DNA from: an uncultured Verrucomicrobiae bacterium
Lineage (GTDB): Bacteria > Verrucomicrobiota > Verrucomicrobiia > Limisphaerales > Palsa-1400
DNA: 64,000 bases
Assembly: GCA_963707025.1 (NCBI GenBank)
Contig: CAVPOM010000006.1
Location: forward strand, 576,001 to 640,000
Direction of reading: 5' to 3'
Shown: positions 1 to 64,000 of the stretch, in pieces
How positions within the stretch are numbered: the stretch's first letter is position 1
Layout of the letters: the number at the start of each line of letters is the position of its first letter
Position numbers and translations under genes: made by a program
Notes under the pieces: generated by a model
Told to the model about the DNA's origin: nothing
Seen by the model: only the letters and a program-made list of their open reading frames with translations
Database searches by the model: none

Positions 1-607
1 GATTATCAAATTGGTTTTCTGGCCCTTGACCGCGGCCAGCACCCGCTCGCAAAAGCGGCAGCAGGCCATCGCGCCGCAACTCAAGGCCATCGCGGAAAAA
101 TACAAGGAGGATCCGCTCAAGAAGCACCAGAAGACGACCGAACTGCTCAAAGAGCACAAGATCAATCCGCTGGGCAGTTGCCTGCCGGTGCTCATTACCA
201 TCCCGGTGTTCTTCGGATTTTATTCCATGCTGCGCAACGCCATTGAACTGCGCGGCGTCCCCTTTCTCTGGGCGCCGGATCTGACCCGGCCCGACACGGT
301 TTTCATCATCCACGCCTTCCACAACTTTCCCATCAACCCGCTGCCGCTGCTGATGGGCGCCAGCCAGCTTTGGCAGTCGCATTTGACGCCGCCCTCGCCC
401 GGCATGGATCCGGGCCAGCAGAAAATCATGCGCTGGATGCCGTTGCTCTTCGTCGGCATTTTTTACAGCATGTCCTCCGGTTTGAACCTCTATTACACGG
501 TGTCAAACCTGTTGACCATTGCCCAAACCAAGATCACGAAAATGGGCCCCGATCCCGCCGCCAGCCCGGCCAAACTCCCGGCCCCGGCGCCCCAGAAAAA
601 GAAGTAG
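1..607 (+). CDS. yidC: Membrane protein insertase YidC, C-terminal part (5' truncated by window edge)
   Basis: Motifs INPLGSCLP, IELRG..FLW..DL..PD, NPLPLLMG, SGLNLYY.VSN; followed by jag as in the conserved yidC-jag order. Confidence 0.93.
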   Translation, partial: IIKLVFWPLTAASTRSQKRQQAIAPQLKAIAEKYKEDPLKKHQKTTELLKEHKINPLGSCLPVLITIPVFFGFYSMLRNAIELRGVPFLWAPDLTRPDTVFIIHAFHNFPINPLPLLMGASQLWQSHLTPPSPGMDPGQQKIMRWMPLLFVGIFYSMSSGLNLYYTVSNLLTIAQTKITKMGPDPAASPAKLPAPAPQKKK

Positions 608-679
608 CCAAACCGGGCGGCTCATTTATACTGTGCCCGGTGCCGACTTATTGAACGATCTGAACGCATTGCACGACCT

Positions 680-1129
680 ATGGCCGCCCAACCCAAAGAA
701 ACGCTCACCCAACTCCTCAAACTCCTCGGTTTCGAGGCCACGGTGGAGGAGCATCCTCTGGACGACGGCCTCTTTCTCGATGTCAAAACCGACGATTCCG
801 GCCGCTTGATTGGCCGGCAGGGCCAGACCCTTTCCGACCTGCAATACTTGACCAACCGCCTGCTCTTCCATCAGGACCAGACGGTGCCCAAGGTCATGCT
901 GGACGTGGGCGACTACCGGGCCAAAGCCCGCGACACGCTGGTGCAAAAGGCCCTGGCCGCCGCCGAGAAAGTCCGGCGCTGGGGCGACGTGGTGGAATTG
1001 GAGCCGATGAGCGCCTTTGACCGGCGCATTATTTACAGCGCGTTGAAGGAAAGCCCCGGCATCGAAGCCGCCAGCGTCGAGGTCGAAGGCACCAACAAAA
1101 AGGCCATCCTCCTCCGCCCCAAACATTAG
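680..1129 (+). CDS. jag: Jag/EloR-like RNA-binding protein (KH + R3H), lacking the N-terminal Jag domain
   Basis: KH motif LIGRQGQTL..LQYL; R3H-like LEPMSAFDRRII; position after yidC. Confidence 0.85.
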   Translation: MAAQPKETLTQLLKLLGFEATVEEHPLDDGLFLDVKTDDSGRLIGRQGQTLSDLQYLTNRLLFHQDQTVPKVMLDVGDYRAKARDTLVQKALAAAEKVRRWGDVVELEPMSAFDRRIIYSALKESPGIEAASVEVEGTNKKAILLRPKH

Positions 1130-2082
1130 TCGGTCCTGCGATATTTGGGCAATTTGTCCGCGTCCGGCGCGACCTGTTTCAGGTTGGGCGTGATGTCGGC
1201 GTTGACCTTGTGGACCGTCCAGTTGATGCCGCCGAGGAGAATTTGCTGAAATACCGGGTTCTTCCAGATATCATCGCGATGCCCCATGCTGGTGTAAAAC
1301 ACGCGCCCCTTGCCGTAAAGATGCGCCCAAGTGGCCGGATAGTTCGGCCGGTCGTAGCAGTAGTCCCCGCCTGTCTTCTTGCTCATGGAGGCTGTGTCCT
1401 GCACCAGGAGCACATGCAAATCCGGCGCAAAATTCTTCAACGTGTACCATTCCTCGTTCGGGCCAAAATCGGCCGGGACGGCCTGCATTCCCGGAAACTT
1501 GGGGTCCTCGGCAATCATGCGGGCTTTTTGCTGGCTGGCGTGGATGATGAACTCCCCGCCGATCATCGCGATGTACGGATCCACGTTGGTGCCGTCGTTC
1601 TGAAAGCGCGCCGCGCCGCCATCCCGGTTGCCCGGCGAGTGGAACGTGTCCGTGGCGCTATGGATGCCGACAAATCCCTTGCCCTGGCGGATGGCCGCCA
1701 GGAAGGCCTCTTTGCCCTCGCGCGTCATCGGCGGTTGGTGATCGGTGCCGCTGGTGGTCAAATCGCCCGTCGTATAAAAGACGAACCCATCATATTGGGC
1801 GATGTTCTCCGCCGTCATCAGCCGCCCGTCCTTGGTGAAGTCGAAATCCAGGTTGTTGGTCTCGCCCATCTTTTTGAGCGTCTCTTCCCCCAGACTCAAG
1901 TTGGTCCCCGTCCGCTTTATGGCGTCGTGCTCATAGTTGGACGACTTTGTGAAAACCAGAATCTTCTTGGGGCGCTTCGGCTGCGCCGAGGCGCAACCTG
2001 TCCAAGTCAGCGCGGCGGCCAGGCCGGCCAGCGCCAGGGTGAAAATGCTCATAATGGGAAGGCTGCTTTGGCGTAGATTCAT
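1126..2082 (-). CDS. ThuA-like domain protein, probable lipoprotein
   Basis: KKILVFTKS..YEH, GKGFVGIHSATD, EEWY, YGKGRVFYTSMGH motifs; lipobox-like LTWTGC; start uncertain. Confidence 0.8.
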   Translation of the reverse strand: MNLRQSSLPIMSIFTLALAGLAAALTWTGCASAQPKRPKKILVFTKSSNYEHDAIKRTGTNLSLGEETLKKMGETNNLDFDFTKDGRLMTAENIAQYDGFVFYTTGDLTTSGTDHQPPMTREGKEAFLAAIRQGKGFVGIHSATDTFHSPGNRDGGAARFQNDGTNVDPYIAMIGGEFIIHASQQKARMIAEDPKFPGMQAVPADFGPNEEWYTLKNFAPDLHVLLVQDTASMSKKTGGDYCYDRPNYPATWAHLYGKGRVFYTSMGHRDDIWKNPVFQQILLGGINWTVHKVNADITPNLKQVAPDADKLPKYRRTD

Positions 2083-2338
2083 GCGGCCATTCTCTACCAA
2101 AGATTCCCGCCGTCAATCTCCTTCTGGCCAGCGCCCCAGGGCGGGGGCATTTGGGTTTCTGGGTGCGAGACAAACTCCATCCTTGAAAGCCGTCGTGCAG
2201 GGAGAATCAGGGCATTTAGTACATAGGCTTCGCCTACACAGCCGCGTCGTGCGGCTTTCTCCTGAAGGCACGAACAAGCACGGGAGGAAAACGTTAGGAT
2301 GTGGCGAACCCAAAACCCAGGTTACTGGAAAAGTCCGA

Positions 2339-2489
2339 CCTCACCCCGGCCCTCTCTCCTCCCGGAGAGGGTGAAACATCGGCCGTCCTGGCCAAAGGCC
2401 AGCGCCGGGAATTGCCGGACTCGCCTGTGCGCAAGCCGAGCCGGGCGATGTCGGTTCCTTCTCCCAGGGGGAGAAGGTCAGGATGAGGG
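2339..2489. repeat. Inverted pair of REP-like palindromes (CCTCACCCCGGCCCTCTC...GAGAGGG type)
   Basis: 2339-2371 and 2457-2489 are related hairpin units in opposite orientation. Confidence 0.65.
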
Positions 2490-2580
2490 CGAGCCACCAA
2501 GAATTTTGTCTCACACCTCGGTTTCTCTCTCCGGCAGCTTGGGGCTGGACGCCGGGGGAATTATCCCCTAGGCTGGGAGC

Positions 2581-2856
2581 ATGGCGAAAGTCAAAGGCGC
2601 GGAGAGCGCCGGTGAGGACATGCAGAAACTGCCGTTTGAAGAGGCGCTGAAAAGGCTCGAAGTGATTGTCGAGGCGATGGAGGCGCAGGATCTGCCCTTG
2701 GAATCGCTCCTGGCGCGCTATCAGGAAGGCACGGCGCTGGCCCAGCTCTGCCAGGCCAGATTGAACGAGGCAGAGTTGAAAATTCAGCAGTTGGAAAAAA
2801 GCGGCAAGGGGGAATTGACCCTCAAACCAGCCGCCAACCCGGAGGTGCAATCATGA
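2581..2856 (+). CDS. xseB: Exodeoxyribonuclease VII small subunit
   Basis: FEEALKRLE.IV..ME...LPLE..L..YQEG..L...C...L..AE pattern. Confidence 0.93.
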   Translation: MAKVKGAESAGEDMQKLPFEEALKRLEVIVEAMEAQDLPLESLLARYQEGTALAQLCQARLNEAELKIQQLEKSGKGELTLKPAANPEVQS

Positions 2857-4838
2857 GCCGTTATCTGGATATGGTGGATGACCCTTCCCATGTGAAGAAA
2901 CTCACCTTCGATCAGTTGCAGCAGTTGGCCGAGGAAATCCGCCACGAGTTGATCACCAAACTGGCCGTCCACGGCGGGCATGTCGGGCCGAACCTGGGGG
3001 TGGTGGAGTTGACCCTCGCCCTGCACACCGTCTTCTCCACCCCGCAAGACAAATTGGTCTGGGATGTGAGCCACCAAAGTTATGTCCACAAGTTGCTGAC
3101 CGGGCGGAAGAACCGCTTTCATACCATCCGCACGACCAACGGCCTGAACGGCTTTGCCCTGCGCACGGAAAGCCCCCACGATTGTTACGGGGCGGGCCAC
3201 GCCGGCACGGCCTTGTCCGCCGCCCTGGGCATGTGCGCGGCGCGCGATCAACGCGGCACGGATGAAAACGTGGTCTGCATTTTTGGGGACGCGGCCCTGA
3301 CCAACGGCATCTCCTATGAAGCGCTCAATAACATCGCCCACACCACCAAACGCTTCATCGGCATCCTCAACGACAACGAATGGAGCATCGCCAAAAACGT
3401 GGGCGCCATTTCCACCTATCTCAACAAGCTCATCACCAATCCGCGTTACAACCAGTTGCAAAAGGACCTGGAGCGGTTGATGAAACGCATGCCCAAAGGG
3501 GAGCTGGCCATCAAGCTCGGCCACAAAGCGGAGGAAATGATCAAAGGCGCCGTGGCCGAGGCCGCTTTGCGCCAGAATACACCGAACCCGGGCAGCGACG
3601 GGCGCGGCGGACACGGCAGCAGCTTGATTTTCGAGGAACTGGGCCTGCGCTACCTGGGACCCATTGACGGGCACAACCTGCCCATGCTCTTAAGCTCGCT
3701 GGAGTTCGCCAAACATTGCAGCGTGCCGGTGGTGCTCCACGTCCTGACCACCAAGGGCAAAGGTTACGAGGCGGCGCTGAAGTTTCCGGAGAAATTTCAC
3801 GGCCTGGGCCCGTATGACCCGCTGACAGGCGCAACCCCCTCTTCCCAACCGGGTGCGCCTCCCGCCTATCAGGAGATTTTCGGCCAAACCATGATCAAGC
3901 TTTGCCAGAAGGACAACTCGGTCGTGGGCATCACAGCGGCCATGCCCACCGGCACCGGTCTGAAGGCGCTGGAAAGAGCCATGCCGGAACGCTATTATGA
4001 CGTCGGCATCGCCGAGGAACATGCGGTGCTGTTCGCGGCCGGCATGGCCACGATGGGCTTTCACCCCGTCTGCGCCATTTACTCCACCTTTCTCCAGCGC
4101 GCCTACGACTGCATCATCCACGACGTGGCCTTGCAGGATTTGCCCGTGATCTTCTGCATGGACCGGGCGGGCCTCTCCGCCAACGACGGGCCTACCCACC
4201 ACGGGTTGTTCGACATCGCCTATTTGCGCTGCGTGCCCAACCTCATCGCCATGGCCCCCAAGGATGAAGACGAACTGGCCGACATGATGTTCACCGCCAC
4301 CCACCAGAAACATCCCGCCTTCATCCGCTATCCGCGCGGCCCCGGCGAAGGGGTCGTGGTCAAGGAGCAGCCCAAAATCCTGGAAATCGGCAAGGCGGAA
4401 GTCACCCGGAACTTTTCGGGCAAGCCCGGGCCAAAAGCGGCCTTGTTCGGGCTGGGCAACCTCCATTCCCTGGCCTTGCAGACGGCGGACCAACTCTCGG
4501 CGGAAGGCTGGGACTGCGCCGTGATCAACCCGCGCTTCACCAAGCCGCTGGATGCCGGCGTGACGGAGTTTTTCGGGCGGGCGGCGGAAGTGGTGCTGAC
4601 CTTTGAAGACCATGTTTTGTCGGGCGGCTACGGCTCCAGCGTGATGGAATTGTTCAACGAAAAACGGATCACCACCCCCTTGGTTTGCATCGGCTGGCCG
4701 GACCAGTTCATCGAGCACGCCAGTTCGGTGGATTACCTCCGCGAAAAACACGGCCTGACCGCGGCCAGCGCCGTGGCCCAGGTCAGGGAGCTGTTCGCCA
4801 AACCCGGGCAAGCCATCCCGCGCGCCGTGCAAATCTGA
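2853..4838 (+). CDS. dxs: 1-deoxy-D-xylulose-5-phosphate synthase
   Basis: GGH..PNLGVVELT, WDVSHQ.Y.HK, IAEEHAV, DRAG..DGPTHHG, IRYPRG motifs; ATGA overlap with xseB. Confidence 0.97.
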   Translation: MSRYLDMVDDPSHVKKLTFDQLQQLAEEIRHELITKLAVHGGHVGPNLGVVELTLALHTVFSTPQDKLVWDVSHQSYVHKLLTGRKNRFHTIRTTNGLNGFALRTESPHDCYGAGHAGTALSAALGMCAARDQRGTDENVVCIFGDAALTNGISYEALNNIAHTTKRFIGILNDNEWSIAKNVGAISTYLNKLITNPRYNQLQKDLERLMKRMPKGELAIKLGHKAEEMIKGAVAEAALRQNTPNPGSDGRGGHGSSLIFEELGLRYLGPIDGHNLPMLLSSLEFAKHCSVPVVLHVLTTKGKGYEAALKFPEKFHGLGPYDPLTGATPSSQPGAPPAYQEIFGQTMIKLCQKDNSVVGITAAMPTGTGLKALERAMPERYYDVGIAEEHAVLFAAGMATMGFHPVCAIYSTFLQRAYDCIIHDVALQDLPVIFCMDRAGLSANDGPTHHGLFDIAYLRCVPNLIAMAPKDEDELADMMFTATHQKHPAFIRYPRGPGEGVVVKEQPKILEIGKAEVTRNFSGKPGPKAALFGLGNLHSLALQTADQLSAEGWDCAVINPRFTKPLDAGVTEFFGRAAEVVLTFEDHVLSGGYGSSVMELFNEKRITTPLVCIGWPDQFIEHASSVDYLREKHGLTAASAVAQVRELFAKPGQAIPRAVQI

Positions 4839-4932
4839 TGGCCCGCAGCGGCGGACAATGACCGCCGCAAAGCAAAAAGCGGTTCCTCTGAACAGGAGGG
4901 CGCAGAGCAAACGGAGCACAAGGGCCAATTAC

Positions 4933-5064
4933 TTACGGCTCTACGACTTCCAAGCGGCGAATATGCCGGAATTCCGTGGCGTTTAATGTAGCCAAGGCCC
5001 AGCGCCGATTGAAACGATTCCGTTCGTCAGCGATCAGCAGCGAACTGTCGAGAATCAGCCCCAC
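4933..5064 (-). pseudogene. Internally deleted VapC/PIN toxin remnant (43 aa)
   Basis: Hand translation MGLILDSSLLIADERNRFNRRWALATLNATEFRHIRRLEVVEP: PIN N-terminus joined directly to PIN C-terminus; too short for the ORF track. Confidence 0.7.
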
Positions 5065-5180
5065 GGATTCTTGAGGGGTTTGAGAGCTTTGCGGCCTTTG
5101 CGGACGGCGGCGGCGAGATCACGCCTGTCCTGCATGCTGAGTCCGGCGTCGGCCAGGTCAGCGGCAAATTCATGACTGTT
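5055..5180 (-). pseudogene. 3' remnant of a putative antitoxin gene
   Basis: ...EFAADLADAGLSMQDRRDLAAAVRKGRKALKPLKNPWG*; its stop overlaps the start of the PIN remnant; no convincing 5' end. Confidence 0.45.
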
Positions 5181-5184
5181 GCAC

Positions 5185-5361
5185 TTAGTCGCCGAGACGA
5201 ATTCGATAAGCGTGTTGCGACCCGCTCAATTTTTCCACGCCATGAGGAAAAGGGTTTTCCGCCAGATTTTCAACGGTCTGGACAATCCGCTCCTCGGCGC
5301 TTGCGGGCAATTTGCGGAGGTCCTTGCGCGTGGATTTCTTCCACTCAATGCGAAAGGGCAT
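5185..5361 (-). pseudogene. Truncated RelE/ParE-family toxin (58 aa)
   Basis: MPFRIEWKKSTRKDLRKL...NPFPHGVEKLSGSQHAYRIRLGD*; stops where RelE continues YR(V/I)IY. Confidence 0.8.
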
Positions 5362-5536
5362 GGCGTTTCAGCCCTTTCTTGAACTCGGCGTGAGGAATGG
5401 TTTCTTCCCCACGCCGTTCCGCAATGACGGCCAGGTCGTCCAAGTCTTCCAACAGCTTTTCGTAATCGTCAATGTCCAGAACAACGGCGGTTTTCCGCCC
5501 CTTTTCATTGGTCAGAAATTGAACTGTTGCGCTCAT
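5345..5536 (-). CDS. Antitoxin of RelE-type module
   Basis: 63 aa, G.KTAVVL...YE.LLEDL.DL...ER..E.TIP; overlaps the relE start. Confidence 0.75.
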   Translation of the reverse strand: MSATVQFLTNEKGRKTAVVLDIDDYEKLLEDLDDLAVIAERRGEETIPHAEFKKGLKRHALSH

Positions 5537-5602
5537 GTTGGTACATTAGCTTCCGGGCGTGTTAAATTCAAATGCAATCGGTCAAAGGGAGCGAGAGGGA
5601 AT

Positions 5603-6016
5603 TCAATACTCCTCGCTCATCTGCTGGCCGCCGTGCTCGGGGTTGGGGATGAGCTTGCGGTGCTTGGAGTCCACCACAAAATCCAGATATTCCAGGGGAA
5701 TCTGTCCGAGCAGGTTGGGCACATTCTCACCGACGCCCACCACGTCGAAGTTCCCGTAACGACCCTGCACCTCCAGCCGAACCGGTTCATAAACCGCGCG
5801 CTTCGCCGGCCCATTGCTGGTTTGGAAAATCATGGTGTCCAACTTTTCCAAACCGAGAGCACGGATGACGCTGGGTTTGAGATAGAGGCGGGTGGCGCCG
5901 GTGTCCACCAACGCTTCGACTTCCACCTCGCGGGGTTTCGCCGTGGAAAGCTTGCGATGCCGCGCACCCAAGTCGAACAGGTTGGTCAGCTTGATCTTGA
6001 TGGTGACTTTTCCCAT
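5603..6016 (-). CDS. Clan AA (retropepsin-like) aspartic protease
   Basis: ALVDTGAT catalytic motif and LLG..LE..D..VD motif. Confidence 0.85.
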   Translation of the reverse strand: MGKVTIKIKLTNLFDLGARHRKLSTAKPREVEVEALVDTGATRLYLKPSVIRALGLEKLDTMIFQTSNGPAKRAVYEPVRLEVQGRYGNFDVVGVGENVPNLLGQIPLEYLDFVVDSKHRKLIPNPEHGGQQMSEEY

Positions 6017-6104
6017 GAGCCCATGGTACCCGATCTCCGCAGGCGGCGCAAGCTCACAAGGGAGGCTCGGACACATTGAAATGACCCATTCCAGGCTTTT
6101 TTGA

Positions 6105-7382
6105 TTGTTTCCCCGGCGTGCCCGCGTACGATTGCAAAAACGGGTTGCTCCAGCTTGTTTTCACAGCGGCCCAATACCAGATTTACAATTGTCGCCCGGC
6201 GCCACACTCAGATTGACGATTGTCAACATCGCCTTTGGCGGCGAAGGGGTGGGAAGGGTGGATGATTTTGTGGTGTTCGTGCCCTTTGTCGCCCAGGGGG
6301 AAGTGGTGGAGGTGGAGTTGACGGAGGTGAAGAAACGGTTTGCCCGCGCCCGCCTGCTCCAGGTGCTCCAACCCTCCCCGGAGCGGGTCGCGCCCGCCTG
6401 CCGCTACTTCGGCCAATGCGGCGGCTGCCAGTACCAGCATCTGGCTTATCCGGCCCAATTGCGGATCAAGCACAAGCAGATTTCCGATTTGTTCCAGCGC
6501 CTCGGCGGCTTTGCCGGCGCCCTGATTGATCCGGTGACGCCCTGCCCGCAACCCTACGGCTACCGCAACCGCCTCATGATCCGCAGCCAATGGGACAAAT
6601 TCAAACAGGGGCTGAATCTCGGCTTCATCCGGGCGCAAAACCGGCTGGTGGTGGACATCGAGGAATGCAAAATTGCCGAGCCGGTCCTCAACGCGCAAAT
6701 CCAGGAGGTCCGCCGCCATCCTCCGCCCAAAGGCGGCCTGAAGGTGGTGCTGCGCGTGGCGCCGGAAGGCTGGGCCGTGCCGCGCGACTCCTTTTTTCAA
6801 ACCAATTTCCATCTCCTGCCCCGGTTGGTGGCCACGGTGCGGGAGAGATTGCGCGCCGCCGGCACGCGGTTTCTAATTGACGCCTATTGCGGGGTCGGTT
6901 TTTTCAGCGTGGAACTTTCCGCTCTGGTCGAGCGCTTTGCCGGGGTGGAAGTGGACACGGCCGCGATCAAGGCGGCCCGGCAAAATGCGCTGGCCCGCGG
7001 CGCAGCCAATGGCGAGTTCCTCGCTGGCCGGGCGGAGAAGCTGTTGGCGCGGATGCTGGCGCGATTTGCCCCCGCGGCCACCACCCTGCTGCTGGATCCG
7101 CCGCGCACCGGCTGTCCGCCGGAGATGCTGCCCTTGCTGGCCCAGGCGCCCCCCGCCCAGATCCTTTATGTTTCCTGCCATCCCGCCACTCTGGCGCGGG
7201 ACTTGAACGTTTTGTGCGCCCGCGGTGTCTTTGAATTATCGAAAATCATCCCGTTGGATATGTTTCCACAGACCCAACATGTGGAATGCGTGGCGGACGT
7301 GCGGAGAAAAGCCGTTCCGCCCGGCCCCCCTATAACCCAGAAAGTATCCTTGCCAACAGACGGTCGGTCGCCCCAAACTTGA
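6105..7382 (+). CDS. 23S rRNA m5U methyltransferase, RlmD/TrmA family with TRAM domain (start uncertain)
   Basis: TRAM N-terminus, C..FGQCGGC Fe-S motif, DAYCGVG, DPPR.G, YVSC.P.TLARD, DMFPQT.HVE. Confidence 0.9.
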   Translation: MFPRRARVRLQKRVAPACFHSGPIPDLQLSPGATLRLTIVNIAFGGEGVGRVDDFVVFVPFVAQGEVVEVELTEVKKRFARARLLQVLQPSPERVAPACRYFGQCGGCQYQHLAYPAQLRIKHKQISDLFQRLGGFAGALIDPVTPCPQPYGYRNRLMIRSQWDKFKQGLNLGFIRAQNRLVVDIEECKIAEPVLNAQIQEVRRHPPPKGGLKVVLRVAPEGWAVPRDSFFQTNFHLLPRLVATVRERLRAAGTRFLIDAYCGVGFFSVELSALVERFAGVEVDTAAIKAARQNALARGAANGEFLAGRAEKLLARMLARFAPAATTLLLDPPRTGCPPEMLPLLAQAPPAQILYVSCHPATLARDLNVLCARGVFELSKIIPLDMFPQTQHVECVADVRRKAVPPGPPITQKVSLPTDGRSPQT

Positions 7383-7389
7383 GCCATCC

Positions 7390-10371
7390 ATGACGGTAGC
7401 AAACGAGAAAACAATCGGTCGCCCGGTCAAGCCCCCCGTCCTGCTGTGTCCCTGGCTGGTCGCGCTGGCGGCGCTGGGGTTGTACGGGTTGACCTTGCAT
7501 CACTGGGTCACCTTCGGCAGCCTGCCTTTTGCCTCGCAGATCACCGGCTGGGACTGGCATCCCGCGCCGCTGCCCTGGCGGCCCAATCCCCAATTCCCGC
7601 TGCTTTTCATTTTGACTTTTCCGTTGCGGCTGCTCCCCGCCGGCTGGCGGGTGGTGGGCTGGAATGTGTTCACCGCCGTTTGCGCGGCCTTGACGCTGGC
7701 CATCCTGGCCCGTTCCGTCCGCCTCCTCCCGCAGGACCGCACCAAGGACCAACGGCAGCGGGAGGGGGGAGAGTTTGCCTTGCTCTCCGTGCGGGCGGCC
7801 TTTCTGCCGGCCGCCTTCGCCGTGCTGCTGCTGGCGGGGCAATTGACCTTCTGGGAAAACGCCGTGGCGGGGACCGGCGAGATGATTGATCTGTTGGTCT
7901 TTGCCTTTCTCATTCTCTGTCTGCTGGAGTTTCGCATCTCGCAGAGCGAGCGGCGGTTGAGCCTGTTTGCTTTTGTTTATGGGTTGGGCGTGGCCAACAA
8001 CTGGGCCTTGATCGGTTTTTTCCCATGCTTCCTGCTGGCGCTGATCTGGATCAAACGCCAGGGTTTTTTCAACTGGAAATTCGTCCTGCGCATGACCGGT
8101 TGGGGGGCCTTGGGGCTGCTCCTCTATGGCCTGATGCCCCTGCTGGGCGCCATCCATCACGACGGCGGTTTTTGGGAGTTGCTCCGCCAGAAATGGGCTG
8201 AGCAACATATTTATCTGACCCGCATGCCGCGCTATCTGGCCTTCATTGCCGGGGTGGCGACCTTGATTCCGCTGCTCTTCGCCGCCATCAACTGGCCGTC
8301 CTTCGAGGGCGAAGTCAACGCCGGCGCCAACGAGCTGAGCCGCCTGTTGTTTCGCCTGCTGCACATCGTGTTTTTGGCCGTCGGCGCCTTGATGTTTTTC
8401 GATATGAAATTCAGCCCGCGCAGGCTGCTCATGCTGGCGGGCCTTAACGGCGTGACGGGCTTCCTGAGTTTCTACTATCTGGCGGCGTTAAGCGTGGGGT
8501 ATTTCAGCGGCTACGTCCTGCTGGTCTTTGGCAAGGAGATGTCCTATCGCTGGGGCCGGGCCACCGGCCTGCTGCGGGTCATCAACCTGGCTGTGACCGG
8601 CTTGTTGTGGGTGGCGGCCATCGGCCTGCCCGCGCGGTTGTTCTGGCAGAACTATCCGCGCCTGCGGGATTACACCAGCCCGGTGGTCGCCCAATTTGGA
8701 AAGGAAATGGCCAAGGCGCTGCCCTCCGGGCCGGCCATTGTGCTGGCCGACGATCCCTCCCGGCTCTATCTGGCCATGGGCGCGGTCCAGCGTCTGGGCC
8801 TGCCCGACCAGTACACCTTTATTGAAAGCCGCTCCCTGGTCCATCGCGAATATCTTCGTTTTTTGGTCGAGCGCTATCCGGCTTTTCGCAAGGAACTCAA
8901 AGATCCGGCCACTCTGCCGGAGCTGGTCTCCAGCCAGCAGATCGGCGATCTTTTGGCCCATCTCGCCCAGCGGCAGTGGGTCTATTATTTGCATCCCAGT
9001 TTCGGCAACTACTTTGAGCAGGTCTGCATGACCCCGCACCGCCTGGGCGCGGATTTGCACCCCTGCCCGACCAATGCGCTGCTGACGCTGGGGCTGACTC
9101 CGGCGGAAATCACCACCAACCAAGCCTATTGGCACAGGCTGGAGAAGGAGGCGCTGCCCGCCTTGCTGGACTTGGCCAAAAGGGACGCCGATGGCTTGCC
9201 CAAGCGGAGCGCCGATGCGGTGCGCATCGCCAACTATTATTCGCAAATGCTCGATTACTGGGGCGCCGCATTGCAATTGGCCGCCACCGAACTCAAGCTG
9301 CCGCTCCTGCTCAACGACGCCGGCGATCAGTTCGCCCAGGCCTTCCGGCTCAACCCGTTGAATTATGTGGCCCGCCTCAACCAGCAATTCAACGCCCATT
9401 TGCGCGGCGCGCCCCCGCCTCCCGGCGTGATCATCAGTTCGCCCGAATTGGCCGCCCGTGTGAGAAGTTGGGAAGACACTTACAATCTGGACGGCCCCGC
9501 CGACGTGCCGGACCTCGACATCCAGATCGGCCGCTATTTGGCCGCCAACGGCAATTACCGGCAGGCCGCTCATTTCTTCCAACGCTGCCTGGAACTGGTG
9601 CCCAACGACCCGGGGGCCGAACTGGACCTGGCTAAACCCTGCCTGGATCTGGGACTGGTGGACGCCGGCCTGGCCCTCATCCGGGACGTGCGCCAGCGCG
9701 GCGCGGGCGATCCGCTGGACCTGGCCCGCCTGGAAGCCCTGGCCTGGGCCAAAAAGAACGACTTCGACAAGGCCGATAAATTGTTGACAGAAGCGCACCT
9801 CAAGTATCCCAAGGATGAACGATTCCCCGGTTTGATGGCCGGCTTCTACGCGCGCATGGGCTACAGCGTGCTGCTGCAAAACAAGGGCGACGCCGCCAGG
9901 GAGAAGGACGCGGCCAAATGGTTCCAGAAAGCCTTGGCCGCCCTGGATGACCAGTTGCAATTATTGGTCAATGACCCCATGAAATTCACCGCCAGCGCAC
10001 GGGACATTCCCAGCATCAACCTCAGCAGGGTGGAAATGCAAATGATGCTCAAGGATTACCCGGCCGCCATCCGCACCTCCGCGGCCATGGTGCGCCAGGA
10101 GCCGGACAACCCGGTGCCGCTCCTCAACCGCGCCATTTCCGAGTTGCAAAACCGCCAGTTCGACGACGCCAAAAAGGATTATCTGGCCGTGGAGAAAATG
10201 GTGCCGGCGCCCTCGCACCTGATTTATTACGGCCTGGCCCAGGTGGCTCAACAGCAGAAGGACCAGCCGGCGGAAATCCGCTACGAGCAGCTTTACCTCA
10301 AATACGCCCCCACCAACACGCTGGAATTCTCCAACGTCAACCAGCGCCTCCGCCAATTGGAGCCGCGCTGA
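7390..10371 (+). CDS. DUF2723/TMEM260-like multi-pass membrane protein (GT-C fold) with C-terminal TPRs
   Basis: About a dozen hydrophobic segments, LY.LTL...V, TFW..A...E, YGLG..N; TPR-like repeats in the C-terminal third. Confidence 0.65.
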   Translation: MTVANEKTIGRPVKPPVLLCPWLVALAALGLYGLTLHHWVTFGSLPFASQITGWDWHPAPLPWRPNPQFPLLFILTFPLRLLPAGWRVVGWNVFTAVCAALTLAILARSVRLLPQDRTKDQRQREGGEFALLSVRAAFLPAAFAVLLLAGQLTFWENAVAGTGEMIDLLVFAFLILCLLEFRISQSERRLSLFAFVYGLGVANNWALIGFFPCFLLALIWIKRQGFFNWKFVLRMTGWGALGLLLYGLMPLLGAIHHDGGFWELLRQKWAEQHIYLTRMPRYLAFIAGVATLIPLLFAAINWPSFEGEVNAGANELSRLLFRLLHIVFLAVGALMFFDMKFSPRRLLMLAGLNGVTGFLSFYYLAALSVGYFSGYVLLVFGKEMSYRWGRATGLLRVINLAVTGLLWVAAIGLPARLFWQNYPRLRDYTSPVVAQFGKEMAKALPSGPAIVLADDPSRLYLAMGAVQRLGLPDQYTFIESRSLVHREYLRFLVERYPAFRKELKDPATLPELVSSQQIGDLLAHLAQRQWVYYLHPSFGNYFEQVCMTPHRLGADLHPCPTNALLTLGLTPAEITTNQAYWHRLEKEALPALLDLAKRDADGLPKRSADAVRIANYYSQMLDYWGAALQLAATELKLPLLLNDAGDQFAQAFRLNPLNYVARLNQQFNAHLRGAPPPPGVIISSPELAARVRSWEDTYNLDGPADVPDLDIQIGRYLAANGNYRQAAHFFQRCLELVPNDPGAELDLAKPCLDLGLVDAGLALIRDVRQRGAGDPLDLARLEALAWAKKNDFDKADKLLTEAHLKYPKDERFPGLMAGFYARMGYSVLLQNKGDAAREKDAAKWFQKALAALDDQLQLLVNDPMKFTASARDIPSINLSRVEMQMMLKDYPAAIRTSAAMVRQEPDNPVPLLNRAISELQNRQFDDAKKDYLAVEKMVPAPSHLIYYGLAQVAQQQKDQPAEIRYEQLYLKYAPTNTLEFSNVNQRLRQLEPR

Positions 10372-10381
10372 ACCGCCGCGG

Positions 10382-11549
10382 ATGCGGGTCACCCACGTCA
10401 TCACCCGGTTGATCCTGGGCGGCGCCCAGGAAAACACCGTCGCCACCGTGCTCGGCCTGCAAGAGCGGCCCGGCCTGCAAATCACCCTCCTGGCCGGTCC
10501 GGCCGCCGGGCCGGAAGGTTCCCTCGTTTCCGCCTTCCAGCAGTGCCCGCAACTGCTTGCCGTCATCCCCTCCCTGGTCCGCCCCGTCCACCCGCTCAAC
10601 GACTGGCTGACTTTGCTGCGACTGACCAAAATCTTTCGCGCCACCCGGCCGGAACATCGTCCACACCCACAGCGGCAAGGCGGGGATTCTGGGGCGCTGG
10701 GCCGCCCATCGCGCCGGCGTTCCCATTGCGGTCCATACCATTCACGGCCCCTCTTTCGGGCCTTTTCAAGGCGCGCTGGCCAACGGCCTTTTTCGCGGCG
10801 CGGAGCGGTTCGCCGCCCGGTACACCACCCATTACGTCAGCGTGGCTCAAGCCATGACCCGCCAGTACCTGGCGGCCGGCCTCGGCCAGCCCGGCCAATA
10901 TACCCGCATCTTCAGCGGCTTCCCCCTCCAGCCCTTTCTCGACGCTCAAAACGACCCGGCTTGGCGCGCCCGTCTCGGCCTCGCGCCGGACGATTTCGTC
11001 ATTGGCATGATCGCCCGGCTTTTCAAGCTCAAAGGGCATGGCGACCTGCTGGACATCGCCCCCAATCTGGTCCGGCAATGTCCGCGCGCCAAATTCCTTT
11101 TCGTGGGCGACGGCGCCTGGCGCGCCCGGCTGGAGAACCGCGCGCGCTCGCTCGGCCTGGCGCAACACTTTGTTTTCGCCGGCCTGGTCGCTCCGCCCGA
11201 AGTGCCGCGCTACCTCGGCGTCATGGATGCGCTGGTCCATCTCTCGCGCCGGGAGGGGCTGCCCCGCGCCCTGCCCCAGGCCCTGGCTGCGGCGCGCCCC
11301 GTGGCCGCCTATGCCTGCGATGGCGCGGGAGAAGTTTGTATTGACAACGAAACCGGCTTCCTCATCCCGCCCGGTGACCGCGAAACCCTGGCCCGGCGGC
11401 TGCTCCAACTGGCGGCCGATCCCGCTTTGCGGCGGCGTCTGGCGGCGCAAGGACGCCAATTCGTGCTCCCGCGCTTTGCCGTTGAAACCATGCTGGACAA
11501 TCTCTACGCCCTCTACCTCAAACTCAGCGCAAGGGAGGATGGCTCCTAA
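10382..11549 (+). CDS. Glycosyltransferase family 4; one apparent 1-nt insertion near 10654
   Basis: ITRLILGGAQEN, VHTHSGKAG (in shifted frame), EGLPRALPQALA; ccggaacatc would give PDIVHTH if one A is removed. Confidence 0.85.
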
Positions 11550-11610
11550 TCTTAATCTTAATCCTAATCCTAATCCTAATCCTAATCTTAATCCTAATCT
11601 TAATCTCAAT
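11545..11610. repeat. Hexanucleotide tandem repeat, 11 units of CCTAAT/CTTAAT (last unit CTCAAT)
   Basis: Directly visible; begins at the GT4 stop codon. Confidence 0.95.
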
Positions 11611-11639
11611 CCTCCGCTTAAACCACCCCAGTCAACCAT

Positions 11640-12626
11640 ATGAATGCTCCAGTCCTCAGAATCCGGTTTGCCGCCGCGCCCGCCCTTCTTCTGGCCGCCG
11701 CCGCCGCGCTCCAGGCGCAGACCGGGACCACCAACCTCGCGCCGAACGGCGGCTGGGAGAAATACTCCGGCAACCCGGTGCTGGGCGGCCAGTACGGCAC
11801 CTGCTTTGATGTTTCGGTGCTGCACGAGGGCGATACTTTTCGCATGTGGGTTTCCTGGCGGCCCAGACAAAGCGTCGCCCTGGTGGAAAGCAAGGATGGC
11901 CTGCATTGGGATGGGCCGCCCAAAATTGTCCTCGGCCCGAACAGGGCATCCGGTTGGGAGGCCGACATCAACCGCCCGGTCGTCATCAAACGCCAAGATG
12001 GTTATCACATGTGGTACACCGGCCAGGCGCGGGGTCACTCGCGCATTGGCTGCGCCACCAGCCCGGACGGCGTGGTCTGGAAGCGCATGAGCGAAAATGC
12101 AGTCCTCTCGCCGGAAATGCCTTGGGAAAAAGTCGCCGTCATGTGCCCGGACGTCATCTGGGATGCCAATGCGAAAATCTTTCGCATGTGGTATTCCGCC
12201 GGCGAGCAATACGAACCCGACGCCATCGGCTGCGCGACCAGCCCCGATGGGACCAACTGGACCAAGCAGCCCGGCAATCCCGTCTTCAAGTCCGATCCCA
12301 ACATTGAATGGGAAAAATACAAGGTCACCGCCTGCCAGATCGTGCCGCAGGACGGCTGGTATCTGATGTTTTACATTGGCTTTCGCGACATAGACCACGC
12401 GCAAATCGGCTTGGCCCGGTCCAAAGACGGCCTCAGCCACTGGGAGCGCCATCCGGCCAATCCGATTGTCCACCCCGACCCGGGCGCCTGGGACCACGAC
12501 GCCTGCTACAAGCCCTGCGCCATTTTTGACGGCCAGAAATGGTTGTTATGGTACAACGGCCGTCACGGCGGCCTGGAACAAATCGGCGTCGCCCTCCATC
12601 CGGGCCGCGACCTTGGATTTCATTGA
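11640..12626 (+). CDS. Secreted five-bladed beta-propeller glycoside hydrolase-like protein (GH43/32/130 clan-like)
   Basis: Signal peptide; repeated blades W.K...NPV, MWY.G, IG.A.S.DG..W. Confidence 0.7.
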   Translation: MNAPVLRIRFAAAPALLLAAAAALQAQTGTTNLAPNGGWEKYSGNPVLGGQYGTCFDVSVLHEGDTFRMWVSWRPRQSVALVESKDGLHWDGPPKIVLGPNRASGWEADINRPVVIKRQDGYHMWYTGQARGHSRIGCATSPDGVVWKRMSENAVLSPEMPWEKVAVMCPDVIWDANAKIFRMWYSAGEQYEPDAIGCATSPDGTNWTKQPGNPVFKSDPNIEWEKYKVTACQIVPQDGWYLMFYIGFRDIDHAQIGLARSKDGLSHWERHPANPIVHPDPGAWDHDACYKPCAIFDGQKWLLWYNGRHGGLEQIGVALHPGRDLGFH

Positions 12627-12650
12627 CAACCCTGGATTAAATGCTAACCT
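12623..12650 (+). promoter_or_regulatory. Putative sigma70 promoter
   Basis: TTGACA-16 nt-TAACCT with extended TG; 22/28 identical to 52217-52244. Confidence 0.45.
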
Positions 12651-12915
12651 TTCCTGAGTTATGAGGGCGATTTATATGGAGGGCGGGAGCGTTGCTCCCA
12701 CTTTTGGATCGGGAACGATTGCCGGATGGCAAAGCGGCGCCGGCCCGTCGGCACACTCCAAAGCGGCAGCGGTTCCAATCCCGGTCCGGGCGCGACCGAG
12801 GAAGTTCCGCCAGTCAAACTCCGGCCCATCCTGTCCATCCAAAACAGCCGCGCTGTGCCATTATGTCGCTCCCATGGAAACTTACCCGTATCGCCCTGCG
12901 TCCCGCTTTGCATTT

Positions 12916-12975
12916 CCCGTCCACCGGTCCCGTCCACCGTCCTGTCCACCGTCCCGTCCACCGTCCTGTCCTCCG
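12916..12975. repeat. About five direct copies of a 12-mer GTCCACCGTCCY
   Basis: Directly visible; followed by three GCCCTGCG..GG units. Confidence 0.8.
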
Positions 12976-13074
12976 ATGGCCCTGCGCAGGAGGAAAGCCC
13001 TGCGAAGGTGGAAGGCCCTGCGGAGGAGCATGCATTTGTCCCCCGCCGGTCAAACCGGTCAAAGCCAGTCAAAC

Positions 13075-15033
13075 GTTGCGCCAGTGAAGTTGGTTGGAAC
13101 GCGGGTGAAAGTCCCGTCCGTCGAATTAGGCTGTTCACGACGGAACACGACCTCAACAGCGCCGCCGCGAGGCGGGGTTGGAAGCTGAGGGAGATGAACA
13201 GACGGGCCGTAATGAAAATGAACCACATCCAATGAGCCTCGATAAGTTTAGAACCGGAGACAAGCCGAGCCGCTGTTTGACCGGCGAAGGCCGCAGGGAG
13301 GAGGCAGGGCAACAGTCAGAGCCTTCTCAACGCTCCGGCGGGGTCGGCGTGGACGGCACGTCTGGAAGTTCAACCAAGGTAAGCTGGGAGAACTCCGGCG
13401 GCGGGCGGCCAGCCCAACCGCCCGCGCAAGCTGGCAAGACCAGTCAGGCGAGCGGCCCTGCCGGAGAAGTCGGAGTTCCTCATAGTAGCGTGGACTTGTT
13501 TGCGCTCCAGGCGGATTTCCGCCGGGAGTTGCGCGAGCGAACGCAAAGGGGGAACACTTGCTCAATGCGTGGAGGCGAAGCGAAGGATGCGGGGATGGCC
13601 GGGGCGACCCGGATAGCAACCCCGGAGAAAGTTCGGCAGCTTCAAATCGCGCTCTATCGGAAAGCCAAAGCAGAGCCGAAGTATCGGTTCTGGAGCCTGT
13701 ATGGGGAATTGCTGCGCAAGGACGTGCTCGAAACCGCCTTGGCAGCGCAACAGCGCAACGGCGGGGCCGCGGGAGTGGACGGACAGAGTATGGAGTCCAT
13801 CACCGCCGACCCGGCCCTGCGCCAGCAATGGCTCGACCGCCTGCAAGCAGAACTCAAAGCCAAGACGTATCGGGCCAGCCCGGTGCGGCGGGTGATGATT
13901 CCCAAGAGCAGCGGAGGGGAACGGCCGTTGGGCATCCCGACGGTCAAGGACCGGGTGGTGCAAACGGCGGTGTATCTGGTGCTGATGCCGATCTTGGAGG
14001 CGGACTTTCATCCGCGCTCCTACGGCTTTCGGCCCAAACGCCGGGCACACCAAGCCATTGCGGAAATCCAACAAGCAGTGCAGCAAGGCTACGTGGAAAT
14101 CATTGACGCGGACCTGACGAAATATTTCGACACGATTCCGCACCGGGAACTGATGAAGGCCGTGGCCCGGCGGGTCAGCGACGGCAGCGTGCTGCGGCTC
14201 CTCAAGAGCTGGCTGCGCGCCCCGGTCGCGGAGGAAGACCAGGACGGCACCAAGCGAGTGATCCCCAACCGGCGCGGCACGCCGCAAGGCGGGGTCATCT
14301 CGCCGCTGCTGGCCAACCTCTACCTCAACCCGCTGGATCACGGGGTGAACGAGAAAACCTCCGGCCAAGCCCGCATGGTGCGCTACGCCGATGACTTTGT
14401 CATCGCGTGCGCGGCGGGGTGCGGCGGAGGGCTGATAGCGCGGCTCAAGAAATGGCTTCGAGCCAAAGGGCTGACCCTCAACGAAGTCAAAACCCGAATT
14501 GTGAACATTCGCAAGGAAGGGATCAACTTCCTGGGCTTCAACCTGACCTGGCGCAAGTCCTTTGGAGGGCGCGGCTACCTGCACGTTCAACCCAGCCAGA
14601 AAAGCCGGGGGGCCCTGCGCGAGAAACTGGGCGGCATCCTCAACCACTGGACGCAGGGGCGTCCGATACAGGAGGTGGTCAAAGAGGTCAACCAAGTCTT
14701 GCGCGGATGGGCGGGCTACTTCCACTACGGCAACAGCGTCTCGGTGATGAACCGGATGAAACACTACAGCCAAAACCGCTTTCGGCGCTGGCTGTGGCGC
14801 AAACACGGTTGCCGCCGCAGCCTGTGGGAACACTACGTTCCCGAGCAGTTGCACCAGCGTTATGGACTCTATGAACTGCCGACCACGGCGAAGTGGAAGG
14901 CGGCCCGATGAATGAGTTCGGAGAGCCGAATATGGGAAATCCGTCCGTTCGGTTCGATGAGGGGCGAAGTGGCAGCGCGAGACTGACAACTGCGGTCAGT
15001 TCAATCCGCCTCCTTCCACTTCGCCTACTCTAC
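13075..15033 (+). mobile_element. Group II intron, apparently complete
   Basis: 5' end GTTGCG/TTGCG at 13075-13076; domain V GAGCCG...GGAAATCC...CGGTTC at 14923-14955; domain VI ending CTACTCTAC; internal RT ORF; ends accurate to about 1 nt. Confidence 0.9.
13595..14911 (+). CDS. ltrA: Group II intron reverse transcriptase/maturase without endonuclease domain
   Basis: GVDG, RPLGIPTVKDRVVQ, SYGFRP, GTPQGGVISPLLAN, RYADD, FLGF, RGW..YF; no C-terminal HNH. Confidence 0.95.
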   Translation: MAGATRIATPEKVRQLQIALYRKAKAEPKYRFWSLYGELLRKDVLETALAAQQRNGGAAGVDGQSMESITADPALRQQWLDRLQAELKAKTYRASPVRRVMIPKSSGGERPLGIPTVKDRVVQTAVYLVLMPILEADFHPRSYGFRPKRRAHQAIAEIQQAVQQGYVEIIDADLTKYFDTIPHRELMKAVARRVSDGSVLRLLKSWLRAPVAEEDQDGTKRVIPNRRGTPQGGVISPLLANLYLNPLDHGVNEKTSGQARMVRYADDFVIACAAGCGGGLIARLKKWLRAKGLTLNEVKTRIVNIRKEGINFLGFNLTWRKSFGGRGYLHVQPSQKSRGALREKLGGILNHWTQGRPIQEVVKEVNQVLRGWAGYFHYGNSVSVMNRMKHYSQNRFRRWLWRKHGCRRSLWEHYVPEQLHQRYGLYELPTTAKWKAAR

Positions 15034-15208
15034 CATAAAATGAGGTTTGACCCAAAACTCGGCTGCTTGTGCTTTTTTGAGGAGAATCAATCGAAGCGCC
15101 TTTTCATCAACCATTTACGCCGACTGATGAGCATTGGCGGTCAGGGTCAAGCAAGCCTGACCCAGTCAAATCAGAGTTTCACCTTATGGACGCAGCCAGC
15201 CACCCCCG

Positions 15209-15298
15209 CCACTCCATCCCCCGCACCACTCCATCACTCCACCACTCCACCACTCCACTTGTTTTCACCTGTTTTCACTTGATTTCACTCAATTTCAG
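15209..15298. repeat. CACTCCAY octamer repeats followed by TGTTTTCACY-like decamer repeats
   Basis: Directly visible; CACTCCATCACTCC recurs near 40834. Confidence 0.75.
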
Positions 15299-15328
15299 AT
15301 GTTTTCAGTTCCGGACAACCACAGTATT

Positions 15329-18154
15329 ATGAAATCGAACCGAACTTTCCCGTCCGTCAACTTCCAGGGAATCGCGGCTTCCCTTATCCTCGCCGCCATC
15401 GCCTTCGTGCTGCCCGGATGTTCCAGCGGGCGCCAGGCCGCCGCACCGTCGCCCCGCCAGCGTCTCCTGCTCGATGCCGGCTGGCGCTTTCAACTCGCTC
15501 CCGAACTCACGCTGACCAATACCGTTGCCGTCACAGACTGGCGCTGGAAAACCGCCGCCCAAGGCGGTGGTGACGCCGCCAATGCCGCTGCGGCCGTGGA
15601 CACTTCGGGGCCGGATTGGCATGACGCCAAATCGGGCGACGACACCTTCCAAAGCCGGGTCGGCTTCCAGTGGTTTCGCACCATCCTCCCCGATGTGCCG
15701 GGGCCGAACCGGATCATCCATTTTGAAACCGTGGATGACAACGGCGCCGTTTATCTCAATGGCCGGCAACTCGTCCGGCACGAGGGGTGGAACGACCCTT
15801 TCGATGTGCCGCTGGATGACGCCTGGCAAACCGGCGGCCCAAACTCCCTGGCGGTTCTGGTGGAGAACACCGCCGGCGCGGGAGGCATTACCGCCTCCGT
15901 TACCTTGGGCCGGCTCCCGCCCGCAGGCCCCAAGGCTGACTATTTTGCCTCCGACTATGATGATCGCGGCTGGCGCCAGGTCCATCTGCCCCACGATTAT
16001 GTGGTCGAAGGGACTTTTGCCTCCACCGCCACTGCCAGCCACGGTTCGTTGCCCACGCCGCCCGCCTGGTACCGCAAATCCTTCACCTTGCCCCCTGCCG
16101 CGGCGGGCAAAAGTGTCTGGATTGACTTCGACGGCGTGTTCCGCGACTGCCTGGTTTATCTGAATGGCAAACCGCTGGGCGAGCACATGAGCGGCTACAC
16201 CTCCTTCCGCTACGACATCACGCAGGCCGCCAATTTTACCGGCGAAAACATCCTGGCAGTGCGCACCAACCCGAAGAAATACGAGGGCTGGTGGTACGAG
16301 GGCGGCGGCATCTACCGCCATGTTTGGTTGAACCTGGCCAATTTCCTTCACGTCGCTCCCTGGGGGACCTTCGTCACCGCCGACCTGCCCGAGCCAGGCC
16401 CGGACGGCATCGCCGCCCCGGCCACCATCCACATCAAAACCAAACTGGCCAACGCCGGCGCCGCCCTGGCCGAATGCAACGTGGTCTCGCGCCTCGTGGA
16501 TGATCGCGGGCTGACCGTGACCGAAGTCTCCAACCGAACCACCGTCCCGGCCGGCGGCGAACAGGAATTGGCGCAGCAAGAGATTGTTGACCATCCCCGG
16601 CTTTGGTCGCTGGAAACGCCCACCCTCTACCATTTGCTCACGTTCGTCCAAGTCAACGGCCGGACCGTGGACACCTTGACCACGCCCTTTGGCATTCGCA
16701 CCGCCCGTTTCGATGCCGGGAAGGGCTTTTTTCTCAACGGCAAGCCCGTGAAAATCCAGGGCACCTGCAACCACCAGGATTTTGCCGGCGTGGGCGTGGC
16801 CGTGCCCGACTCGCTGGAATACTGGCGTGTCAAGCATCTCAAGGAGATGGGCGACAACGCCTGGCGCATGTCGCACAATCCGCCCAATCCGGAACTGCTC
16901 AACGCCTGCGACGAATTGGGCATGCTGGTCATGGACGAAAACCGGCACCTGGGCGACACTTACAGCGACCACACCTCCGCCAATACGCAGGCTTCCGGCC
17001 TCGGCGACCTGGCCGACCTGATTCTGCGCGACCGCAATCATCCCAGCATCATCATGTGGTCCATGTGCAACGAGGAAGGCTTGCAAAGCACGGCGGAAGG
17101 CGCGCGCATCTTCTCGGCCATGATGAAGGTGGTCCGCCAATACGACACGACCCGGCCGATTTCCAGCGCCATGAACGGAGGCTGGTTCAACCCCGGTTTC
17201 GCCACGGTGGAGGATTTGATGGGCGTCAACTATAGCACCCAGGTCTATGACCGCTTCCATAACGAGCATCCCGCCATGCCCATGTTCGGCAGCGAAACGG
17301 CCAGCACCGTGACCACCCGCGGCGAATATACCAATGACCGGGCCAGATCGGTCGTGACCTCCTACAACATGACCGACGGCTCCTGGCGCCCCGTCGCCGA
17401 ACGGGCTTTCATGGCCGGCAGCTTCGCCTGGACCGGTTTCGACTACAAAGGCGAACCTTCCCCCTACGGCTGGCCGGCCATCAACAGCCAATATGGCATC
17501 ATGGACATGTGCGGATTTCCCAAGGACAACTATTATTACTACCAGTCCTGGTGGAAGACCAACCCTGTCATCCATATTATGCCCCATTGGAACTGGCCCG
17601 GCCGGGAAGGCCAGAACATCCGGGTCGTGGTCTTCAGCAATTGCGCGAAGGTGGAGTTGTTCCACAACGGCCAAAGCCTGGGCGCCCGCGACATGCCGCG
17701 CAACGGGCATTTGGAGTGGCTGGTGAAATATGCCCCCGGCAGCCTCTCCGCCAAAGGCTACAACGGCACTGCGCTCGCCGCCAGCGAGACCGTCGAAACC
17801 ACAGGGGAGCCGGCGGCGTTGCGCTTGAAGACCGATCGCGCAACCCTGGTGGCCGACGCGGAGGATGTCACCCCCGTCGAGGTGGATGTGCTGGACGCCA
17901 AGGGCCGCCTGGTGCCGACGGCCGACAGCCTGGTGACATTCCGGGTCGAAGGGGCCGGCGGCGTGGCCGGCGTGGGCAACGGCAACCCGGGCGACCATGA
18001 TCCGGACAAGGCGAGCTTCCGCCACGCCTTCAACGGCAAATGCCTGGTGGTGGTGGGGGCGGCGGACCAGCCGGGAAAGATAGTCTTGACAGCTACCTCG
18101 CCCGGCCTGAAAACGGCGGCGCTGTCCCTGCGCGCCGCCCGCCCCGCGCAATGA
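15329..18154 (+). CDS. GH2 beta-galactosidase-like lipoprotein
   Basis: Lipobox LPGC; FDGV, G.CNHQD, RMSHNP, RDRNHPSI.MWS..NE, WTGFDY.GEP, PHWNW motifs. Confidence 0.92.
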   Translation: MKSNRTFPSVNFQGIAASLILAAIAFVLPGCSSGRQAAAPSPRQRLLLDAGWRFQLAPELTLTNTVAVTDWRWKTAAQGGGDAANAAAAVDTSGPDWHDAKSGDDTFQSRVGFQWFRTILPDVPGPNRIIHFETVDDNGAVYLNGRQLVRHEGWNDPFDVPLDDAWQTGGPNSLAVLVENTAGAGGITASVTLGRLPPAGPKADYFASDYDDRGWRQVHLPHDYVVEGTFASTATASHGSLPTPPAWYRKSFTLPPAAAGKSVWIDFDGVFRDCLVYLNGKPLGEHMSGYTSFRYDITQAANFTGENILAVRTNPKKYEGWWYEGGGIYRHVWLNLANFLHVAPWGTFVTADLPEPGPDGIAAPATIHIKTKLANAGAALAECNVVSRLVDDRGLTVTEVSNRTTVPAGGEQELAQQEIVDHPRLWSLETPTLYHLLTFVQVNGRTVDTLTTPFGIRTARFDAGKGFFLNGKPVKIQGTCNHQDFAGVGVAVPDSLEYWRVKHLKEMGDNAWRMSHNPPNPELLNACDELGMLVMDENRHLGDTYSDHTSANTQASGLGDLADLILRDRNHPSIIMWSMCNEEGLQSTAEGARIFSAMMKVVRQYDTTRPISSAMNGGWFNPGFATVEDLMGVNYSTQVYDRFHNEHPAMPMFGSETASTVTTRGEYTNDRARSVVTSYNMTDGSWRPVAERAFMAGSFAWTGFDYKGEPSPYGWPAINSQYGIMDMCGFPKDNYYYYQSWWKTNPVIHIMPHWNWPGREGQNIRVVVFSNCAKVELFHNGQSLGARDMPRNGHLEWLVKYAPGSLSAKGYNGTALAASETVETTGEPAALRLKTDRATLVADAEDVTPVEVDVLDAKGRLVPTADSLVTFRVEGAGGVAGVGNGNPGDHDPDKASFRHAFNGKCLVVVGAADQPGKIVLTATSPGLKTAALSLRAARPAQ

Positions 18155-18159
18155 AGTTT

Positions 18160-18280
18160 GGAAACCTCCGCAAAACGCGCATCCACGATTGTAGCGGCGG
18201 TCTATGACCGCCGCAAACCAGGGGAAACAACCGTAAGGCGGCGGTCATAGACCGCCGCTACAGGCCTTTTGCAGCGGTTT
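18160..18280. repeat. MITE-like element containing an inverted GTAG-type REP pair
   Basis: TGTAGCGGCGGTCTATGACCGCCG (18190-18213) and its exact reverse complement (18239-18262), inside AAACCTCCGCAAAA...TTTTGCAGCGGTTT ends. Confidence 0.8.
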
Positions 18281-18570
18281 TGCTTTCGTTACTTGAGCAG
18301 GTCCCCGAACGCCGGGAGGAGAGTGTACTTTTTCTCCCACGGCGTGTACATGAACCCGTCGAACAAGGGCACGTCCTTTGCGGCCTCAAGCCAGCCTTTG
18401 ACGCTGTTCAAATCATCCGCATCGTAGTAGCAGGCCGCCACGGTGTGAAAGCCGTGGTCGGCGAAAAAATGGAGGTCCTTCGGACGCGGCTCGCCGCCCC
18501 AGACCACCATGGTCACGTCCTTGGGAACATGCTCCCACGAACCGGTGAAATCACCGTCAACAAGATAATA

Positions 18571-19574
18571 GAGCGTTTCCATAAATGATATAGCTTGACT
18601 GGGGCGAGAGGGCTGGCAGGCTTGAGCCATGCGAGCGATACCCGTGTCTGCGCGCGAGCGCATCCTGCAACTCTATGAACAAGGCAAAAGCACCCGCGAG
18701 ATCGCGGACTTTTTCGGCTTTTGCGTGGCGGCGGTGCGCCGGGTCCGGCAGCAGTTCCAAGAGCGCGGCACGCTCCAGCCGCAAACCCATTTGTGCGGGC
18801 GCAAAACGCTGCTGAACGCCGGACGCCAGGCTCGCCTGCAAAAGCTGGTGGCGGCCCAGCCCGACGCGACGTTGGCCGAGTTGGGGGCGCGTCTGGACCG
18901 CCCTTTCGGGACCTCCACTGTGGATTTGTGGCTGCGCAAACTGGGGTTGAGCTATAAAAAAAACGCTCTGCGCCGCCGAGCAGAACCGTCCGGACGTGGC
19001 CGAAAAGCGGGCCCATTGGCATGAGCGTCTGGCAAGTGACCCACCTGCCCGACTGGTCTTCGTGGATGAAAGCGGGGCCAACACCAAGATGACCCGTTTT
19101 TGCGGGCGGTCACCCGTGGGCCGAAGACTGGCGGCCCACGTCCCGCAGGGACATTATCAGACCACCACCCTGGTCTGCGCCATTCGTCTGGCCGGGCCTG
19201 CGGCCCCCTGCCTCTTTGAGGGGGCCATGGACGGGGAAATGTTTTTGGCCTGGATCCAGCAGGGGCTGGTGGTGGAGTTGCGCAAGGGTGACTTGGTCAT
19301 CATGGACAACTTGGCCACGCATAAGGTGACCGGAGTCCGCCAAGCCATCGAAGAGGCCGGGGCAACGCTGCTGTATCTGCCGCCCTATTCGCCAGACTTT
19401 AATCCCATCGAAAATATGTGGAGCAAGGTCAAACAAATTATGCGAGGTCTCGCGCCGCGAACCGCCAAGGAACTGCTCCAAGCGGCGAAGATTGCCTTTG
19501 AAGCCATCTCCACCGCCGATTGCCGGGGCTTCTTTTTAAACGCCCGCTACGCTACATGATTTATGGAAATGCTC
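18571..19574 (+). mobile_element. IS630-family insertion sequence
   Basis: 26-bp imperfect inverted repeats including the TA (TAGAGCGTTTCCATAAATGATATAGC, 3 mismatches); TA at 18569-70 and 19575-76. Confidence 0.95.
18629..19559 (+). CDS. IS630 transposase in two frames joined at an A8 run (18956-18963)
   Basis: HTH orfA; DDE orfB with FVDESG, MDNL..HK, LPPYSPDFNPIE; orfB is +1 relative to orfA. Confidence 0.9.
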
Positions 19575-21020
19575 TAGTTGCCGTGGGCGTTGTGGTAGGG
19601 ATCAAACATGTCGCCCCAGACCAGAATGCCGGCCCCGGGCGCGTAACGCCGGATGATCGCCGCCTGTTGCGCCACGGATTGGCCGATCAATTCGCCCATG
19701 TTCCTTCCCTGGCAGGCGCGGCAGGTGCCGCCCATCCGCACCTCGTCCATGCTCAGCAGGACGCGGCGGGGATGAAGCCGGGCGGCCAGCAGCGCGGCCT
19801 CCTCATCGAAAACCTGGTAGAGGGCCGGCTCGGCCATGCAGACCGTCACCTGCGAATCGTAGATGATCATGGAATGATACCAGCTCGCCCGCACGGTCTG
19901 CCCCTCCGCAATGCGTCCGCCCGGAAGAATCTTCAGCGGCAGGGCCGGTCCGGTGTCGTTCCAGGGATGGAGGGCCGGGTCCAACAGCGGGGCGTAGTCC
20001 CGGCCTTCGCTATAAGTGACAGAGCCGTCGGCGGAGCGGATCGTGACCGGAGCGCCCGGCCGGTGGAGCACATTGACCGGGCCGGTCTCCTCCAGGCTCC
20101 AATCGTCCAGCCAGACTTTGCCGGATTTGCCGCCCCACAGGCCCGCGTAAAGCCGGATTTTGTCAAAGGACAACGAGTTCAGGAGCATGGAGATTTTGCG
20201 CCAGTCGGTGGTGGACGGAATGTTGAAAGTGCGCGGCGCGATCTCCTGGTCCTTGCCGGCCAGGGCCAGGAGGCGGAAGGCGCCCGGCGGCTGGAGGTTT
20301 TCCGTTTTCACCCAGAGCGTGACGCGATAACAGCGATGCGGCTGCACCGCGATCTCCTGCATGACGCGCCCGTGGCCGTAGGGATTGGCCGTGAAATTCT
20401 CCAGGCGCAACGACGCCCGGCCGCTGTGTTTGATGGCGGTGTCCACGAAGCTGACTTCGCCCGGCTGGTCGTGGAAACTGAAATTCTTGAGACGGTTTCC
20501 GGTGAAATCCTCGAATCCGCCGTTGGCGAGCAGGGCGGAACTCGCCGCGGCCAGGCGCGCCGCGCCGTCGTGGACCACGAGCGGCGCGTCCACCACCGGC
20601 ACGCCCTCGGCCAGATTGGGATCGTGGGCCAAAGCGCCGCCGCCGTAGCCGACGGAAAAAACGGAGGGGATCAACTCCAGATGATTTTGTTCGCAGGCTT
20701 GCTTTATCTGGTCGAGCCGCCGGAAGTAATCGGGCGATTGTTTGGACAGCGAGTCCAGGCCGGCGGCGAGCACCGCGCCATTGAGTCCGTGCTGGCCGGC
20801 CGATTCCAGCACGCGGCTGATTTGCGCCGTGTCCGAGTCCTGGTTGAGGTTCCAGCCGAAAATCCAGACAAGCCGGTCGGCGTAACGGTCGGCCGCCGCT
20901 GCCCCCATCACCATCGAAAGCAGCAGCAGCAAAGCGAGCGCGGGCCCGCGCCAATGGCGGAGAGCGGTCATTCGATGCGGCGCTGGCTTGGCAGGAACAT
21001 ATCCCGGTCAATGACGGCTT

Positions 21021-21701
21021 TCAGTTTCCTGGGGTGCGGGCAGAAGGCTGGTCTCGCTGCAACATGGCCCAGGTAAATCCAGCGCCGGCTTTTTGCACCA
21101 GAGCCAGGTGAATCCAAAGCATGGCCGTGGCTTCCAGCAGCCGGGCTGTTTTCAAATCTCCCGTGTCCAGCGGCTGAAAACCAATGTCGGCGGCGAGCCG
21201 GGAAACGATTTGCCGGGCGTCGGCGTCATCCCCGGCCAGCCACATGACCGGTTTGAGACCGCCGTAATTCGGATAACTGGCGTCGGCCAGATTTTCGAAC
21301 CCGTAAGTGTTGAAAGCTTTTACCACCCGCGCCCCTTTGGCCCAATGCGCGACGGTTTCCCCGCCGGAAACGGTATGGCCGATGGCCAGTTCCAAGCCGC
21401 TGCCGGGGGTGAAACGAAGTGGGTTGGTGCAATCCACCAGCACCTTGCCCTGGAGGTTGCCGCAGGCGGCGAGGGCCGGCTGGGTGGCATCCCACGGCGT
21501 GGCCAGCGCGATCACTTGGCCGAAGGCAGCCGCCTGGGCATTGCTGCCGGCGCTGGCCTTCGATCCGCAGGCCTCGAGCAATGCGCGATGTTTTGCATCG
21601 TTGGGATCGCGCACGCCAAATTTTATGTGATGGCCGGCTTTGGCCCAGCTTTGGCCGAGCGCGCCGCCGACGTTTCCTGCTCCGATGATTCCGATATTCA
21701 T
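21021..21701 (-). CDS. F420:NADP oxidoreductase-family dinucleotide-binding enzyme
   Basis: IGIIGAGNVG, DCTNP, VVKAFNT, AGDD..A, G.L..AR.LE. Confidence 0.85.
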   Translation of the reverse strand: MNIGIIGAGNVGGALGQSWAKAGHHIKFGVRDPNDAKHRALLEACGSKASAGSNAQAAAFGQVIALATPWDATQPALAACGNLQGKVLVDCTNPLRFTPGSGLELAIGHTVSGGETVAHWAKGARVVKAFNTYGFENLADASYPNYGGLKPVMWLAGDDADARQIVSRLAADIGFQPLDTGDLKTARLLEATAMLWIHLALVQKAGAGFTWAMLQRDQPSARTPGN

Positions 21702-21702
21702 C

Positions 21703-21972
21703 TCAATTCGAACGGGTTGGTTGTTGGGGTGATTGTCGCCGCACCTCGCTGTGCCGCCACTTTTTGATGTCACCTTGCGCCATTAAACGGCCATCTTGAA
21801 CGAGGGCCTCAATACGTCTGGCAATTATAGTAAATCCGTCCTCGCCTTCAGGCAGTCTTGTGCCTTGAAGGTCTGCAACCCTGACAATGACCATCGCAAC
21901 CTTCCTCCAAGGAATTCCTGTCACGGCGAGAATATCCTCGTCAATTTGGGAGGCTTCTTGGTTGCAGGGCAT
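21703..21972 (-). CDS. Small DUF3658-like protein
   Basis: ID..IL.....WRKVA...RIEALV.DGRL..QGD...WRHSEVR. Confidence 0.6.
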   Translation of the reverse strand: MPCNQEASQIDEDILAVTGIPWRKVAMVIVRVADLQGTRLPEGEDGFTIIARRIEALVQDGRLMAQGDIKKWRHSEVRRQSPQQPTRSN

Positions 21973-21977
21973 ATTTC

Positions 21978-23162
21978 TCACCACCAATGATGGTGGTAGG
22001 AATTTGTCTTGACGTTGATGGTGACCGGGGCGGATAGAACCTGGGTGCCATTGTTGTCGGTGGCCAGCGCGGTCACGGAGTTGCTCCCGACGGGGGGGTT
22101 GGTCCAAAGGAAGAAGAAAGGCCGCCAGATGATGTTCGTGCCGCGCGGCGCCCACGATAAATCCGGCCACGGACAGGCGGGATTGTTGGTCACGGTGCCG
22201 AGACTGGCGCCTTGGTTCAAAAACTCCACGGTGGCTATCCCGTTGCCCGGCTCGCCCGCCGCGGCGACGAGGCTGATGGCGCTGTTGGACGGGAAGGTCG
22301 CACCGCTGGCCGGGGCGGCGATCCGCACCTCGGGCACAGGCAAGTTTGTGGTCACGGTGATGTTGACAACGGCGGAAGTGGTTTGCAGGCCGGCGTTGTC
22401 GGTGGCGACCGCCGTCAGCGCGTAAGCGCCGGGCGGCACATTGGGCCAGATTATCCAGTAAGGGTTATTTTGCGGCGCCGGCAAAATTGGGGGCAAAGCG
22501 GCCTTCCCCCGCCTGGCCGGCAGAGGCCTGAATGGGCCGAAGCAGAAGGGCTGGTTGGTCACCGTGGCCAGGCTGGTGGCGCTGGCGAAAAATTCCACCG
22601 AGGTTACCCATCCGTTGGAGTCGCCGGCCCTGGCGGCAATGACCAGGTCCGGCCTGGAAAGAAAGGAGGCGTCATTGGTCGGACTGACTATGGCCACGGT
22701 GGGCGCGGCATTGGTGTAATTGTAGGCGATGTAAACCACCGCCGTGTCATAGCCGCGCCAGGGCTGGTAAAAATGGCTCCCGGGCTGTGTCAACTTCAAT
22801 TGCACGGTTTTGTAACCTGTCGCCGCCGGCTCCACCACCGGGGTAATGAGCAGGTTGGTCCCGCTTTGGCCGGCGGCGAGCGTCACGGAGGTTGGCACGG
22901 TCGCATAATCCACGCCGTTGGTTGCGGTGCCGGTGAGCGAGCAGGCCACAGTTACGGCGGCATTGGTATCCTCGCCGCGGCTGATGATAAAGACCCCGGC
23001 ATGGCTGCCCGGTTCGTAGGCCAGCGGTTGCGCCGCCTGCACCGTCACCACCGGCCCTCGATCCCAAGGGTCAAATCGGGCCTGGGCGGTAGAGCTTGCG
23101 AAAATTCCGGGCAAAGTCGCCGCCAGGGTTAAGATCAACAAATGATGGCGTGGCGTTTTCAT
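21978..23162 (-). CDS. Secreted Calx-beta + two Ig-like (Big) domain protein
   Basis: Signal peptide; GTATNGVDY; PTV.I.SP...VEFF...LTA.ATDN.G repeats. Confidence 0.75.
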   Translation of the reverse strand: MKTPRHHLLILTLAATLPGIFASSTAQARFDPWDRGPVVTVQAAQPLAYEPGSHAGVFIISRGEDTNAAVTVACSLTGTATNGVDYATVPTSVTLAAGQSGTNLLITPVVEPAATGYKTVQLKLTQPGSHFYQPWRGYDTAVVYIAYNYTNAAPTVAIVSPTNDASFLSRPDLVIAARAGDSNGWVTSVEFFASATSLATVTNQPFCFGPFRPLPARRGKAALPPILPAPQNNPYWIIWPNVPPGAYALTAVATDNAGLQTTSAVVNITVTTNLPVPEVRIAAPASGATFPSNSAISLVAAAGEPGNGIATVEFLNQGASLGTVTNNPACPWPDLSWAPRGTNIIWRPFFFLWTNPPVGSNSVTALATDNNGTQVLSAPVTINVKTNSYHHHWW

Positions 23163-23299
23163 GGCTGGATCAGCGGGCCTTCCTGCTTTGTATTTTTGTG
23201 CCGTTAAATATAGCCGAAAAGGGCGGTGGTGTCAAAGCGCCCAACAGATCGGCAGGTCGTATTTGAGGCGGCAGCGCGCTCGAAAAGCGTTTGCCGCCT

Positions 23300-24148
23300 T
23301 TACACCGTAGTTGCCCGCACGATATGGCCGCCCCTGTCGGGCGAGGACCCGCCTGGCTTTGCAAAGTAACGCTGCCGGATCAACGCCGGGCCAAGATCTT
23401 CGACTTCGCCAAAGCCCAGGGCCGCCAGTTTGGCGAGGAGCAGGTCGGTTTCAAAAGCGCTCTGGAAGGCCTCTCCCAGGGAAGCAACGCGCGCGGCAAG
23501 CGCCTGGTGAGCGGCGGCGTATTCGGGGTGGCCGGAACTCGACGTTGGAGGATTGGCATAGTCGAACACGACGTGAGCGCCACCCGGCAGGTGGGCAATG
23601 AAACCAAGCGTCGCAAAGATGGCCTGCTCCTTCAGATAAGGCACGACGCCCAGCCAGGTGAAAAAGGTTTGCTGCGCCGGATCGAAGCCGGCCGCGTTCA
23701 AGCCGTCGGCCAAAGTCTCCCGCTCGAAATCTACCGGAGCAAAAGTCAGCGCGCGCGGGGCCGGGATGGCCGCCTCGGCCAGCCGTTGGCGCTTCCAGGC
23801 CTGGGTCGCCGGGTGGTCAACCTCGAAGATGCGCAGGCTTTCCCCCAAAGAGGTGCGGTAAGCGTAAGTGTCCAGACCCGCCCCGAGCACCACCAGTTGG
23901 CGCACCCCGCGGCGCGCCACGGCGGCGGCCAGGGCATCCTCGGCAAAGCGCGTTCTCACGGCAATGAACAGGCGCAACTTTCGTCTGGATGGGTCCTTTG
24001 CCGCATCGCGGACCGCCGCTGCGGCGTCCGCTCCCAGGATGCGCAGCGCCAGCGGATCGGTGAAAATGAAACCGCGCTCCAACACTTGATGGGCGGCGCG
24101 GTGAGAGGCGGCGCCCCAGGCGGTGCGGCTGGGCTGTCCTGGCTGCAT
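23300..24148 (-). CDS. SAM-dependent methyltransferase, LCM family
   Basis: SRTA..AA..RA.H, RTRFAED, QLVVLGAGLDT, FEVDHPATQ. Confidence 0.88.
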   Translation of the reverse strand: MQPGQPSRTAWGAASHRAAHQVLERGFIFTDPLALRILGADAAAAVRDAAKDPSRRKLRLFIAVRTRFAEDALAAAVARRGVRQLVVLGAGLDTYAYRTSLGESLRIFEVDHPATQAWKRQRLAEAAIPAPRALTFAPVDFERETLADGLNAAGFDPAQQTFFTWLGVVPYLKEQAIFATLGFIAHLPGGAHVVFDYANPPTSSSGHPEYAAAHQALAARVASLGEAFQSAFETDLLLAKLAALGFGEVEDLGPALIRQRYFAKPGGSSPDRGGHIVRATTV

Positions 24149-24200
24149 GGAGGGACAGCCTAAGGCGGTTCAAGAAATTGTGCAGCCCTAAATGAGGATG

Positions 24201-24253
24201 GCAGGGCGCGCACTCCGTGCGCGCCGCGGCGGGCCACGGAGTGCCCGCCCTTC
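24201..24253. repeat. Degenerate REP doublet
   Basis: GCAGGGCGCGCACTCCGTG...CACGGAGTGCCCGCCCTTC inverted arms. Confidence 0.55.
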
Positions 24254-24270
24254 TGCAACTCCATCAAAAC

Positions 24271-24888
24271 TCATTTGGGTGACGCGCCGGCCACTCCCAA
24301 GGTCAGATGGATGGTATCGGCCACCTTGTCCAGACTCTTGCCGGGCATGATGTTGAAATCGGCGCGCTGGATGCTGAAGTTGGTGGAGGTGATCACCAGC
24401 AGGTCGCCTTTTTGGTTCCCGCCCAGGTGCTCCCCCAGCTTGTCTTTGAGATATTTCATCTCCACCGGGATGGTCACTTCCTTGGCAACCCCGTGCAAGG
24501 TGAACGTTCCCGTCACATCCGCCGTGGTTTTGTCTCCCTCGCTCTTGACGTTCTTCAGGTCCTTGGCCTCGAAAGTGATCTCCGGGTACCTGGCCGCGTC
24601 CAGCCACAGGTTGCCCCGCATGATGGCGGTTTGCTGGCCGTTGGGCACCGTCAGCGACGCGGTGGCCACGGCGATTCTTCCCCGGGTCGCCCCTGGATTT
24701 TGCGGGTCGAAGGTGACGGTGCCGGAAACGGCGTTGGCCGTGCCGGCGATTTTTTCGGCAGGCGCGTCCAGTTTGAATTCGATTTTGTTGCCGTTCTTGG
24801 GGTCTTTGAAATCAAAGGTTTCCGGGCCGGCCAGGGCGGGCAGCGCCAGCGCCGGTGCGATAACATAAACGATCCATCGGGTTCTCAT
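24271..24888 (-). CDS. YceI-family periplasmic protein
   Basis: Signal peptide; WLDAARYPEITF, G.FTLHGV.K, I.R.DF.I. Confidence 0.85.
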   Translation of the reverse strand: MRTRWIVYVIAPALALPALAGPETFDFKDPKNGNKIEFKLDAPAEKIAGTANAVSGTVTFDPQNPGATRGRIAVATASLTVPNGQQTAIMRGNLWLDAARYPEITFEAKDLKNVKSEGDKTTADVTGTFTLHGVAKEVTIPVEMKYLKDKLGEHLGGNQKGDLLVITSTNFSIQRADFNIMPGKSLDKVADTIHLTLGVAGASPK

Positions 24889-24925
24889 AGTTTGCGACAT
24901 CCGGTTTGGATACTCCAACCGGCGC

Positions 24926-25216
24926 TCAAGTTCCAGTTTTTTTAGTGCGAAACAGAAAAGAAGCCCCGGCCATGCCTCCCGCCGTCAACGCGGCCAGGGC
25001 CAGGAAATCCCACCCCGGAATAAATCCTTTTTCCCACGCGCTGGCGGTCAGGCCGGTGACCGGGTCCGTCGTGCGGTGTTCTATGTTGTTGACGGTCCAG
25101 CCGCGGTTGGCGCCCCGGGCCGCCCAGAATGCGACGGAGGACAGCAGGACAACGGCTGCCAGGATGCGCAAGGCTCTTCTCACGAATTGGCCGCACCATA
25201 ATCCGGCAGAAAGCAA
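24926..25216 (-). CDS. Small two-TM hypothetical protein (start uncertain)
   Basis: Two hydrophobic segments flanking GANRGWT...DPVTG; co-oriented with yceI. Confidence 0.5.
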   Translation of the reverse strand: MLSAGLWCGQFVRRALRILAAVVLLSSVAFWAARGANRGWTVNNIEHRTTDPVTGLTASAWEKGFIPGWDFLALAALTAGGMAGASFLFRTKKTGT

Positions 25217-25370
25217 AATGCAAACCTCGGGGCCGGCCTGAAATAAGACTGCCTGAATATCGTCTCATTGACGCCCATGCTAAACTTTTTTCCATGAGAA
25301 AGGCATCAGCCCCCGCCGTGACGCCGCGGCCCGCCCCGGACCGGCGGTGGCGGGGCCAATTCGGGACCTC

Positions 25371-27416
25371 ATGAAACTGCTCGATGATCCCATGATTCCC
25401 GGCGGTCAAAGGCGGATGTTTCTGCTGGGTTTGCTTTTGGCCGTGGTCACGCTCGGTCTTTATTGGCCGGCGGTCGGCCATGATTTTGTGGCGTATGATG
25501 ACGACCAGTACATCTATGATAATCCGTGGGTGACCGGCGGCATCAGTTGGGCGGCCCTCAAATGGGCCTTGACGAGCACCTTTGCCGCCAACTGGCATCC
25601 GTTGACCTGGATTTCGCACCTCATTGATTACTCGATCTATGGCCCGCTGCCCGCGGGCCATCACCTCACCAGCATCCTTCTCCATACCGCCAACACCGTG
25701 TTGCTGTTCCTGGTGCTGGCACGCTGGACGGGGTCGCCCTGGCCGGGCGCTCTGGCCGCCGCGCTGTTCGGATGGCATCCGCTGCACGTCGAGTCGGTGG
25801 CTTGGGTTTCGGAGCGTAAGGACGTTTTGAGCACGCTCTGCTGGCTTCTGACGATTTGGGCTTACCTGAGGAGCGCCAGCCGGCCCGGAAGTGATTCTCC
25901 AGCCGGGAAGCCGGAGGGGCGCAAGCTGTTTTACGGGCTGGCCATTCTCTTCTTTGCCCTTGGCTTGATGGCCAAACCCATGGTGGTCACTTTGCCCTTT
26001 GTTCTGCTCCTGCTGGATTATTGGCCGCTGAAATTGTATTCGGGAAATTCCCTGTCGTCGCCTGCCTGGAAGGTTGGCCTTCGCCAGCTCGTGAAAATGC
26101 TGCCCTTTTTCATCCTCTCCGCCGCGGCGAGCGTGGTGACGGTGCTGGCGCAAAGCTCGGGTGGGGCCGTCAAAACGTTCGAGCAAGTCCCATTTTTTGC
26201 GCGCGTGGCCGGCGTTCCACTGGCCTACCTGACTTATATCCGCAAGACATTTTGGCCAAGTGATTTGTGCGCCTTTTATCCGTTGGCCGGGCAACCCCGG
26301 GCGGCTGAGGTTCTCGGCGCGTTGCTGGCGCTGGCCGCCATCAGTGCGGTGGCGGTTGCTTGGCGGCGTTCCTATCCGTGGCTCATCGTCGGATGGCTCT
26401 GGTTTTTGGGGACGCTCGTTCCGGTGATTGGGCTGGTCCAGGTGGGGGGCCAGGCTTATGGGGATCGCTATACCTACATCCCCTCCATCGGTTTGTTTGT
26501 CATGGTGGCCTGGAGTGTCCATCAGTGGGTGATCCAGCGCCCGCGGGCGCGAAGGTGGATTGCCGCGCTGGTTGGCGCCAGTCTCCTCGGCTGCGTTCTC
26601 ACCACCGCAGCGCAATTGGGCACCTGGCGCGACAATCTGGCCTTCTACACCCAAATCCTGGCGGTGAACAAAGACTGTGCCATGGCCCAAAACGGCCTGG
26701 GATTGGCCCTCTCCAACGCCGGTCGAAAAGACGAGGCGATTGCTCACTACAAGGAGGCCTTGCGTTTGGATCCCGCCTCGGTTCATGCGCGCTATAACCT
26801 GGGGATTGAACTGGCCGCCGCGGGCAGGCTGGAGGAAGCGGCCGCGGCTTTTGCTGAGGCCATAAAACTTAATCCGCGGAGCGAACAACTCCATAACAAC
26901 GCCGGGGTCGTGCTGGCGCAACAGGGAAAAACCGAACTGGCCCTGGATCAGTTCAGACAAGCCATTCAACTCAATCCCATTTACCCCAAGCCTTACCTCA
27001 ACGCCGCCATGGCCTTGGAGAAGCTGGGCCAGTTTGCCCAGGCTGCGACAAACTATGAAAAGGCGCTGCAACTGGAGCCGGATTCACCCCAAACTCTGGA
27101 CGCTTTGGCCATGCTGCGGGCGACGTGCCCGGATTTGCCGGAGCGCAACCCCGCCCTGGCGGTGCAACTGGCCACCCGGGCCAACGCCCTGACACGATCC
27201 CAAGTTCCGGATTATCTTTCCACGCTGGCGGCAGCTTATGCCGCGGCGACCCAGTACTCCAACGCCGTCACCACCGCGGAACTCGCTCGCAGCCAGGCTC
27301 AATCCCGCGGCCTCACGGACCTGGCCGGCAGAATCGGCCGGGACCTGCAGCGCTATCGAGCCGGCCTGGCCGCGCCCGCGAAGATGGAAATGGAACGCGG
27401 TTCGACCAACAGATGA
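25371..27416 (+). CDS. TMTC-like GT-C membrane glycosyltransferase with TPR repeats
   Basis: F..YDD..Y, NWHPLTW, HPLHVESVAWVSERK, DRYTY; C-terminal TPRs. Confidence 0.8.
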   Translation: MKLLDDPMIPGGQRRMFLLGLLLAVVTLGLYWPAVGHDFVAYDDDQYIYDNPWVTGGISWAALKWALTSTFAANWHPLTWISHLIDYSIYGPLPAGHHLTSILLHTANTVLLFLVLARWTGSPWPGALAAALFGWHPLHVESVAWVSERKDVLSTLCWLLTIWAYLRSASRPGSDSPAGKPEGRKLFYGLAILFFALGLMAKPMVVTLPFVLLLLDYWPLKLYSGNSLSSPAWKVGLRQLVKMLPFFILSAAASVVTVLAQSSGGAVKTFEQVPFFARVAGVPLAYLTYIRKTFWPSDLCAFYPLAGQPRAAEVLGALLALAAISAVAVAWRRSYPWLIVGWLWFLGTLVPVIGLVQVGGQAYGDRYTYIPSIGLFVMVAWSVHQWVIQRPRARRWIAALVGASLLGCVLTTAAQLGTWRDNLAFYTQILAVNKDCAMAQNGLGLALSNAGRKDEAIAHYKEALRLDPASVHARYNLGIELAAAGRLEEAAAAFAEAIKLNPRSEQLHNNAGVVLAQQGKTELALDQFRQAIQLNPIYPKPYLNAAMALEKLGQFAQAATNYEKALQLEPDSPQTLDALAMLRATCPDLPERNPALAVQLATRANALTRSQVPDYLSTLAAAYAAATQYSNAVTTAELARSQAQSRGLTDLAGRIGRDLQRYRAGLAAPAKMEMERGSTNR

Positions 27417-27430
27417 ATCAGCCTCCAGCC

Positions 27431-30400
27431 TCAGTTTCCCAGAATCCGATAAAACGCCGCCGCGTTGGTCGCCGGGATGATCAGGCCGTTGGTGTTGAGC
27501 AGCCCGCCGACATTGATCCAGTCCGTTGTGGCAAGATTGGTGTTCATTTGCACCTGGTACGGCCCGGCCCCGCCGCTCCAGTTCAATTGGAAATTGCCGC
27601 CTGCTATCAGCGCGGGGGCAGCGCCAATCGTAATGATGTCAGTGGTCACGCTGATCAACATCGTGGCCGTGCCGGACAGGCCGCCCGGATCGGTCACGCC
27701 CACGACGAAGCTATTCGTTCCAACATCGGTGCTGGCAGGCGTGCCGGAGAGCGCGCCGTTGGCTGCCACACTCAACCAGGCCGGACCGCTGATTTTCGAG
27801 AAGGCCAGCGTGCTGGCGAAATCATCCGGGTCGGTGGCATTGGTGGCGATGGCGCCCGCGTAAGCGTGGTTGGCCACCACGGCGGGCAGGGTGAAGGGGT
27901 TGGCCATAAACGACGGCGCCTGGTCGCCCGCCGGATAAAGATTGCCCTGGGGGATCACCTGCCAGGGCTGGTTGGGATTCGACCACGCTAATTGAGCCTC
28001 CGAGCTGCCGCCGTCGTTGTAATAATCCATTTCGATGTTATACTTTTGGCCGGCGGTGAGGACCAGGTTTGTGCTGTAGGTCGTAGGCCCCTCGTCCACC
28101 CACGCATTGGCGATCACAAGCTGGTTGCCGACCCAGAGCCGCCCTCCATCGTCCACGGTTATGTAGAACGTGTTGGTTCCGGTAAAAGGCGCCCTGACCT
28201 GGCCGGTCCAGCGCACCGCAAAATTTGTGACAGGCTGGCCGGGAGCGAACGGAGTGGTTCCCCAGGTGGTTTCGTTTATCCCCGGGTCAACCCGCGTCAG
28301 AACCAGGGGCGCCGCGCTGTCGTTGGTGATATAATTATTAAAGCTGGTGTAATTGGAGTAATAATGGCCGAGCAATCCCGTGCCGGCTCCCGGCGGATAA
28401 TTCGTTCCGGCAATAAAGTGGGCCTGAACTTGAGCGGCGCTTAACGGATAGTTGTAGAGCGCGACGTTCGCTATCGAACCCACGAACTGGTCGTTCCGAA
28501 CCGCCGCCGCGCTGGATTGCCGCGCTCCGATGTTCACCGGCGCGCCGCCGGCCGCCAATTCGCCTTCTCCCGGCGCTGGCTCGGAGGAAAAACCCGGGAT
28601 CGAATCCCCGTTGGCCGAACCGTCGAGGTAGAGGAACATGATGCTGTTGGCCTCGTCCACGACCCCGGCCAGGTGATGCCATTGGCCGTCGGCCGCGCCG
28701 CCGAGGTTGATCTGGTGAGCCAGGGTGTTGCCGGTGGCATCATGCCAGATCCAGCGGTAGGTGGTGCCGGAAACATCGAGATCGAAATTCTCCGTTCCAC
28801 CGCCGGCGCCTTGCGTCACGATGCCCGCGCCGTCGCCATTTTGCGAGGTGCTGAAATTGACCCAGGCTTCCACCGAGTATTCCGCGTTGCCGGAAACCAG
28901 CATCTGGGAGAAATCAATGCCCGCGATATTGCCGGCATAACTGTTGCTGGCGGCCGACGGGCCAAGGAGGTTCGTCTCACCAAAGGCCGCGGCGCAGTCC
29001 GGCTCGTCCGCCGGGATGCATGCTACTCCCAGCAAAACGCCGCCGAGGTATTGGCCGTTATGGTCGCCGACGTAATCATACGCCACCGTGCTGTTGGACG
29101 GCTCGTTCAAATGCCAGAAGGCGATGGGGTTGTCCGCCAGGATCCTCTGCACGTAAGCGCTGGTCAGCGCCGGCACGGCGATTACCGTCACCGTGCTGCT
29201 GATGAGCAAGTTAAGGGAGTTGGTGATGACGCACTTGTAGGTATTGGCGCCCGCCAAGGCATTGAACGTGTAAATCCCATTGGTCGCGCCGGGGATCGCG
29301 GTCGTGCCGTTTTGATACCACTGGAAGACGGGATTCCCGCCCTTGACCGCCACGGCATAGGTGAGCTGGCGGCCCGCATAGACGGTGATGGACAGCGGGC
29401 TTGGGTTGGTGAGCAGGGTGAGCGGGCCGGTCACAACGGAGAGGGGCGAATTGGCGCTCTGAATGCTGCCGTACTGATTTGTCACCACCACGTAATAGTT
29501 GCCGTCCTGGCCGGTTTGCACGCCGGTTAGAAAAAGGACGGCATTGGTGGCCCCCGCAATGGCCCCCCCTGGGCTGTGCCATTGATAGAAAAGAGGCGCG
29601 GTTCCCAGGGCCGTCACGCTGTTGCTCGCGGTGGTGCCCTGGTTGGGCTGCCAGGTCGTGAGTGGTTGTTGCGTGATAAAAGGCGCGACACCAGCCGACA
29701 AATACATTTGCTGAATCTGGTTCGAGGTGAGCGCATTGGCAAAGAGAGTGACTTCGTCGAACGCTTCCCCCGAACAGCCGGCCCGTTCCATAATCCGGCG
29801 CGCCGCCTATCCAGAAATCCGATGAATCCCCGCCCACCGTCTTTGCCGCGCTGTTGGCCCCGGCCAGTTGACCGTCCACATAGATATATTGCGCGGTGCC
29901 GCTATAGACGCCGGCCAATTGATGCCAGGTCGAGTTCGCCACGGAGCTCGGACCCACCACATCGCCATTGCCCCCGTCCGCGAAGTGAGGTTTATGGCTG
30001 GTATCCACGTCCAGGCGATAGGACGAGTCGCCTTTGCCCGCGACAGTTTGGAAATTGCCGCCGCCGGAGGTCTTAATCCACGCTAGCATGCTCATCGGAC
30101 CAGTAAAGTTAAGAGAGCTTCCGGGGATATCAATGTAGGCTGATACGCCGTTGAGTGACACGGCATAGTTGGGTGATCCCATTCCAGGATTAGGCGCTCC
30201 CGCCGCCTTGTTGACGACGCCGCCGACGTAGTTGCCGTTGTTGCCGCCGACATAATCATAGGCCACCGTTCCATTGGTTTCCTTCAGAGGCCAGAAGGCA
30301 ACCGGGTTGGCCGCCAGCACGGCCTGCTGGTATGGAGCAGGCGCCACGACCGTGACTGACACCACGCTGCTGGTGACAGCGCCCAGGGAGTTGCTCAACA

Positions 30401-33400
30401 CCGCCGTATAAGCGCCCGAGTTGGTCAGTCGCGCGTTGCTCAACGTGTAGCTGGCGCTGTTGGCCGCGGGGATGTTTGTCCCGTCGAATTGCCAATAGTA
30501 ACCCACTGGCACTGCCCCGTTGCCGGACACAGCGAAGGAGGCGCCCAGGCCCGTGAACAGAAAAAGATTGGTCAGCGCCGGTTGCTGCGTGATCACCGGT
30601 GTCCGGTAAACGGTCAGGATGGCGACGGAACTGGTGACGGCGCCGGCATTATTCGTCACCACTACATAGTAACTGCCAGCCTGGCTGGACTGAACGTCGG
30701 GCAGTGTCAGCGAGCTGGCGGTGGCCCCGCCTATCAGGCCAGCCGGACCATACCATTGGAAGGAGAGAGGCGGAGCGCCCATCGCCACCGCGCCAAAGGT
30801 CGAGCTTGACCCGATGACATTGTTGGTCGCGGACTGCGGCTGCAGCGTGATCGCCGGCTGGGGCGGCATCAGGTCCCCGCTCACTGCGAATACTCCCGAA
30901 TCCCCGGATGCGCCGGGCTTGGTAAAGGTGATGGACGAGACGGGCTGGTTGGATCCCAGCGCCGCAAGATTGATGGCAGTCTGATAAAGGTTGGGATTGC
31001 TGCTGCCGTTATTTTCGGTGGAAAGGCCGGAGTTATTCAAGTCCAGCCGGCCAAATCCTTGCAGGGCCACATTGGAGGTGGTGTTGAACCAATCCTGGGC
31101 GTTGAAATTAAAGGTGGAACTGGACGATCCATTGGCGAAATGGATCACGCACGTTCCTTGCGCTCCTCCGTTGGCCGAGGAGGCCAGCACCGCCAGGGTA
31201 TTATACGATTGCGGCGTTGTCAGGGTGAGCGTGCCGGAAACGGCATAGCCGCCGCCCATCAGCAGCACGTTCTGGCCGCCGTAAGGCCCGAATTGAAAGA
31301 CCGACGATCCATCCGCGGAACTGGTGAAAAGACCGCTGGCGGGCAGCCCCTGCGTGCCGCCGCTGCCTTGCACCGCGGGATTGGTATTCAACCCGGCTTG
31401 ATAGAAGGCGATATTGTTCGCGAGGTCGAATCCGGTCGCTCCTTTGTTGCCCGTGGTCGCGTTGGCCGGAACAATCACGCCCGCGTTGAATCCCGTGACC
31501 GCGATCGGAAAGTTGGCCGTCGAGACGGTCAAGGTGAACAGCCGGTATTCCACCACGGTGCTGGTCTGATTGGTGAACCAGACATTCGCCAGATAAACTC
31601 CTGTCTGCAAATTGCTCACGGCTGCCGCGTCCAAAGCCACCGTCACCGCCGCCGGGCCGCCTCCGGGCGTGAGCGTGCCGCCCACCGGCGAGACATCCAG
31701 CCAAGCCGGGCCGCCGCCCGCGCCCCAATTGAACGCAGCCGCGCCCGTGTTGGTCAGGGACAAGATCAGATTAGTGGCGATGGCGGCAGCGCCGTAAGGC
31801 TGGACGGCCGCGAAACCGACTCCGGGGGTGATTTGCAGCGCATCGGTCGGCGCCGCCAGGTAGTTGATCAAGGCTGCCCCGTTGGGACTGCCCCAACCGG
31901 TGGCCAGATCGTAACCGGGATAGGCGAAAAAGTTCGCCGGGCTGCCGCTGTTGGTGTCATTGCCCGTGGTTATATCATGGAAGAGGTTGGTATAGTTGGC
32001 CGACTTGCCTATGGCGTAAGCCGCCTGGTTCATGGACCCGATGGTGCCCCGCCCGTTGGCCAAGGCCTGTTGATTGATCAGCGCCGTAAAGCCCGCCCAC
32101 AACGGCGACGCCGCGCTCGTGCCGCCCACGGTTCCGCTTTGCCCGTCTTTAAGATACCAGAATAAAACCGTGTCCGCCAGAATGGACACGTCGGGGATAT
32201 TGCGCTGGGCGGTCGAGCCGCCGATGGCGGACATGTTGATGCCAAGTTGATAGCCCGGAATGGGATAATGCGGGCTGATCCCGCCGCCGCTGCCACGCCA
32301 GGTCGTTTCCGATTGCCACGGCCCGCCCGGGCTGCTCGTCGTCAGGGAAGTGCCGCCGACCGACGTGCAATTCGTGTCATCCGTCGGCGCAAAAATCGTT
32401 TGCGATGCATTATAGGCCCCGCCGTCGCCGGAGGAGGAAAAGAACGACTGCCCTTGCATCGCCAACTGCTGCAATACCTGGCTCTGGCCCGATGGCGGCG
32501 GATAATAGCCAAAGGAGCAACTGCATTGTTTGGCGAACCCATCCGAGGCCATGCGATCCAGGATGTCTATCGCGCTGTTGCCTTCATAGACGACCACCGA
32601 CGCGCCCGGCGCCATCGAGATCGCCATGTCAATGTCCAGCGCCTCTTCGCCGTCATCCGTGCCGGCGGGGGCCACGCCGGTCAGGTTGTCCAGCAGGACA
32701 TTGCTGATGACGATGTTGGCCGGCAGATGGGCATTGATTTCGTAAAGATACACGTCATTGGTAAAATAAGGACCGAACTCAAACAACCCAATGACCTGCC
32801 CGTAGCCCGTGAGACCGACGCCCGCCGCGTAGGCATTAGGCAAATCGGAGCCAAAGAAATCTCCGCCCGGGCCCGAACCCGTCGCATAGGCCACCTCCTT
32901 TGCATCCTGCCCTTTCACCACCAGATTCATCGGGCGCGGCGGCATGTAATCATCCAAGCCGCTCACCCCCAGGATCGGCAGATCGGCATCCACCGTCGGT
33001 TCGGCCTCGGGCGAATAGAAGGTGCGCGCCTCGGTCGGATGCTGATAAACCGCCAGCCTGATGTGAAACGCCCGCTCAATATCCGCCACCGCGCCGGCCG
33101 CGTCCACCAGCATGCGGTTTCCGTAAGTCCCCGTCACCGTCAGTCCCTGGGCCTGGGCAAAAGCGATCACCCTTTGATAATCCGCTTCGGTCGGTGCAAA
33201 GGCCGCCGCGAATTGCTCCGGCGCAAGCCACTGATGAAATTTCGGGCTGGCCGGGTCGTACAACTGCGCCAGCAGGTTGCTGAGCGCCCCCGGATTGCGC
33301 CAGGGCAAGGCGATGGCCAATTGCAGGCGTTTGGCGCCTTCCAGCCGCCCGGCCGCTTGCAGCTTCGTCATATCCATCGGCAGATGGCCGCGCAATATGC

Positions 33401-33590
33401 GCTGCTCTGCCGCACGCGCCGTCTGTGGGGCCAACAGCGTCCCAACCGCGCCCGCCGCGACCGCGAGCCACCCAAAAAAGTTCCGGCTGATCCTGCCATG
33501 CCGCTGGCGGGCGGGACACGCCGGTACGTCGGGCCGGGTCCCGACGACGAAAGCTGCATGACGGGGGAAACTCCATTGGTGCATGGTCAT
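27431..33590 (-). CDS. Giant S53 (sedolisin) protease with pro-domain, Ig, LamG, PA14 and cadherin-like domains; one apparent 1-nt insertion at about 29760 (about 2050 aa if corrected)
   Basis: EEALDID, SSGDGG, GGTSAASP, GYD..TGWGSP; PxITxQP Ig repeats; two LamG-like domains; FAVRWTG PA14. Confidence 0.85.
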
Positions 33591-33700
33591 AGGGACTCCT
33601 TAGGCTCAATCCAATATATTGCCGACTTCATTCATTGTAGTGGAAAATCCCGCTGTGCGCAATCCCCTTTTGAAGGAGCGTAATGCGATGCATCAGTGTC

Positions 33701-33777
33701 GGTAGGGCGAGACTCTGTCAAGCCGTGACTTTTTCGCACGAAATGGAGTTTCGCCTCGACGGCGTCTCCGGCCACCC
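33701..33777. repeat. Degenerate GTAG-type REP doublet
   Basis: GGTAGGGCGAGACTCTGTC...GACGGCGTCTCCGGCCACC imperfect inverted arms. Confidence 0.45.
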
Positions 33778-33809
33778 CATGGCCAAGGCCTGGCGCGATG
33801 GGGGCGTTA

Positions 33810-34418
33810 TCAGGGAGTTTTGGGAACCAGCAGCACGAAGTCGCTGCGGCGGTTTTTGCTCCAGGCGGCTTCGGTGTGGCCGTCAACAGCGGGTTTGGCC
33901 TTGCCGTAGCTGACGGTGACAACCTGGCGGCCGTCCACCTGGAGGTTGATCAGGTATTCCCGAACGGCCAGCGCGCGCTTCTCGCCCAGGGACAGATTGT
34001 ATTTCTCGGTGCCGCGTTCGTCGCAGTTGCCTTCCACCCGCAGGGCGTCGGCCATGTGGCCTTTCAGGTAAGCGGCCACGTTCTCCAGCTTTTTGTCCTC
34101 GGTCTTCTTGATGGTGGCGCTGTCGAGGTCGAAATAAACGGTGTCCGACTTCAAGGTGGCGGCGTCTTCATCGTGCTCCTGGATGACCTTAGCCCAAGGA
34201 CCAGCATCCGGGTTGACAGGGTTGCCTTCGTCGGTTTTTGTGATCGTGCTCGGCGTTTCGACTTTGGCTCCGGGGGTTTCGTTGACTGGCGGTGGCGCAA
34301 TGGGTCTGTTGCTCTCGGGGAGCTGCGTAATGGCAACGCCTCGATGCGCACAGCCGGCCGAGCCGAGGGTTAAGGCCGCGCCGGCGAAAATTATACTCAA
34401 TAAGCTTGATGTTTTCAT
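33810..34418 (-). CDS. pal: Peptidoglycan-associated lipoprotein (OmpA domain)
   Basis: Lipobox SAGC; VYFD.D, EG.CDERGT..YN..LG..RA, SYGK.KP, W.KNRR. Confidence 0.93.
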   Translation of the reverse strand: MKTSSLLSIIFAGAALTLGSAGCAHRGVAITQLPESNRPIAPPPVNETPGAKVETPSTITKTDEGNPVNPDAGPWAKVIQEHDEDAATLKSDTVYFDLDSATIKKTEDKKLENVAAYLKGHMADALRVEGNCDERGTEKYNLSLGEKRALAVREYLINLQVDGRQVVTVSYGKAKPAVDGHTEAAWSKNRRSDFVLLVPKTP

Positions 34419-34448
34419 TGTCTCAAAATGGTTTGGCAAAACTGTTCC

Positions 34449-35600
34449 TCACCTTGCCCAAGCAGGCTGGGAACAGCTTCCCGAAAGCTGACCGATATCC
34501 TTGACGTGTTTTGTCGGCACGTCAAGCAAGGACAGAACCGGATTGTGATTAACTTGCCGGGTGAAGATGACCGTGCGGGAATTGGGCGCCCAGCACGGGT
34601 CTTCACCAGCAACCAATTGTTCGGCCTCGCCGCCCGTGGCCGGCGTGATCCATAAAGTGAAATACCCGCTGCCGGAGGTAAAAATGATCTTCTTGCCGTC
34701 CGGCGACCAGTCCGGCGAAGTGAGATTGCCAAAAGTCCCGGTGCGCAACTCCTCCGCTTTGCCGCCATAGACGCTGATCTTGCGCAGGGAGGCGCGCCCG
34801 GAACGGACCACGTAGCAAATTTGCCGGCCATCGGGCGACCAGGTGGGGGAGGAAGCCTCGTCGCGCTCATGGGTCAGTTGTTTCAAATTGCCGCCGTCGC
34901 TGTCGCAGACGTAGAGATTGGGGCTGCCGCCTTTGCTCAGGATCATGGCGACTTTGCTGCCATCGGGGGAAACGGCCGGATTGAAGTTGCCGCCGCCGAA
35001 GCCGGCGAACAGGGCGCGCTGGCCGCTGGCGGCATCGTGTTCCAGGATTTGGGTGTAGCCGCTTTTCCAGGAGGTGTAATAGAGTTTTCGTCCGCCCGGC
35101 GACCAGGCAGGGGTGGCGACCAAAGAGGCGTCGTGGGTCATCTGCACCGGGTCATGGCCGTCGAAATCGGAGACGAACAGTTCCAGGTTGGCGCCCACCT
35201 TGCGGCAGAAGGCGATTTTGCTGTGAAAAATGGGCGGCGTGTCGCGGATGACTTTCACGATGTCATCGGCAAAGGCGTGGGCTTGGGAGCGAGTGGTGCC
35301 GCCGTTATAGAGGCGGGCGAAACCGCCGCTGCCAGCGCCGGCGGGTTGCAAGCGCCCATCCAGCCGGCCATTTTGCGTGCCGCTGATCAAATACTCCGCC
35401 TTGTCGGGCGTGGTCAGTTCCAGTCCCAAAACCGACAAATCGAATTTCAGGACCGATTCGGCCTCGCCGGTGAAGCCGCTGATGGAAATGGGGATGAGCC
35501 GCGTGGCAGTGTTGGTTCTGTTAATTTCAATGGGCTGGGCCAGCCCGCTCAGGGCGCAACTGCACAGGAATGCGAGTATAAAGTCAGGTGATTTTTTCAT
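34449..35600 (-). CDS. tolB: TolB-like beta-propeller protein
   Basis: AH.FAD.I, repeated P.WSPDG (PD40); operon position. Confidence 0.88.
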   Translation of the reverse strand: MKKSPDFILAFLCSCALSGLAQPIEINRTNTATRLIPISISGFTGEAESVLKFDLSVLGLELTTPDKAEYLISGTQNGRLDGRLQPAGAGSGGFARLYNGGTTRSQAHAFADDIVKVIRDTPPIFHSKIAFCRKVGANLELFVSDFDGHDPVQMTHDASLVATPAWSPGGRKLYYTSWKSGYTQILEHDAASGQRALFAGFGGGNFNPAVSPDGSKVAMILSKGGSPNLYVCDSDGGNLKQLTHERDEASSPTWSPDGRQICYVVRSGRASLRKISVYGGKAEELRTGTFGNLTSPDWSPDGKKIIFTSGSGYFTLWITPATGGEAEQLVAGEDPCWAPNSRTVIFTRQVNHNPVLSLLDVPTKHVKDIGQLSGSCSQPAWAR

Positions 35601-36454
35601 CCGGCGTCTTGTTTGGTTTCGAGGTTGAATCTGATGATAAAGCTCCGTTCGGCATCCGGCGCGTTGGTGGGGAAGGGGGGCAATTGTTTGACGGCATCCA
35701 GCGCGCGCTGCACGGAGCGGTCCACGGCGGCATCGCCCGACTTGTTGACGAATTCGGAGGAAGCAACCGTGCCGTCCCGCAGAACCACGATTTTGACATC
35801 CGCCACCGCCAGTTTGCGGGCGGTTTCTTCGGGGGTTTTCCAGGCCTGATAATAGGCGTTGAAAACAGCGGTGCGGTAGTTGACGAACGCTTCCCCGCCG
35901 TTTTCTCCTGGCAGGGCCAGGACCTTGTCGCTGGGTTCTTTGCTGTGGATTGTGGAATTCAACTCAGCAAAGATATTGGACATCTCCTGCGAGCGTTTCC
36001 GGCTGGCTTCCTGCGCCGCGGCCTGCGCCTGGGCTGAGGACTCGGTCGTCTTGGGTGGCGGTTTGTTGGAATGAGCAACCTGGGTGAGATCCACTTTGAT
36101 CGCACGCCTTCCCGGAGCCAGTTCCGGGGCCGCCTTTTCGGCCGGGGCGCTGCGCGGCGGCGGCTTGGGCGCGGTCCGGGCCGCGGGCCTGGGCGGTTCG
36201 GCCAAACGCGGCTGAGGAGTTACCGGGGGTGCGGCGCGGGTGGCGGGCGGGGAAGGCTGGGGTTTGACGGAGGCGGGAACGGGTTGGCCACCGACACCGG
36301 CACGATCCAATATATTGGCGGGCAGAAAGGTCAGCACCTGTTCGGTGGTGATGGCCGGCTCGGAGCGGAAAGCGGCGGTGGCCAGAAAAGCAACCGCCGT
36401 CAGGCCATGTAAACTGGCCGAGGCCACCAGACATTTCTTTTGCAGGCGTGTCAT
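35597..36454 (-). CDS. TolA/TonB-family energy transducer
   Basis: N-terminal S..LH anchor, Pro-rich linker, SG...D.SV..A.....LPPFP C-domain. Confidence 0.8.
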   Translation of the reverse strand: MTRLQKKCLVASASLHGLTAVAFLATAAFRSEPAITTEQVLTFLPANILDRAGVGGQPVPASVKPQPSPPATRAAPPVTPQPRLAEPPRPAARTAPKPPPRSAPAEKAAPELAPGRRAIKVDLTQVAHSNKPPPKTTESSAQAQAAAQEASRKRSQEMSNIFAELNSTIHSKEPSDKVLALPGENGGEAFVNYRTAVFNAYYQAWKTPEETARKLAVADVKIVVLRDGTVASSEFVNKSGDAAVDRSVQRALDAVKQLPPFPTNAPDAERSFIIRFNLETKQDAG

Positions 36455-36873
36455 GGGGTTCGGGCCGGGGCGGTGTGGAGGATGAAATTGGTAATATGAT
36501 TGCGCATGCAAGCATCCGTCAGGCGAAAGTAATAATTGAATTGGACGCTTTTGTCGGCGCGGATGTCCACGATTAACTTGGGGTTGTCGCGGAACGCCTT
36601 GACCAGTTCGGTTTCCACCTGGGTCAAGGCCAGATGCTTGCCGTCCAGCCAATAGCCGCCGTCGGCCCGGACCTCAACCACATGCACGCTGTGGCGGTCA
36701 ATGGTTTTGGCTTCCCGGAGCGTGGATTCAGGCAGTTGAATCTTGACGTGCCCTTCCAGCATGGGCCGGGTAATGACGAAAATGATGAGCAGGACGAAGG
36801 CCAGATCAAGCAGGGGCGTAATGTTGATTTCGCTCAAAGTCACCAGAGAATTGCGTTGGGAGAAGCGACGCAT
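36451..36873 (-). CDS. TolR/ExbD
   Basis: EINITPLLDL.FVLLIIF, IRADK. Confidence 0.9.
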   Translation of the reverse strand: MRRFSQRNSLVTLSEINITPLLDLAFVLLIIFVITRPMLEGHVKIQLPESTLREAKTIDRHSVHVVEVRADGGYWLDGKHLALTQVETELVKAFRDNPKLIVDIRADKSVQFNYYFRLTDACMRNHITNFILHTAPARTP

Positions 36874-36874
36874 G

Positions 36875-37582
36875 TCATTCCTCCTTTAAATACTCGATTT
36901 CCATTTTCGTAACCAATTCCTGGGCAAAATTGTCCAGTTCCACCGTCTGCACCCGCAGGCGGTGAACCAGATAATTGTAGCCGAACATGGAGGGAATGGC
37001 CACCACCAAACCGGCCACCGTGGTGATCAAGGCGGCCGAAACGCCGGGGGCCATGGTCTCCAGGGCGGCGCTTTGCTGCTGGCCGACCATGGCGAAGGTG
37101 TCCATCACGCCCCAGACGGTGCCGAGCAACCCCAGAAACGGGCCGCCGCTGACCGCGCTGGCCAGGAGAATCAAGCCGGCTTCCAGTTTGATGGACTCGC
37201 GGGCCACCGCGCTTTCCAGGGTGCGTTTGATGTGCTCCATGCCTTTGAGGGTGAGGCGGGGCTGGCGCTGGCCGCCGCCGGATTTGAGCCGGGCATCCAA
37301 TTCCACGCAGCCCTCCTGATAGACGGCAAAAAACGGGCAGCCGAAGACCTCCAGGCGGCGGTCGAAGATGCCGAGCACCTCCTTTTGGGCGCGGAACTCG
37401 GAATCGAAGTACTGATTGAGCTTTTTGGCGCGGCGCATTTGCAGGCCCTTGAAGACCATCATATACCAGGCGAAAATGGAGAACAGGGCCAGGACAACCA
37501 GGATGACGCGCGCCTCCACCGTGGCCCGCGACAACACAAAATGCAATTGTGTCTCGGCGAAAAAACTAACGGGAACATTCAT
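36875..37582 (-). CDS. TolQ/ExbB/MotA proton channel protein
   Basis: PFLGLLGTVWGVM..F, APGVS.ALITT.AGL.VAIP. Confidence 0.92.
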   Translation of the reverse strand: MNVPVSFFAETQLHFVLSRATVEARVILVVLALFSIFAWYMMVFKGLQMRRAKKLNQYFDSEFRAQKEVLGIFDRRLEVFGCPFFAVYQEGCVELDARLKSGGGQRQPRLTLKGMEHIKRTLESAVARESIKLEAGLILLASAVSGGPFLGLLGTVWGVMDTFAMVGQQQSAALETMAPGVSAALITTVAGLVVAIPSMFGYNYLVHRLRVQTVELDNFAQELVTKMEIEYLKEE

Positions 37583-37840
37583 CAATCAACATCCGCCGCA
37601 GCCCCGGGGCTGCCGCGTCTCATCGGTGTAACGTGGAGGAATGAAATGGTCAAATTATTCACGTTCCACCGCAATTCCGACCATCTGGGCGCCATACTAA
37701 TCGAAAGAATTCTTTTGGCAACAACAATTCGCGAAGTATTTCAAATTATTTTCACGAGGCAAAACAACGGCCCTGATGCCGCGCCCGGCCCCCGGGCCGG
37801 ACTGAGGCCACGGGCAACCCGGTTTTGCCGCAACCCCGAA

Positions 37841-37918
37841 GGGAACCTCGGCAAAACGCCTGTAGCGGCGGTCTATGACCGCCGCTGTAATCGTGAGCGC
37901 GCGTTTTGCAGAGGTCCC
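37841..37918. repeat. Shorter inverted copy of the 18160 MITE-like element
   Basis: GGGAACCTCGGCAAAACGC...GCGTTTTGCAGAGGTCCC terminal inverted repeats around the same 24-nt REP. Confidence 0.8.
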
Positions 37919-37955
37919 CTCAGGTGTTGCATCTCTCCTTCCGGCGCCCGCCGCC

Positions 37956-38858
37956 TCAATCGCTTTTCAGGTTCCTCACAAAAAAATCATACAGCCGGTC
38001 CAATTCCTCCCGCTCGCGAAAGGCCGCCCCGCCGTGCCCGCCGCCGGCAACGACGTGAAAAATGACGGGCACGCCCGCTTTTTGCAGCGCCTCCGCCAAC
38101 GCCCGGCTTTGCTCCAGCGGCACCACAGGATCTTTGTCGCCGTGCATGATCAAAAACGGCGGGGCCTCCTTTGTGATGTAGCCAATGGGATTGGCGCGCG
38201 CCGCCTTCTCCGCGTTCTGCGCGATGGGGCCGCCAAGCAATCGTGATTCGGGCGAATCCGGCGCGGCATGATTGATGTCGCTCGGATACTTTGTGATCTG
38301 CGCCAAATCCGTCGGCCCGAAGCAGTCGCAGACGGCCTGGACGCGGCTGGAAACGCCCGGATTATCGCCTTGGTCAAATTCCTTCACTCCGCCGGTGGTG
38401 CCGAGCATGGCGGCCAGGTGCCCGCCGGCCGATGCGCCCCAGACGCCGATGCGATTGGGATCAATTCCATGTTCCGCCGCATGTGCCCGCAACCAGCGAA
38501 TGGCCGCTTTGCAGTCCAGCAATTGGGCGGGGAAAATGGCCTCCTGGCTGAGCCGGTAATTGATGCTGGCCAACGCGAAGCCATGAATCAGGAAGCGCAG
38601 GCCGGGCGGTTGTTCTTTGCTGCCTTCCATCCAGCCGCCGCCATGAATCCAGACAATCAGGGGCCAATTCGTTCCGCTGGCGGGAAGGTAGAGGTCCAGC
38701 TTCTGGTTCCCGGTGCCGTTGGCGACATAGGCGATATTGGTCAACATTCGGGCGCCGGGCGGCAGTTCTTGCGGCGCGTCCTGCCTGGGCGCATCGGCCG
38801 CGCGCCCGGACCACGCCAGCAAGGCGGCCAGACAGAAAGCGCCGCGAGCATTTTTCAT
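37956..38858 (-). CDS. Secreted alpha/beta hydrolase (esterase)
   Basis: IHGGGW, GASAGG, HGDKD..VP, H of GGGHG. Confidence 0.9.
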   Translation of the reverse strand: MKNARGAFCLAALLAWSGRAADAPRQDAPQELPPGARMLTNIAYVANGTGNQKLDLYLPASGTNWPLIVWIHGGGWMEGSKEQPPGLRFLIHGFALASINYRLSQEAIFPAQLLDCKAAIRWLRAHAAEHGIDPNRIGVWGASAGGHLAAMLGTTGGVKEFDQGDNPGVSSRVQAVCDCFGPTDLAQITKYPSDINHAAPDSPESRLLGGPIAQNAEKAARANPIGYITKEAPPFLIMHGDKDPVVPLEQSRALAEALQKAGVPVIFHVVAGGGHGGAAFREREELDRLYDFFVRNLKSD

Positions 38859-38963
38859 AATTCCAATCATAAGATGCATTATTTCATGCTTTCGGTTTCT
38901 CTGCAAGTGGTCGCTGGAGTCGCCAGCGTCCTCCTATGAGAACCAGCGACGACTTGGGCAGCG

Positions 38964-39080
38964 TTTCGGGGAGCGCACGCGCCCTCGCGTGCAGTCAGCG
39001 ACGCCCTCGTCGCTGACATCGGTCATTGGGTTCAGCGAAGGCGCTGAACCCGGCACGCGAGGGCGCGCGCGCTCCCCAAA
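38964..39080. repeat. Compound palindrome: long outer stem plus two inner hairpins
   Basis: GGGGAGCGCACGCGCCCTCGCGTGC...GCACGCGAGGGCGCGCGCGCTCCCC with inner hairpins 38994-39017 and 39028-39051. Confidence 0.85.
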
Positions 39081-39109
39081 TTGGCCGCTGCCGCGGAGGG
39101 GAGCACTGC

Positions 39110-40408
39110 TCACCTCAGCCACGAGGGGATTTTTTCGGCGGCCCAAATCTCTGTCACGCGCTGCCGGCGGCGCACCAGGGCCGACTTGGCCCCGTCCACT
39201 AAAACTTCAGCGGCCAGCGGGCGGGCGTTGTAGTTGGAGGCCATGACGAAACCGTAGGCCCCGGCGCTGAGCAAGGCCAGCAGATCGCCCTCCGCCACCG
39301 CCGGCAGGAGGCGGTCCTTGCAAAAGAAATCCGCCGATTCGCAAATCGGGCCAACCACGTCGCAGGAAACCAGCCGGCCGCGGCGTTGGTTGACCGGAAC
39401 AATTTCGTGGTAGGCATCGTAGAAGGCCGGCCGGATGAGGTCGTTCATGGCCGCGTCCACGATGATGAAGTTCTTCCGGCCGGTCTTCTTCACGTATTCG
39501 ACCCGGGTGACCAGGATGCCGGCGTTGCCGGTGATGAAGCGTCCCGGCTCGATCAAGATTTTCAAATCCAGCGGCTGGAGCAGGGGTAGCAGGCTCGCGG
39601 CGTAAAGGGCCGGGGTCAGAATATCCTTGGCGCCAGGCCCCGACCACCACCCCGGCGCGCCGCTGGCCAGGGCCGGGTCATAGACAATGCCCAGCCCGCC
39701 CCCGATGCTGAAAAACTCCAAAGCATGCCGGGCGGCCAGGATGGCGACCAGCGGCAGCACTTTCCTGACCGCCTTGGCGAAGGGCTGGACCTGGGTCAAT
39801 TGCGAGCCGATGTGCATCTGCACCCCGCGCCAGCGCAGGTTTCTCAACCGGGCGCCGCGGGCATATACTGCCTCCACCTCCTCCAGCGCGATGCCGAATT
39901 TATTTTCGTAAGTGCCCGTCGTGATTTTGGCGTGGGTGTGGGCGTCCACGTTGGGATTGACGCGCACGGCGACCGGGGCGATTTTTTTCAACTTGGCGGC
40001 GATGCGGTTGAGGCGGGCCAGTTCCGGCTCGCTTTCGGCGTTGAAACAATAAATTCCCTGGCGCAAGGCGAACTGGATTTCCTCCTCCCGCTTGCCCACG
40101 CCGGCGAAAACGCAGGCGCGCGGGTCGCCGCCGGCGGCCAGGACGCGCCGCAATTCGCCCTCGCTGACGATGTTGAAGCCGCTGCCCAGATTGGCCAGGG
40201 TGCGCAGGACGGCCAGATTGGAATTGGCTTTCATGGCAAAGCAGATGCGGTGGTCCAGCGGGCGCAGCGCGGCGTCCAGGCGGGTAAAATGATCCGTCAG
40301 CGTCCGGCGGGAATAGATATACAGCGGCGTGCCGTATTTGCCGGCCAGCGCGCCCACCGGGACTCCTTCGCAAAAGAGCCGGCCATTCCGGTAACGAAAT
40401 GAATGCAT
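39110..40408 (-). CDS. lysA: Diaminopimelate decarboxylase
   Basis: GTPLYIYS, FAMKAN, HIGSQ, GGGLG, EPGR, GPICESAD, GAYG..MASNYN. Confidence 0.96.
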   Translation of the reverse strand: MHSFRYRNGRLFCEGVPVGALAGKYGTPLYIYSRRTLTDHFTRLDAALRPLDHRICFAMKANSNLAVLRTLANLGSGFNIVSEGELRRVLAAGGDPRACVFAGVGKREEEIQFALRQGIYCFNAESEPELARLNRIAAKLKKIAPVAVRVNPNVDAHTHAKITTGTYENKFGIALEEVEAVYARGARLRNLRWRGVQMHIGSQLTQVQPFAKAVRKVLPLVAILAARHALEFFSIGGGLGIVYDPALASGAPGWWSGPGAKDILTPALYAASLLPLLQPLDLKILIEPGRFITGNAGILVTRVEYVKKTGRKNFIIVDAAMNDLIRPAFYDAYHEIVPVNQRRGRLVSCDVVGPICESADFFCKDRLLPAVAEGDLLALLSAGAYGFVMASNYNARPLAAEVLVDGAKSALVRRRQRVTEIWAAEKIPSWLR

Positions 40409-40941
40409 TCCTTTTGGTTAAGGCTTAACGTCCAAATGATAAAGCGCAAAATTGTAATGCGTCAGAAGCTGTGAAAAAATTGAAAACGACCCAAATTCAT
40501 TTTCTTCTCCACCTGGGCTTGACAAAAATTAGAACCTATGGTTGAATTGTCAGCGTGAGACACGTAGGCACAGTCCAAGGCCGCATCCGGGAGGATGCGC
40601 CCAGCGCAGGCCCGGCGGCCGCGGAGATTGATCCGGCAAGTTGACCTTGCCATTTTTTATGCTCGCAGCATCGAAAAATCGCATGTTTCCGCGGCTTCCG
40701 CGCCTCTTTGCCAAAAATCAATGGAACTGCCTTCCCATGAACCGTTTACGCTCCAAACTGGAGCTGTTTCCAAGCAAACCCACAAGCCAAATCAAGCCTA
40801 ATCAAGGTAATTTTCTGAAACTGCCATGCCCAGCACTCCATCACTCCATCCGCAGTTCCGGTCCGGCTTTTGCGGGTTTTTCGCGGATGCTTCCCATTTA
40901 TCATTTAGCATTTATCCTTTATCATTTTCCCCTGTGATGCC

Positions 40942-42714
40942 ATGAACCGCAAACAGATATTGGGCGCGGCCGCCCTTTTGGCGGCCATCACCGTGCTGGT
41001 GTATTGCCCGGCGATGCGGGCGGGCTTCATTTGGGATGACGGCGACATGGTGACCAACAATCCGCTGCTCAAATCCGCCCGCGGTCTGCAGGATATTTGG
41101 CTGGGGAAAAATCTGACCGATTATCATCCGCTGACCTATTCGGTTTTTTGGCTGGAATGGCGCTGTTGGGGAATGCACCCGGCCGGTTATCACGCCGTCA
41201 ATATTCTCCTGCACGCCGCCAGCGTGATTTTGCTTTGGCTGGTGTTGCGAAAATTGCGGATTCCGGGAAGCTGGCTGGCGGCGCTTTTGTTTGGGGTGCA
41301 TCCGGTTTGTGTGGCGTCGGTGGCGTGGATCGCCGAGTTGAAAAACACGCTGGCCATGGTGTTTTATTTGGCCGCCCTGTGGTGCTGGTTGCGCTCTGAA
41401 GAAGGGACGGAAGGGAACCGGCGATACTCCGCGCTGGCGCTGGTGGCTTTTCTTCTGGCCTTGCTGGCCAAAGTGTCGGTGGTGGTTCTTCCCGTGGTGC
41501 TGCTCCTCCTGGCCTGGTGGCAGCGCGGGAGGATTTCGCGGCGGGATTGGGAGCGGGCGGCGCCGTTTTTTCTTCTGGCGGTGGCGCTCGGATTGTTCGG
41601 GATGACCTTCCAGAACAAATACACCGCGCTCAATGATCCGTTGCCGGTGCGGTTGCTCGGGGGGGGTTGGGCCGTCTGGTTTTATTTATGGAAAATCTTC
41701 TGGCCCGTCCATCTGACCATTATTTATCCGCGCTGGAACATCCAGGCGGCGTCGCCGGCCGCGTGGATTCCGGGGCTTTGCTTTGCGGCCATGCTCTTTG
41801 TCTTTTGGCGCAAGCGGGCCGGCTGGGGCAGGCCGCTGTTGTTTGCGACGGGCTATTTCGTCATCGCGCTCGCGCCGGTGCTGGGGCCGTTCAAGCTGGT
41901 GTATCTGTATTTTTCCCAGGTCGCCGATCATCTGCAATACCTGGCCATGCCCGCCATCATCGCGCTGGCCACCGCCGCCGGATGCCAATGGTTCGGACTG
42001 AGCAGGTGGACGCGGCGCGCACTGGCCGCGGCGGTGGCGGCGGTGCTGGCGGTTTTGACGTGGCAGAACCAAAGCCGCTTCGCCGACATGTCCAGCATGT
42101 GGCGGGATAATCTGGCCAACAATCCCAATTCCTTTCAGGCCTTGCTTTTTGTGGGGGCCGAAGAGGAGAGCCGGGGCCGCTACGAACAGGCCGGCGATTT
42201 ATTCCGGCGGGCGCTGGCGCTGCGCCCGCAATCCCCGGAGGCGAATTTGAACCTTGGAATTGTACTTGACGACCAGGGCCGGACGGAGGAGGCCATGGCC
42301 CAGGCGGAAAAGGCGCTGCGGATCAAGCCCGGCGATGCGGATGCGCATGTTCTAATGGCGTGGTTGCTGGAGAAGAAGGGCTTGCCGGACGAAGCGGCCC
42401 GACATTTGCGCGAGGCCGTCCGGGTGGCGCCGGACAATGTTGCGGCCCATCAAAACCTGGGGAATCTGCTTGTCAAACAAGGGCGCTTGGATGAAGCGGT
42501 GCAACAATTTGGCGAGGCCCTGAACCTGAAATTAGATGATCCCGCGCTTTTTGTGGCCCTGGGCAACGCGCAGGGGAGAAGAGGGGATCTGGAGGCCGCA
42601 GGCAAGTGTTTCCAGAAGGCGCTGAGCCTGGACCCCAACAGCGCCGGCGCGCAGAAAGGTCTGGCCGCCGTGCGTCAAATGCAGGGCGCCACCAATGCGA
42701 CCCCGCGCCCATAG
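40942..42714 (+). CDS. Second TMTC-like GT-C glycosyltransferase with TPR repeats
   Basis: FIWDD, YHPLT, HP..V.SVAWI.E.KN, ADH..Y; C-terminal TPRs. Confidence 0.8.
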   Translation: MNRKQILGAAALLAAITVLVYCPAMRAGFIWDDGDMVTNNPLLKSARGLQDIWLGKNLTDYHPLTYSVFWLEWRCWGMHPAGYHAVNILLHAASVILLWLVLRKLRIPGSWLAALLFGVHPVCVASVAWIAELKNTLAMVFYLAALWCWLRSEEGTEGNRRYSALALVAFLLALLAKVSVVVLPVVLLLLAWWQRGRISRRDWERAAPFFLLAVALGLFGMTFQNKYTALNDPLPVRLLGGGWAVWFYLWKIFWPVHLTIIYPRWNIQAASPAAWIPGLCFAAMLFVFWRKRAGWGRPLLFATGYFVIALAPVLGPFKLVYLYFSQVADHLQYLAMPAIIALATAAGCQWFGLSRWTRRALAAAVAAVLAVLTWQNQSRFADMSSMWRDNLANNPNSFQALLFVGAEEESRGRYEQAGDLFRRALALRPQSPEANLNLGIVLDDQGRTEEAMAQAEKALRIKPGDADAHVLMAWLLEKKGLPDEAARHLREAVRVAPDNVAAHQNLGNLLVKQGRLDEAVQQFGEALNLKLDDPALFVALGNAQGRRGDLEAAGKCFQKALSLDPNSAGAQKGLAAVRQMQGATNATPRP

Positions 42715-42719
42715 CGGGC

Positions 42720-42782
42720 TTTGCAGTGTGCCGAGGCGTCGGCACCACTTTCAAAAGCGGGAGCAAGCTCCTGCACTCCAAA
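42720..42782. repeat. Short intergenic palindromic repeat between convergent genes
   Basis: TTTGCAGTGTG...TGCACTCCAAA arms with internal hairpins. Confidence 0.5.
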
Positions 42783-42793
42783 TTTCGAAGTTT

Positions 42794-44296
42794 TTATTTT
42801 GGCGCAGCCAAACGCGCCTCCTGCTGCACCTTGGAGTGGCGCCGGCCGTAGCAGAAGTAGATCGCCAACCCGATGGCCATCCAGACAATCAACCGCGCCC
42901 AGGTGTCGTGCGGCAGATTGTACATCAGTATAAAACAAGCACCGGCGCCAAGAGGCGAAACCAGCCAAAAGAGTGGCGTCCGGAAGGGCCGCTGGATGTC
43001 GGGGTGGGTGAAACGCAGAACAAAGATGCCGATGCAGACAATCGCAAAAGCCAGCAAGGTGCCGATGGAAACCAGTTCGCCCAACAGCCCGATGGGGAAG
43101 AGTCCCGCGATCAACATGGCGAGGAACCCGGTTAGGATGGTCGCGAGCCACGGGGTCCGAAACTTGGGATGGACGGCGCTGAACTTCTGCGGCAGCAGAC
43201 CATCTTTGGACATGCTGTAAAAAATGCGCGGCTGGCCCAGCATCATGACCAGGATGACCGAGGAAAGCCCGGCGATGGCCCCCACTTTGATAATGGGCCG
43301 CAACCAGGCCACCCCGGTACCGAGGGAATTAATCGCCACCGCCATCGGGTCGGGAACATTCAACTGCGTGTATTTAATGATTCCGGTCAGGACCAGTGCG
43401 ACAATTATGTAAAGAATGGTGCAGATCCCCAGCGAAGCCAGAATTCCAATGGGCATGTCCCGCTGGGGATTCTTGGCCTCCTGCGCTGCCGTCGAGACCG
43501 CGTCAAACCCGATGTAAGCAAAGAAGATTACGCCAGCCCCGCGCAGCACTCCGGACCAGCCAAATTCGCCGGCGCCTGTCGCCGGAGGGACGAAAGGATG
43601 CCAGTTGCCGGCATTGAGGTAGCACACGCCCACGGCAATGAAGGCAACGATGACCGTCAGCTTGATGGCCACGATGATGTTGTTGAACGTGGCCGATTCT
43701 TTGATGCCGATCACCAGCAGCACCGTGATGATCGCCACGATGCACATGGCCGGCACATTCAGCACCGCCTCGCTGCTGGTCCGGGTCCAACCATGGGCGA
43801 AAAGCTGCCAGATATTCCACCCGGCGCCGGCCTGCGCAACATGGTCATAGGGTGCTTTGGTGAACGCCGCGGGAATATTGATCCCAAGATCTTTCAGAAA
43901 CGAAACCACATAGCCGGACCACCCCACCGCCACGGTGGAGGCGGCAAACAGGTATTCCAGGATCAAGTCCCACCCGATAATCCAGGCGACAAACTCCCCC
44001 AGCGTGGCATAACTGTAAGTATAGGCCGAGCCGGAAACCGGAATCATGGAGGAAAACTCCGCATAGCACAGTCCCGCCAGCCCGCAGGCGAACCCTGCCA
44101 AAATGAACGAGAAGACAATGGCCGGTCCGGCGTACTTGGCCGCAGCCTGGCCGGTCAGGACAAAAATGCCCGCCCCGATCACCGCGCCAATTCCCAGGGT
44201 GGTGAGATTCAGCGGACCAAGCGCGCGGCGCAGGCTGTGATCCTGAAGCACCTCCGCCTGGAGGTCGCTCATCTTTCGACGGAGGAACAAATTCAT
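42794..44296 (-). CDS. APC-family amino acid permease
   Basis: G.VIGAGIF..TG, CYAEF, GSAYTY, FFAYIGFD...AQE..NPQR. Confidence 0.93.
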   Translation of the reverse strand: MNLFLRRKMSDLQAEVLQDHSLRRALGPLNLTTLGIGAVIGAGIFVLTGQAAAKYAGPAIVFSFILAGFACGLAGLCYAEFSSMIPVSGSAYTYSYATLGEFVAWIIGWDLILEYLFAASTVAVGWSGYVVSFLKDLGINIPAAFTKAPYDHVAQAGAGWNIWQLFAHGWTRTSSEAVLNVPAMCIVAIITVLLVIGIKESATFNNIIVAIKLTVIVAFIAVGVCYLNAGNWHPFVPPATGAGEFGWSGVLRGAGVIFFAYIGFDAVSTAAQEAKNPQRDMPIGILASLGICTILYIIVALVLTGIIKYTQLNVPDPMAVAINSLGTGVAWLRPIIKVGAIAGLSSVILVMMLGQPRIFYSMSKDGLLPQKFSAVHPKFRTPWLATILTGFLAMLIAGLFPIGLLGELVSIGTLLAFAIVCIGIFVLRFTHPDIQRPFRTPLFWLVSPLGAGACFILMYNLPHDTWARLIVWMAIGLAIYFCYGRRHSKVQQEARLAAPK

Positions 44297-44501
44297 GAAT
44301 AGTGATTTTGGGCAATTCGATTGCTGGCGCTCGTCAATAGTTGAGCCGCGCAACGAAGTCAAGGAAATGCTGAAAATGACACTGTTTATCTCCCGCCTCG
44401 GCCGTGCCGGGCCCGGTCCTCGCCGCCGTCAAACGGAAACGGGATTGAAAAGGGGCGCCGGATTCTTTAGCGTGCGGCCTGTTGGCCCGGATAACGGCAA
44501 A

Positions 44502-45695
44502 ATGAAGCGCAAAAATTTTATGATGAGACAACCAATTTTGACCGGCCAATGGCTGCGCGGCTTGAGTCTGCCGCTGGCGGCGGCGTGCGGTTTGTTTGTG
44601 GCGGCGGGCTTGACGGGCTGCCATAAATCAGGCGGGGGTGATGTCATCAAAGTGGGCGAATACGCCTCGCTCACGGGCAAGGAGGCCTCCTTCGGCCAGA
44701 TGTCGCATCACGGCACCGAACTGGCCATTGACGAGGTCAACGCCCGGGGCGGCGTGCTCGGGAAGAAACTACAGTTGTTGACGGAGGACAACCAATCCAA
44801 ACAGGGCGAGTCCAAAACGTGCGCGGACAAGTTGATCGCGCGCGACGGGGTGATTGCCCTGCTGGGAGAGGCCTCGTCGGGCCGTTCCTTGGAAGCGGCC
44901 CCCATCTGCCAGCAGGAGAAGATTCCCATGATCGCGCCCTCGTCGGTTGACCCGAAGGTGACCGAGACGGGCGATTATATTTTCCGGGTTTGTTTCGTCA
45001 GTTCCTTTCAGGCCCGGGTGATGGCGAAGTTCGCGCTCCAAACCTTGAAATTGAAGAATGTGGCCGTGCTGACCGATGTGGGGCTGCCTTACAGCGTGGG
45101 CCTGGCCGATCCCTTCAAACCGGCCTTTGTGGCGGGCGGCGGAAAAATCGTCGCGGAACAAAATTACACCAGCGGCGGCACGGATTTTCGGGCGCAATTG
45201 ACGGCGATCAAGGCGGCCAGGCCGGATGGCATTTTCGTCCCCGGTTACTATACCGAGGCGGGGCTGATTTGCCGGCAGGCCAGGGAGCTGGGCATCAACG
45301 CGCCCATCTTCGGCGGAGACGGGTGGGAATCCATGAAGCTGGTGGAGATCGGCGGGCCGGCAGTGGAAGGGACGTATTTCTCGACGCATTTTTCGCCCGG
45401 GCAAAAGACCCCGGCGGTGCAGGAATTTGCCAAAAAATTCGTTGCGAAATACGGAGTGGACCCGGATGCCATGGCGGCGCTGGGTTACGATTCGGCCATG
45501 CTGCTGGCCGACGCCCTGAAGCGCGCCGGCACGACGGACGGGCCGAAGCTGCGCGAGGCGCTGGCGGCGACAAAGGATTTTCCGGGGATCACCGGGAGCA
45601 TTACGATTGACAAAGACCGCAATGCGAGCAAGCCGGCGGTCATTTTGAAGGTGACGGGCGGCAAGTTTGAGTATCTGGAAACGATCAATCCATAA
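44502..45695 (+). CDS. Branched-chain amino acid ABC transporter substrate-binding lipoprotein (LivJ/K family)
   Basis: Lipobox LTGC; LA..E.NA.GG..G, FRVCF, DF.AQLT.IK, GGDGW. Confidence 0.9.
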   Translation: MKRKNFMMRQPILTGQWLRGLSLPLAAACGLFVAAGLTGCHKSGGGDVIKVGEYASLTGKEASFGQMSHHGTELAIDEVNARGGVLGKKLQLLTEDNQSKQGESKTCADKLIARDGVIALLGEASSGRSLEAAPICQQEKIPMIAPSSVDPKVTETGDYIFRVCFVSSFQARVMAKFALQTLKLKNVAVLTDVGLPYSVGLADPFKPAFVAGGGKIVAEQNYTSGGTDFRAQLTAIKAARPDGIFVPGYYTEAGLICRQARELGINAPIFGGDGWESMKLVEIGGPAVEGTYFSTHFSPGQKTPAVQEFAKKFVAKYGVDPDAMAALGYDSAMLLADALKRAGTTDGPKLREALAATKDFPGITGSITIDKDRNASKPAVILKVTGGKFEYLETINP

Positions 45696-45740
45696 AGGCG
45701 CGGCCCTTGACAGAATTTCCTCCACAACTCATCCACGATG

Positions 45741-45768
45741 CGGCGGCCAGCGGACTGGCCGCCCTACC
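45741..45768. repeat. Single GTAG-type REP
   Basis: Reverse complement GGTAGGGCGGCCAGTCCGCTGGCCGCCG, located between binding-protein and permease genes. Confidence 0.6.
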
Positions 45769-45777
45769 GTCCTCGTT

Positions 45778-46719
45778 TTGACCGAATACCTCCAACAACT
45801 GATCAACGGCCTGTCGCTGGGGGCGGTCTATGCCTTGCTCGCCCTGGGCTACACGATGGTGTACGGGATTCTGCGCTTCATCAATTTTGCCCACTGCGAT
45901 GTTTTCATGGTGGGCGCGTTTGTCGGCTATTATGCGGTGACGCCCTGCACCATCCGTGTGGCCCAAATCGGGCTGTCGCTTCCGGTCAATCTGCATATCG
46001 GGACCCATTCCATCGCCGGCGGCCTGCTGGCGCTGCTGATCTCGATGGCCTTTTGCGCGTTGCTCGGAATCCTCATCGAACGCCTGGCTTACCGGCCGTT
46101 GCGCCAGCGCTCCAAGTTGACCGTCCTGATCACGGCCATCGGCGTCTCGCTGCTGTTGGAGAGCCTGGGGCAGTTGATCTTCAAGGCCGACCCGAAGCCG
46201 TTCCCCGAACTGTTTCCGGTGCGGGAATTTTCCGGGGCCGGACTCAATGTCTCCAGCAACCAACTGCTGGTCATCGGGGCGCTGGTGGTTTTATTGCTCG
46301 GATTGCAATTCATCGTGCTGAAAACGAAAATGGGGACGGCCATGCGGGCGGTGTCCTTCAATCCTGTCGCCGCGTCGCTGGTGGGGATCAACAATGACCG
46401 GGTGATTTCCTTCACCTTCGGCCTTGGCTCGGCGCTGGCGGCGGCGGGCGGCATTCTTTACGCGATGAATTATCCGTCCATTCAACCTTACATGGGGATT
46501 TTGCCCGGGTTGAAGGCCTTTGTGGCGGCGGTGCTGGGAGGCATCGGCAACATTCCCGGCGCGGCCTTGGGCGGAGTGCTCCTGGGTTTGATTGAGACGC
46601 TTGTCAACGGCAGCCATTATTCCACTTACACCGATGCGATTGCCTTTGCGGTTTTGATTTTGATTTTGCTCTTCCGGCCGGCCGGGCTGCTGGGGAAGGT
46701 GGAAGTGGAGAAAGTTTGA
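45778..46719 (+). CDS. livH: Branched-chain amino acid ABC permease
   Basis: QQLINGLSLGAVYALLALGYTMVYG...INFAH, KAFVAAVLGGIG. Confidence 0.92.
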   Translation: MTEYLQQLINGLSLGAVYALLALGYTMVYGILRFINFAHCDVFMVGAFVGYYAVTPCTIRVAQIGLSLPVNLHIGTHSIAGGLLALLISMAFCALLGILIERLAYRPLRQRSKLTVLITAIGVSLLLESLGQLIFKADPKPFPELFPVREFSGAGLNVSSNQLLVIGALVVLLLGLQFIVLKTKMGTAMRAVSFNPVAASLVGINNDRVISFTFGLGSALAAAGGILYAMNYPSIQPYMGILPGLKAFVAAVLGGIGNIPGAALGGVLLGLIETLVNGSHYSTYTDAIAFAVLILILLFRPAGLLGKVEVEKV

Positions 46720-46724
46720 GGCGC

Positions 46725-47714
46725 ATGAACGGACCCGGCCAAAATGTCCCGCCAACGCCCGATCGGACGATTTGGCCCAAAATCATTTTGCTGGCGGCGC
46801 TGGCGGCGGCGGGAGTGCTGGGCTGTTTCTCCGGCCAACTGGGCCGCTACTACACCGGCCTTTTGACCAAGGTGGGCATCAATATCATTCTGGCGGTGAG
46901 CTTGAATCTGATCAACGGCTATACCGGGCAATTCTCGCTGGGCCATGCCGGTTTCATGGGGGTGGGCGCTTACACGGCGGCGGCGGTGACATTGTGTCTC
47001 GGGCCAAACTTCCTGCCGCCGGCGGGAGCGGCCTGGCACAATTGGGCCGCTGATGGCTTGTTTGGCGGGGCGCTGCTGGCGGGCGGCTTGGCCGCGGCGC
47101 TGGCCGGCTTGCTGGTGGGCGCGCCCTCGCTGCGCTTGAAAGGGGATTATCTGGCGATTGTCACGCTCGGATTTGGCGAGATCATCCGGGTCATCTTTTG
47201 CAACATCAAATCGCTGGGCGGCGGGCTGGGCCTCAACGGCATTCCGCGTTACACCAGCCTTTTCTGGGTCTATGCCATGGCGGTGGTTTGCACCTATGTG
47301 GTGGTGGCGATGGTCCACTCGACCTACGGCCGCGGCTTCCTGGCCGTGCATGACGACGAGGTCGCGGCGGAGGCGATGGGGTTGAACACCACCCGCTACA
47401 AGATCGTGGCCTTTGTCGTCGGCGCATTTTTCGCCGGAATCGCGGGCGGACTTTACGGACATGACATCAGGGCCATTGATCCCAATGGATTCGGGTTCAT
47501 GCACTCCATTGACATTGTGGTGATGGTGATTCTGGGCGGCATGGGCAACACCCCGGGGGTGATCGCGGCGGCAATTGTCCTGACGCTTCTGCCGGAATGG
47601 CTGCGCCCGGTGGCGGAGTATCGGATGGTGATTTATTCCTTCCTGTTGATCGTGCTCATGCTCACCCGCCCGCAAGGCCTGTTCACCTGGCGGCGAAATT
47701 GGAAGCAGGTCTGA
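46725..47714 (+). CDS. livM: Branched-chain amino acid ABC permease
   Basis: G.FSLGHAGF, LRLKGDYLAIVTLGFGEI. Confidence 0.92.
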   Translation: MNGPGQNVPPTPDRTIWPKIILLAALAAAGVLGCFSGQLGRYYTGLLTKVGINIILAVSLNLINGYTGQFSLGHAGFMGVGAYTAAAVTLCLGPNFLPPAGAAWHNWAADGLFGGALLAGGLAAALAGLLVGAPSLRLKGDYLAIVTLGFGEIIRVIFCNIKSLGGGLGLNGIPRYTSLFWVYAMAVVCTYVVVAMVHSTYGRGFLAVHDDEVAAEAMGLNTTRYKIVAFVVGAFFAGIAGGLYGHDIRAIDPNGFGFMHSIDIVVMVILGGMGNTPGVIAAAIVLTLLPEWLRPVAEYRMVIYSFLLIVLMLTRPQGLFTWRRNWKQV

Positions 47715-47716
47715 TC

Positions 47717-48508
47717 ATGGCGGCATCCCCGACAACCCAACCGCTGCTGCGCCTGGAGGATTGCACCCTCCGCTTCGGCGGGCTGACCGCGGTGGCGGCG
47801 TTGCAGGCCCGCATCGGGCAGAGGGACCTGGTCGGCTTGATCGGCCCCAATGGCGCGGGAAAAACCACCGTTTTTAATCTCATCACCGGCGTCTATCAGC
47901 CGGCGGCGGGCCGGATCGAATTTTGCGGGGAATCCATCGTGGGGAAAAAGCCGTGGCAGATCACGGCTTGCGGCATCGCGCGCACCTTTCAAAACATCCG
48001 GCTGTTTTCCTCGTTGACCGTGTTTGACAACGTGCGGGTGGCGTTTCACCTCCATTTGTTGCAGGGCATCGGCCACGCCCTCTGGCGCGGGGCGGCCTTC
48101 TGGCGCGAGGAAAAAGAGATCGCCGGCCAAGTGATGGAGATGCTGGAGATCTTTCAGTTGCATAAATTTCGCCACGCCCCGGCCCGCAGCCTGCCTTACG
48201 GGGACCAGCGCCGGCTGGAGATTGTGCGCGCCCTGGCCACGCGCCCGAAGTTGCTGCTGCTGGACGAACCGGCGGCGGGGATGAACCCGACGGAGAAAGT
48301 CGAGTTGATGAAGCTGATCCAGTTTGTGGAGGAGAAGTATAAAATTTCCGTGCTGCTGGTGGAGCACGACATGCAGGTGGTGATGGGCATCTGCCGGCGC
48401 ATCATGGTGTTGGATTACGGCGTGAAAATTGCCGAAGGAACGCCCGGGGAAGTGCGCGCCAATCCGAAGGTGATCGAAGCGTATCTGGGCCAGGTGCCCG
48501 CCCCATAA
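47717..48508 (+). CDS. livG: Branched-chain amino acid ABC ATPase
   Basis: FGGLTAV, GPNGAGKTT, RTFQNIRLF, LLLDEPAAGMN. Confidence 0.93.
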   Translation: MAASPTTQPLLRLEDCTLRFGGLTAVAALQARIGQRDLVGLIGPNGAGKTTVFNLITGVYQPAAGRIEFCGESIVGKKPWQITACGIARTFQNIRLFSSLTVFDNVRVAFHLHLLQGIGHALWRGAAFWREEKEIAGQVMEMLEIFQLHKFRHAPARSLPYGDQRRLEIVRALATRPKLLLLDEPAAGMNPTEKVELMKLIQFVEEKYKISVLLVEHDMQVVMGICRRIMVLDYGVKIAEGTPGEVRANPKVIEAYLGQVPAP

Positions 48509-48514
48509 GCCGCC

Positions 48515-49219
48515 ATGCTGTCCATTAAGAATCTTACGGTCCATTACGGCGCCATCACCGCCCTGCGGGGCATTTCCCTGGAGGTGCCGCAGGGGCAAAT
48601 TGTCACCTTGCTCGGGGCCAACGGGGCCGGCAAGACGACCACCTTGCGGGCCATCTCCGGTCTGATCAAAACCCAGGGGCGGATTGTTTATGACGGGCAC
48701 GACATCGCCAACGGCGCGCCCCACCAAATTGTGGCGGCGGGCCTTTCCCATGTGCCGGAGGGGCGGATGGTCTTTGCCAATTTGACGGTGGCGGAGAACC
48801 TGGAGATGGGCGCTTATTTGCAGAAGAACCCGGCGGACATCCGGGCCAGCCGCGAGATGGTGCTGGGTCTTTTTCCCCGGCTGGGCGAGCGGCAGAAGCA
48901 GAGGGCCGGCACGCTGAGCGGGGGCGAACAACAGATGCTGGCCATCGGGCGGGCCTTGATGAGCCGGCCGAAGTTCTTGATGCTGGACGAGCCGTCGCTG
49001 GGCCTGGCGCCGATTTTGGTCAAAACTATTTTTGAAAAGATCGTGGAGATCAACCAGCGCCAGGGCGTGACCATCCTGCTGGTGGAGCAGAACGCCAACC
49101 TGGCCCTGGAAGTGGCCCGTTACGGCTATGTGCTCGAAACCGGCCGCATCCTGCTGGAAGACGCCTCCGCCGCCTTGCGTCAGAACCCCAAGGTGCGCGC
49201 CGCCTATCTGGGGGGGTAG
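48515..49219 (+). CDS. livF: Branched-chain amino acid ABC ATPase
   Basis: GANGAGKTT, VPEGR, LSGGEQQMLAIGRAL, LDEPSLGLAP. Confidence 0.94.
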   Translation: MLSIKNLTVHYGAITALRGISLEVPQGQIVTLLGANGAGKTTTLRAISGLIKTQGRIVYDGHDIANGAPHQIVAAGLSHVPEGRMVFANLTVAENLEMGAYLQKNPADIRASREMVLGLFPRLGERQKQRAGTLSGGEQQMLAIGRALMSRPKFLMLDEPSLGLAPILVKTIFEKIVEINQRQGVTILLVEQNANLALEVARYGYVLETGRILLEDASAALRQNPKVRAAYLGG

Positions 49220-49358
49220 GATAGGTTGCGCATTAATTCCTGGCTTAAATGAGTGTTATTGGTATGTTTGCGTTTATGAACCGGGAACGCGGATCGCGGG
49301 CCTTTCGCCTCCGCGCCGGTGGTTCCATGCGCGGGTGAACAAAGCCTGTTGATGCGCC

Positions 49359-52054
49359 ATGCCGCTGATTTGTTTGAACTGCAAGCGCCTGCGGCCTGCC
49401 AGCCTGCTGATGCTGGCATGGCTGGTGGGTTCGGACCTCGCCCCGGCCCAAACCAATCGGACCTGGATCGGCTCCGTCAGCAGCGATTGGTTTAATGCCA
49501 CCAACTGGACGCCCGCCGGTGTCCCGGCGTCCAACGACGTCGTCAACTTCACCAACGGCACCCTCGCCCTGACCGCGCCGGTCACGATCAACGGCCAGTT
49601 TAACTGGACTGGGGGAACGTTGAGCGGGAATCCCTTGACGATTGCGACCAATGGGCTGATGACCGTCAGTGGCAGCGCCACCCTCTTCCTGGAGAATTCG
49701 CTGACCAACGCGGGGACGGTGGTGATGACCAACAGCGGCAGGCTGGAGGTGAGCTATGCCAGCGTTTTCGGCTATTTCGGGCTGATCGAGAACCTGCCGG
49801 GCGCGCTGTGGGACATCCAGAACGACCAGGTTATGACCCCTTACTACGCCGGTCCGGCCTATTTCCACAACGCCGGCATACTGCGCAAATCGGGCCAGTC
49901 CGGCGCGACCACGATCTACGTCCCCTTCAACAACTCCGGCAGTGTGACGGCGCTGCAGGGCATGCTGGATTTCAATGGCGGCGGGACGCTGGCCGGGACC
50001 TTCACTGCCAGCAATGCGGCCTCCATCCTTTTTTCCGGAGGCGAGTTCACCAACTCCGTGCCGGCCACTGTCAGCGGGCCGGGTGTCGTCCAGTCCTGGG
50101 GGACAATCTGACCCTGCTGACGGATGTGATACCGAATCTGCCGATGGTGAACGGCAATCTCATTCTGGGCCCGGGTTTCCAAGGCGGCACCATCACCGAT
50201 CTGACCCTGGCCGGGTCCACGCTCTTGAGCACCAACACCGTCACGGGCGCCTTCACCTGGAGCGCCGGCACACTGGCCGGTCCACTGAACATCGCCACCA
50301 ATGCGCTGCTGACCATCACTGGCAGTGCCACCCATTACATGGACAATCCGCTGACCAACGCGGGGACGGTGGTCATGACCAACAGCGGCGGCCTGATCGT
50401 GAGCTACTCCAGCGGTGCGGGCTATTTCGGTGTGATCGAGAACCTGCCGGGCGCGCTGTGGGACATCCAGAACGATCAGAGCATTTCCCCTTACTACCTC
50501 GGGCCGGCCTATTTCCACAACGCCGGCACTCTCCTCAAATCGGGCCACACCGGAACGACCACGATCTACGTCCCCTTCAACAACTCCGGCAGTGTGACGG
50601 CGCTGCAAGGCACGCTGGATTTCAATGGCGGCGGGACGCTGGCCGGAACCTTCACTGCCAGCAATGCGGCCTCCATCCTTTTTTCCGGAGGCGATTTCAC
50701 CAACTCCGTGCCGACGACGATGAGCGGGCCGGGTGTGGTGCGGTTGACGGGAGGCACTCTGACGCTGCTGACGGATGAGATAGCCAATTTGCCGCTGGTT
50801 AACGGCAACCTCATTCTGGGCCCCGGCTTCCAAGGCGGCACCATCACCAATCTGACCCTTTCCGGGTCCATGCTCGTGAGCACCAACACTGTCACGGGCG
50901 CCTTCACCTGGATGGCCGGCACGCTGGCCGCTCCCCTGACCATCGCGAGCAATGGGCTGCTGACTCTCGGCGGCAGCGCCACCCATTACCTGGAGAATAC
51001 GCTGACCAACGCTGGGACGGTGGTCATGACCAACAGCGGCGGCCTGGTCACGAGCTACCTCGCCTCTTTCGGCTATTTCGGGCTGATCGAGAACCTGCCG
51101 GGCGCGCTGTGGGACCTCCAGAACGACCAGAGCATCTATAACAACGAACTCGGTCCGGCCTATTTCCACAATGCCGGCACTCTCCTCAAATCGGGCCAGA
51201 CCGGCGCGACCACATTCTACATCCCCTTTACCAACTCCGGCACGGTGACGGTTCTAAAGGGGACGGTGGCGTGGAACGGCGGTTTTACTCCGGCGGGCGG
51301 CGAACTCCTTTTTGGTTTGAGCGGTCCGGCCAGCTTCGGGCAGATGAGTATTTCGGGCAATGCGACCCTGGGCGGCACTGTGGGCGTGATTTGGCTTAAT
51401 GGATTTGTGCCGGCCAGCGGCAATTCATTTCCCGTGCTCAACTACGGCTCGTACACCGGGATTTTTACCAATACAGATCTTCCCACCGCGGCTCTGTGGC
51501 AAACCAATTACGGCCCCACTACCTTTACCATCTCCGTCGCCACCATCAACAAGCTGGTCTTCACCACCGAACCAATGGGAGGGAAGCTGACCAATGAGGT
51601 CCTGGCGCCGGTGGTGGTGCAGGTCGAAGACCCCGCCGGCAACCCGGTGGCGACCAATGGCCTGGCGGTGACGCTTTCCTTGGCCAGCGGCAGCGGCCAA
51701 TTGAGCGGGACGCTGACTCAGAACACCGACCCCGCCGGCCAGGCCACCTTCAGCGATCTGAGCATTAGTCTGGTTGGGGCAAAAACACTTCGCGCTTCGT
51801 CACCGGAGTTGACGGCGGGGGCGAGCACGGTGTTTGGGATTGTGCCTCTAATCGGAACACTCTGGACGCGCAACGGTATCGAGCTGCAGTTAAATGGCAC
51901 GAACAGTCTGGGATCCACCATCATCTACGCTTCCACGGACCTGAGTTCCTGGACACCCATTTACACCAATGCGCCCACCAATGGCGTCATCACATTTCTC
52001 GATCCTGCTTCGACGAATTTCCCGCGGCGGTTTTATTACATCGAGCAGCCGTGA
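49359..52054 (+). CDS. Secreted beta-helix-like repeat protein with ~217-aa internal repeats; one apparent 1-nt deletion near 50094 (about 898 aa if corrected)
   Basis: Signal peptide; W..A.NWTP.GVP...D.V; repeat anchors at 49791, 50441 and 51092 (spacing 650 then 651). Confidence 0.8.
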
Positions 52055-52216
52055 CCACAGCGTTGACCTCCGGTCAAGCCGCCGCGAATTGTTGAAGCCG
52101 GCACCATGCCCGCCCCAATCATTCGCCCTCGCCTCGGCCCACCATGAGGCGATCAAGCTGCGCAAGCGGCTCATACTCCGGCCCTTGCCAAAACCCGCAT
52201 TTTTCCGCATTTTTCG

Positions 52217-52244
52217 TTGACAAAACTGCCTTAAATGCTAAAAT
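52217..52244 (+). promoter_or_regulatory. Putative sigma70 promoter
   Basis: TTGACA-16 nt-TAAAAT with extended TG. Confidence 0.55.
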
Positions 52245-52528
52245 GCGAGCGGTGAGGATGGGCAAGGCAACAGTGGAATCAGACGGCGACGGGACCAAGA
52301 CGGGCTTCCCCCATTTATCCCATGCCACTTGCCGCGCCGCCCCGCCAACTCCCGCCGCTGCATCGTCCGGCGGCTGCTCCCAATTCCGCTAAAGTCCCGC
52401 CCCAAAGCGTCCGTTGATAATGGGAGGAAGCGCGCTTGGGCGCGATTGGCTGTTTCCACAACCGCCGGTTTGCGCCGGCGGGCTGTCCTGCTTTGTCGCA
52501 GCGCAGAGCAAAGGCAGGGGCCTGTCAA

Positions 52529-54247
52529 ATGAAGAGTTTATATGCATGCAAATTCTGCCTGGCGCTGGCGGCTGTGCTTTCGATGACCGTCCGCGACGCG
52601 CCCGCTGCCAACATCGTGGCGTTATATACCTTCACCAATACACTGCCGGGCGGCGTGGATGGCGGCACTCCGTTGGGGGGTCTGATTCAGGCCGGCAACG
52701 GGGTTCTTTACGGAACCACCGCCAACGGGGGGAGCAACAATGGGTACGGGACGCTTTTCAAGATCACGACCAACGGCGTTTTCACCCCTTTGTACACGTT
52801 CAACGGCCTTGCCAGCGATGGCAGCACACCCTGCGCCGGCCTGTTGCAAGGGACCAACGGCAACTTTTATGGCGCCGCTTCCCAGGGTGGATCCAACGGT
52901 TATGGATCGGTCTTCAAACTCACTTCCGCCGGCGCGTTCACCGAGTTGTACGGCTTCACGCGGATACGCGGCATCAACCTGACCAATGCCGATGGCGCAA
53001 ATCCCGCCGCGCCTTTGGTCCAGGGAACCAACGGCAATTTTTACGACACCGGCCCGCAGGGCGGGACCAACGGCAATGGGGCGATCTTCGAGATCACGGC
53101 CGCCGGCGCGTTGAGCAGGCTGCATTCCTTCACCAACGCCGCGGAAGGCCAGAATCCGGGCGCGCTGTTGCAAAGCGCCAATGGTTTGATTTACGGAACG
53201 ACGACCAACGGCGGGAGCAACGGCTGCGGGACGATCTTCAAGATGACCTCCAGCGGAGTATTGACACCTCTCTACTCGTTCACCAACGGCGTGGACGGGG
53301 CGCATCCCGGACCCGCCTTGGTGCAAGCCACCAACGGAGTTCTTTACGGGACAGCCTGCGCCGGCGGCGCCAACGGTTGCGGCACGATTTTTCAAATCAC
53401 CACCAACGGAGCTTTCACGCCCTTGTATTCCTTTGCGCCCAACGGGCAGGCGGGACCGGGACTGGCCACCAATGCTGACGGACTCTATCCCGGCAGCCTG
53501 GTGCAAGGCACGGGTGGAACCTTCTATGGCTTCGCCCAGTTCGGAGGATTGAACGGCACCGGAACCTTGTTCCAGTTCAGTACGTCCGGGGGTCTGACCG
53601 TGCTCTATACGTTCCCGGTCGGATCACTGGGCATGAACGGCGTGACGAACCTCGAGGGCGCCGATCCTGCCGGCATCGTGCTGGACACCAATGGGACAAT
53701 CTATGGGACCACGCGGACGGGCGGGGCCAATGGTTTTGGCACCGTCTTCCAAATGGGGTTGCCGCCGCAGATCCTCAGCCAGCCGGCCAATCTTTTCCTG
53801 GCCTTGGGCAGCACGGCCAAGTTTGCCATGACCGCGTCGGTCCCGGCTTGCCAGTGGCAATTCAGCGGCGCCGACATTCCGAATGCCACCAACCTGACCG
53901 TGACCAATTTCAACATTCAAATTTCCAATGCCGGCCCCTACCAGGCAGTGCTGTGCAATGCGTTCGGGTCGGTGACCAGTGCGGTGGCCTGCCTGAACAT
54001 TACCAATGTGCCCGTTTCTTTTGCGACCGGCGCGGGAGCCATGCAATCTGGCGGGGGCCAGTGCAGCCTTTTGCTCACCAACTTGACAGGGCAGGGGACG
54101 GTGGTGGTAGATGCCTCTGCCGATTTGAAGGCCTGGATACCGATCCTGACCAACCCGCCGGCTTTTGGCCAATGGCCCTGCACGGATTGGGCCGCGGGAG
54201 GGTGTTCGAACCGATTCTATCGCGCCCGCGTCATCCCGGCACCCTGA
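52529..54247 (+). CDS. Secreted GloVer-type tandem repeat protein with Ig domain
   Basis: Seven DG..P...L.Q..NG..YGT...GG....GT.F.I.......LY.F repeats; PP.I..QP Ig domain. Confidence 0.8.
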   Translation: MKSLYACKFCLALAAVLSMTVRDAPAANIVALYTFTNTLPGGVDGGTPLGGLIQAGNGVLYGTTANGGSNNGYGTLFKITTNGVFTPLYTFNGLASDGSTPCAGLLQGTNGNFYGAASQGGSNGYGSVFKLTSAGAFTELYGFTRIRGINLTNADGANPAAPLVQGTNGNFYDTGPQGGTNGNGAIFEITAAGALSRLHSFTNAAEGQNPGALLQSANGLIYGTTTNGGSNGCGTIFKMTSSGVLTPLYSFTNGVDGAHPGPALVQATNGVLYGTACAGGANGCGTIFQITTNGAFTPLYSFAPNGQAGPGLATNADGLYPGSLVQGTGGTFYGFAQFGGLNGTGTLFQFSTSGGLTVLYTFPVGSLGMNGVTNLEGADPAGIVLDTNGTIYGTTRTGGANGFGTVFQMGLPPQILSQPANLFLALGSTAKFAMTASVPACQWQFSGADIPNATNLTVTNFNIQISNAGPYQAVLCNAFGSVTSAVACLNITNVPVSFATGAGAMQSGGGQCSLLLTNLTGQGTVVVDASADLKAWIPILTNPPAFGQWPCTDWAAGGCSNRFYRARVIPAP

Positions 54248-54384
54248 AAGGCGCCGCCCGGCGGAAGCGGGGCGCCGCCTTAAGCCGGGTAGGGTATTTG
54301 CCTACCAACGATATCGGAAACTCCCTTGCAGACAAAACTTTGCAAGAGAGTAGGCTGGAGACGCAGTAGAGTTAGTTTTCATGG

Positions 54385-54411
54385 GGCGCCCCGGGTGGGG
54401 CGCCTTTCTTT
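54385..54411 (+). terminator. Putative intrinsic terminator
   Basis: GGCGCCCC-GGGT-GGGGCGCC followed by TTTCTTT. Confidence 0.55.
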
Positions 54412-54556
54412 GTGCCCTGAGTCGCGGTGAAATTTCTCTTTGCCCGCCTTGACGGGTGATCCTGTGGCGGCCGGCTGGCTGGCCGCGCCGGTTGGTTCGG
54501 CCACAGCCTGACCGGCGGAAGAGGTTTGGCGGCGGCGGAAGCCGGGCCGAGGCGGA

Positions 54557-55867
54557 TCAATTGGTTTGCGCCTGGGACACAGTCAAGAAGTTTTCCACCT
54601 GGTCCATCACCACCGTGTCGTTGAATTTCTCCAAGACCTCGGCCTGGGCGGTTTCGGCCATTTGACAGCGGAGGGCAGGGGAGACTTGCAGTTCCTGCAT
54701 GCGGGCGGCCAATTGAGTGGCATCGCCGGGCGGATAGGTCAGGGCGTTCTCGCCGTGATGCAACAATTCCTCCGCCCCGCCAGCGGTCGAGCCGATGACG
54801 GGCAACCCGCAGGCCATGGCTTCCAAGGGAGTGAGCGGGAACGGCTCGGCCCATTCCGGGGTGTGCAGCAGGACGTCATGCCGTTTATAGACCGCCGTCA
54901 TATCCATGTTCAAACTTGAGGCCGGCAGAAATTCCACCGGCAACTGGTTGCTCACCACAAAGGAGCGCAGCGTGGCGACATAACTGGATTCGCCGCGGCC
55001 GTAAATATGAAAGGTGACATTGAGCCTGGCGGCGCGGGCGAGCTTGAGCGCCTGGAGGGCCGTCAGCACGCCGCTTTCCTCGTTCAAGCGGCTGACGATG
55101 AGGAATTTCTTCATGGGAGCGCCGGCCGGCTTGATCTGGCCGACAAAGGCCCCGGTAATGCCGGGATAGATCACCTCGGTGTGACTGACGGCGAAGCCCG
55201 CCCGCCCGGTCAGTTGCTTGAGCGCCTGGCTGCAAAAGTACATCCGGTCGAAGCGAAAGGCGGTGATGGAATCGGGGGCCACGGCGGCGCGGGCTTGGGC
55301 ATCTCCGTAGAGAGCCGGGATGCGGTCGTAACCTTTCATCATGCGGGTGGGCGCGGTCGAATCCAGCCGGCCCCGTTCGCCGCTCATCTCCAGGGCGGCG
55401 CGCCCGGATTGTTCGAGGAAGGGGAGGGAGGGCGCGTTCCAATAGCGCAGCCAGGGATCCTCCCGGACGCCGGTGGAGAGCCAGTGATCAGCAACGGCAT
55501 AAGCCACCGGCACCCGCGCATTGCGCAGAGTGAAAATCAGCGACTTGGAGAGCCTGTGGAGGCTGAAGACATGGACAATCTCCGGTTGAAACGCCGTGAT
55601 GGTTTCCAACAGCATCTGCGAGTTGTGAATCTCCTGCGCCCGGAGCGGCAGGATGGCGGTGACTTTGGGCGCATCGTAAGCGCCATTGAGGAGCAAACAG
55701 CGGTGGATCTCCCCGTCGCGTTGTTCGCCGCGCAGCCCCTGGGTGGAGGTCAGCACCAGGACGGTGTGGCCGCGCGTGCGCAAGGCCTGGACCACGCTTT
55801 GGCAATGAGTGTCAAACGTGCCCGCGTGATGCGGCGGGTACAAATTGGTCAGCGCCAGGATCTTCAC
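54557..55867 (-). CDS. Glycosyltransferase family 4
   Basis: N.YPP...G, EPF.L..LEAMACGLPVI, GG..E...G.N. Confidence 0.85.
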   Translation of the reverse strand: MKILALTNLYPPHHAGTFDTHCQSVVQALRTRGHTVLVLTSTQGLRGEQRDGEIHRCLLLNGAYDAPKVTAILPLRAQEIHNSQMLLETITAFQPEIVHVFSLHRLSKSLIFTLRNARVPVAYAVADHWLSTGVREDPWLRYWNAPSLPFLEQSGRAALEMSGERGRLDSTAPTRMMKGYDRIPALYGDAQARAAVAPDSITAFRFDRMYFCSQALKQLTGRAGFAVSHTEVIYPGITGAFVGQIKPAGAPMKKFLIVSRLNEESGVLTALQALKLARAARLNVTFHIYGRGESSYVATLRSFVVSNQLPVEFLPASSLNMDMTAVYKRHDVLLHTPEWAEPFPLTPLEAMACGLPVIGSTAGGAEELLHHGENALTYPPGDATQLAARMQELQVSPALRCQMAETAQAEVLEKFNDTVVMDQVENFLTVSQAQTN

Positions 55868-55939
55868 GTCAGCAGCAGGGTGCAAAATGCCGGCGCAAGA
55901 GTAAATGAAGAATGCAGCCAACCGGCGGTGCAGGGCGAG

Positions 55940-57330
55940 CTAGAACCCAACGTCCTCTCCCTTGGGCTTCAAACTGATGAGGTAGGCCACCATATCGTCC
56001 AGTTCGGCGTCCTTGATGACGGCGCCCCAGGCGGGCATGTAGAGGGGCGGCGGCGGGCGTTTTGGGTCAAGCGCGGGAATTTCGCGCTGGCCTTTCAGGA
56101 TGCGGTTTTTCAACTCCGCTTTCGTGTAGCCCTCGGCGACGCGAATCAAGCCCGGCACTTGTTCGGCGGTTTTGGCGTTCGGATTGGGCACGCCACCCTT
56201 GGCCTCGGCGCCGTGGCAGCCGGCGCAACCGTATTTGCGGTAGGTTTCGCGGCCGCGCTCCGCCGGATCCATCAACGAGGGCAAGCTGGACGCCAGGTTG
56301 CGTTCCCGCAGGTGCAGGAGAAACTCCGTCAGCGCGCGGGCTTCGGTTTCGGTGAAGCCAAATCTGGGCATGACCGAGCCGGGGGTGACGCTCTGGGGAT
56401 CGCGGAAATGCTGCAACATCCACTCCGGCGAGCGGCGCAGGCCCACATCGTCCAGCACCGGACCGACCTTGCCGCCCTGGCCGGCCGACGGTGTGGCAGC
56501 CAATGCAACCCTTTTGCTGGAATAAACGCTGGCCTTCGTCGGCGCTGGGGATGACTTTCATGGAAGCGTAATAGCCCGGCGCCGCTTCGCCGGTCAGGCT
56601 CAACATGAACAAAACAATCGCTTCGAGGTTCGTCTCGGAAAATTTCTGTGGCGGCATGGCGGAGCCGGGCGTGACGGCGGCGGGTGCCAGGAAATGTTTC
56701 TTCAGCCATTCCGGCGCGCGCCGCGTTCCGACCTTGTCGAGTTCCGGCCCGATGTTGCCGCCCGCGCCGCCGAGTTTGTGGCAGCCGCGGCAACCACTCG
56801 CCTCAAAGAGCTGCTGGCCCTGTGCCAGTTCCGGTGCGGCCGGATTGTCGGCCGCCTGGTGGCACTGGCCGCAGGAGGCCTGGATGTATTGCAACGGCAG
56901 CATGGGCTGATCCCAATGCGGCCACCGCGCCATGAGCGTCCGCCGTGGTGGTGGCGCGGCCCTGGCCGCGATGGCAGATGGTGCAGCCGAATTTTTCAAA
57001 GGGGTGCTGCTCGTGCTGGGGATGGTAGGCCAGGGGTTGCGGGTAGCCGCCGTAGCTGGGGTCTTCCACCGCCAGATGGCAGGTCGTGCAGCGATCCACC
57101 CGGTTGAGTTCCGGCAGGAGAATTTGCCGGACTTCGACCGGCGTGCTCTCGGCGATGGCTTTTTGCTGCGGTGTGACGGCCCGGCGAATTTCTTCCTGCA
57201 CGAATTTGCGCTGGTAATCCTTCCATTCGCGATACTCGTCCTTGTAGTAGCCCAGGACGACCAGTCCGCCGACCAGCAAGCCCAGGAAGGTGAACCATCC
57301 GTAAAACCTGAGCATGGCGCCGTGGTTCAT
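55940..57330 (-). CDS. Membrane-anchored hexaheme cytochrome c; apparent indels near 56925 and 56485
   Basis: N-terminal TM; CTTCH, CTICH, CGQCH, CRGCH, CIGCH and CAGCH across three joined frames; MP distal Met motifs in the last three domains. Confidence 0.85.
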
Positions 57331-57331
57331 G

Positions 57332-58623
57332 TCAGCGGCCTTCCGTCATGGCGGGCGGTTGCCGCCAAGGCTCTACCCAGCCCCAATTCGGTCCGCGGAA
57401 AAAGGTGCCGATGACGGTAAAGACAATGGCGGCCAGCAGGCAGATCGTGAAGATCGTGTTGGCCACCACCCGCTCGCGGGCAAACCAGCGGCCCACCCCC
57501 GCCCGTTGGCGGTCCAGGTAAGGCAGCAGCAGCAGCGCCGTCACCAGCAAGCCCGGGACGACCACCCCGCCCCAGAAGGCGGAATAGCTGACCAGTTCCT
57601 GCAGGCCGAGAAAGTACCACGGCGCCTTGGCCGGATTGGGCGGATGGATCGGGTTGGCAAATTCCTCCAGCGGCGCATTCCAAAAAATCGCCAGGAACAA
57701 CACCACCGCCGTCACCAGCAGGAACAGCAGAATCTCGCGAAAGACCAGATGCGGCCACGAGAACACTTCGTCCTCCGGGTTCTTGCCCACCTGCGGGGTG
57801 GTGCCGCGTGCCAGTTCCATCAGCCCGTAGCTCTTGTTCGTCGGCAACTGGCCGGTCGGAATTTGCTGCGACGACCTCGTCCGCTTCGTCCGGCCGCGAC
57901 AACCCGCCGTCCTTGCGCACGCGCCACAAATGAACCGCCACCATCAATACAGCCAGCGTCGGCAGCACGATCACATGCAGCGCGTAAAACCGGGTCAGCG
58001 CCTCCTGCCCGACCACGTTGCCGCCGAGCAAAACGATATTTCAGCTTCAGCCCGATGACCGGGGCGTAGCCGGCGATGTTCGTGCCGACGGTGATCGCCC
58101 AGAACGCCAGTTGATCCCACGGCAGCAGGTAACCCGTGAAACTCAGGCCCAGCGTCAGCAGAAAGAGTCCGACGCCGATGACCCAGTTGAATTCGCGCGG
58201 CCGTTTGTAAGCGCCGGTGTAAAAGACGCGGCACATGTGCAGCAGCACGAACAGCACCATCAGGTGCGCGGCCCAGCGATGCATGTTGCGGACGAGCAAT
58301 CCGGCGGAGACCACAAACTGCAAATCCTTCATGGTGTTGTAGGCGCTGGCGGTGCTCGGCACGTAATAAAACATCAGCAGCACGCCGGTGCCGATGAGGA
58401 TGAGGAACAGGTAGAGCGAAATCAGTCCCAGTCCGAGCGAGTAACCGGCCTTGAGGGAATGTTGGTGGACCTTGGCCGGCTGGAGGTGCAGCAGGAAACT
58501 GGAGGTCATGGCCTGCGACCGCTCCAGATTGCTCTGGGGCAGGCCGACGCGGAAGATGGAGCGGCCCACGCGCGTGCGCGCCAGTTTTTGCCAGAGGCGG
58601 GTGAGGAGGGGCGCGTTCATCAT
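57332..58623 (-). CDS. Cytochrome b6-like plus subunit IV-like region (one fused gene with indels near 58032 and 57865, or split)
   Basis: RNMHRW..H...[28 protein letters not shown]...[10 protein letters not shown]. Confidence 0.85.
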
Positions 58624-59112
58624 CAAGCTTTGGTCGGCAGAACCAGGTATTTGTCGGCGGCGACCGTGCTGATTTTTGTCCACCAGCAGCCGGTTGTCCT
58701 TGCTCAGCGTCACCTGAAACCAGGCCAGAGCGCGGGGCGCCGGCCCGCTTTTCACGCTGCCCTGGTCGTCAAAAACGCTGCCGTGACACGGGCAGTGATA
58801 GCCTTTTTCAGCGCGGTTGACCGTGCAGCCCAGGTGGGTGCAATTGGCCGAGAGGCAGCGGTAAGTGTTGCCCTGGCGAACCAGAAAAACCCGTTCCTCC
58901 TCCAGAAACGTCACCGAGCCATCGGGAAAATCATCCGGCTTGCCGGCCTTGAAAACCTGGCTCGGCTCGAAGAGCACGTTCGGCACCAGAAACCGCACCG
59001 CGCCGGCGGCGGACAGGGCCATGGCGAAGGTGCCGGCCAGCCAGCCGAGGGTGAGCTGGAAAAATCCGCGGCGCGAAACGCCGTTTTGGCCTGGGGGCGT
59101 GGCAGGGTTCAT
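58623..59112 (-). CDS. Rieske 2Fe-2S protein; apparent extra A near 58675
   Basis: Tat motif SRRGFF + TM; CTHLGC and CPCHGS; GPAPR.L. Confidence 0.92.
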
Positions 59113-61038
59113 CAGGCGGGCACAAGTTCGACTCGTTCCATCGTGATCGCGCCCGTCGGACAACGCACCGCGCACAGGCCGCACCGGATGCACCGGGTTT
59201 CGTCCTTGATGATCGCCGCCTTGTTCGCCCGGGAGCGGGCACGCGGCCGTAACGGGCGAGAAAGGCCGCCTGCAAATTCTCGTTGCCGCGCAAATGGGCG
59301 GCATCCACCAGGCGCAGGCAATACTCCGGGCAAACGTCCGCGCAGCCGCCGCACAGAATGCACTCGTCGCCGTTGAACACCGGGCCAACGTGGCATTTGA
59401 GGCAGCGATCCGCCTGGCGGCGCGCGGCGGCTTCCGGATAAGTTTTTTCCACTTCGGCGATCCCGATGCGGCGATCCATCGGCAGCGTCGGCGGGGCCTG
59501 CCGCGCGAATTTTTCGTAATCCGGCTTCATCCGGTATTGCTGGGTGTTGAAAATGGTCACGCGGGCCTGCTGGGGTTCGGCGGGCACCGTGCCGGTGAGA
59601 AATTTGGCGATGGATTTGGCCGCGCGCTTGCCTTCGGCCACCGCGGTGATGATGATGCGCGGGCCAAACGCCACGTCGCCACCGGCGAAAACATCGGGCC
59701 GTGATGTGGCCATGGTCAGCGGATCGGTTTGCAGCGTGCCGCGCGGCGTCAGCTTCAAATTGTCGTGCGGGCTGGATCCACGCCAGATCGGCCGCCTGGC
59801 CGATGGCCAGCACCACGGTGTCGCAGTCCACCGTTTCCTCGCTGCCTTCGATGAACTGCGGGTTGAAACGGCGGTTCTCGTCGAACACCCGGCTGGCCTG
59901 GATGAGTTCGATGCCGGTGACTTTGCCGTTCAGACCGAGAATCCGTTTCGGGCCGAAGCGGGTGTGCAGTTGGATGCCTTCTTGTTCGGCTTCCTCGATT
60001 TCCTCGCGGGCCGCCGGGATTTCGTCCAGGCTTTCCAGGCAATACATGTGGACCTCCGGCACGCCGCTTGCGGATGGCTTCACGCGCCACGTCCAGCGCC
60101 AGCCGCACTTCATCGGGCGCTTCCGGTCCTTGGCGGTCAATTCTTCCAGCGCGGCGGCGGCCTGATGCAAGGCGACGCGCAATTCGGCTTCGCTCATGCC
60201 GGCGAACTTCTCGGCCTGGCGCACGACCGAGCGCGCCACGTCGAAGGCCACATTGCCGCCGCCGATGACCACGACTTTGCGGCCGAGGGAAACCCGAAAA
60301 CCGAGGTTGACATTGAGGAGAAATTCGATGGCGCGCAGCACCCCGTCGTTTTGCACGCCTTCGATGGAAAGCTCGCGGCTCTTGTGGGCGCCGATGCCCA
60401 GGAAGATGGCTTCGTAGCCCTGTGCTTCAGATCGGCCAGCAAGAAATCCCGGCCCAGCCGGCGAATTCAGGCGAATCTCCACCCCCAGGGATTCGATGGC
60501 CCCGATCTCGGCGCGGATGATGTCCCGGGGCAGCCGGTATTCGGGCACGCCCAGCACCAGCATGCCCCCCGCGACGTTGTGCGCCTCGAAGACCGTCGGC
60601 GAAAAACCCATCAGGGCCAGTTCATGCGCGCAGGACAAGCCCGGCCGGGCCGGCGCCGATGACCGCGATCTTGCGTCCGCCGCCGGCCCGTTCGCGTCGC
60701 GCGTCGCGCAGTTGGGGATAAACGCGGCCCAGATCAAAGTCGTCGGACTCGACACCGAACTTTTCGCAGACGAAACGTTTCAAGGCACGAATGGAAACGG
60801 CGGCGTCCAGCGCGCCGCGACGGCATTTGGCCTCGCAGGGCGCGGCGCAAACCCGGCCGCAGATCGAGGCGAACGGGTTGGGGGTGCGGGCGATGACGTA
60901 GGCGTCATCATAACGGCCCTCCGCAATGGCCTGCACGTAGCCGCCAGAGTCCGTGCGCACCGGGCAGCCCTCGCGGCAGAGCACCTGCCGGGAGAAATAA
61001 TTCACGTCCGGCAGTTCGACTGAATAGGTCGTGGGCAT
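59112..61038 (-). CDS. GltD/SudA/Nfn-like FAD- and NAD(P)-binding Fe-S oxidoreductase with C-terminal 2x[4Fe-4S]; several apparent indels
   Basis: [64 protein letters not shown]. Confidence 0.85.
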
Positions 61039-61064
61039 TTTCAGCCGTTCGGTTGGCTGGCGAA

Positions 61065-61560
61065 TTATTTGCCGTCGTACTTGTCGTGAAGTTCCTTGAT
61101 CTTGGTTTCCGCGGTCGTTTTTTCTTCCGGCGTGGCCTTGGCGAGTTTGTCGTCCACCATGGCCTTTTTGCGCACGCTGGAGTCATAGGCCAGGAACTCG
61201 TAGATCTTCTTGCCGTCGGCCGCGTTGATGTTCGAACCGGGCTTGTTCATCATGCGCTTGATGTAGCGGGACCATTCGTCGGGGAGCGCGTAGTCCGAGT
61301 TGATGGGGCGGCTCAACTTGTGGCACTGCGAGCATTTCTGGGTGAAAAGCTGCGTAGTTGTCCTTGATGACATCCGGGTATTTGGAAACATCAACCGTCG
61401 CGGGGCCTTTCTCGAAGCGCTCAACGCGCGCCTTGGTTTCAGCATCCATTGTCTGCGCGGTGGCGCGCCACAGGCCCGCGCCGGAGATGCCGAGCACAGC
61501 CGCCCCGGCGAGGGCGGCGGCCAGTCTTGTTGTCATTTTCATAAGAGTCATTTTGTTCAT
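61065..61560 (-). CDS. Periplasmic monoheme cytochrome c; apparent extra base near 61347
   Basis: Signal peptide in one frame, F.QKCSQCH...W..YI.RMM.KP in the next; joined by removing one T of a T4 run. Confidence 0.8.
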
Positions 61561-62910
61561 TTAGAATCCGTAGGAGAGTTGAAACACAAACGAAGTGGGA
61601 GGCAGGGCGCCGGGACCGCGGCTGTGCATCCATTCGTAGTCGCCCTCGAACCACAACGTGTTGGAAAAGTAATAGACATAGCCTGCGGTGTAGCGTTCTG
61701 TTTTGGTTCCCTGGCCGTCGTTTTCGCAATCAAAGCGGCCGACCAACTCGATATTGTTGATGTAGGGAAGATCCAGATTCAGGCCGGACAGTTTGTAGCC
61801 CGCCTGGGTCCACCATCCATGGGGATCGAGTTGGCCCAGGTCGTCGCTGCCGTACCACGTTTGGATATACTCGCCCTTCAGTTCAAAGTTGGGGCTGAGG
61901 TGGATGGCGGCATCCAGCACGCCGGCCGACCAGAGGTGGCTCCCGTTATCGCTCCAAGAGCCGGTCTGGCCTGAAACCCCCAGTTCCAGATCATAGTGAG
62001 GCGCCCAGGGGTAAAACCAACCGAGGCGGCCGCCGCCGCTGGGATCCGCATGCCAGTTCGGCGTGTCGCCCACATTGCCGCCCAGATCCAGCGCGCTGGC
62101 GTTGGCCATCGAGTTGCTGGCGCCGGAGGACGGTCCGTTGACCCCGTAAACCGAATAGGTGACCATCTGCCCGGACTCACCCACCGGGACGGCCCCGCGC
62201 AACTGGACGCCCACGCCGCTGGCCGGCAGAACGTCCCGAACCAGCGGGTCATCCGGGATCTTGTTGAGCCAGCCGGCGCCCCGCTCGCTATACGTGCCCA
62301 GCGGCAGCAGCATGTCGCCCGCCACCACCGTCACGTAATCGTTCCAGAGATAATCCAACTGGCCGAAACTCATGCTAAAGGAGGTCGAACTGCCTGGAGC
62401 ACGGTTGCCGTTCTGATCCACGTTGTTGTTCAGAATGGTGTCGAATCCCGCCTCGACCAGCACGTTGTCGCTGGCGCGGAACAGGAAAATGGGAGCAAAA
62501 TCAGCCAGGGCAAAGGCGCTGTGCTGCCCGGCCGTTTTTCCAAATTGCGCCTCGGCATCCCCGACAATGGTGAAGTTGTGCATCGGCCCCTGGGAGGCGT
62601 TGACGACGGGATAGGTGGATTGCACCTTGGCCACATTGTCGGCCGTCTGTTGCGCGTTGGTGGCGGCGGTTTTGGTTTCGCCCAACTGCTTTTGCAATTG
62701 CTGGATGACTTGTTGGTCTTGTTCGTGCGCCTTCTGGTCCTGCTCGTGGGTCTGCTCGAGCTTCTGGACTTTGTCGCCCAATTGTTCGACCATTTTCTTC
62801 AAGGCATTGAAGTCGTCGGTGCTCACTTGGGCCGAGGCCCGCTGGGGCAGAACCGCCCCCAGCGCGCAGGCGGCGGCCAAAGCTCCAAGAATCAGGGAAG
62901 TTTTTTTCAT
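61561..62910 (-). CDS. Outer-membrane beta-barrel (porin-like) with N-terminal coiled coil
   Basis: Signal peptide, Q/E/K-rich coil, amphipathic aromatic strands, terminal QLSYGF BAM signal. Confidence 0.8.
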   Translation of the reverse strand: MKKTSLILGALAAACALGAVLPQRASAQVSTDDFNALKKMVEQLGDKVQKLEQTHEQDQKAHEQDQQVIQQLQKQLGETKTAATNAQQTADNVAKVQSTYPVVNASQGPMHNFTIVGDAEAQFGKTAGQHSAFALADFAPIFLFRASDNVLVEAGFDTILNNNVDQNGNRAPGSSTSFSMSFGQLDYLWNDYVTVVAGDMLLPLGTYSERGAGWLNKIPDDPLVRDVLPASGVGVQLRGAVPVGESGQMVTYSVYGVNGPSSGASNSMANASALDLGGNVGDTPNWHADPSGGGRLGWFYPWAPHYDLELGVSGQTGSWSDNGSHLWSAGVLDAAIHLSPNFELKGEYIQTWYGSDDLGQLDPHGWWTQAGYKLSGLNLDLPYINNIELVGRFDCENDGQGTKTERYTAGYVYYFSNTLWFEGDYEWMHSRGPGALPPTSFVFQLSYGF

Positions 62911-62927
62911 GGGTCAAATCCTCTGGT

Positions 62928-63293
62928 TTAGTTGCTGCTCTCCTCCTGGAGGTACTTGAGCACCTCCCTGGCCTGCGGCGCGGGAAGGTTGGCCCGGACG
63001 CGCATGTGCGTCAGGACCGTCTTCCACTGGGACGGCGTGAATTCGGTGGGATACCGTTCCGCGTGGCAACGGCTGCAGTTGATGGCATACAAATCGGCGC
63101 CGGTGAGCTTTTTTGCCATCTGCTTCTCTTTGGTGTCTTTGGTCTCCTTGTTGGCGCCGGCGGCCGCGGTGTTCGTGGATTGCGGGTCGGCGCAGGCGAC
63201 CAACACGCCGGACACCACGCAGATGGCCGCCGCCAGGGCCGCGAGACTGAGCCAGGCCCGCAGCCGCAACTTCAATGGATGGGAACGCTTCAT
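62928..63293 (-). CDS. Small exported monoheme cytochrome c
   Basis: Signal/possible lipobox LVAC; G..LY..NCSRCH...W.....HMRVRANL. Confidence 0.82.
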   Translation of the reverse strand: MKRSHPLKLRLRAWLSLAALAAAICVVSGVLVACADPQSTNTAAAGANKETKDTKEKQMAKKLTGADLYAINCSRCHAERYPTEFTPSQWKTVLTHMRVRANLPAPQAREVLKYLQEESSN

Positions 63294-63470
63294 GGTTGTC
63301 CTTGGGTTGAGGTTATTCATCGCCAGGTTGCATTTCATGGTGCCCTTTCAAGCATGGTGAAATGATTAAGCTGGCGCAGAGAAAGCCGCTACTGGCCGGT
63401 TGGCTTTTGCTTATGGGCTATTGCGGTGGGGACAGCCGGGCGCCGCCTTGGGCGCGCCGGGCAGGCGGGA

Positions 63471-64000
63471 TTAAAAAGGCAATTGCGCGCGCAACGTCTC
63501 GCGGTATTCCGTCGGCGCCATCCCGACAATGCGCTTGAACACGCTGTTAAACTGGGGAATGGAGCCGAAGCCGGCCGCGTAAACCACTTCGGAGATCCGC
63601 AGCGAGGAATCCACCAGCAGCGTCTTGGCTTTTTCCACGCGCACCCGCGCCACGTATTCGGTCAGCGTCATGCCCGCGCCTTTTTTGAAAAGCTTGCAGA
63701 AATAAAACCGGCTGACATGCACATGCCGGGCCACTTGCGCCAGCACGATCGGCTCCTCCACGTGGGTTTGGACAAACTGCTTGGCGCTGACCACGGCCAC
63801 CGGTTCTTCATTGGCGCTGGCCAAAACCTGGCGGCTGGCGTAATCGGTCAGATATTGCGCGAACACGGTCAGGAGTTGAATGATCGCCTCGAATCGTTCC
63901 GCATCCACCACCGGCGTCTCGAAATAAGCCTTGCGCGCCTTCTTCTCCCACTCGGCGCTTTGCCCGAGCAGGGCGGCCACCATTTTGAAATCGCGCTCTG
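63471..64000 (-). CDS. AraC-family transcriptional regulator (5' truncated by window edge)
   Basis: VS.FYFCKLFKK..G, R.EKAK.LL, GF.SI.QFN..FKR..G..P..YR. Confidence 0.9.
   Translation of the reverse strand, partial: ERDFKMVAALLGQSAEWEKKARKAYFETPVVDAERFEAIIQLLTVFAQYLTDYASRQVLASANEEPVAVVSAKQFVQTHVEEPIVLAQVARHVHVSRFYFCKLFKKGAGMTLTEYVARVRVEKAKTLLVDSSLRISEVVYAAGFGSIPQFNSVFKRIVGMAPTEYRETLRAQLPF

Follow-up and report, generated by a model that had tools for sequence, protein, structure and literature searches.

A conserved verrucomicrobial operon joins a Rieske/cytochrome b-flavoprotein module to a porin with a predicted monohaem plug

Does one bacterial operon connect the cytoplasmic NAD(P)H pool with the outer membrane? 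The question is raised by a window of 64,000 nucleotides from an uncultured Verrucomicrobiae bacterium (Limisphaerales, Palsa-1400; assembly GCA_963707025.1, contig CAVPOM010000006.1, positions 576,001 to 640,000), in which the original prediction had posited a complete wire between the NAD(P)H pool and the outer membrane. On the minus strand, seven co-oriented genes occupy 63293 to 55940, encoding in 5' to 3' order a small cytochrome c (c1), a porin, a second cytochrome c (c2), a flavoprotein, a Rieske protein, a cytochrome b, and a hexahaem cytochrome c. The gene content originally predicted was borne out by CxxCH motifs and by Pfam matches to a porin-like barrel (weak), cytochrome c, Fer4_20 plus Pyr_redox_2 plus Fer4, Rieske, and the N- and C-terminal halves of cytochrome b. 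The predicted tight packing is seen in the junctions: counted from gene 1, the first three gaps are 17, 0, and 26 nt, the next two junctions are TGATG overlaps (1 nt for the first of them), and the last gap is 1 nt. The verrucomicrobial host and the upstream AraC gene were also correctly called: relatives are titled Verrucomicrobiota, and an AraC-family regulator with a PocR sensory domain (63471 to 64000, minus strand; 295 aa, extending beyond the window end) lies 177 nt 5' of gene 1. This gene is found upstream of most full operons, is absent upstream of some, and is likely the regulator of the seven genes. A promoter scan of the operon gave nothing above chance, no clear terminator was found at its end, and the search of sequencing runs returned no RNA run among those listed (best DNA share 0.16).

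Gene models were set by an intact copy of the operon (L017; porin identity 92%), with products of 135, 449, 164, 640, 162, 428, and 462 aa. Of 18 porin-anchored GTDB loci, 9 had all seven genes in this order. The synteny spans families and classes of Verrucomicrobiota, which excludes a chance association of the seven genes; the operon is real and conserved. Porin and flavoprotein, on whose linkage to the Rieske and cytochrome b genes the wire had been staked, are kept with them in other loci. The link is modular, as the majority of c1-porin loci lack any Rieske/cytochrome b gene, and the operon is two joined modules: Rieske, cytochrome b, hexahaem cytochrome and flavoprotein on the one hand, porin and c1 on the other.

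The window copy carries 14 single-base frameshifts in five of the seven genes: eight indels in the flavoprotein gene and inserted bases in those for c2 (near 61353), Rieske (near 58672), cytochrome b (near 58035 and 57868), and the hexahaem cytochrome (near 56921 and 56486). This load, in about 5.6 kb, is well beyond that of control ORFs (88 indels in 205.6 kb of 133 ORFs, 0.43 per kb), and only 1 of 15 single-base gaps lies inside a run of at least three. Both observations would suit a recent pseudogene cluster confined to this strain, with the family alive elsewhere. Against it, the operon has no nonsense codon, its dN/dS values (0.08-0.18) are no higher than those of intact neighbours (0.14-0.23), and strain-specific changes at conserved columns number 16, compared with 34 in an intact relative. 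Moreover, insertions make up 12 of the 14 indels, and the one at 58035 is missing from a nearly identical contig (5 differences over 388 nt). Single-base gaps also occur in 44 of the 133 control ORFs. Because the operon displays no sign of decay, the frameshifts are likely assembly errors, as the original prediction had allowed; a dead operon is quite improbable.

The Rieske protein (58623 to 59112) has a twin-arginine anchor and a 14-residue motif with a Ser/Phe signature identical to that of Kustd1480. Its two best PDB matches are the anammox proteins Kuste4569 and Kustd1480 (9rk4, 2.5e-22; 9rk3). By sequence it appears to be of the Kuste4569/Kustd1480 type with the high-potential signature; for Kustd1480 a potential of +335 mV was measured (PMC12954380). 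Cytochrome b (57332 to 58623) is a fused cytochrome b6 and subunit IV, a single 428-aa chain in intact relatives, with the four haem histidines and the Qo motif KAPWY. The haem ci motif CxGG is replaced by GLGL; none of 70 fused cytochromes b has the ci Cys, against 13 of 25 split ones, and the motif's two positions are taken by Leu, Trp, Tyr, Phe, or Thr. All 95 related cytochromes b have His45, and Arg235 occurs in 66 of 66; Lys236 is conserved. The His45-Arg235 spacing is 190, against 204 reported for anammox. Glu295 (56 of 66) may retain part of an N-side quinone site. His45 was rejected as a marker of the flavoprotein link, being also present without an adjacent flavoprotein in five loci with enough flank.

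The flavoprotein (59112 to 61038) is a GltD/NfnA-like FAD protein with neither signal peptide nor membrane helix. Its Cys ligands (21/25/64/68/72/545/548, 559-569, and 615-625) form four Fe-S cluster motifs, and Lys87 stands at the place of the fourth ligand of the FAD-proximal cluster. The anammox oxidoreductases likewise have four clusters and a Lys at the proximal one (PMC12954380). These features, with the Rieske matches, uphold the resemblance to anammox Rieske/cytochrome b complexes noted originally. CLE in place of YRR weakly suggests NAD rather than NADP as cofactor. A ninth CxxCH, CLKCH at 59404, was dismissed as a haem site; it sits in the flavoprotein at an Fe-S ligand position. The hexahaem cytochrome (55940 to 57330) has six CxxCH motifs and an N-terminal helix that would anchor it in the membrane; genes 1 and 3 have one CxxCH each. 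Periplasmic c2 (61065 to 61560) matched no named family and is likely a periplasmic shuttle.

The porin gene (61561 to 62910) is intact and encodes a signal peptide, a coiled coil, and a predicted 16-strand barrel (AF2 pLDDT 92.9) whose best fold match is OprP (Z 28.0, rmsd 3.0, 305 aligned). Its neighbour c1 (62928 to 63293) carries CSRCH and an invariant HM; a lipobox is confined to the genus of the window. The pairing is nearly fixed: of 35 porin-first loci, 34 have c1 next to the porin, as do 29 of the 30 c1-first loci, and the two exceptions lie at contig ends. Strong c1 matches (E < 1e-20) occurred in 40 of 301 sampled genomes of the order. Co-folding of c1 with the porin scored 0.88 (best of three controls, 0.01), with at least 94% of contacts agreeing between runs and partner pLDDT of at least 87; the mark used, which 116 of 157 solved pairs and 2 of 215 mismatched ones reach, is roughly applicable to this pair. 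c1 is thus predicted to plug the periplasmic mouth of the 16-strand porin, with the side deduced from contact positions. Ile42, Leu44, and Leu52 face the lumen and are conserved hydrophobics, and acidic residues outnumber basic ones among the conserved charges. The fold search contained no solved porin-monohaem complex, an absence that is not proof, and no two-gene plug-and-barrel was found in print. A search among longer proteins for a c1-porin fusion, a weak test with only seven candidates scored, yielded solely an AraC fusion. Among 150 porin representatives, five have an N-terminal monohaem domain of another type; as c1 still adjoins such fusions, the domain is not a fused c1. A sixth N-terminal motif match, P0162, was a read-through.

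In five sister loci (L074, L088, L094, L081, and L113) a Cyc2-type gene replaces the c1-porin pair. The first three also share c2, and the gene of L074 is modelled as an N-terminal haem domain followed by 16 strands. In a quick flavoprotein tree, from which L028 was excluded and in which the row 'L043_PorC1' is a mislabelled unrelated paralogue, the sister operon with the Cyc2-type gene is nested inside the same clade. With sister-locus genes rather than characterised Cyc2 as reference, hhalign of the porin with Cyc2-type barrels gave 4.7% and 7.2%; the barrel profiles do not align, and homology of the porin to Cyc2 was not detected. FARQ/FARK, the motif of Cyc2, is absent from the window and the genome; a motif of this type is seen at the N terminus of Cyt572. 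The c1-porin pair thus has in common with Cyc2/Cyt572 the 16-strand OprO/P-like barrel, one haem c predicted on the periplasmic side (in models only), and the operon slot. It differs in consisting of two genes with neither fusion nor FARQ/FARK, and the invariant Met of c1 is a likely second ligand.

By the chemistry of the quinone site, the flavoprotein forms one arm and the periplasmic haems the other, joined at the quinone; NAD(P) and pore would therefore lie on opposite arms of a quinol bifurcation and not along a linear wire. In this respect the original prediction lacks support in the form given, and the pore part comprises one haem in a 16-strand barrel, with no multihaem conduit. The reading we tentatively prefer, at somewhat less than an even chance, is a menaquinol-bifurcating Rieske/cytochrome b-flavoprotein complex joined to the c1-plugged porin, with the high-potential electron going to a dissolved oxidant, e.g. 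soluble Fe(III). The complex would oxidise menaquinol and split its two electrons. One would pass from Rieske through the hexahaem cytochrome, c2, and c1 to an acceptor in the pore. The other would pass from haem bL through bH, a dimer-interface haem bridged by His45, and the four Fe-S clusters to FAD and NAD+. Loss of the haem ci motif and the bulky pocket residues would shut the normal quinone-reducing site, favouring the NAD+ route. In its favour, sister modules have high-potential sinks as neighbours: genes for NapA-like and NapG/H-like proteins at L040 and a cbb3-like oxidase at L039, both scoring below NCBIfam cut-offs. Also in its favour, the host genome encodes complex I, a bd oxidase, two haem-copper oxidases, and the futalosine route to menaquinone, and RuBisCO was not found in it (88% completeness). 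Rnf/Nqr was not found either. The flavoprotein-linked complex likely makes NAD(P)H. Quinol-driven NAD(P)H formation has been proposed for anammox since 2013 and is unproven even there, quinone reduction at haem cN being the main obstacle (PMC12954380).

Several observations weigh against this bifurcating reading. By our estimate it needs a sink near +300 mV or higher, which most Fe(III) oxides and humic quinones would not provide. His45 does not mark the flavoprotein link, Glu295 may keep part of the N-side quinone site, and most c1-porin loci do without Rieske/cytochrome b. The host is a sugar-degrading heterotroph with a PntB transhydrogenase and has little obvious need for uphill NADH. APWY has been proposed to mark reverse-running complexes (PMC4122944), and in the accessible part of PMC13741234 the only function shown for Cyc2 is inward Fe(II) oxidation: Fe(II) is bound in the barrel and its electron relayed to a periplasm-side haem. 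Together with the Cyc2-type genes in the five sister loci and the haem domain plus 16 strands of the L074 product, the last two points favour inward flow, in which c1-porin would be a Cyc2-like oxidase of Fe(II) or another soluble donor. Electrons would then fill c2 and the hexahaem cytochrome. From there they could drain to the oxidases, with the Rieske complex generating NAD(P)H from quinol, or each could join an NADH electron at Qo to reduce menaquinone. The host's separate multihaem clusters could in that case serve Fe(III) reduction. However, RuBisCO was not found, an external supply of electrons to the haem pool competes with the high-potential arm, joining an NADH electron to one from Fe(II) at Qo would presumably cost proton-motive force and bypass complex I, and Cyc2 homologues occur in Fe(III)-reducing taxa too (PMC6344600). 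We consider inward flow unlikely, though a serious contender.

Closest to the wire first proposed is a scheme in which electrons from NADH pass through the flavoprotein into the b haems and a residual quinone site on the N side, and leave via the pore by a modified Q-cycle, giving a fermenter an external electron dump. It suits a heterotroph with surplus NADH; the CLE residues suggesting NAD and the retention of Glu295 and Arg235 also speak for it, and a moderate-potential acceptor would presumably suffice. This NADH sink is nevertheless improbable: the ci motif is lost to bulky residues, Arg235 replaces a bc1-type Qi histidine, complex I is present and more efficient, and Hauser et al. reject such a sink for anammox complexes on energy grounds. 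Least probable, and very much so, is a solute channel like OprP/ExtI that admits an oxyanion or small substrate to the periplasmic cytochromes, with no electron exchange at the outer membrane. The best fold match is indeed the anion porin OprP, the Geobacter ext cluster joins such a porin to Rieske/cytochrome b and is linked to selenite uptake (PMC5877670), and the cytochrome b scores 268 bits against ExtP (cut-off 290). Yet c1 is predicted inside the barrel mouth, the lumen has conserved hydrophobics and an acidic excess, only 2 of 82 porin family members match ExtI, and weakly, and the operon has no terminal reductase.

A bolder version of the bifurcating reading, which we regard as doubtful, is that c1-porin is a hitherto unrecognised, independently evolved two-gene Cyc2 equivalent that is widespread in soil Verrucomicrobiota, extends beyond them, and is interchangeable with Cyc2, here wired to a Rieske/cytochrome b complex that has lost its quinone-reducing site and splits menaquinol electrons between NAD+ and external iron. 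If true, the pair would be a surface iron redox protein of a new class, overlooked by current marker sets, and the complex would allow quinone-based NAD(P)H formation to be tested more cleanly than in anammox. A compact, conserved gene set without the cN motif bears on whether Rieske/cytochrome b complexes make NAD(P)H by quinol bifurcation. The c1-porin pair bears on whether bacteria have a monohaem porin for iron redox other than Cyc2; it consists of two small genes expressible in E. coli, and it would escape Cyc2- or MtrAB-based surveys of iron cycling in soil and peat.

The accessible parts of PMC13510729, PMC9386147, and bioRxiv 2020.09.22.307553 contain nothing on the seven-gene operon, and those of PMC5600118 already describe cytochrome b with oxidoreductase neighbours outside anammox. 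The Kuenenia stuttgartiensis complexes Kuste4569-4574 and Kustd1480-1485 resemble the operon in their Rieske protein and in having a cytochrome b of the b6 type. Their FAD oxidoreductase, too, has four clusters and the Lys at the proximal one, a multihaem c stands where cytochrome f would be expected, and the operon has candidate His and Arg/Lys residues that may correspond to those of their predicted dimer haem. In contrast to their split cytochrome b, the operon has cytochrome b and subunit IV fused; it lacks the haem cN motif and an HAO-like octahaem protein, adds c2, c1, and porin, and belongs to a host that is not an anammox organism. With the APWY clade (Kao and Hunte 2014) and subfamily G, clade G' (Dibrova 2017), it shares APWY, the Ser/Phe Rieske signature, a long cytochrome b without CxGG, and a large conserved operon including an oxidoreductase; the accessible text names neither Verrucomicrobia nor a porin for these clades. 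Geobacter extHIJKLMNOPQS (cbc6) likewise combines an OprP-like porin, c cytochromes, and Rieske/cytochrome b. ExtP, ExtQ, and ExtS are best or near-best NCBIfam matches, but all fall below cut-off (268/290, 82/150, and 83/100 bits); the window porin has no ExtI match, ext has no flavoprotein, and the operon has no rhodanese or ExtKL. In MtrAB/MtoAB, PCC3, and PCC4 a porin gene also neighbours cytochrome genes and a quinone module of the inner membrane, but these systems are multihaem wires in larger barrels (decahaem, 24-32 strands in MtrAB/MtoAB), whereas the operon has one haem and 16 strands.

The operon lies in the window (G000:C6:576001-640000) of a 6.96-Mb genome, G000, that is 88% complete. 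Six-frame reading of the minus strand from 63293 to 55940 yielded seven genes spaced -1 to 26 nt apart, which bears out the tight, co-oriented packing claimed in the original prediction. They encode a small monohaem cytochrome (c1), a porin, a periplasmic monohaem cytochrome (c2), a flavoprotein, a Rieske protein, cytochrome b and a hexahaem cytochrome c. Frameshifts were present in five of the seven genes. Full-length analyses of the proteins were performed with L017, a Verrucomicrobiota MAG locus with all seven genes intact and a porin 92% identical to that of the window, instead of the frameshifted copy.

Comparison with L017 revealed 14 single-base coding indels (12 insertions and 2 deletions) from c2 to the hexahaem gene. 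The control background, 133 ORFs on 20 stretches of the same relative, contained 88 such indels in 205.6 kb, with at least one in 44 ORFs. Indel density in the operon was thus ∼6-fold higher, which counts against assembly error, although some single control ORFs were about as dense. No nonsense codons were detected in the operon genes in the comparison with L017. The dN/dS values were 0.077-0.177; genes without frameshifts (araC, porin and glycosyltransferase) gave 0.137-0.229. Strain-specific changes at positions invariant across four outgroups numbered 16 in the window copy and 34 in L017. The insertion at 58035 was absent from a near-identical contig of sequencing run X1. Judged from these sequence comparisons, the indels are likely assembly errors.

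Conservation was assessed in porin, order and phylum locus sets, which overlap and contain kin that are not independent. A porin search of GTDB retrieved 18 loci, 9 of which kept the full gene order. A cytochrome b search of the phylum (matches in 10 of 301 genomes) recovered the complete operon in another two families. The other porin loci stopped at a contig edge (four), had a dihaem cytochrome c instead (two), carried a different, PEWY-type Rieske/cytochrome b pair with a monohaem c and without flavoprotein (two), or held an ACIII/Qrc-like cluster (one, Ignavibacteriales). Within the order, cytochrome b matched in 14 of 301 genomes; c1-porin was in the same run in nine, split over contig ends in two and replaced by NrfC/NrfD-like genes in one, and the remaining two loci were cut short. 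The flavoprotein lay within 5 kb for 62 of 95 related cytochromes b but not for 5, the remaining 28 being on stretches too short to tell.

Several related loci had other arrangements. At L035 and L223, a close flavoprotein-Rieske-cytochrome b-hexahaem module without porin follows tetrahaem c, Fe-S and NrfD/DsrP-like genes; in L223 two genes are inserted between Rieske and cytochrome b. A second, PEWY-type Rieske/cytochrome b pair with a nine-haem cytochrome directly follows the operon in L027 (17548-20940) and L030. L113 lacks the flavoprotein and has a small 2x[4Fe-4S] ferredoxin gene (9387-9746) between Rieske and cytochrome b. Distant flavoprotein-Rieske-cytochrome b-multihaem modules at L040 (G218:C3), L038, L039 and L041 are followed by NapA/NapG/NapH-like or cbb3-like oxidase genes.

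The closest solved structures to the Rieske protein were the anammox proteins Kuste4569 and Kustd1480. Cytochrome b kept the four haem histidines with b6 spacing, with GLGL where CxGG was expected and APWY in place of PEWY. The flavoprotein was nearest to NfnA-type subunits, with four cluster motifs and Lys87 at the proximal cluster; CLE replaced the YRR loop, which is linked to NADP. According to Hauser et al. (PMC12954380), anammox complexes share the b6-type cytochrome b and the four-cluster flavoprotein with its proximal lysine, have measured potentials of +303 and +335 mV and a predicted His-bridged dimer haem, and face their chief difficulty in the reduction of quinone at haem cN. In the operon cytochrome b, His45 and Arg235/Lys236 are conserved and the cN motif is lost. 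Dibrova et al. (2017, PMC5600118) note oxidoreductase neighbours of cytochrome b "in many other cases," and also a clade whose long cytochromes b belong to large operons with no known function; Fig. S1 of that work may already contain a window-type operon. The APWY clade was defined as uncharacterised, with reverse operation suggested, in the available text of Kao and Hunte (PMC4122944).

The porin was modeled as a 16-strand barrel (pLDDT 92.9) with OprP as nearest fold. Of 35 porin-first loci, 34 had c1 next to the porin, and the two were likewise adjacent in 29 of the best 30 c1-first loci. Six weak c1 matches had no porin beside them in widened context and are another class. When 34 loci with strong c1 matches were widened, the operon was full in five and cut off partway in two; most others had c1-porin plus one soluble cytochrome, without Rieske/cytochrome b. 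The c1 lipobox was not general among its relatives. Co-folding of c1 and porin with haem scored 0.88 against 0.01 for the best control, with 91-99 contacts, agreement of at least 94% and partner pLDDT of at least 87; the mark, attained by 116 of 157 solved pairs and by 2 of 215 mismatched ones, is only roughly applicable to c1-porin. Because the modeled contacts alternate along strands near short turns and involve the in-folded loop, c1 would be seated in the periplasmic mouth of the barrel. A PDB sequence search found no complex resembling c1-porin, and Cyc2, the monohaem porin-cytochrome known as an Fe(II) oxidase, is still without solved structure according to the available text of a 2026 review (PMC13741234). 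Some porins of the operon family carry a class I cytochrome c tethered at the N terminus (P0193, P0244, P0249, P0270, P0271; L207, L213, L214), with c1 still adjacent wherever context was seen.

From 600 metagenome matches, 80 loci were kept, many of them too short to tell; an operon-type porin lay near cytochrome b in five and a Cyc2-motif gene in five. Locus L074 has the order araC, c2, flavoprotein, Rieske, cytochrome b (77% identical), hexahaem and a Cyc2-type gene, the product of which is modeled with a small haem domain and 16 strands; c1 and porin were not found within 10 kb. In a quick flavoprotein tree, L074 fell inside a 19-row clade (support 98) with 16 rows from porin-c1 operons, and a second porin-c1 group lay elsewhere. 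No profile alignment was obtained between the window-type porin and the Cyc2-type barrel. Given the shared slot and similar predicted fold, c1-porin is Cyc2-like in operon position and predicted shape, but not a Cyc2 member. NiFe hydrogenase genes, a possible quinol source, lie directly upstream of the Cyc2-type operon (L074:3000-6010).

The midpoint potentials of menaquinone and NAD are approximately -74 mV and -320 mV. Splitting of quinol electrons to NAD would, by estimate, require a sink above ∼+170 mV, or ∼+300 mV with the membrane potential paid. Sister modules adjoin nitrate-reductase-like and cbb3-like genes, which fits an outward high-potential arm, and the only sink within the window operon is the pore. 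We tentatively favour such an arm ending at the c1-porin pore. Inward electron flow through c1-porin, for which the swap with a Cyc2-type gene speaks, appears rather unlikely. The flavoprotein complex might serve as an NADH sink, but this would require a working N-side quinone site and is improbable. Least likely of these readings, and very doubtful, is that the porin is a plain solute channel, as in the Geobacter ext cluster described in the available part of PMC5877670.

In the accessible text, figures aside, of the open-access literature, including PMC6344600 and PMC5566968, neither the seven-gene operon nor the two-gene monohaem-porin was found. Elsewhere in the window, 13178-14911 (+) holds an ORF for the reverse transcriptase/maturase of a group II intron (RVT_1, GIIM). 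At 27431-33590 (-), two overlapping frames encode a secreted protein of very large size that combines pro-kumamolisin, Ig, LamG and PA14 domains; the split is probably another assembly frameshift. A repetitive secreted protein also spans two overlapping frames (49359-52054, +), the longer piece without Pfam match. Separate multihaem clusters in G000 (C6:709639-731898, C7:36248-37165 and C18:42516-52478) encode 5-9 haems per ORF and NrfD-like proteins; that on C18 comprises a pentahaem c, an NrfD-like gene and an oxidase.
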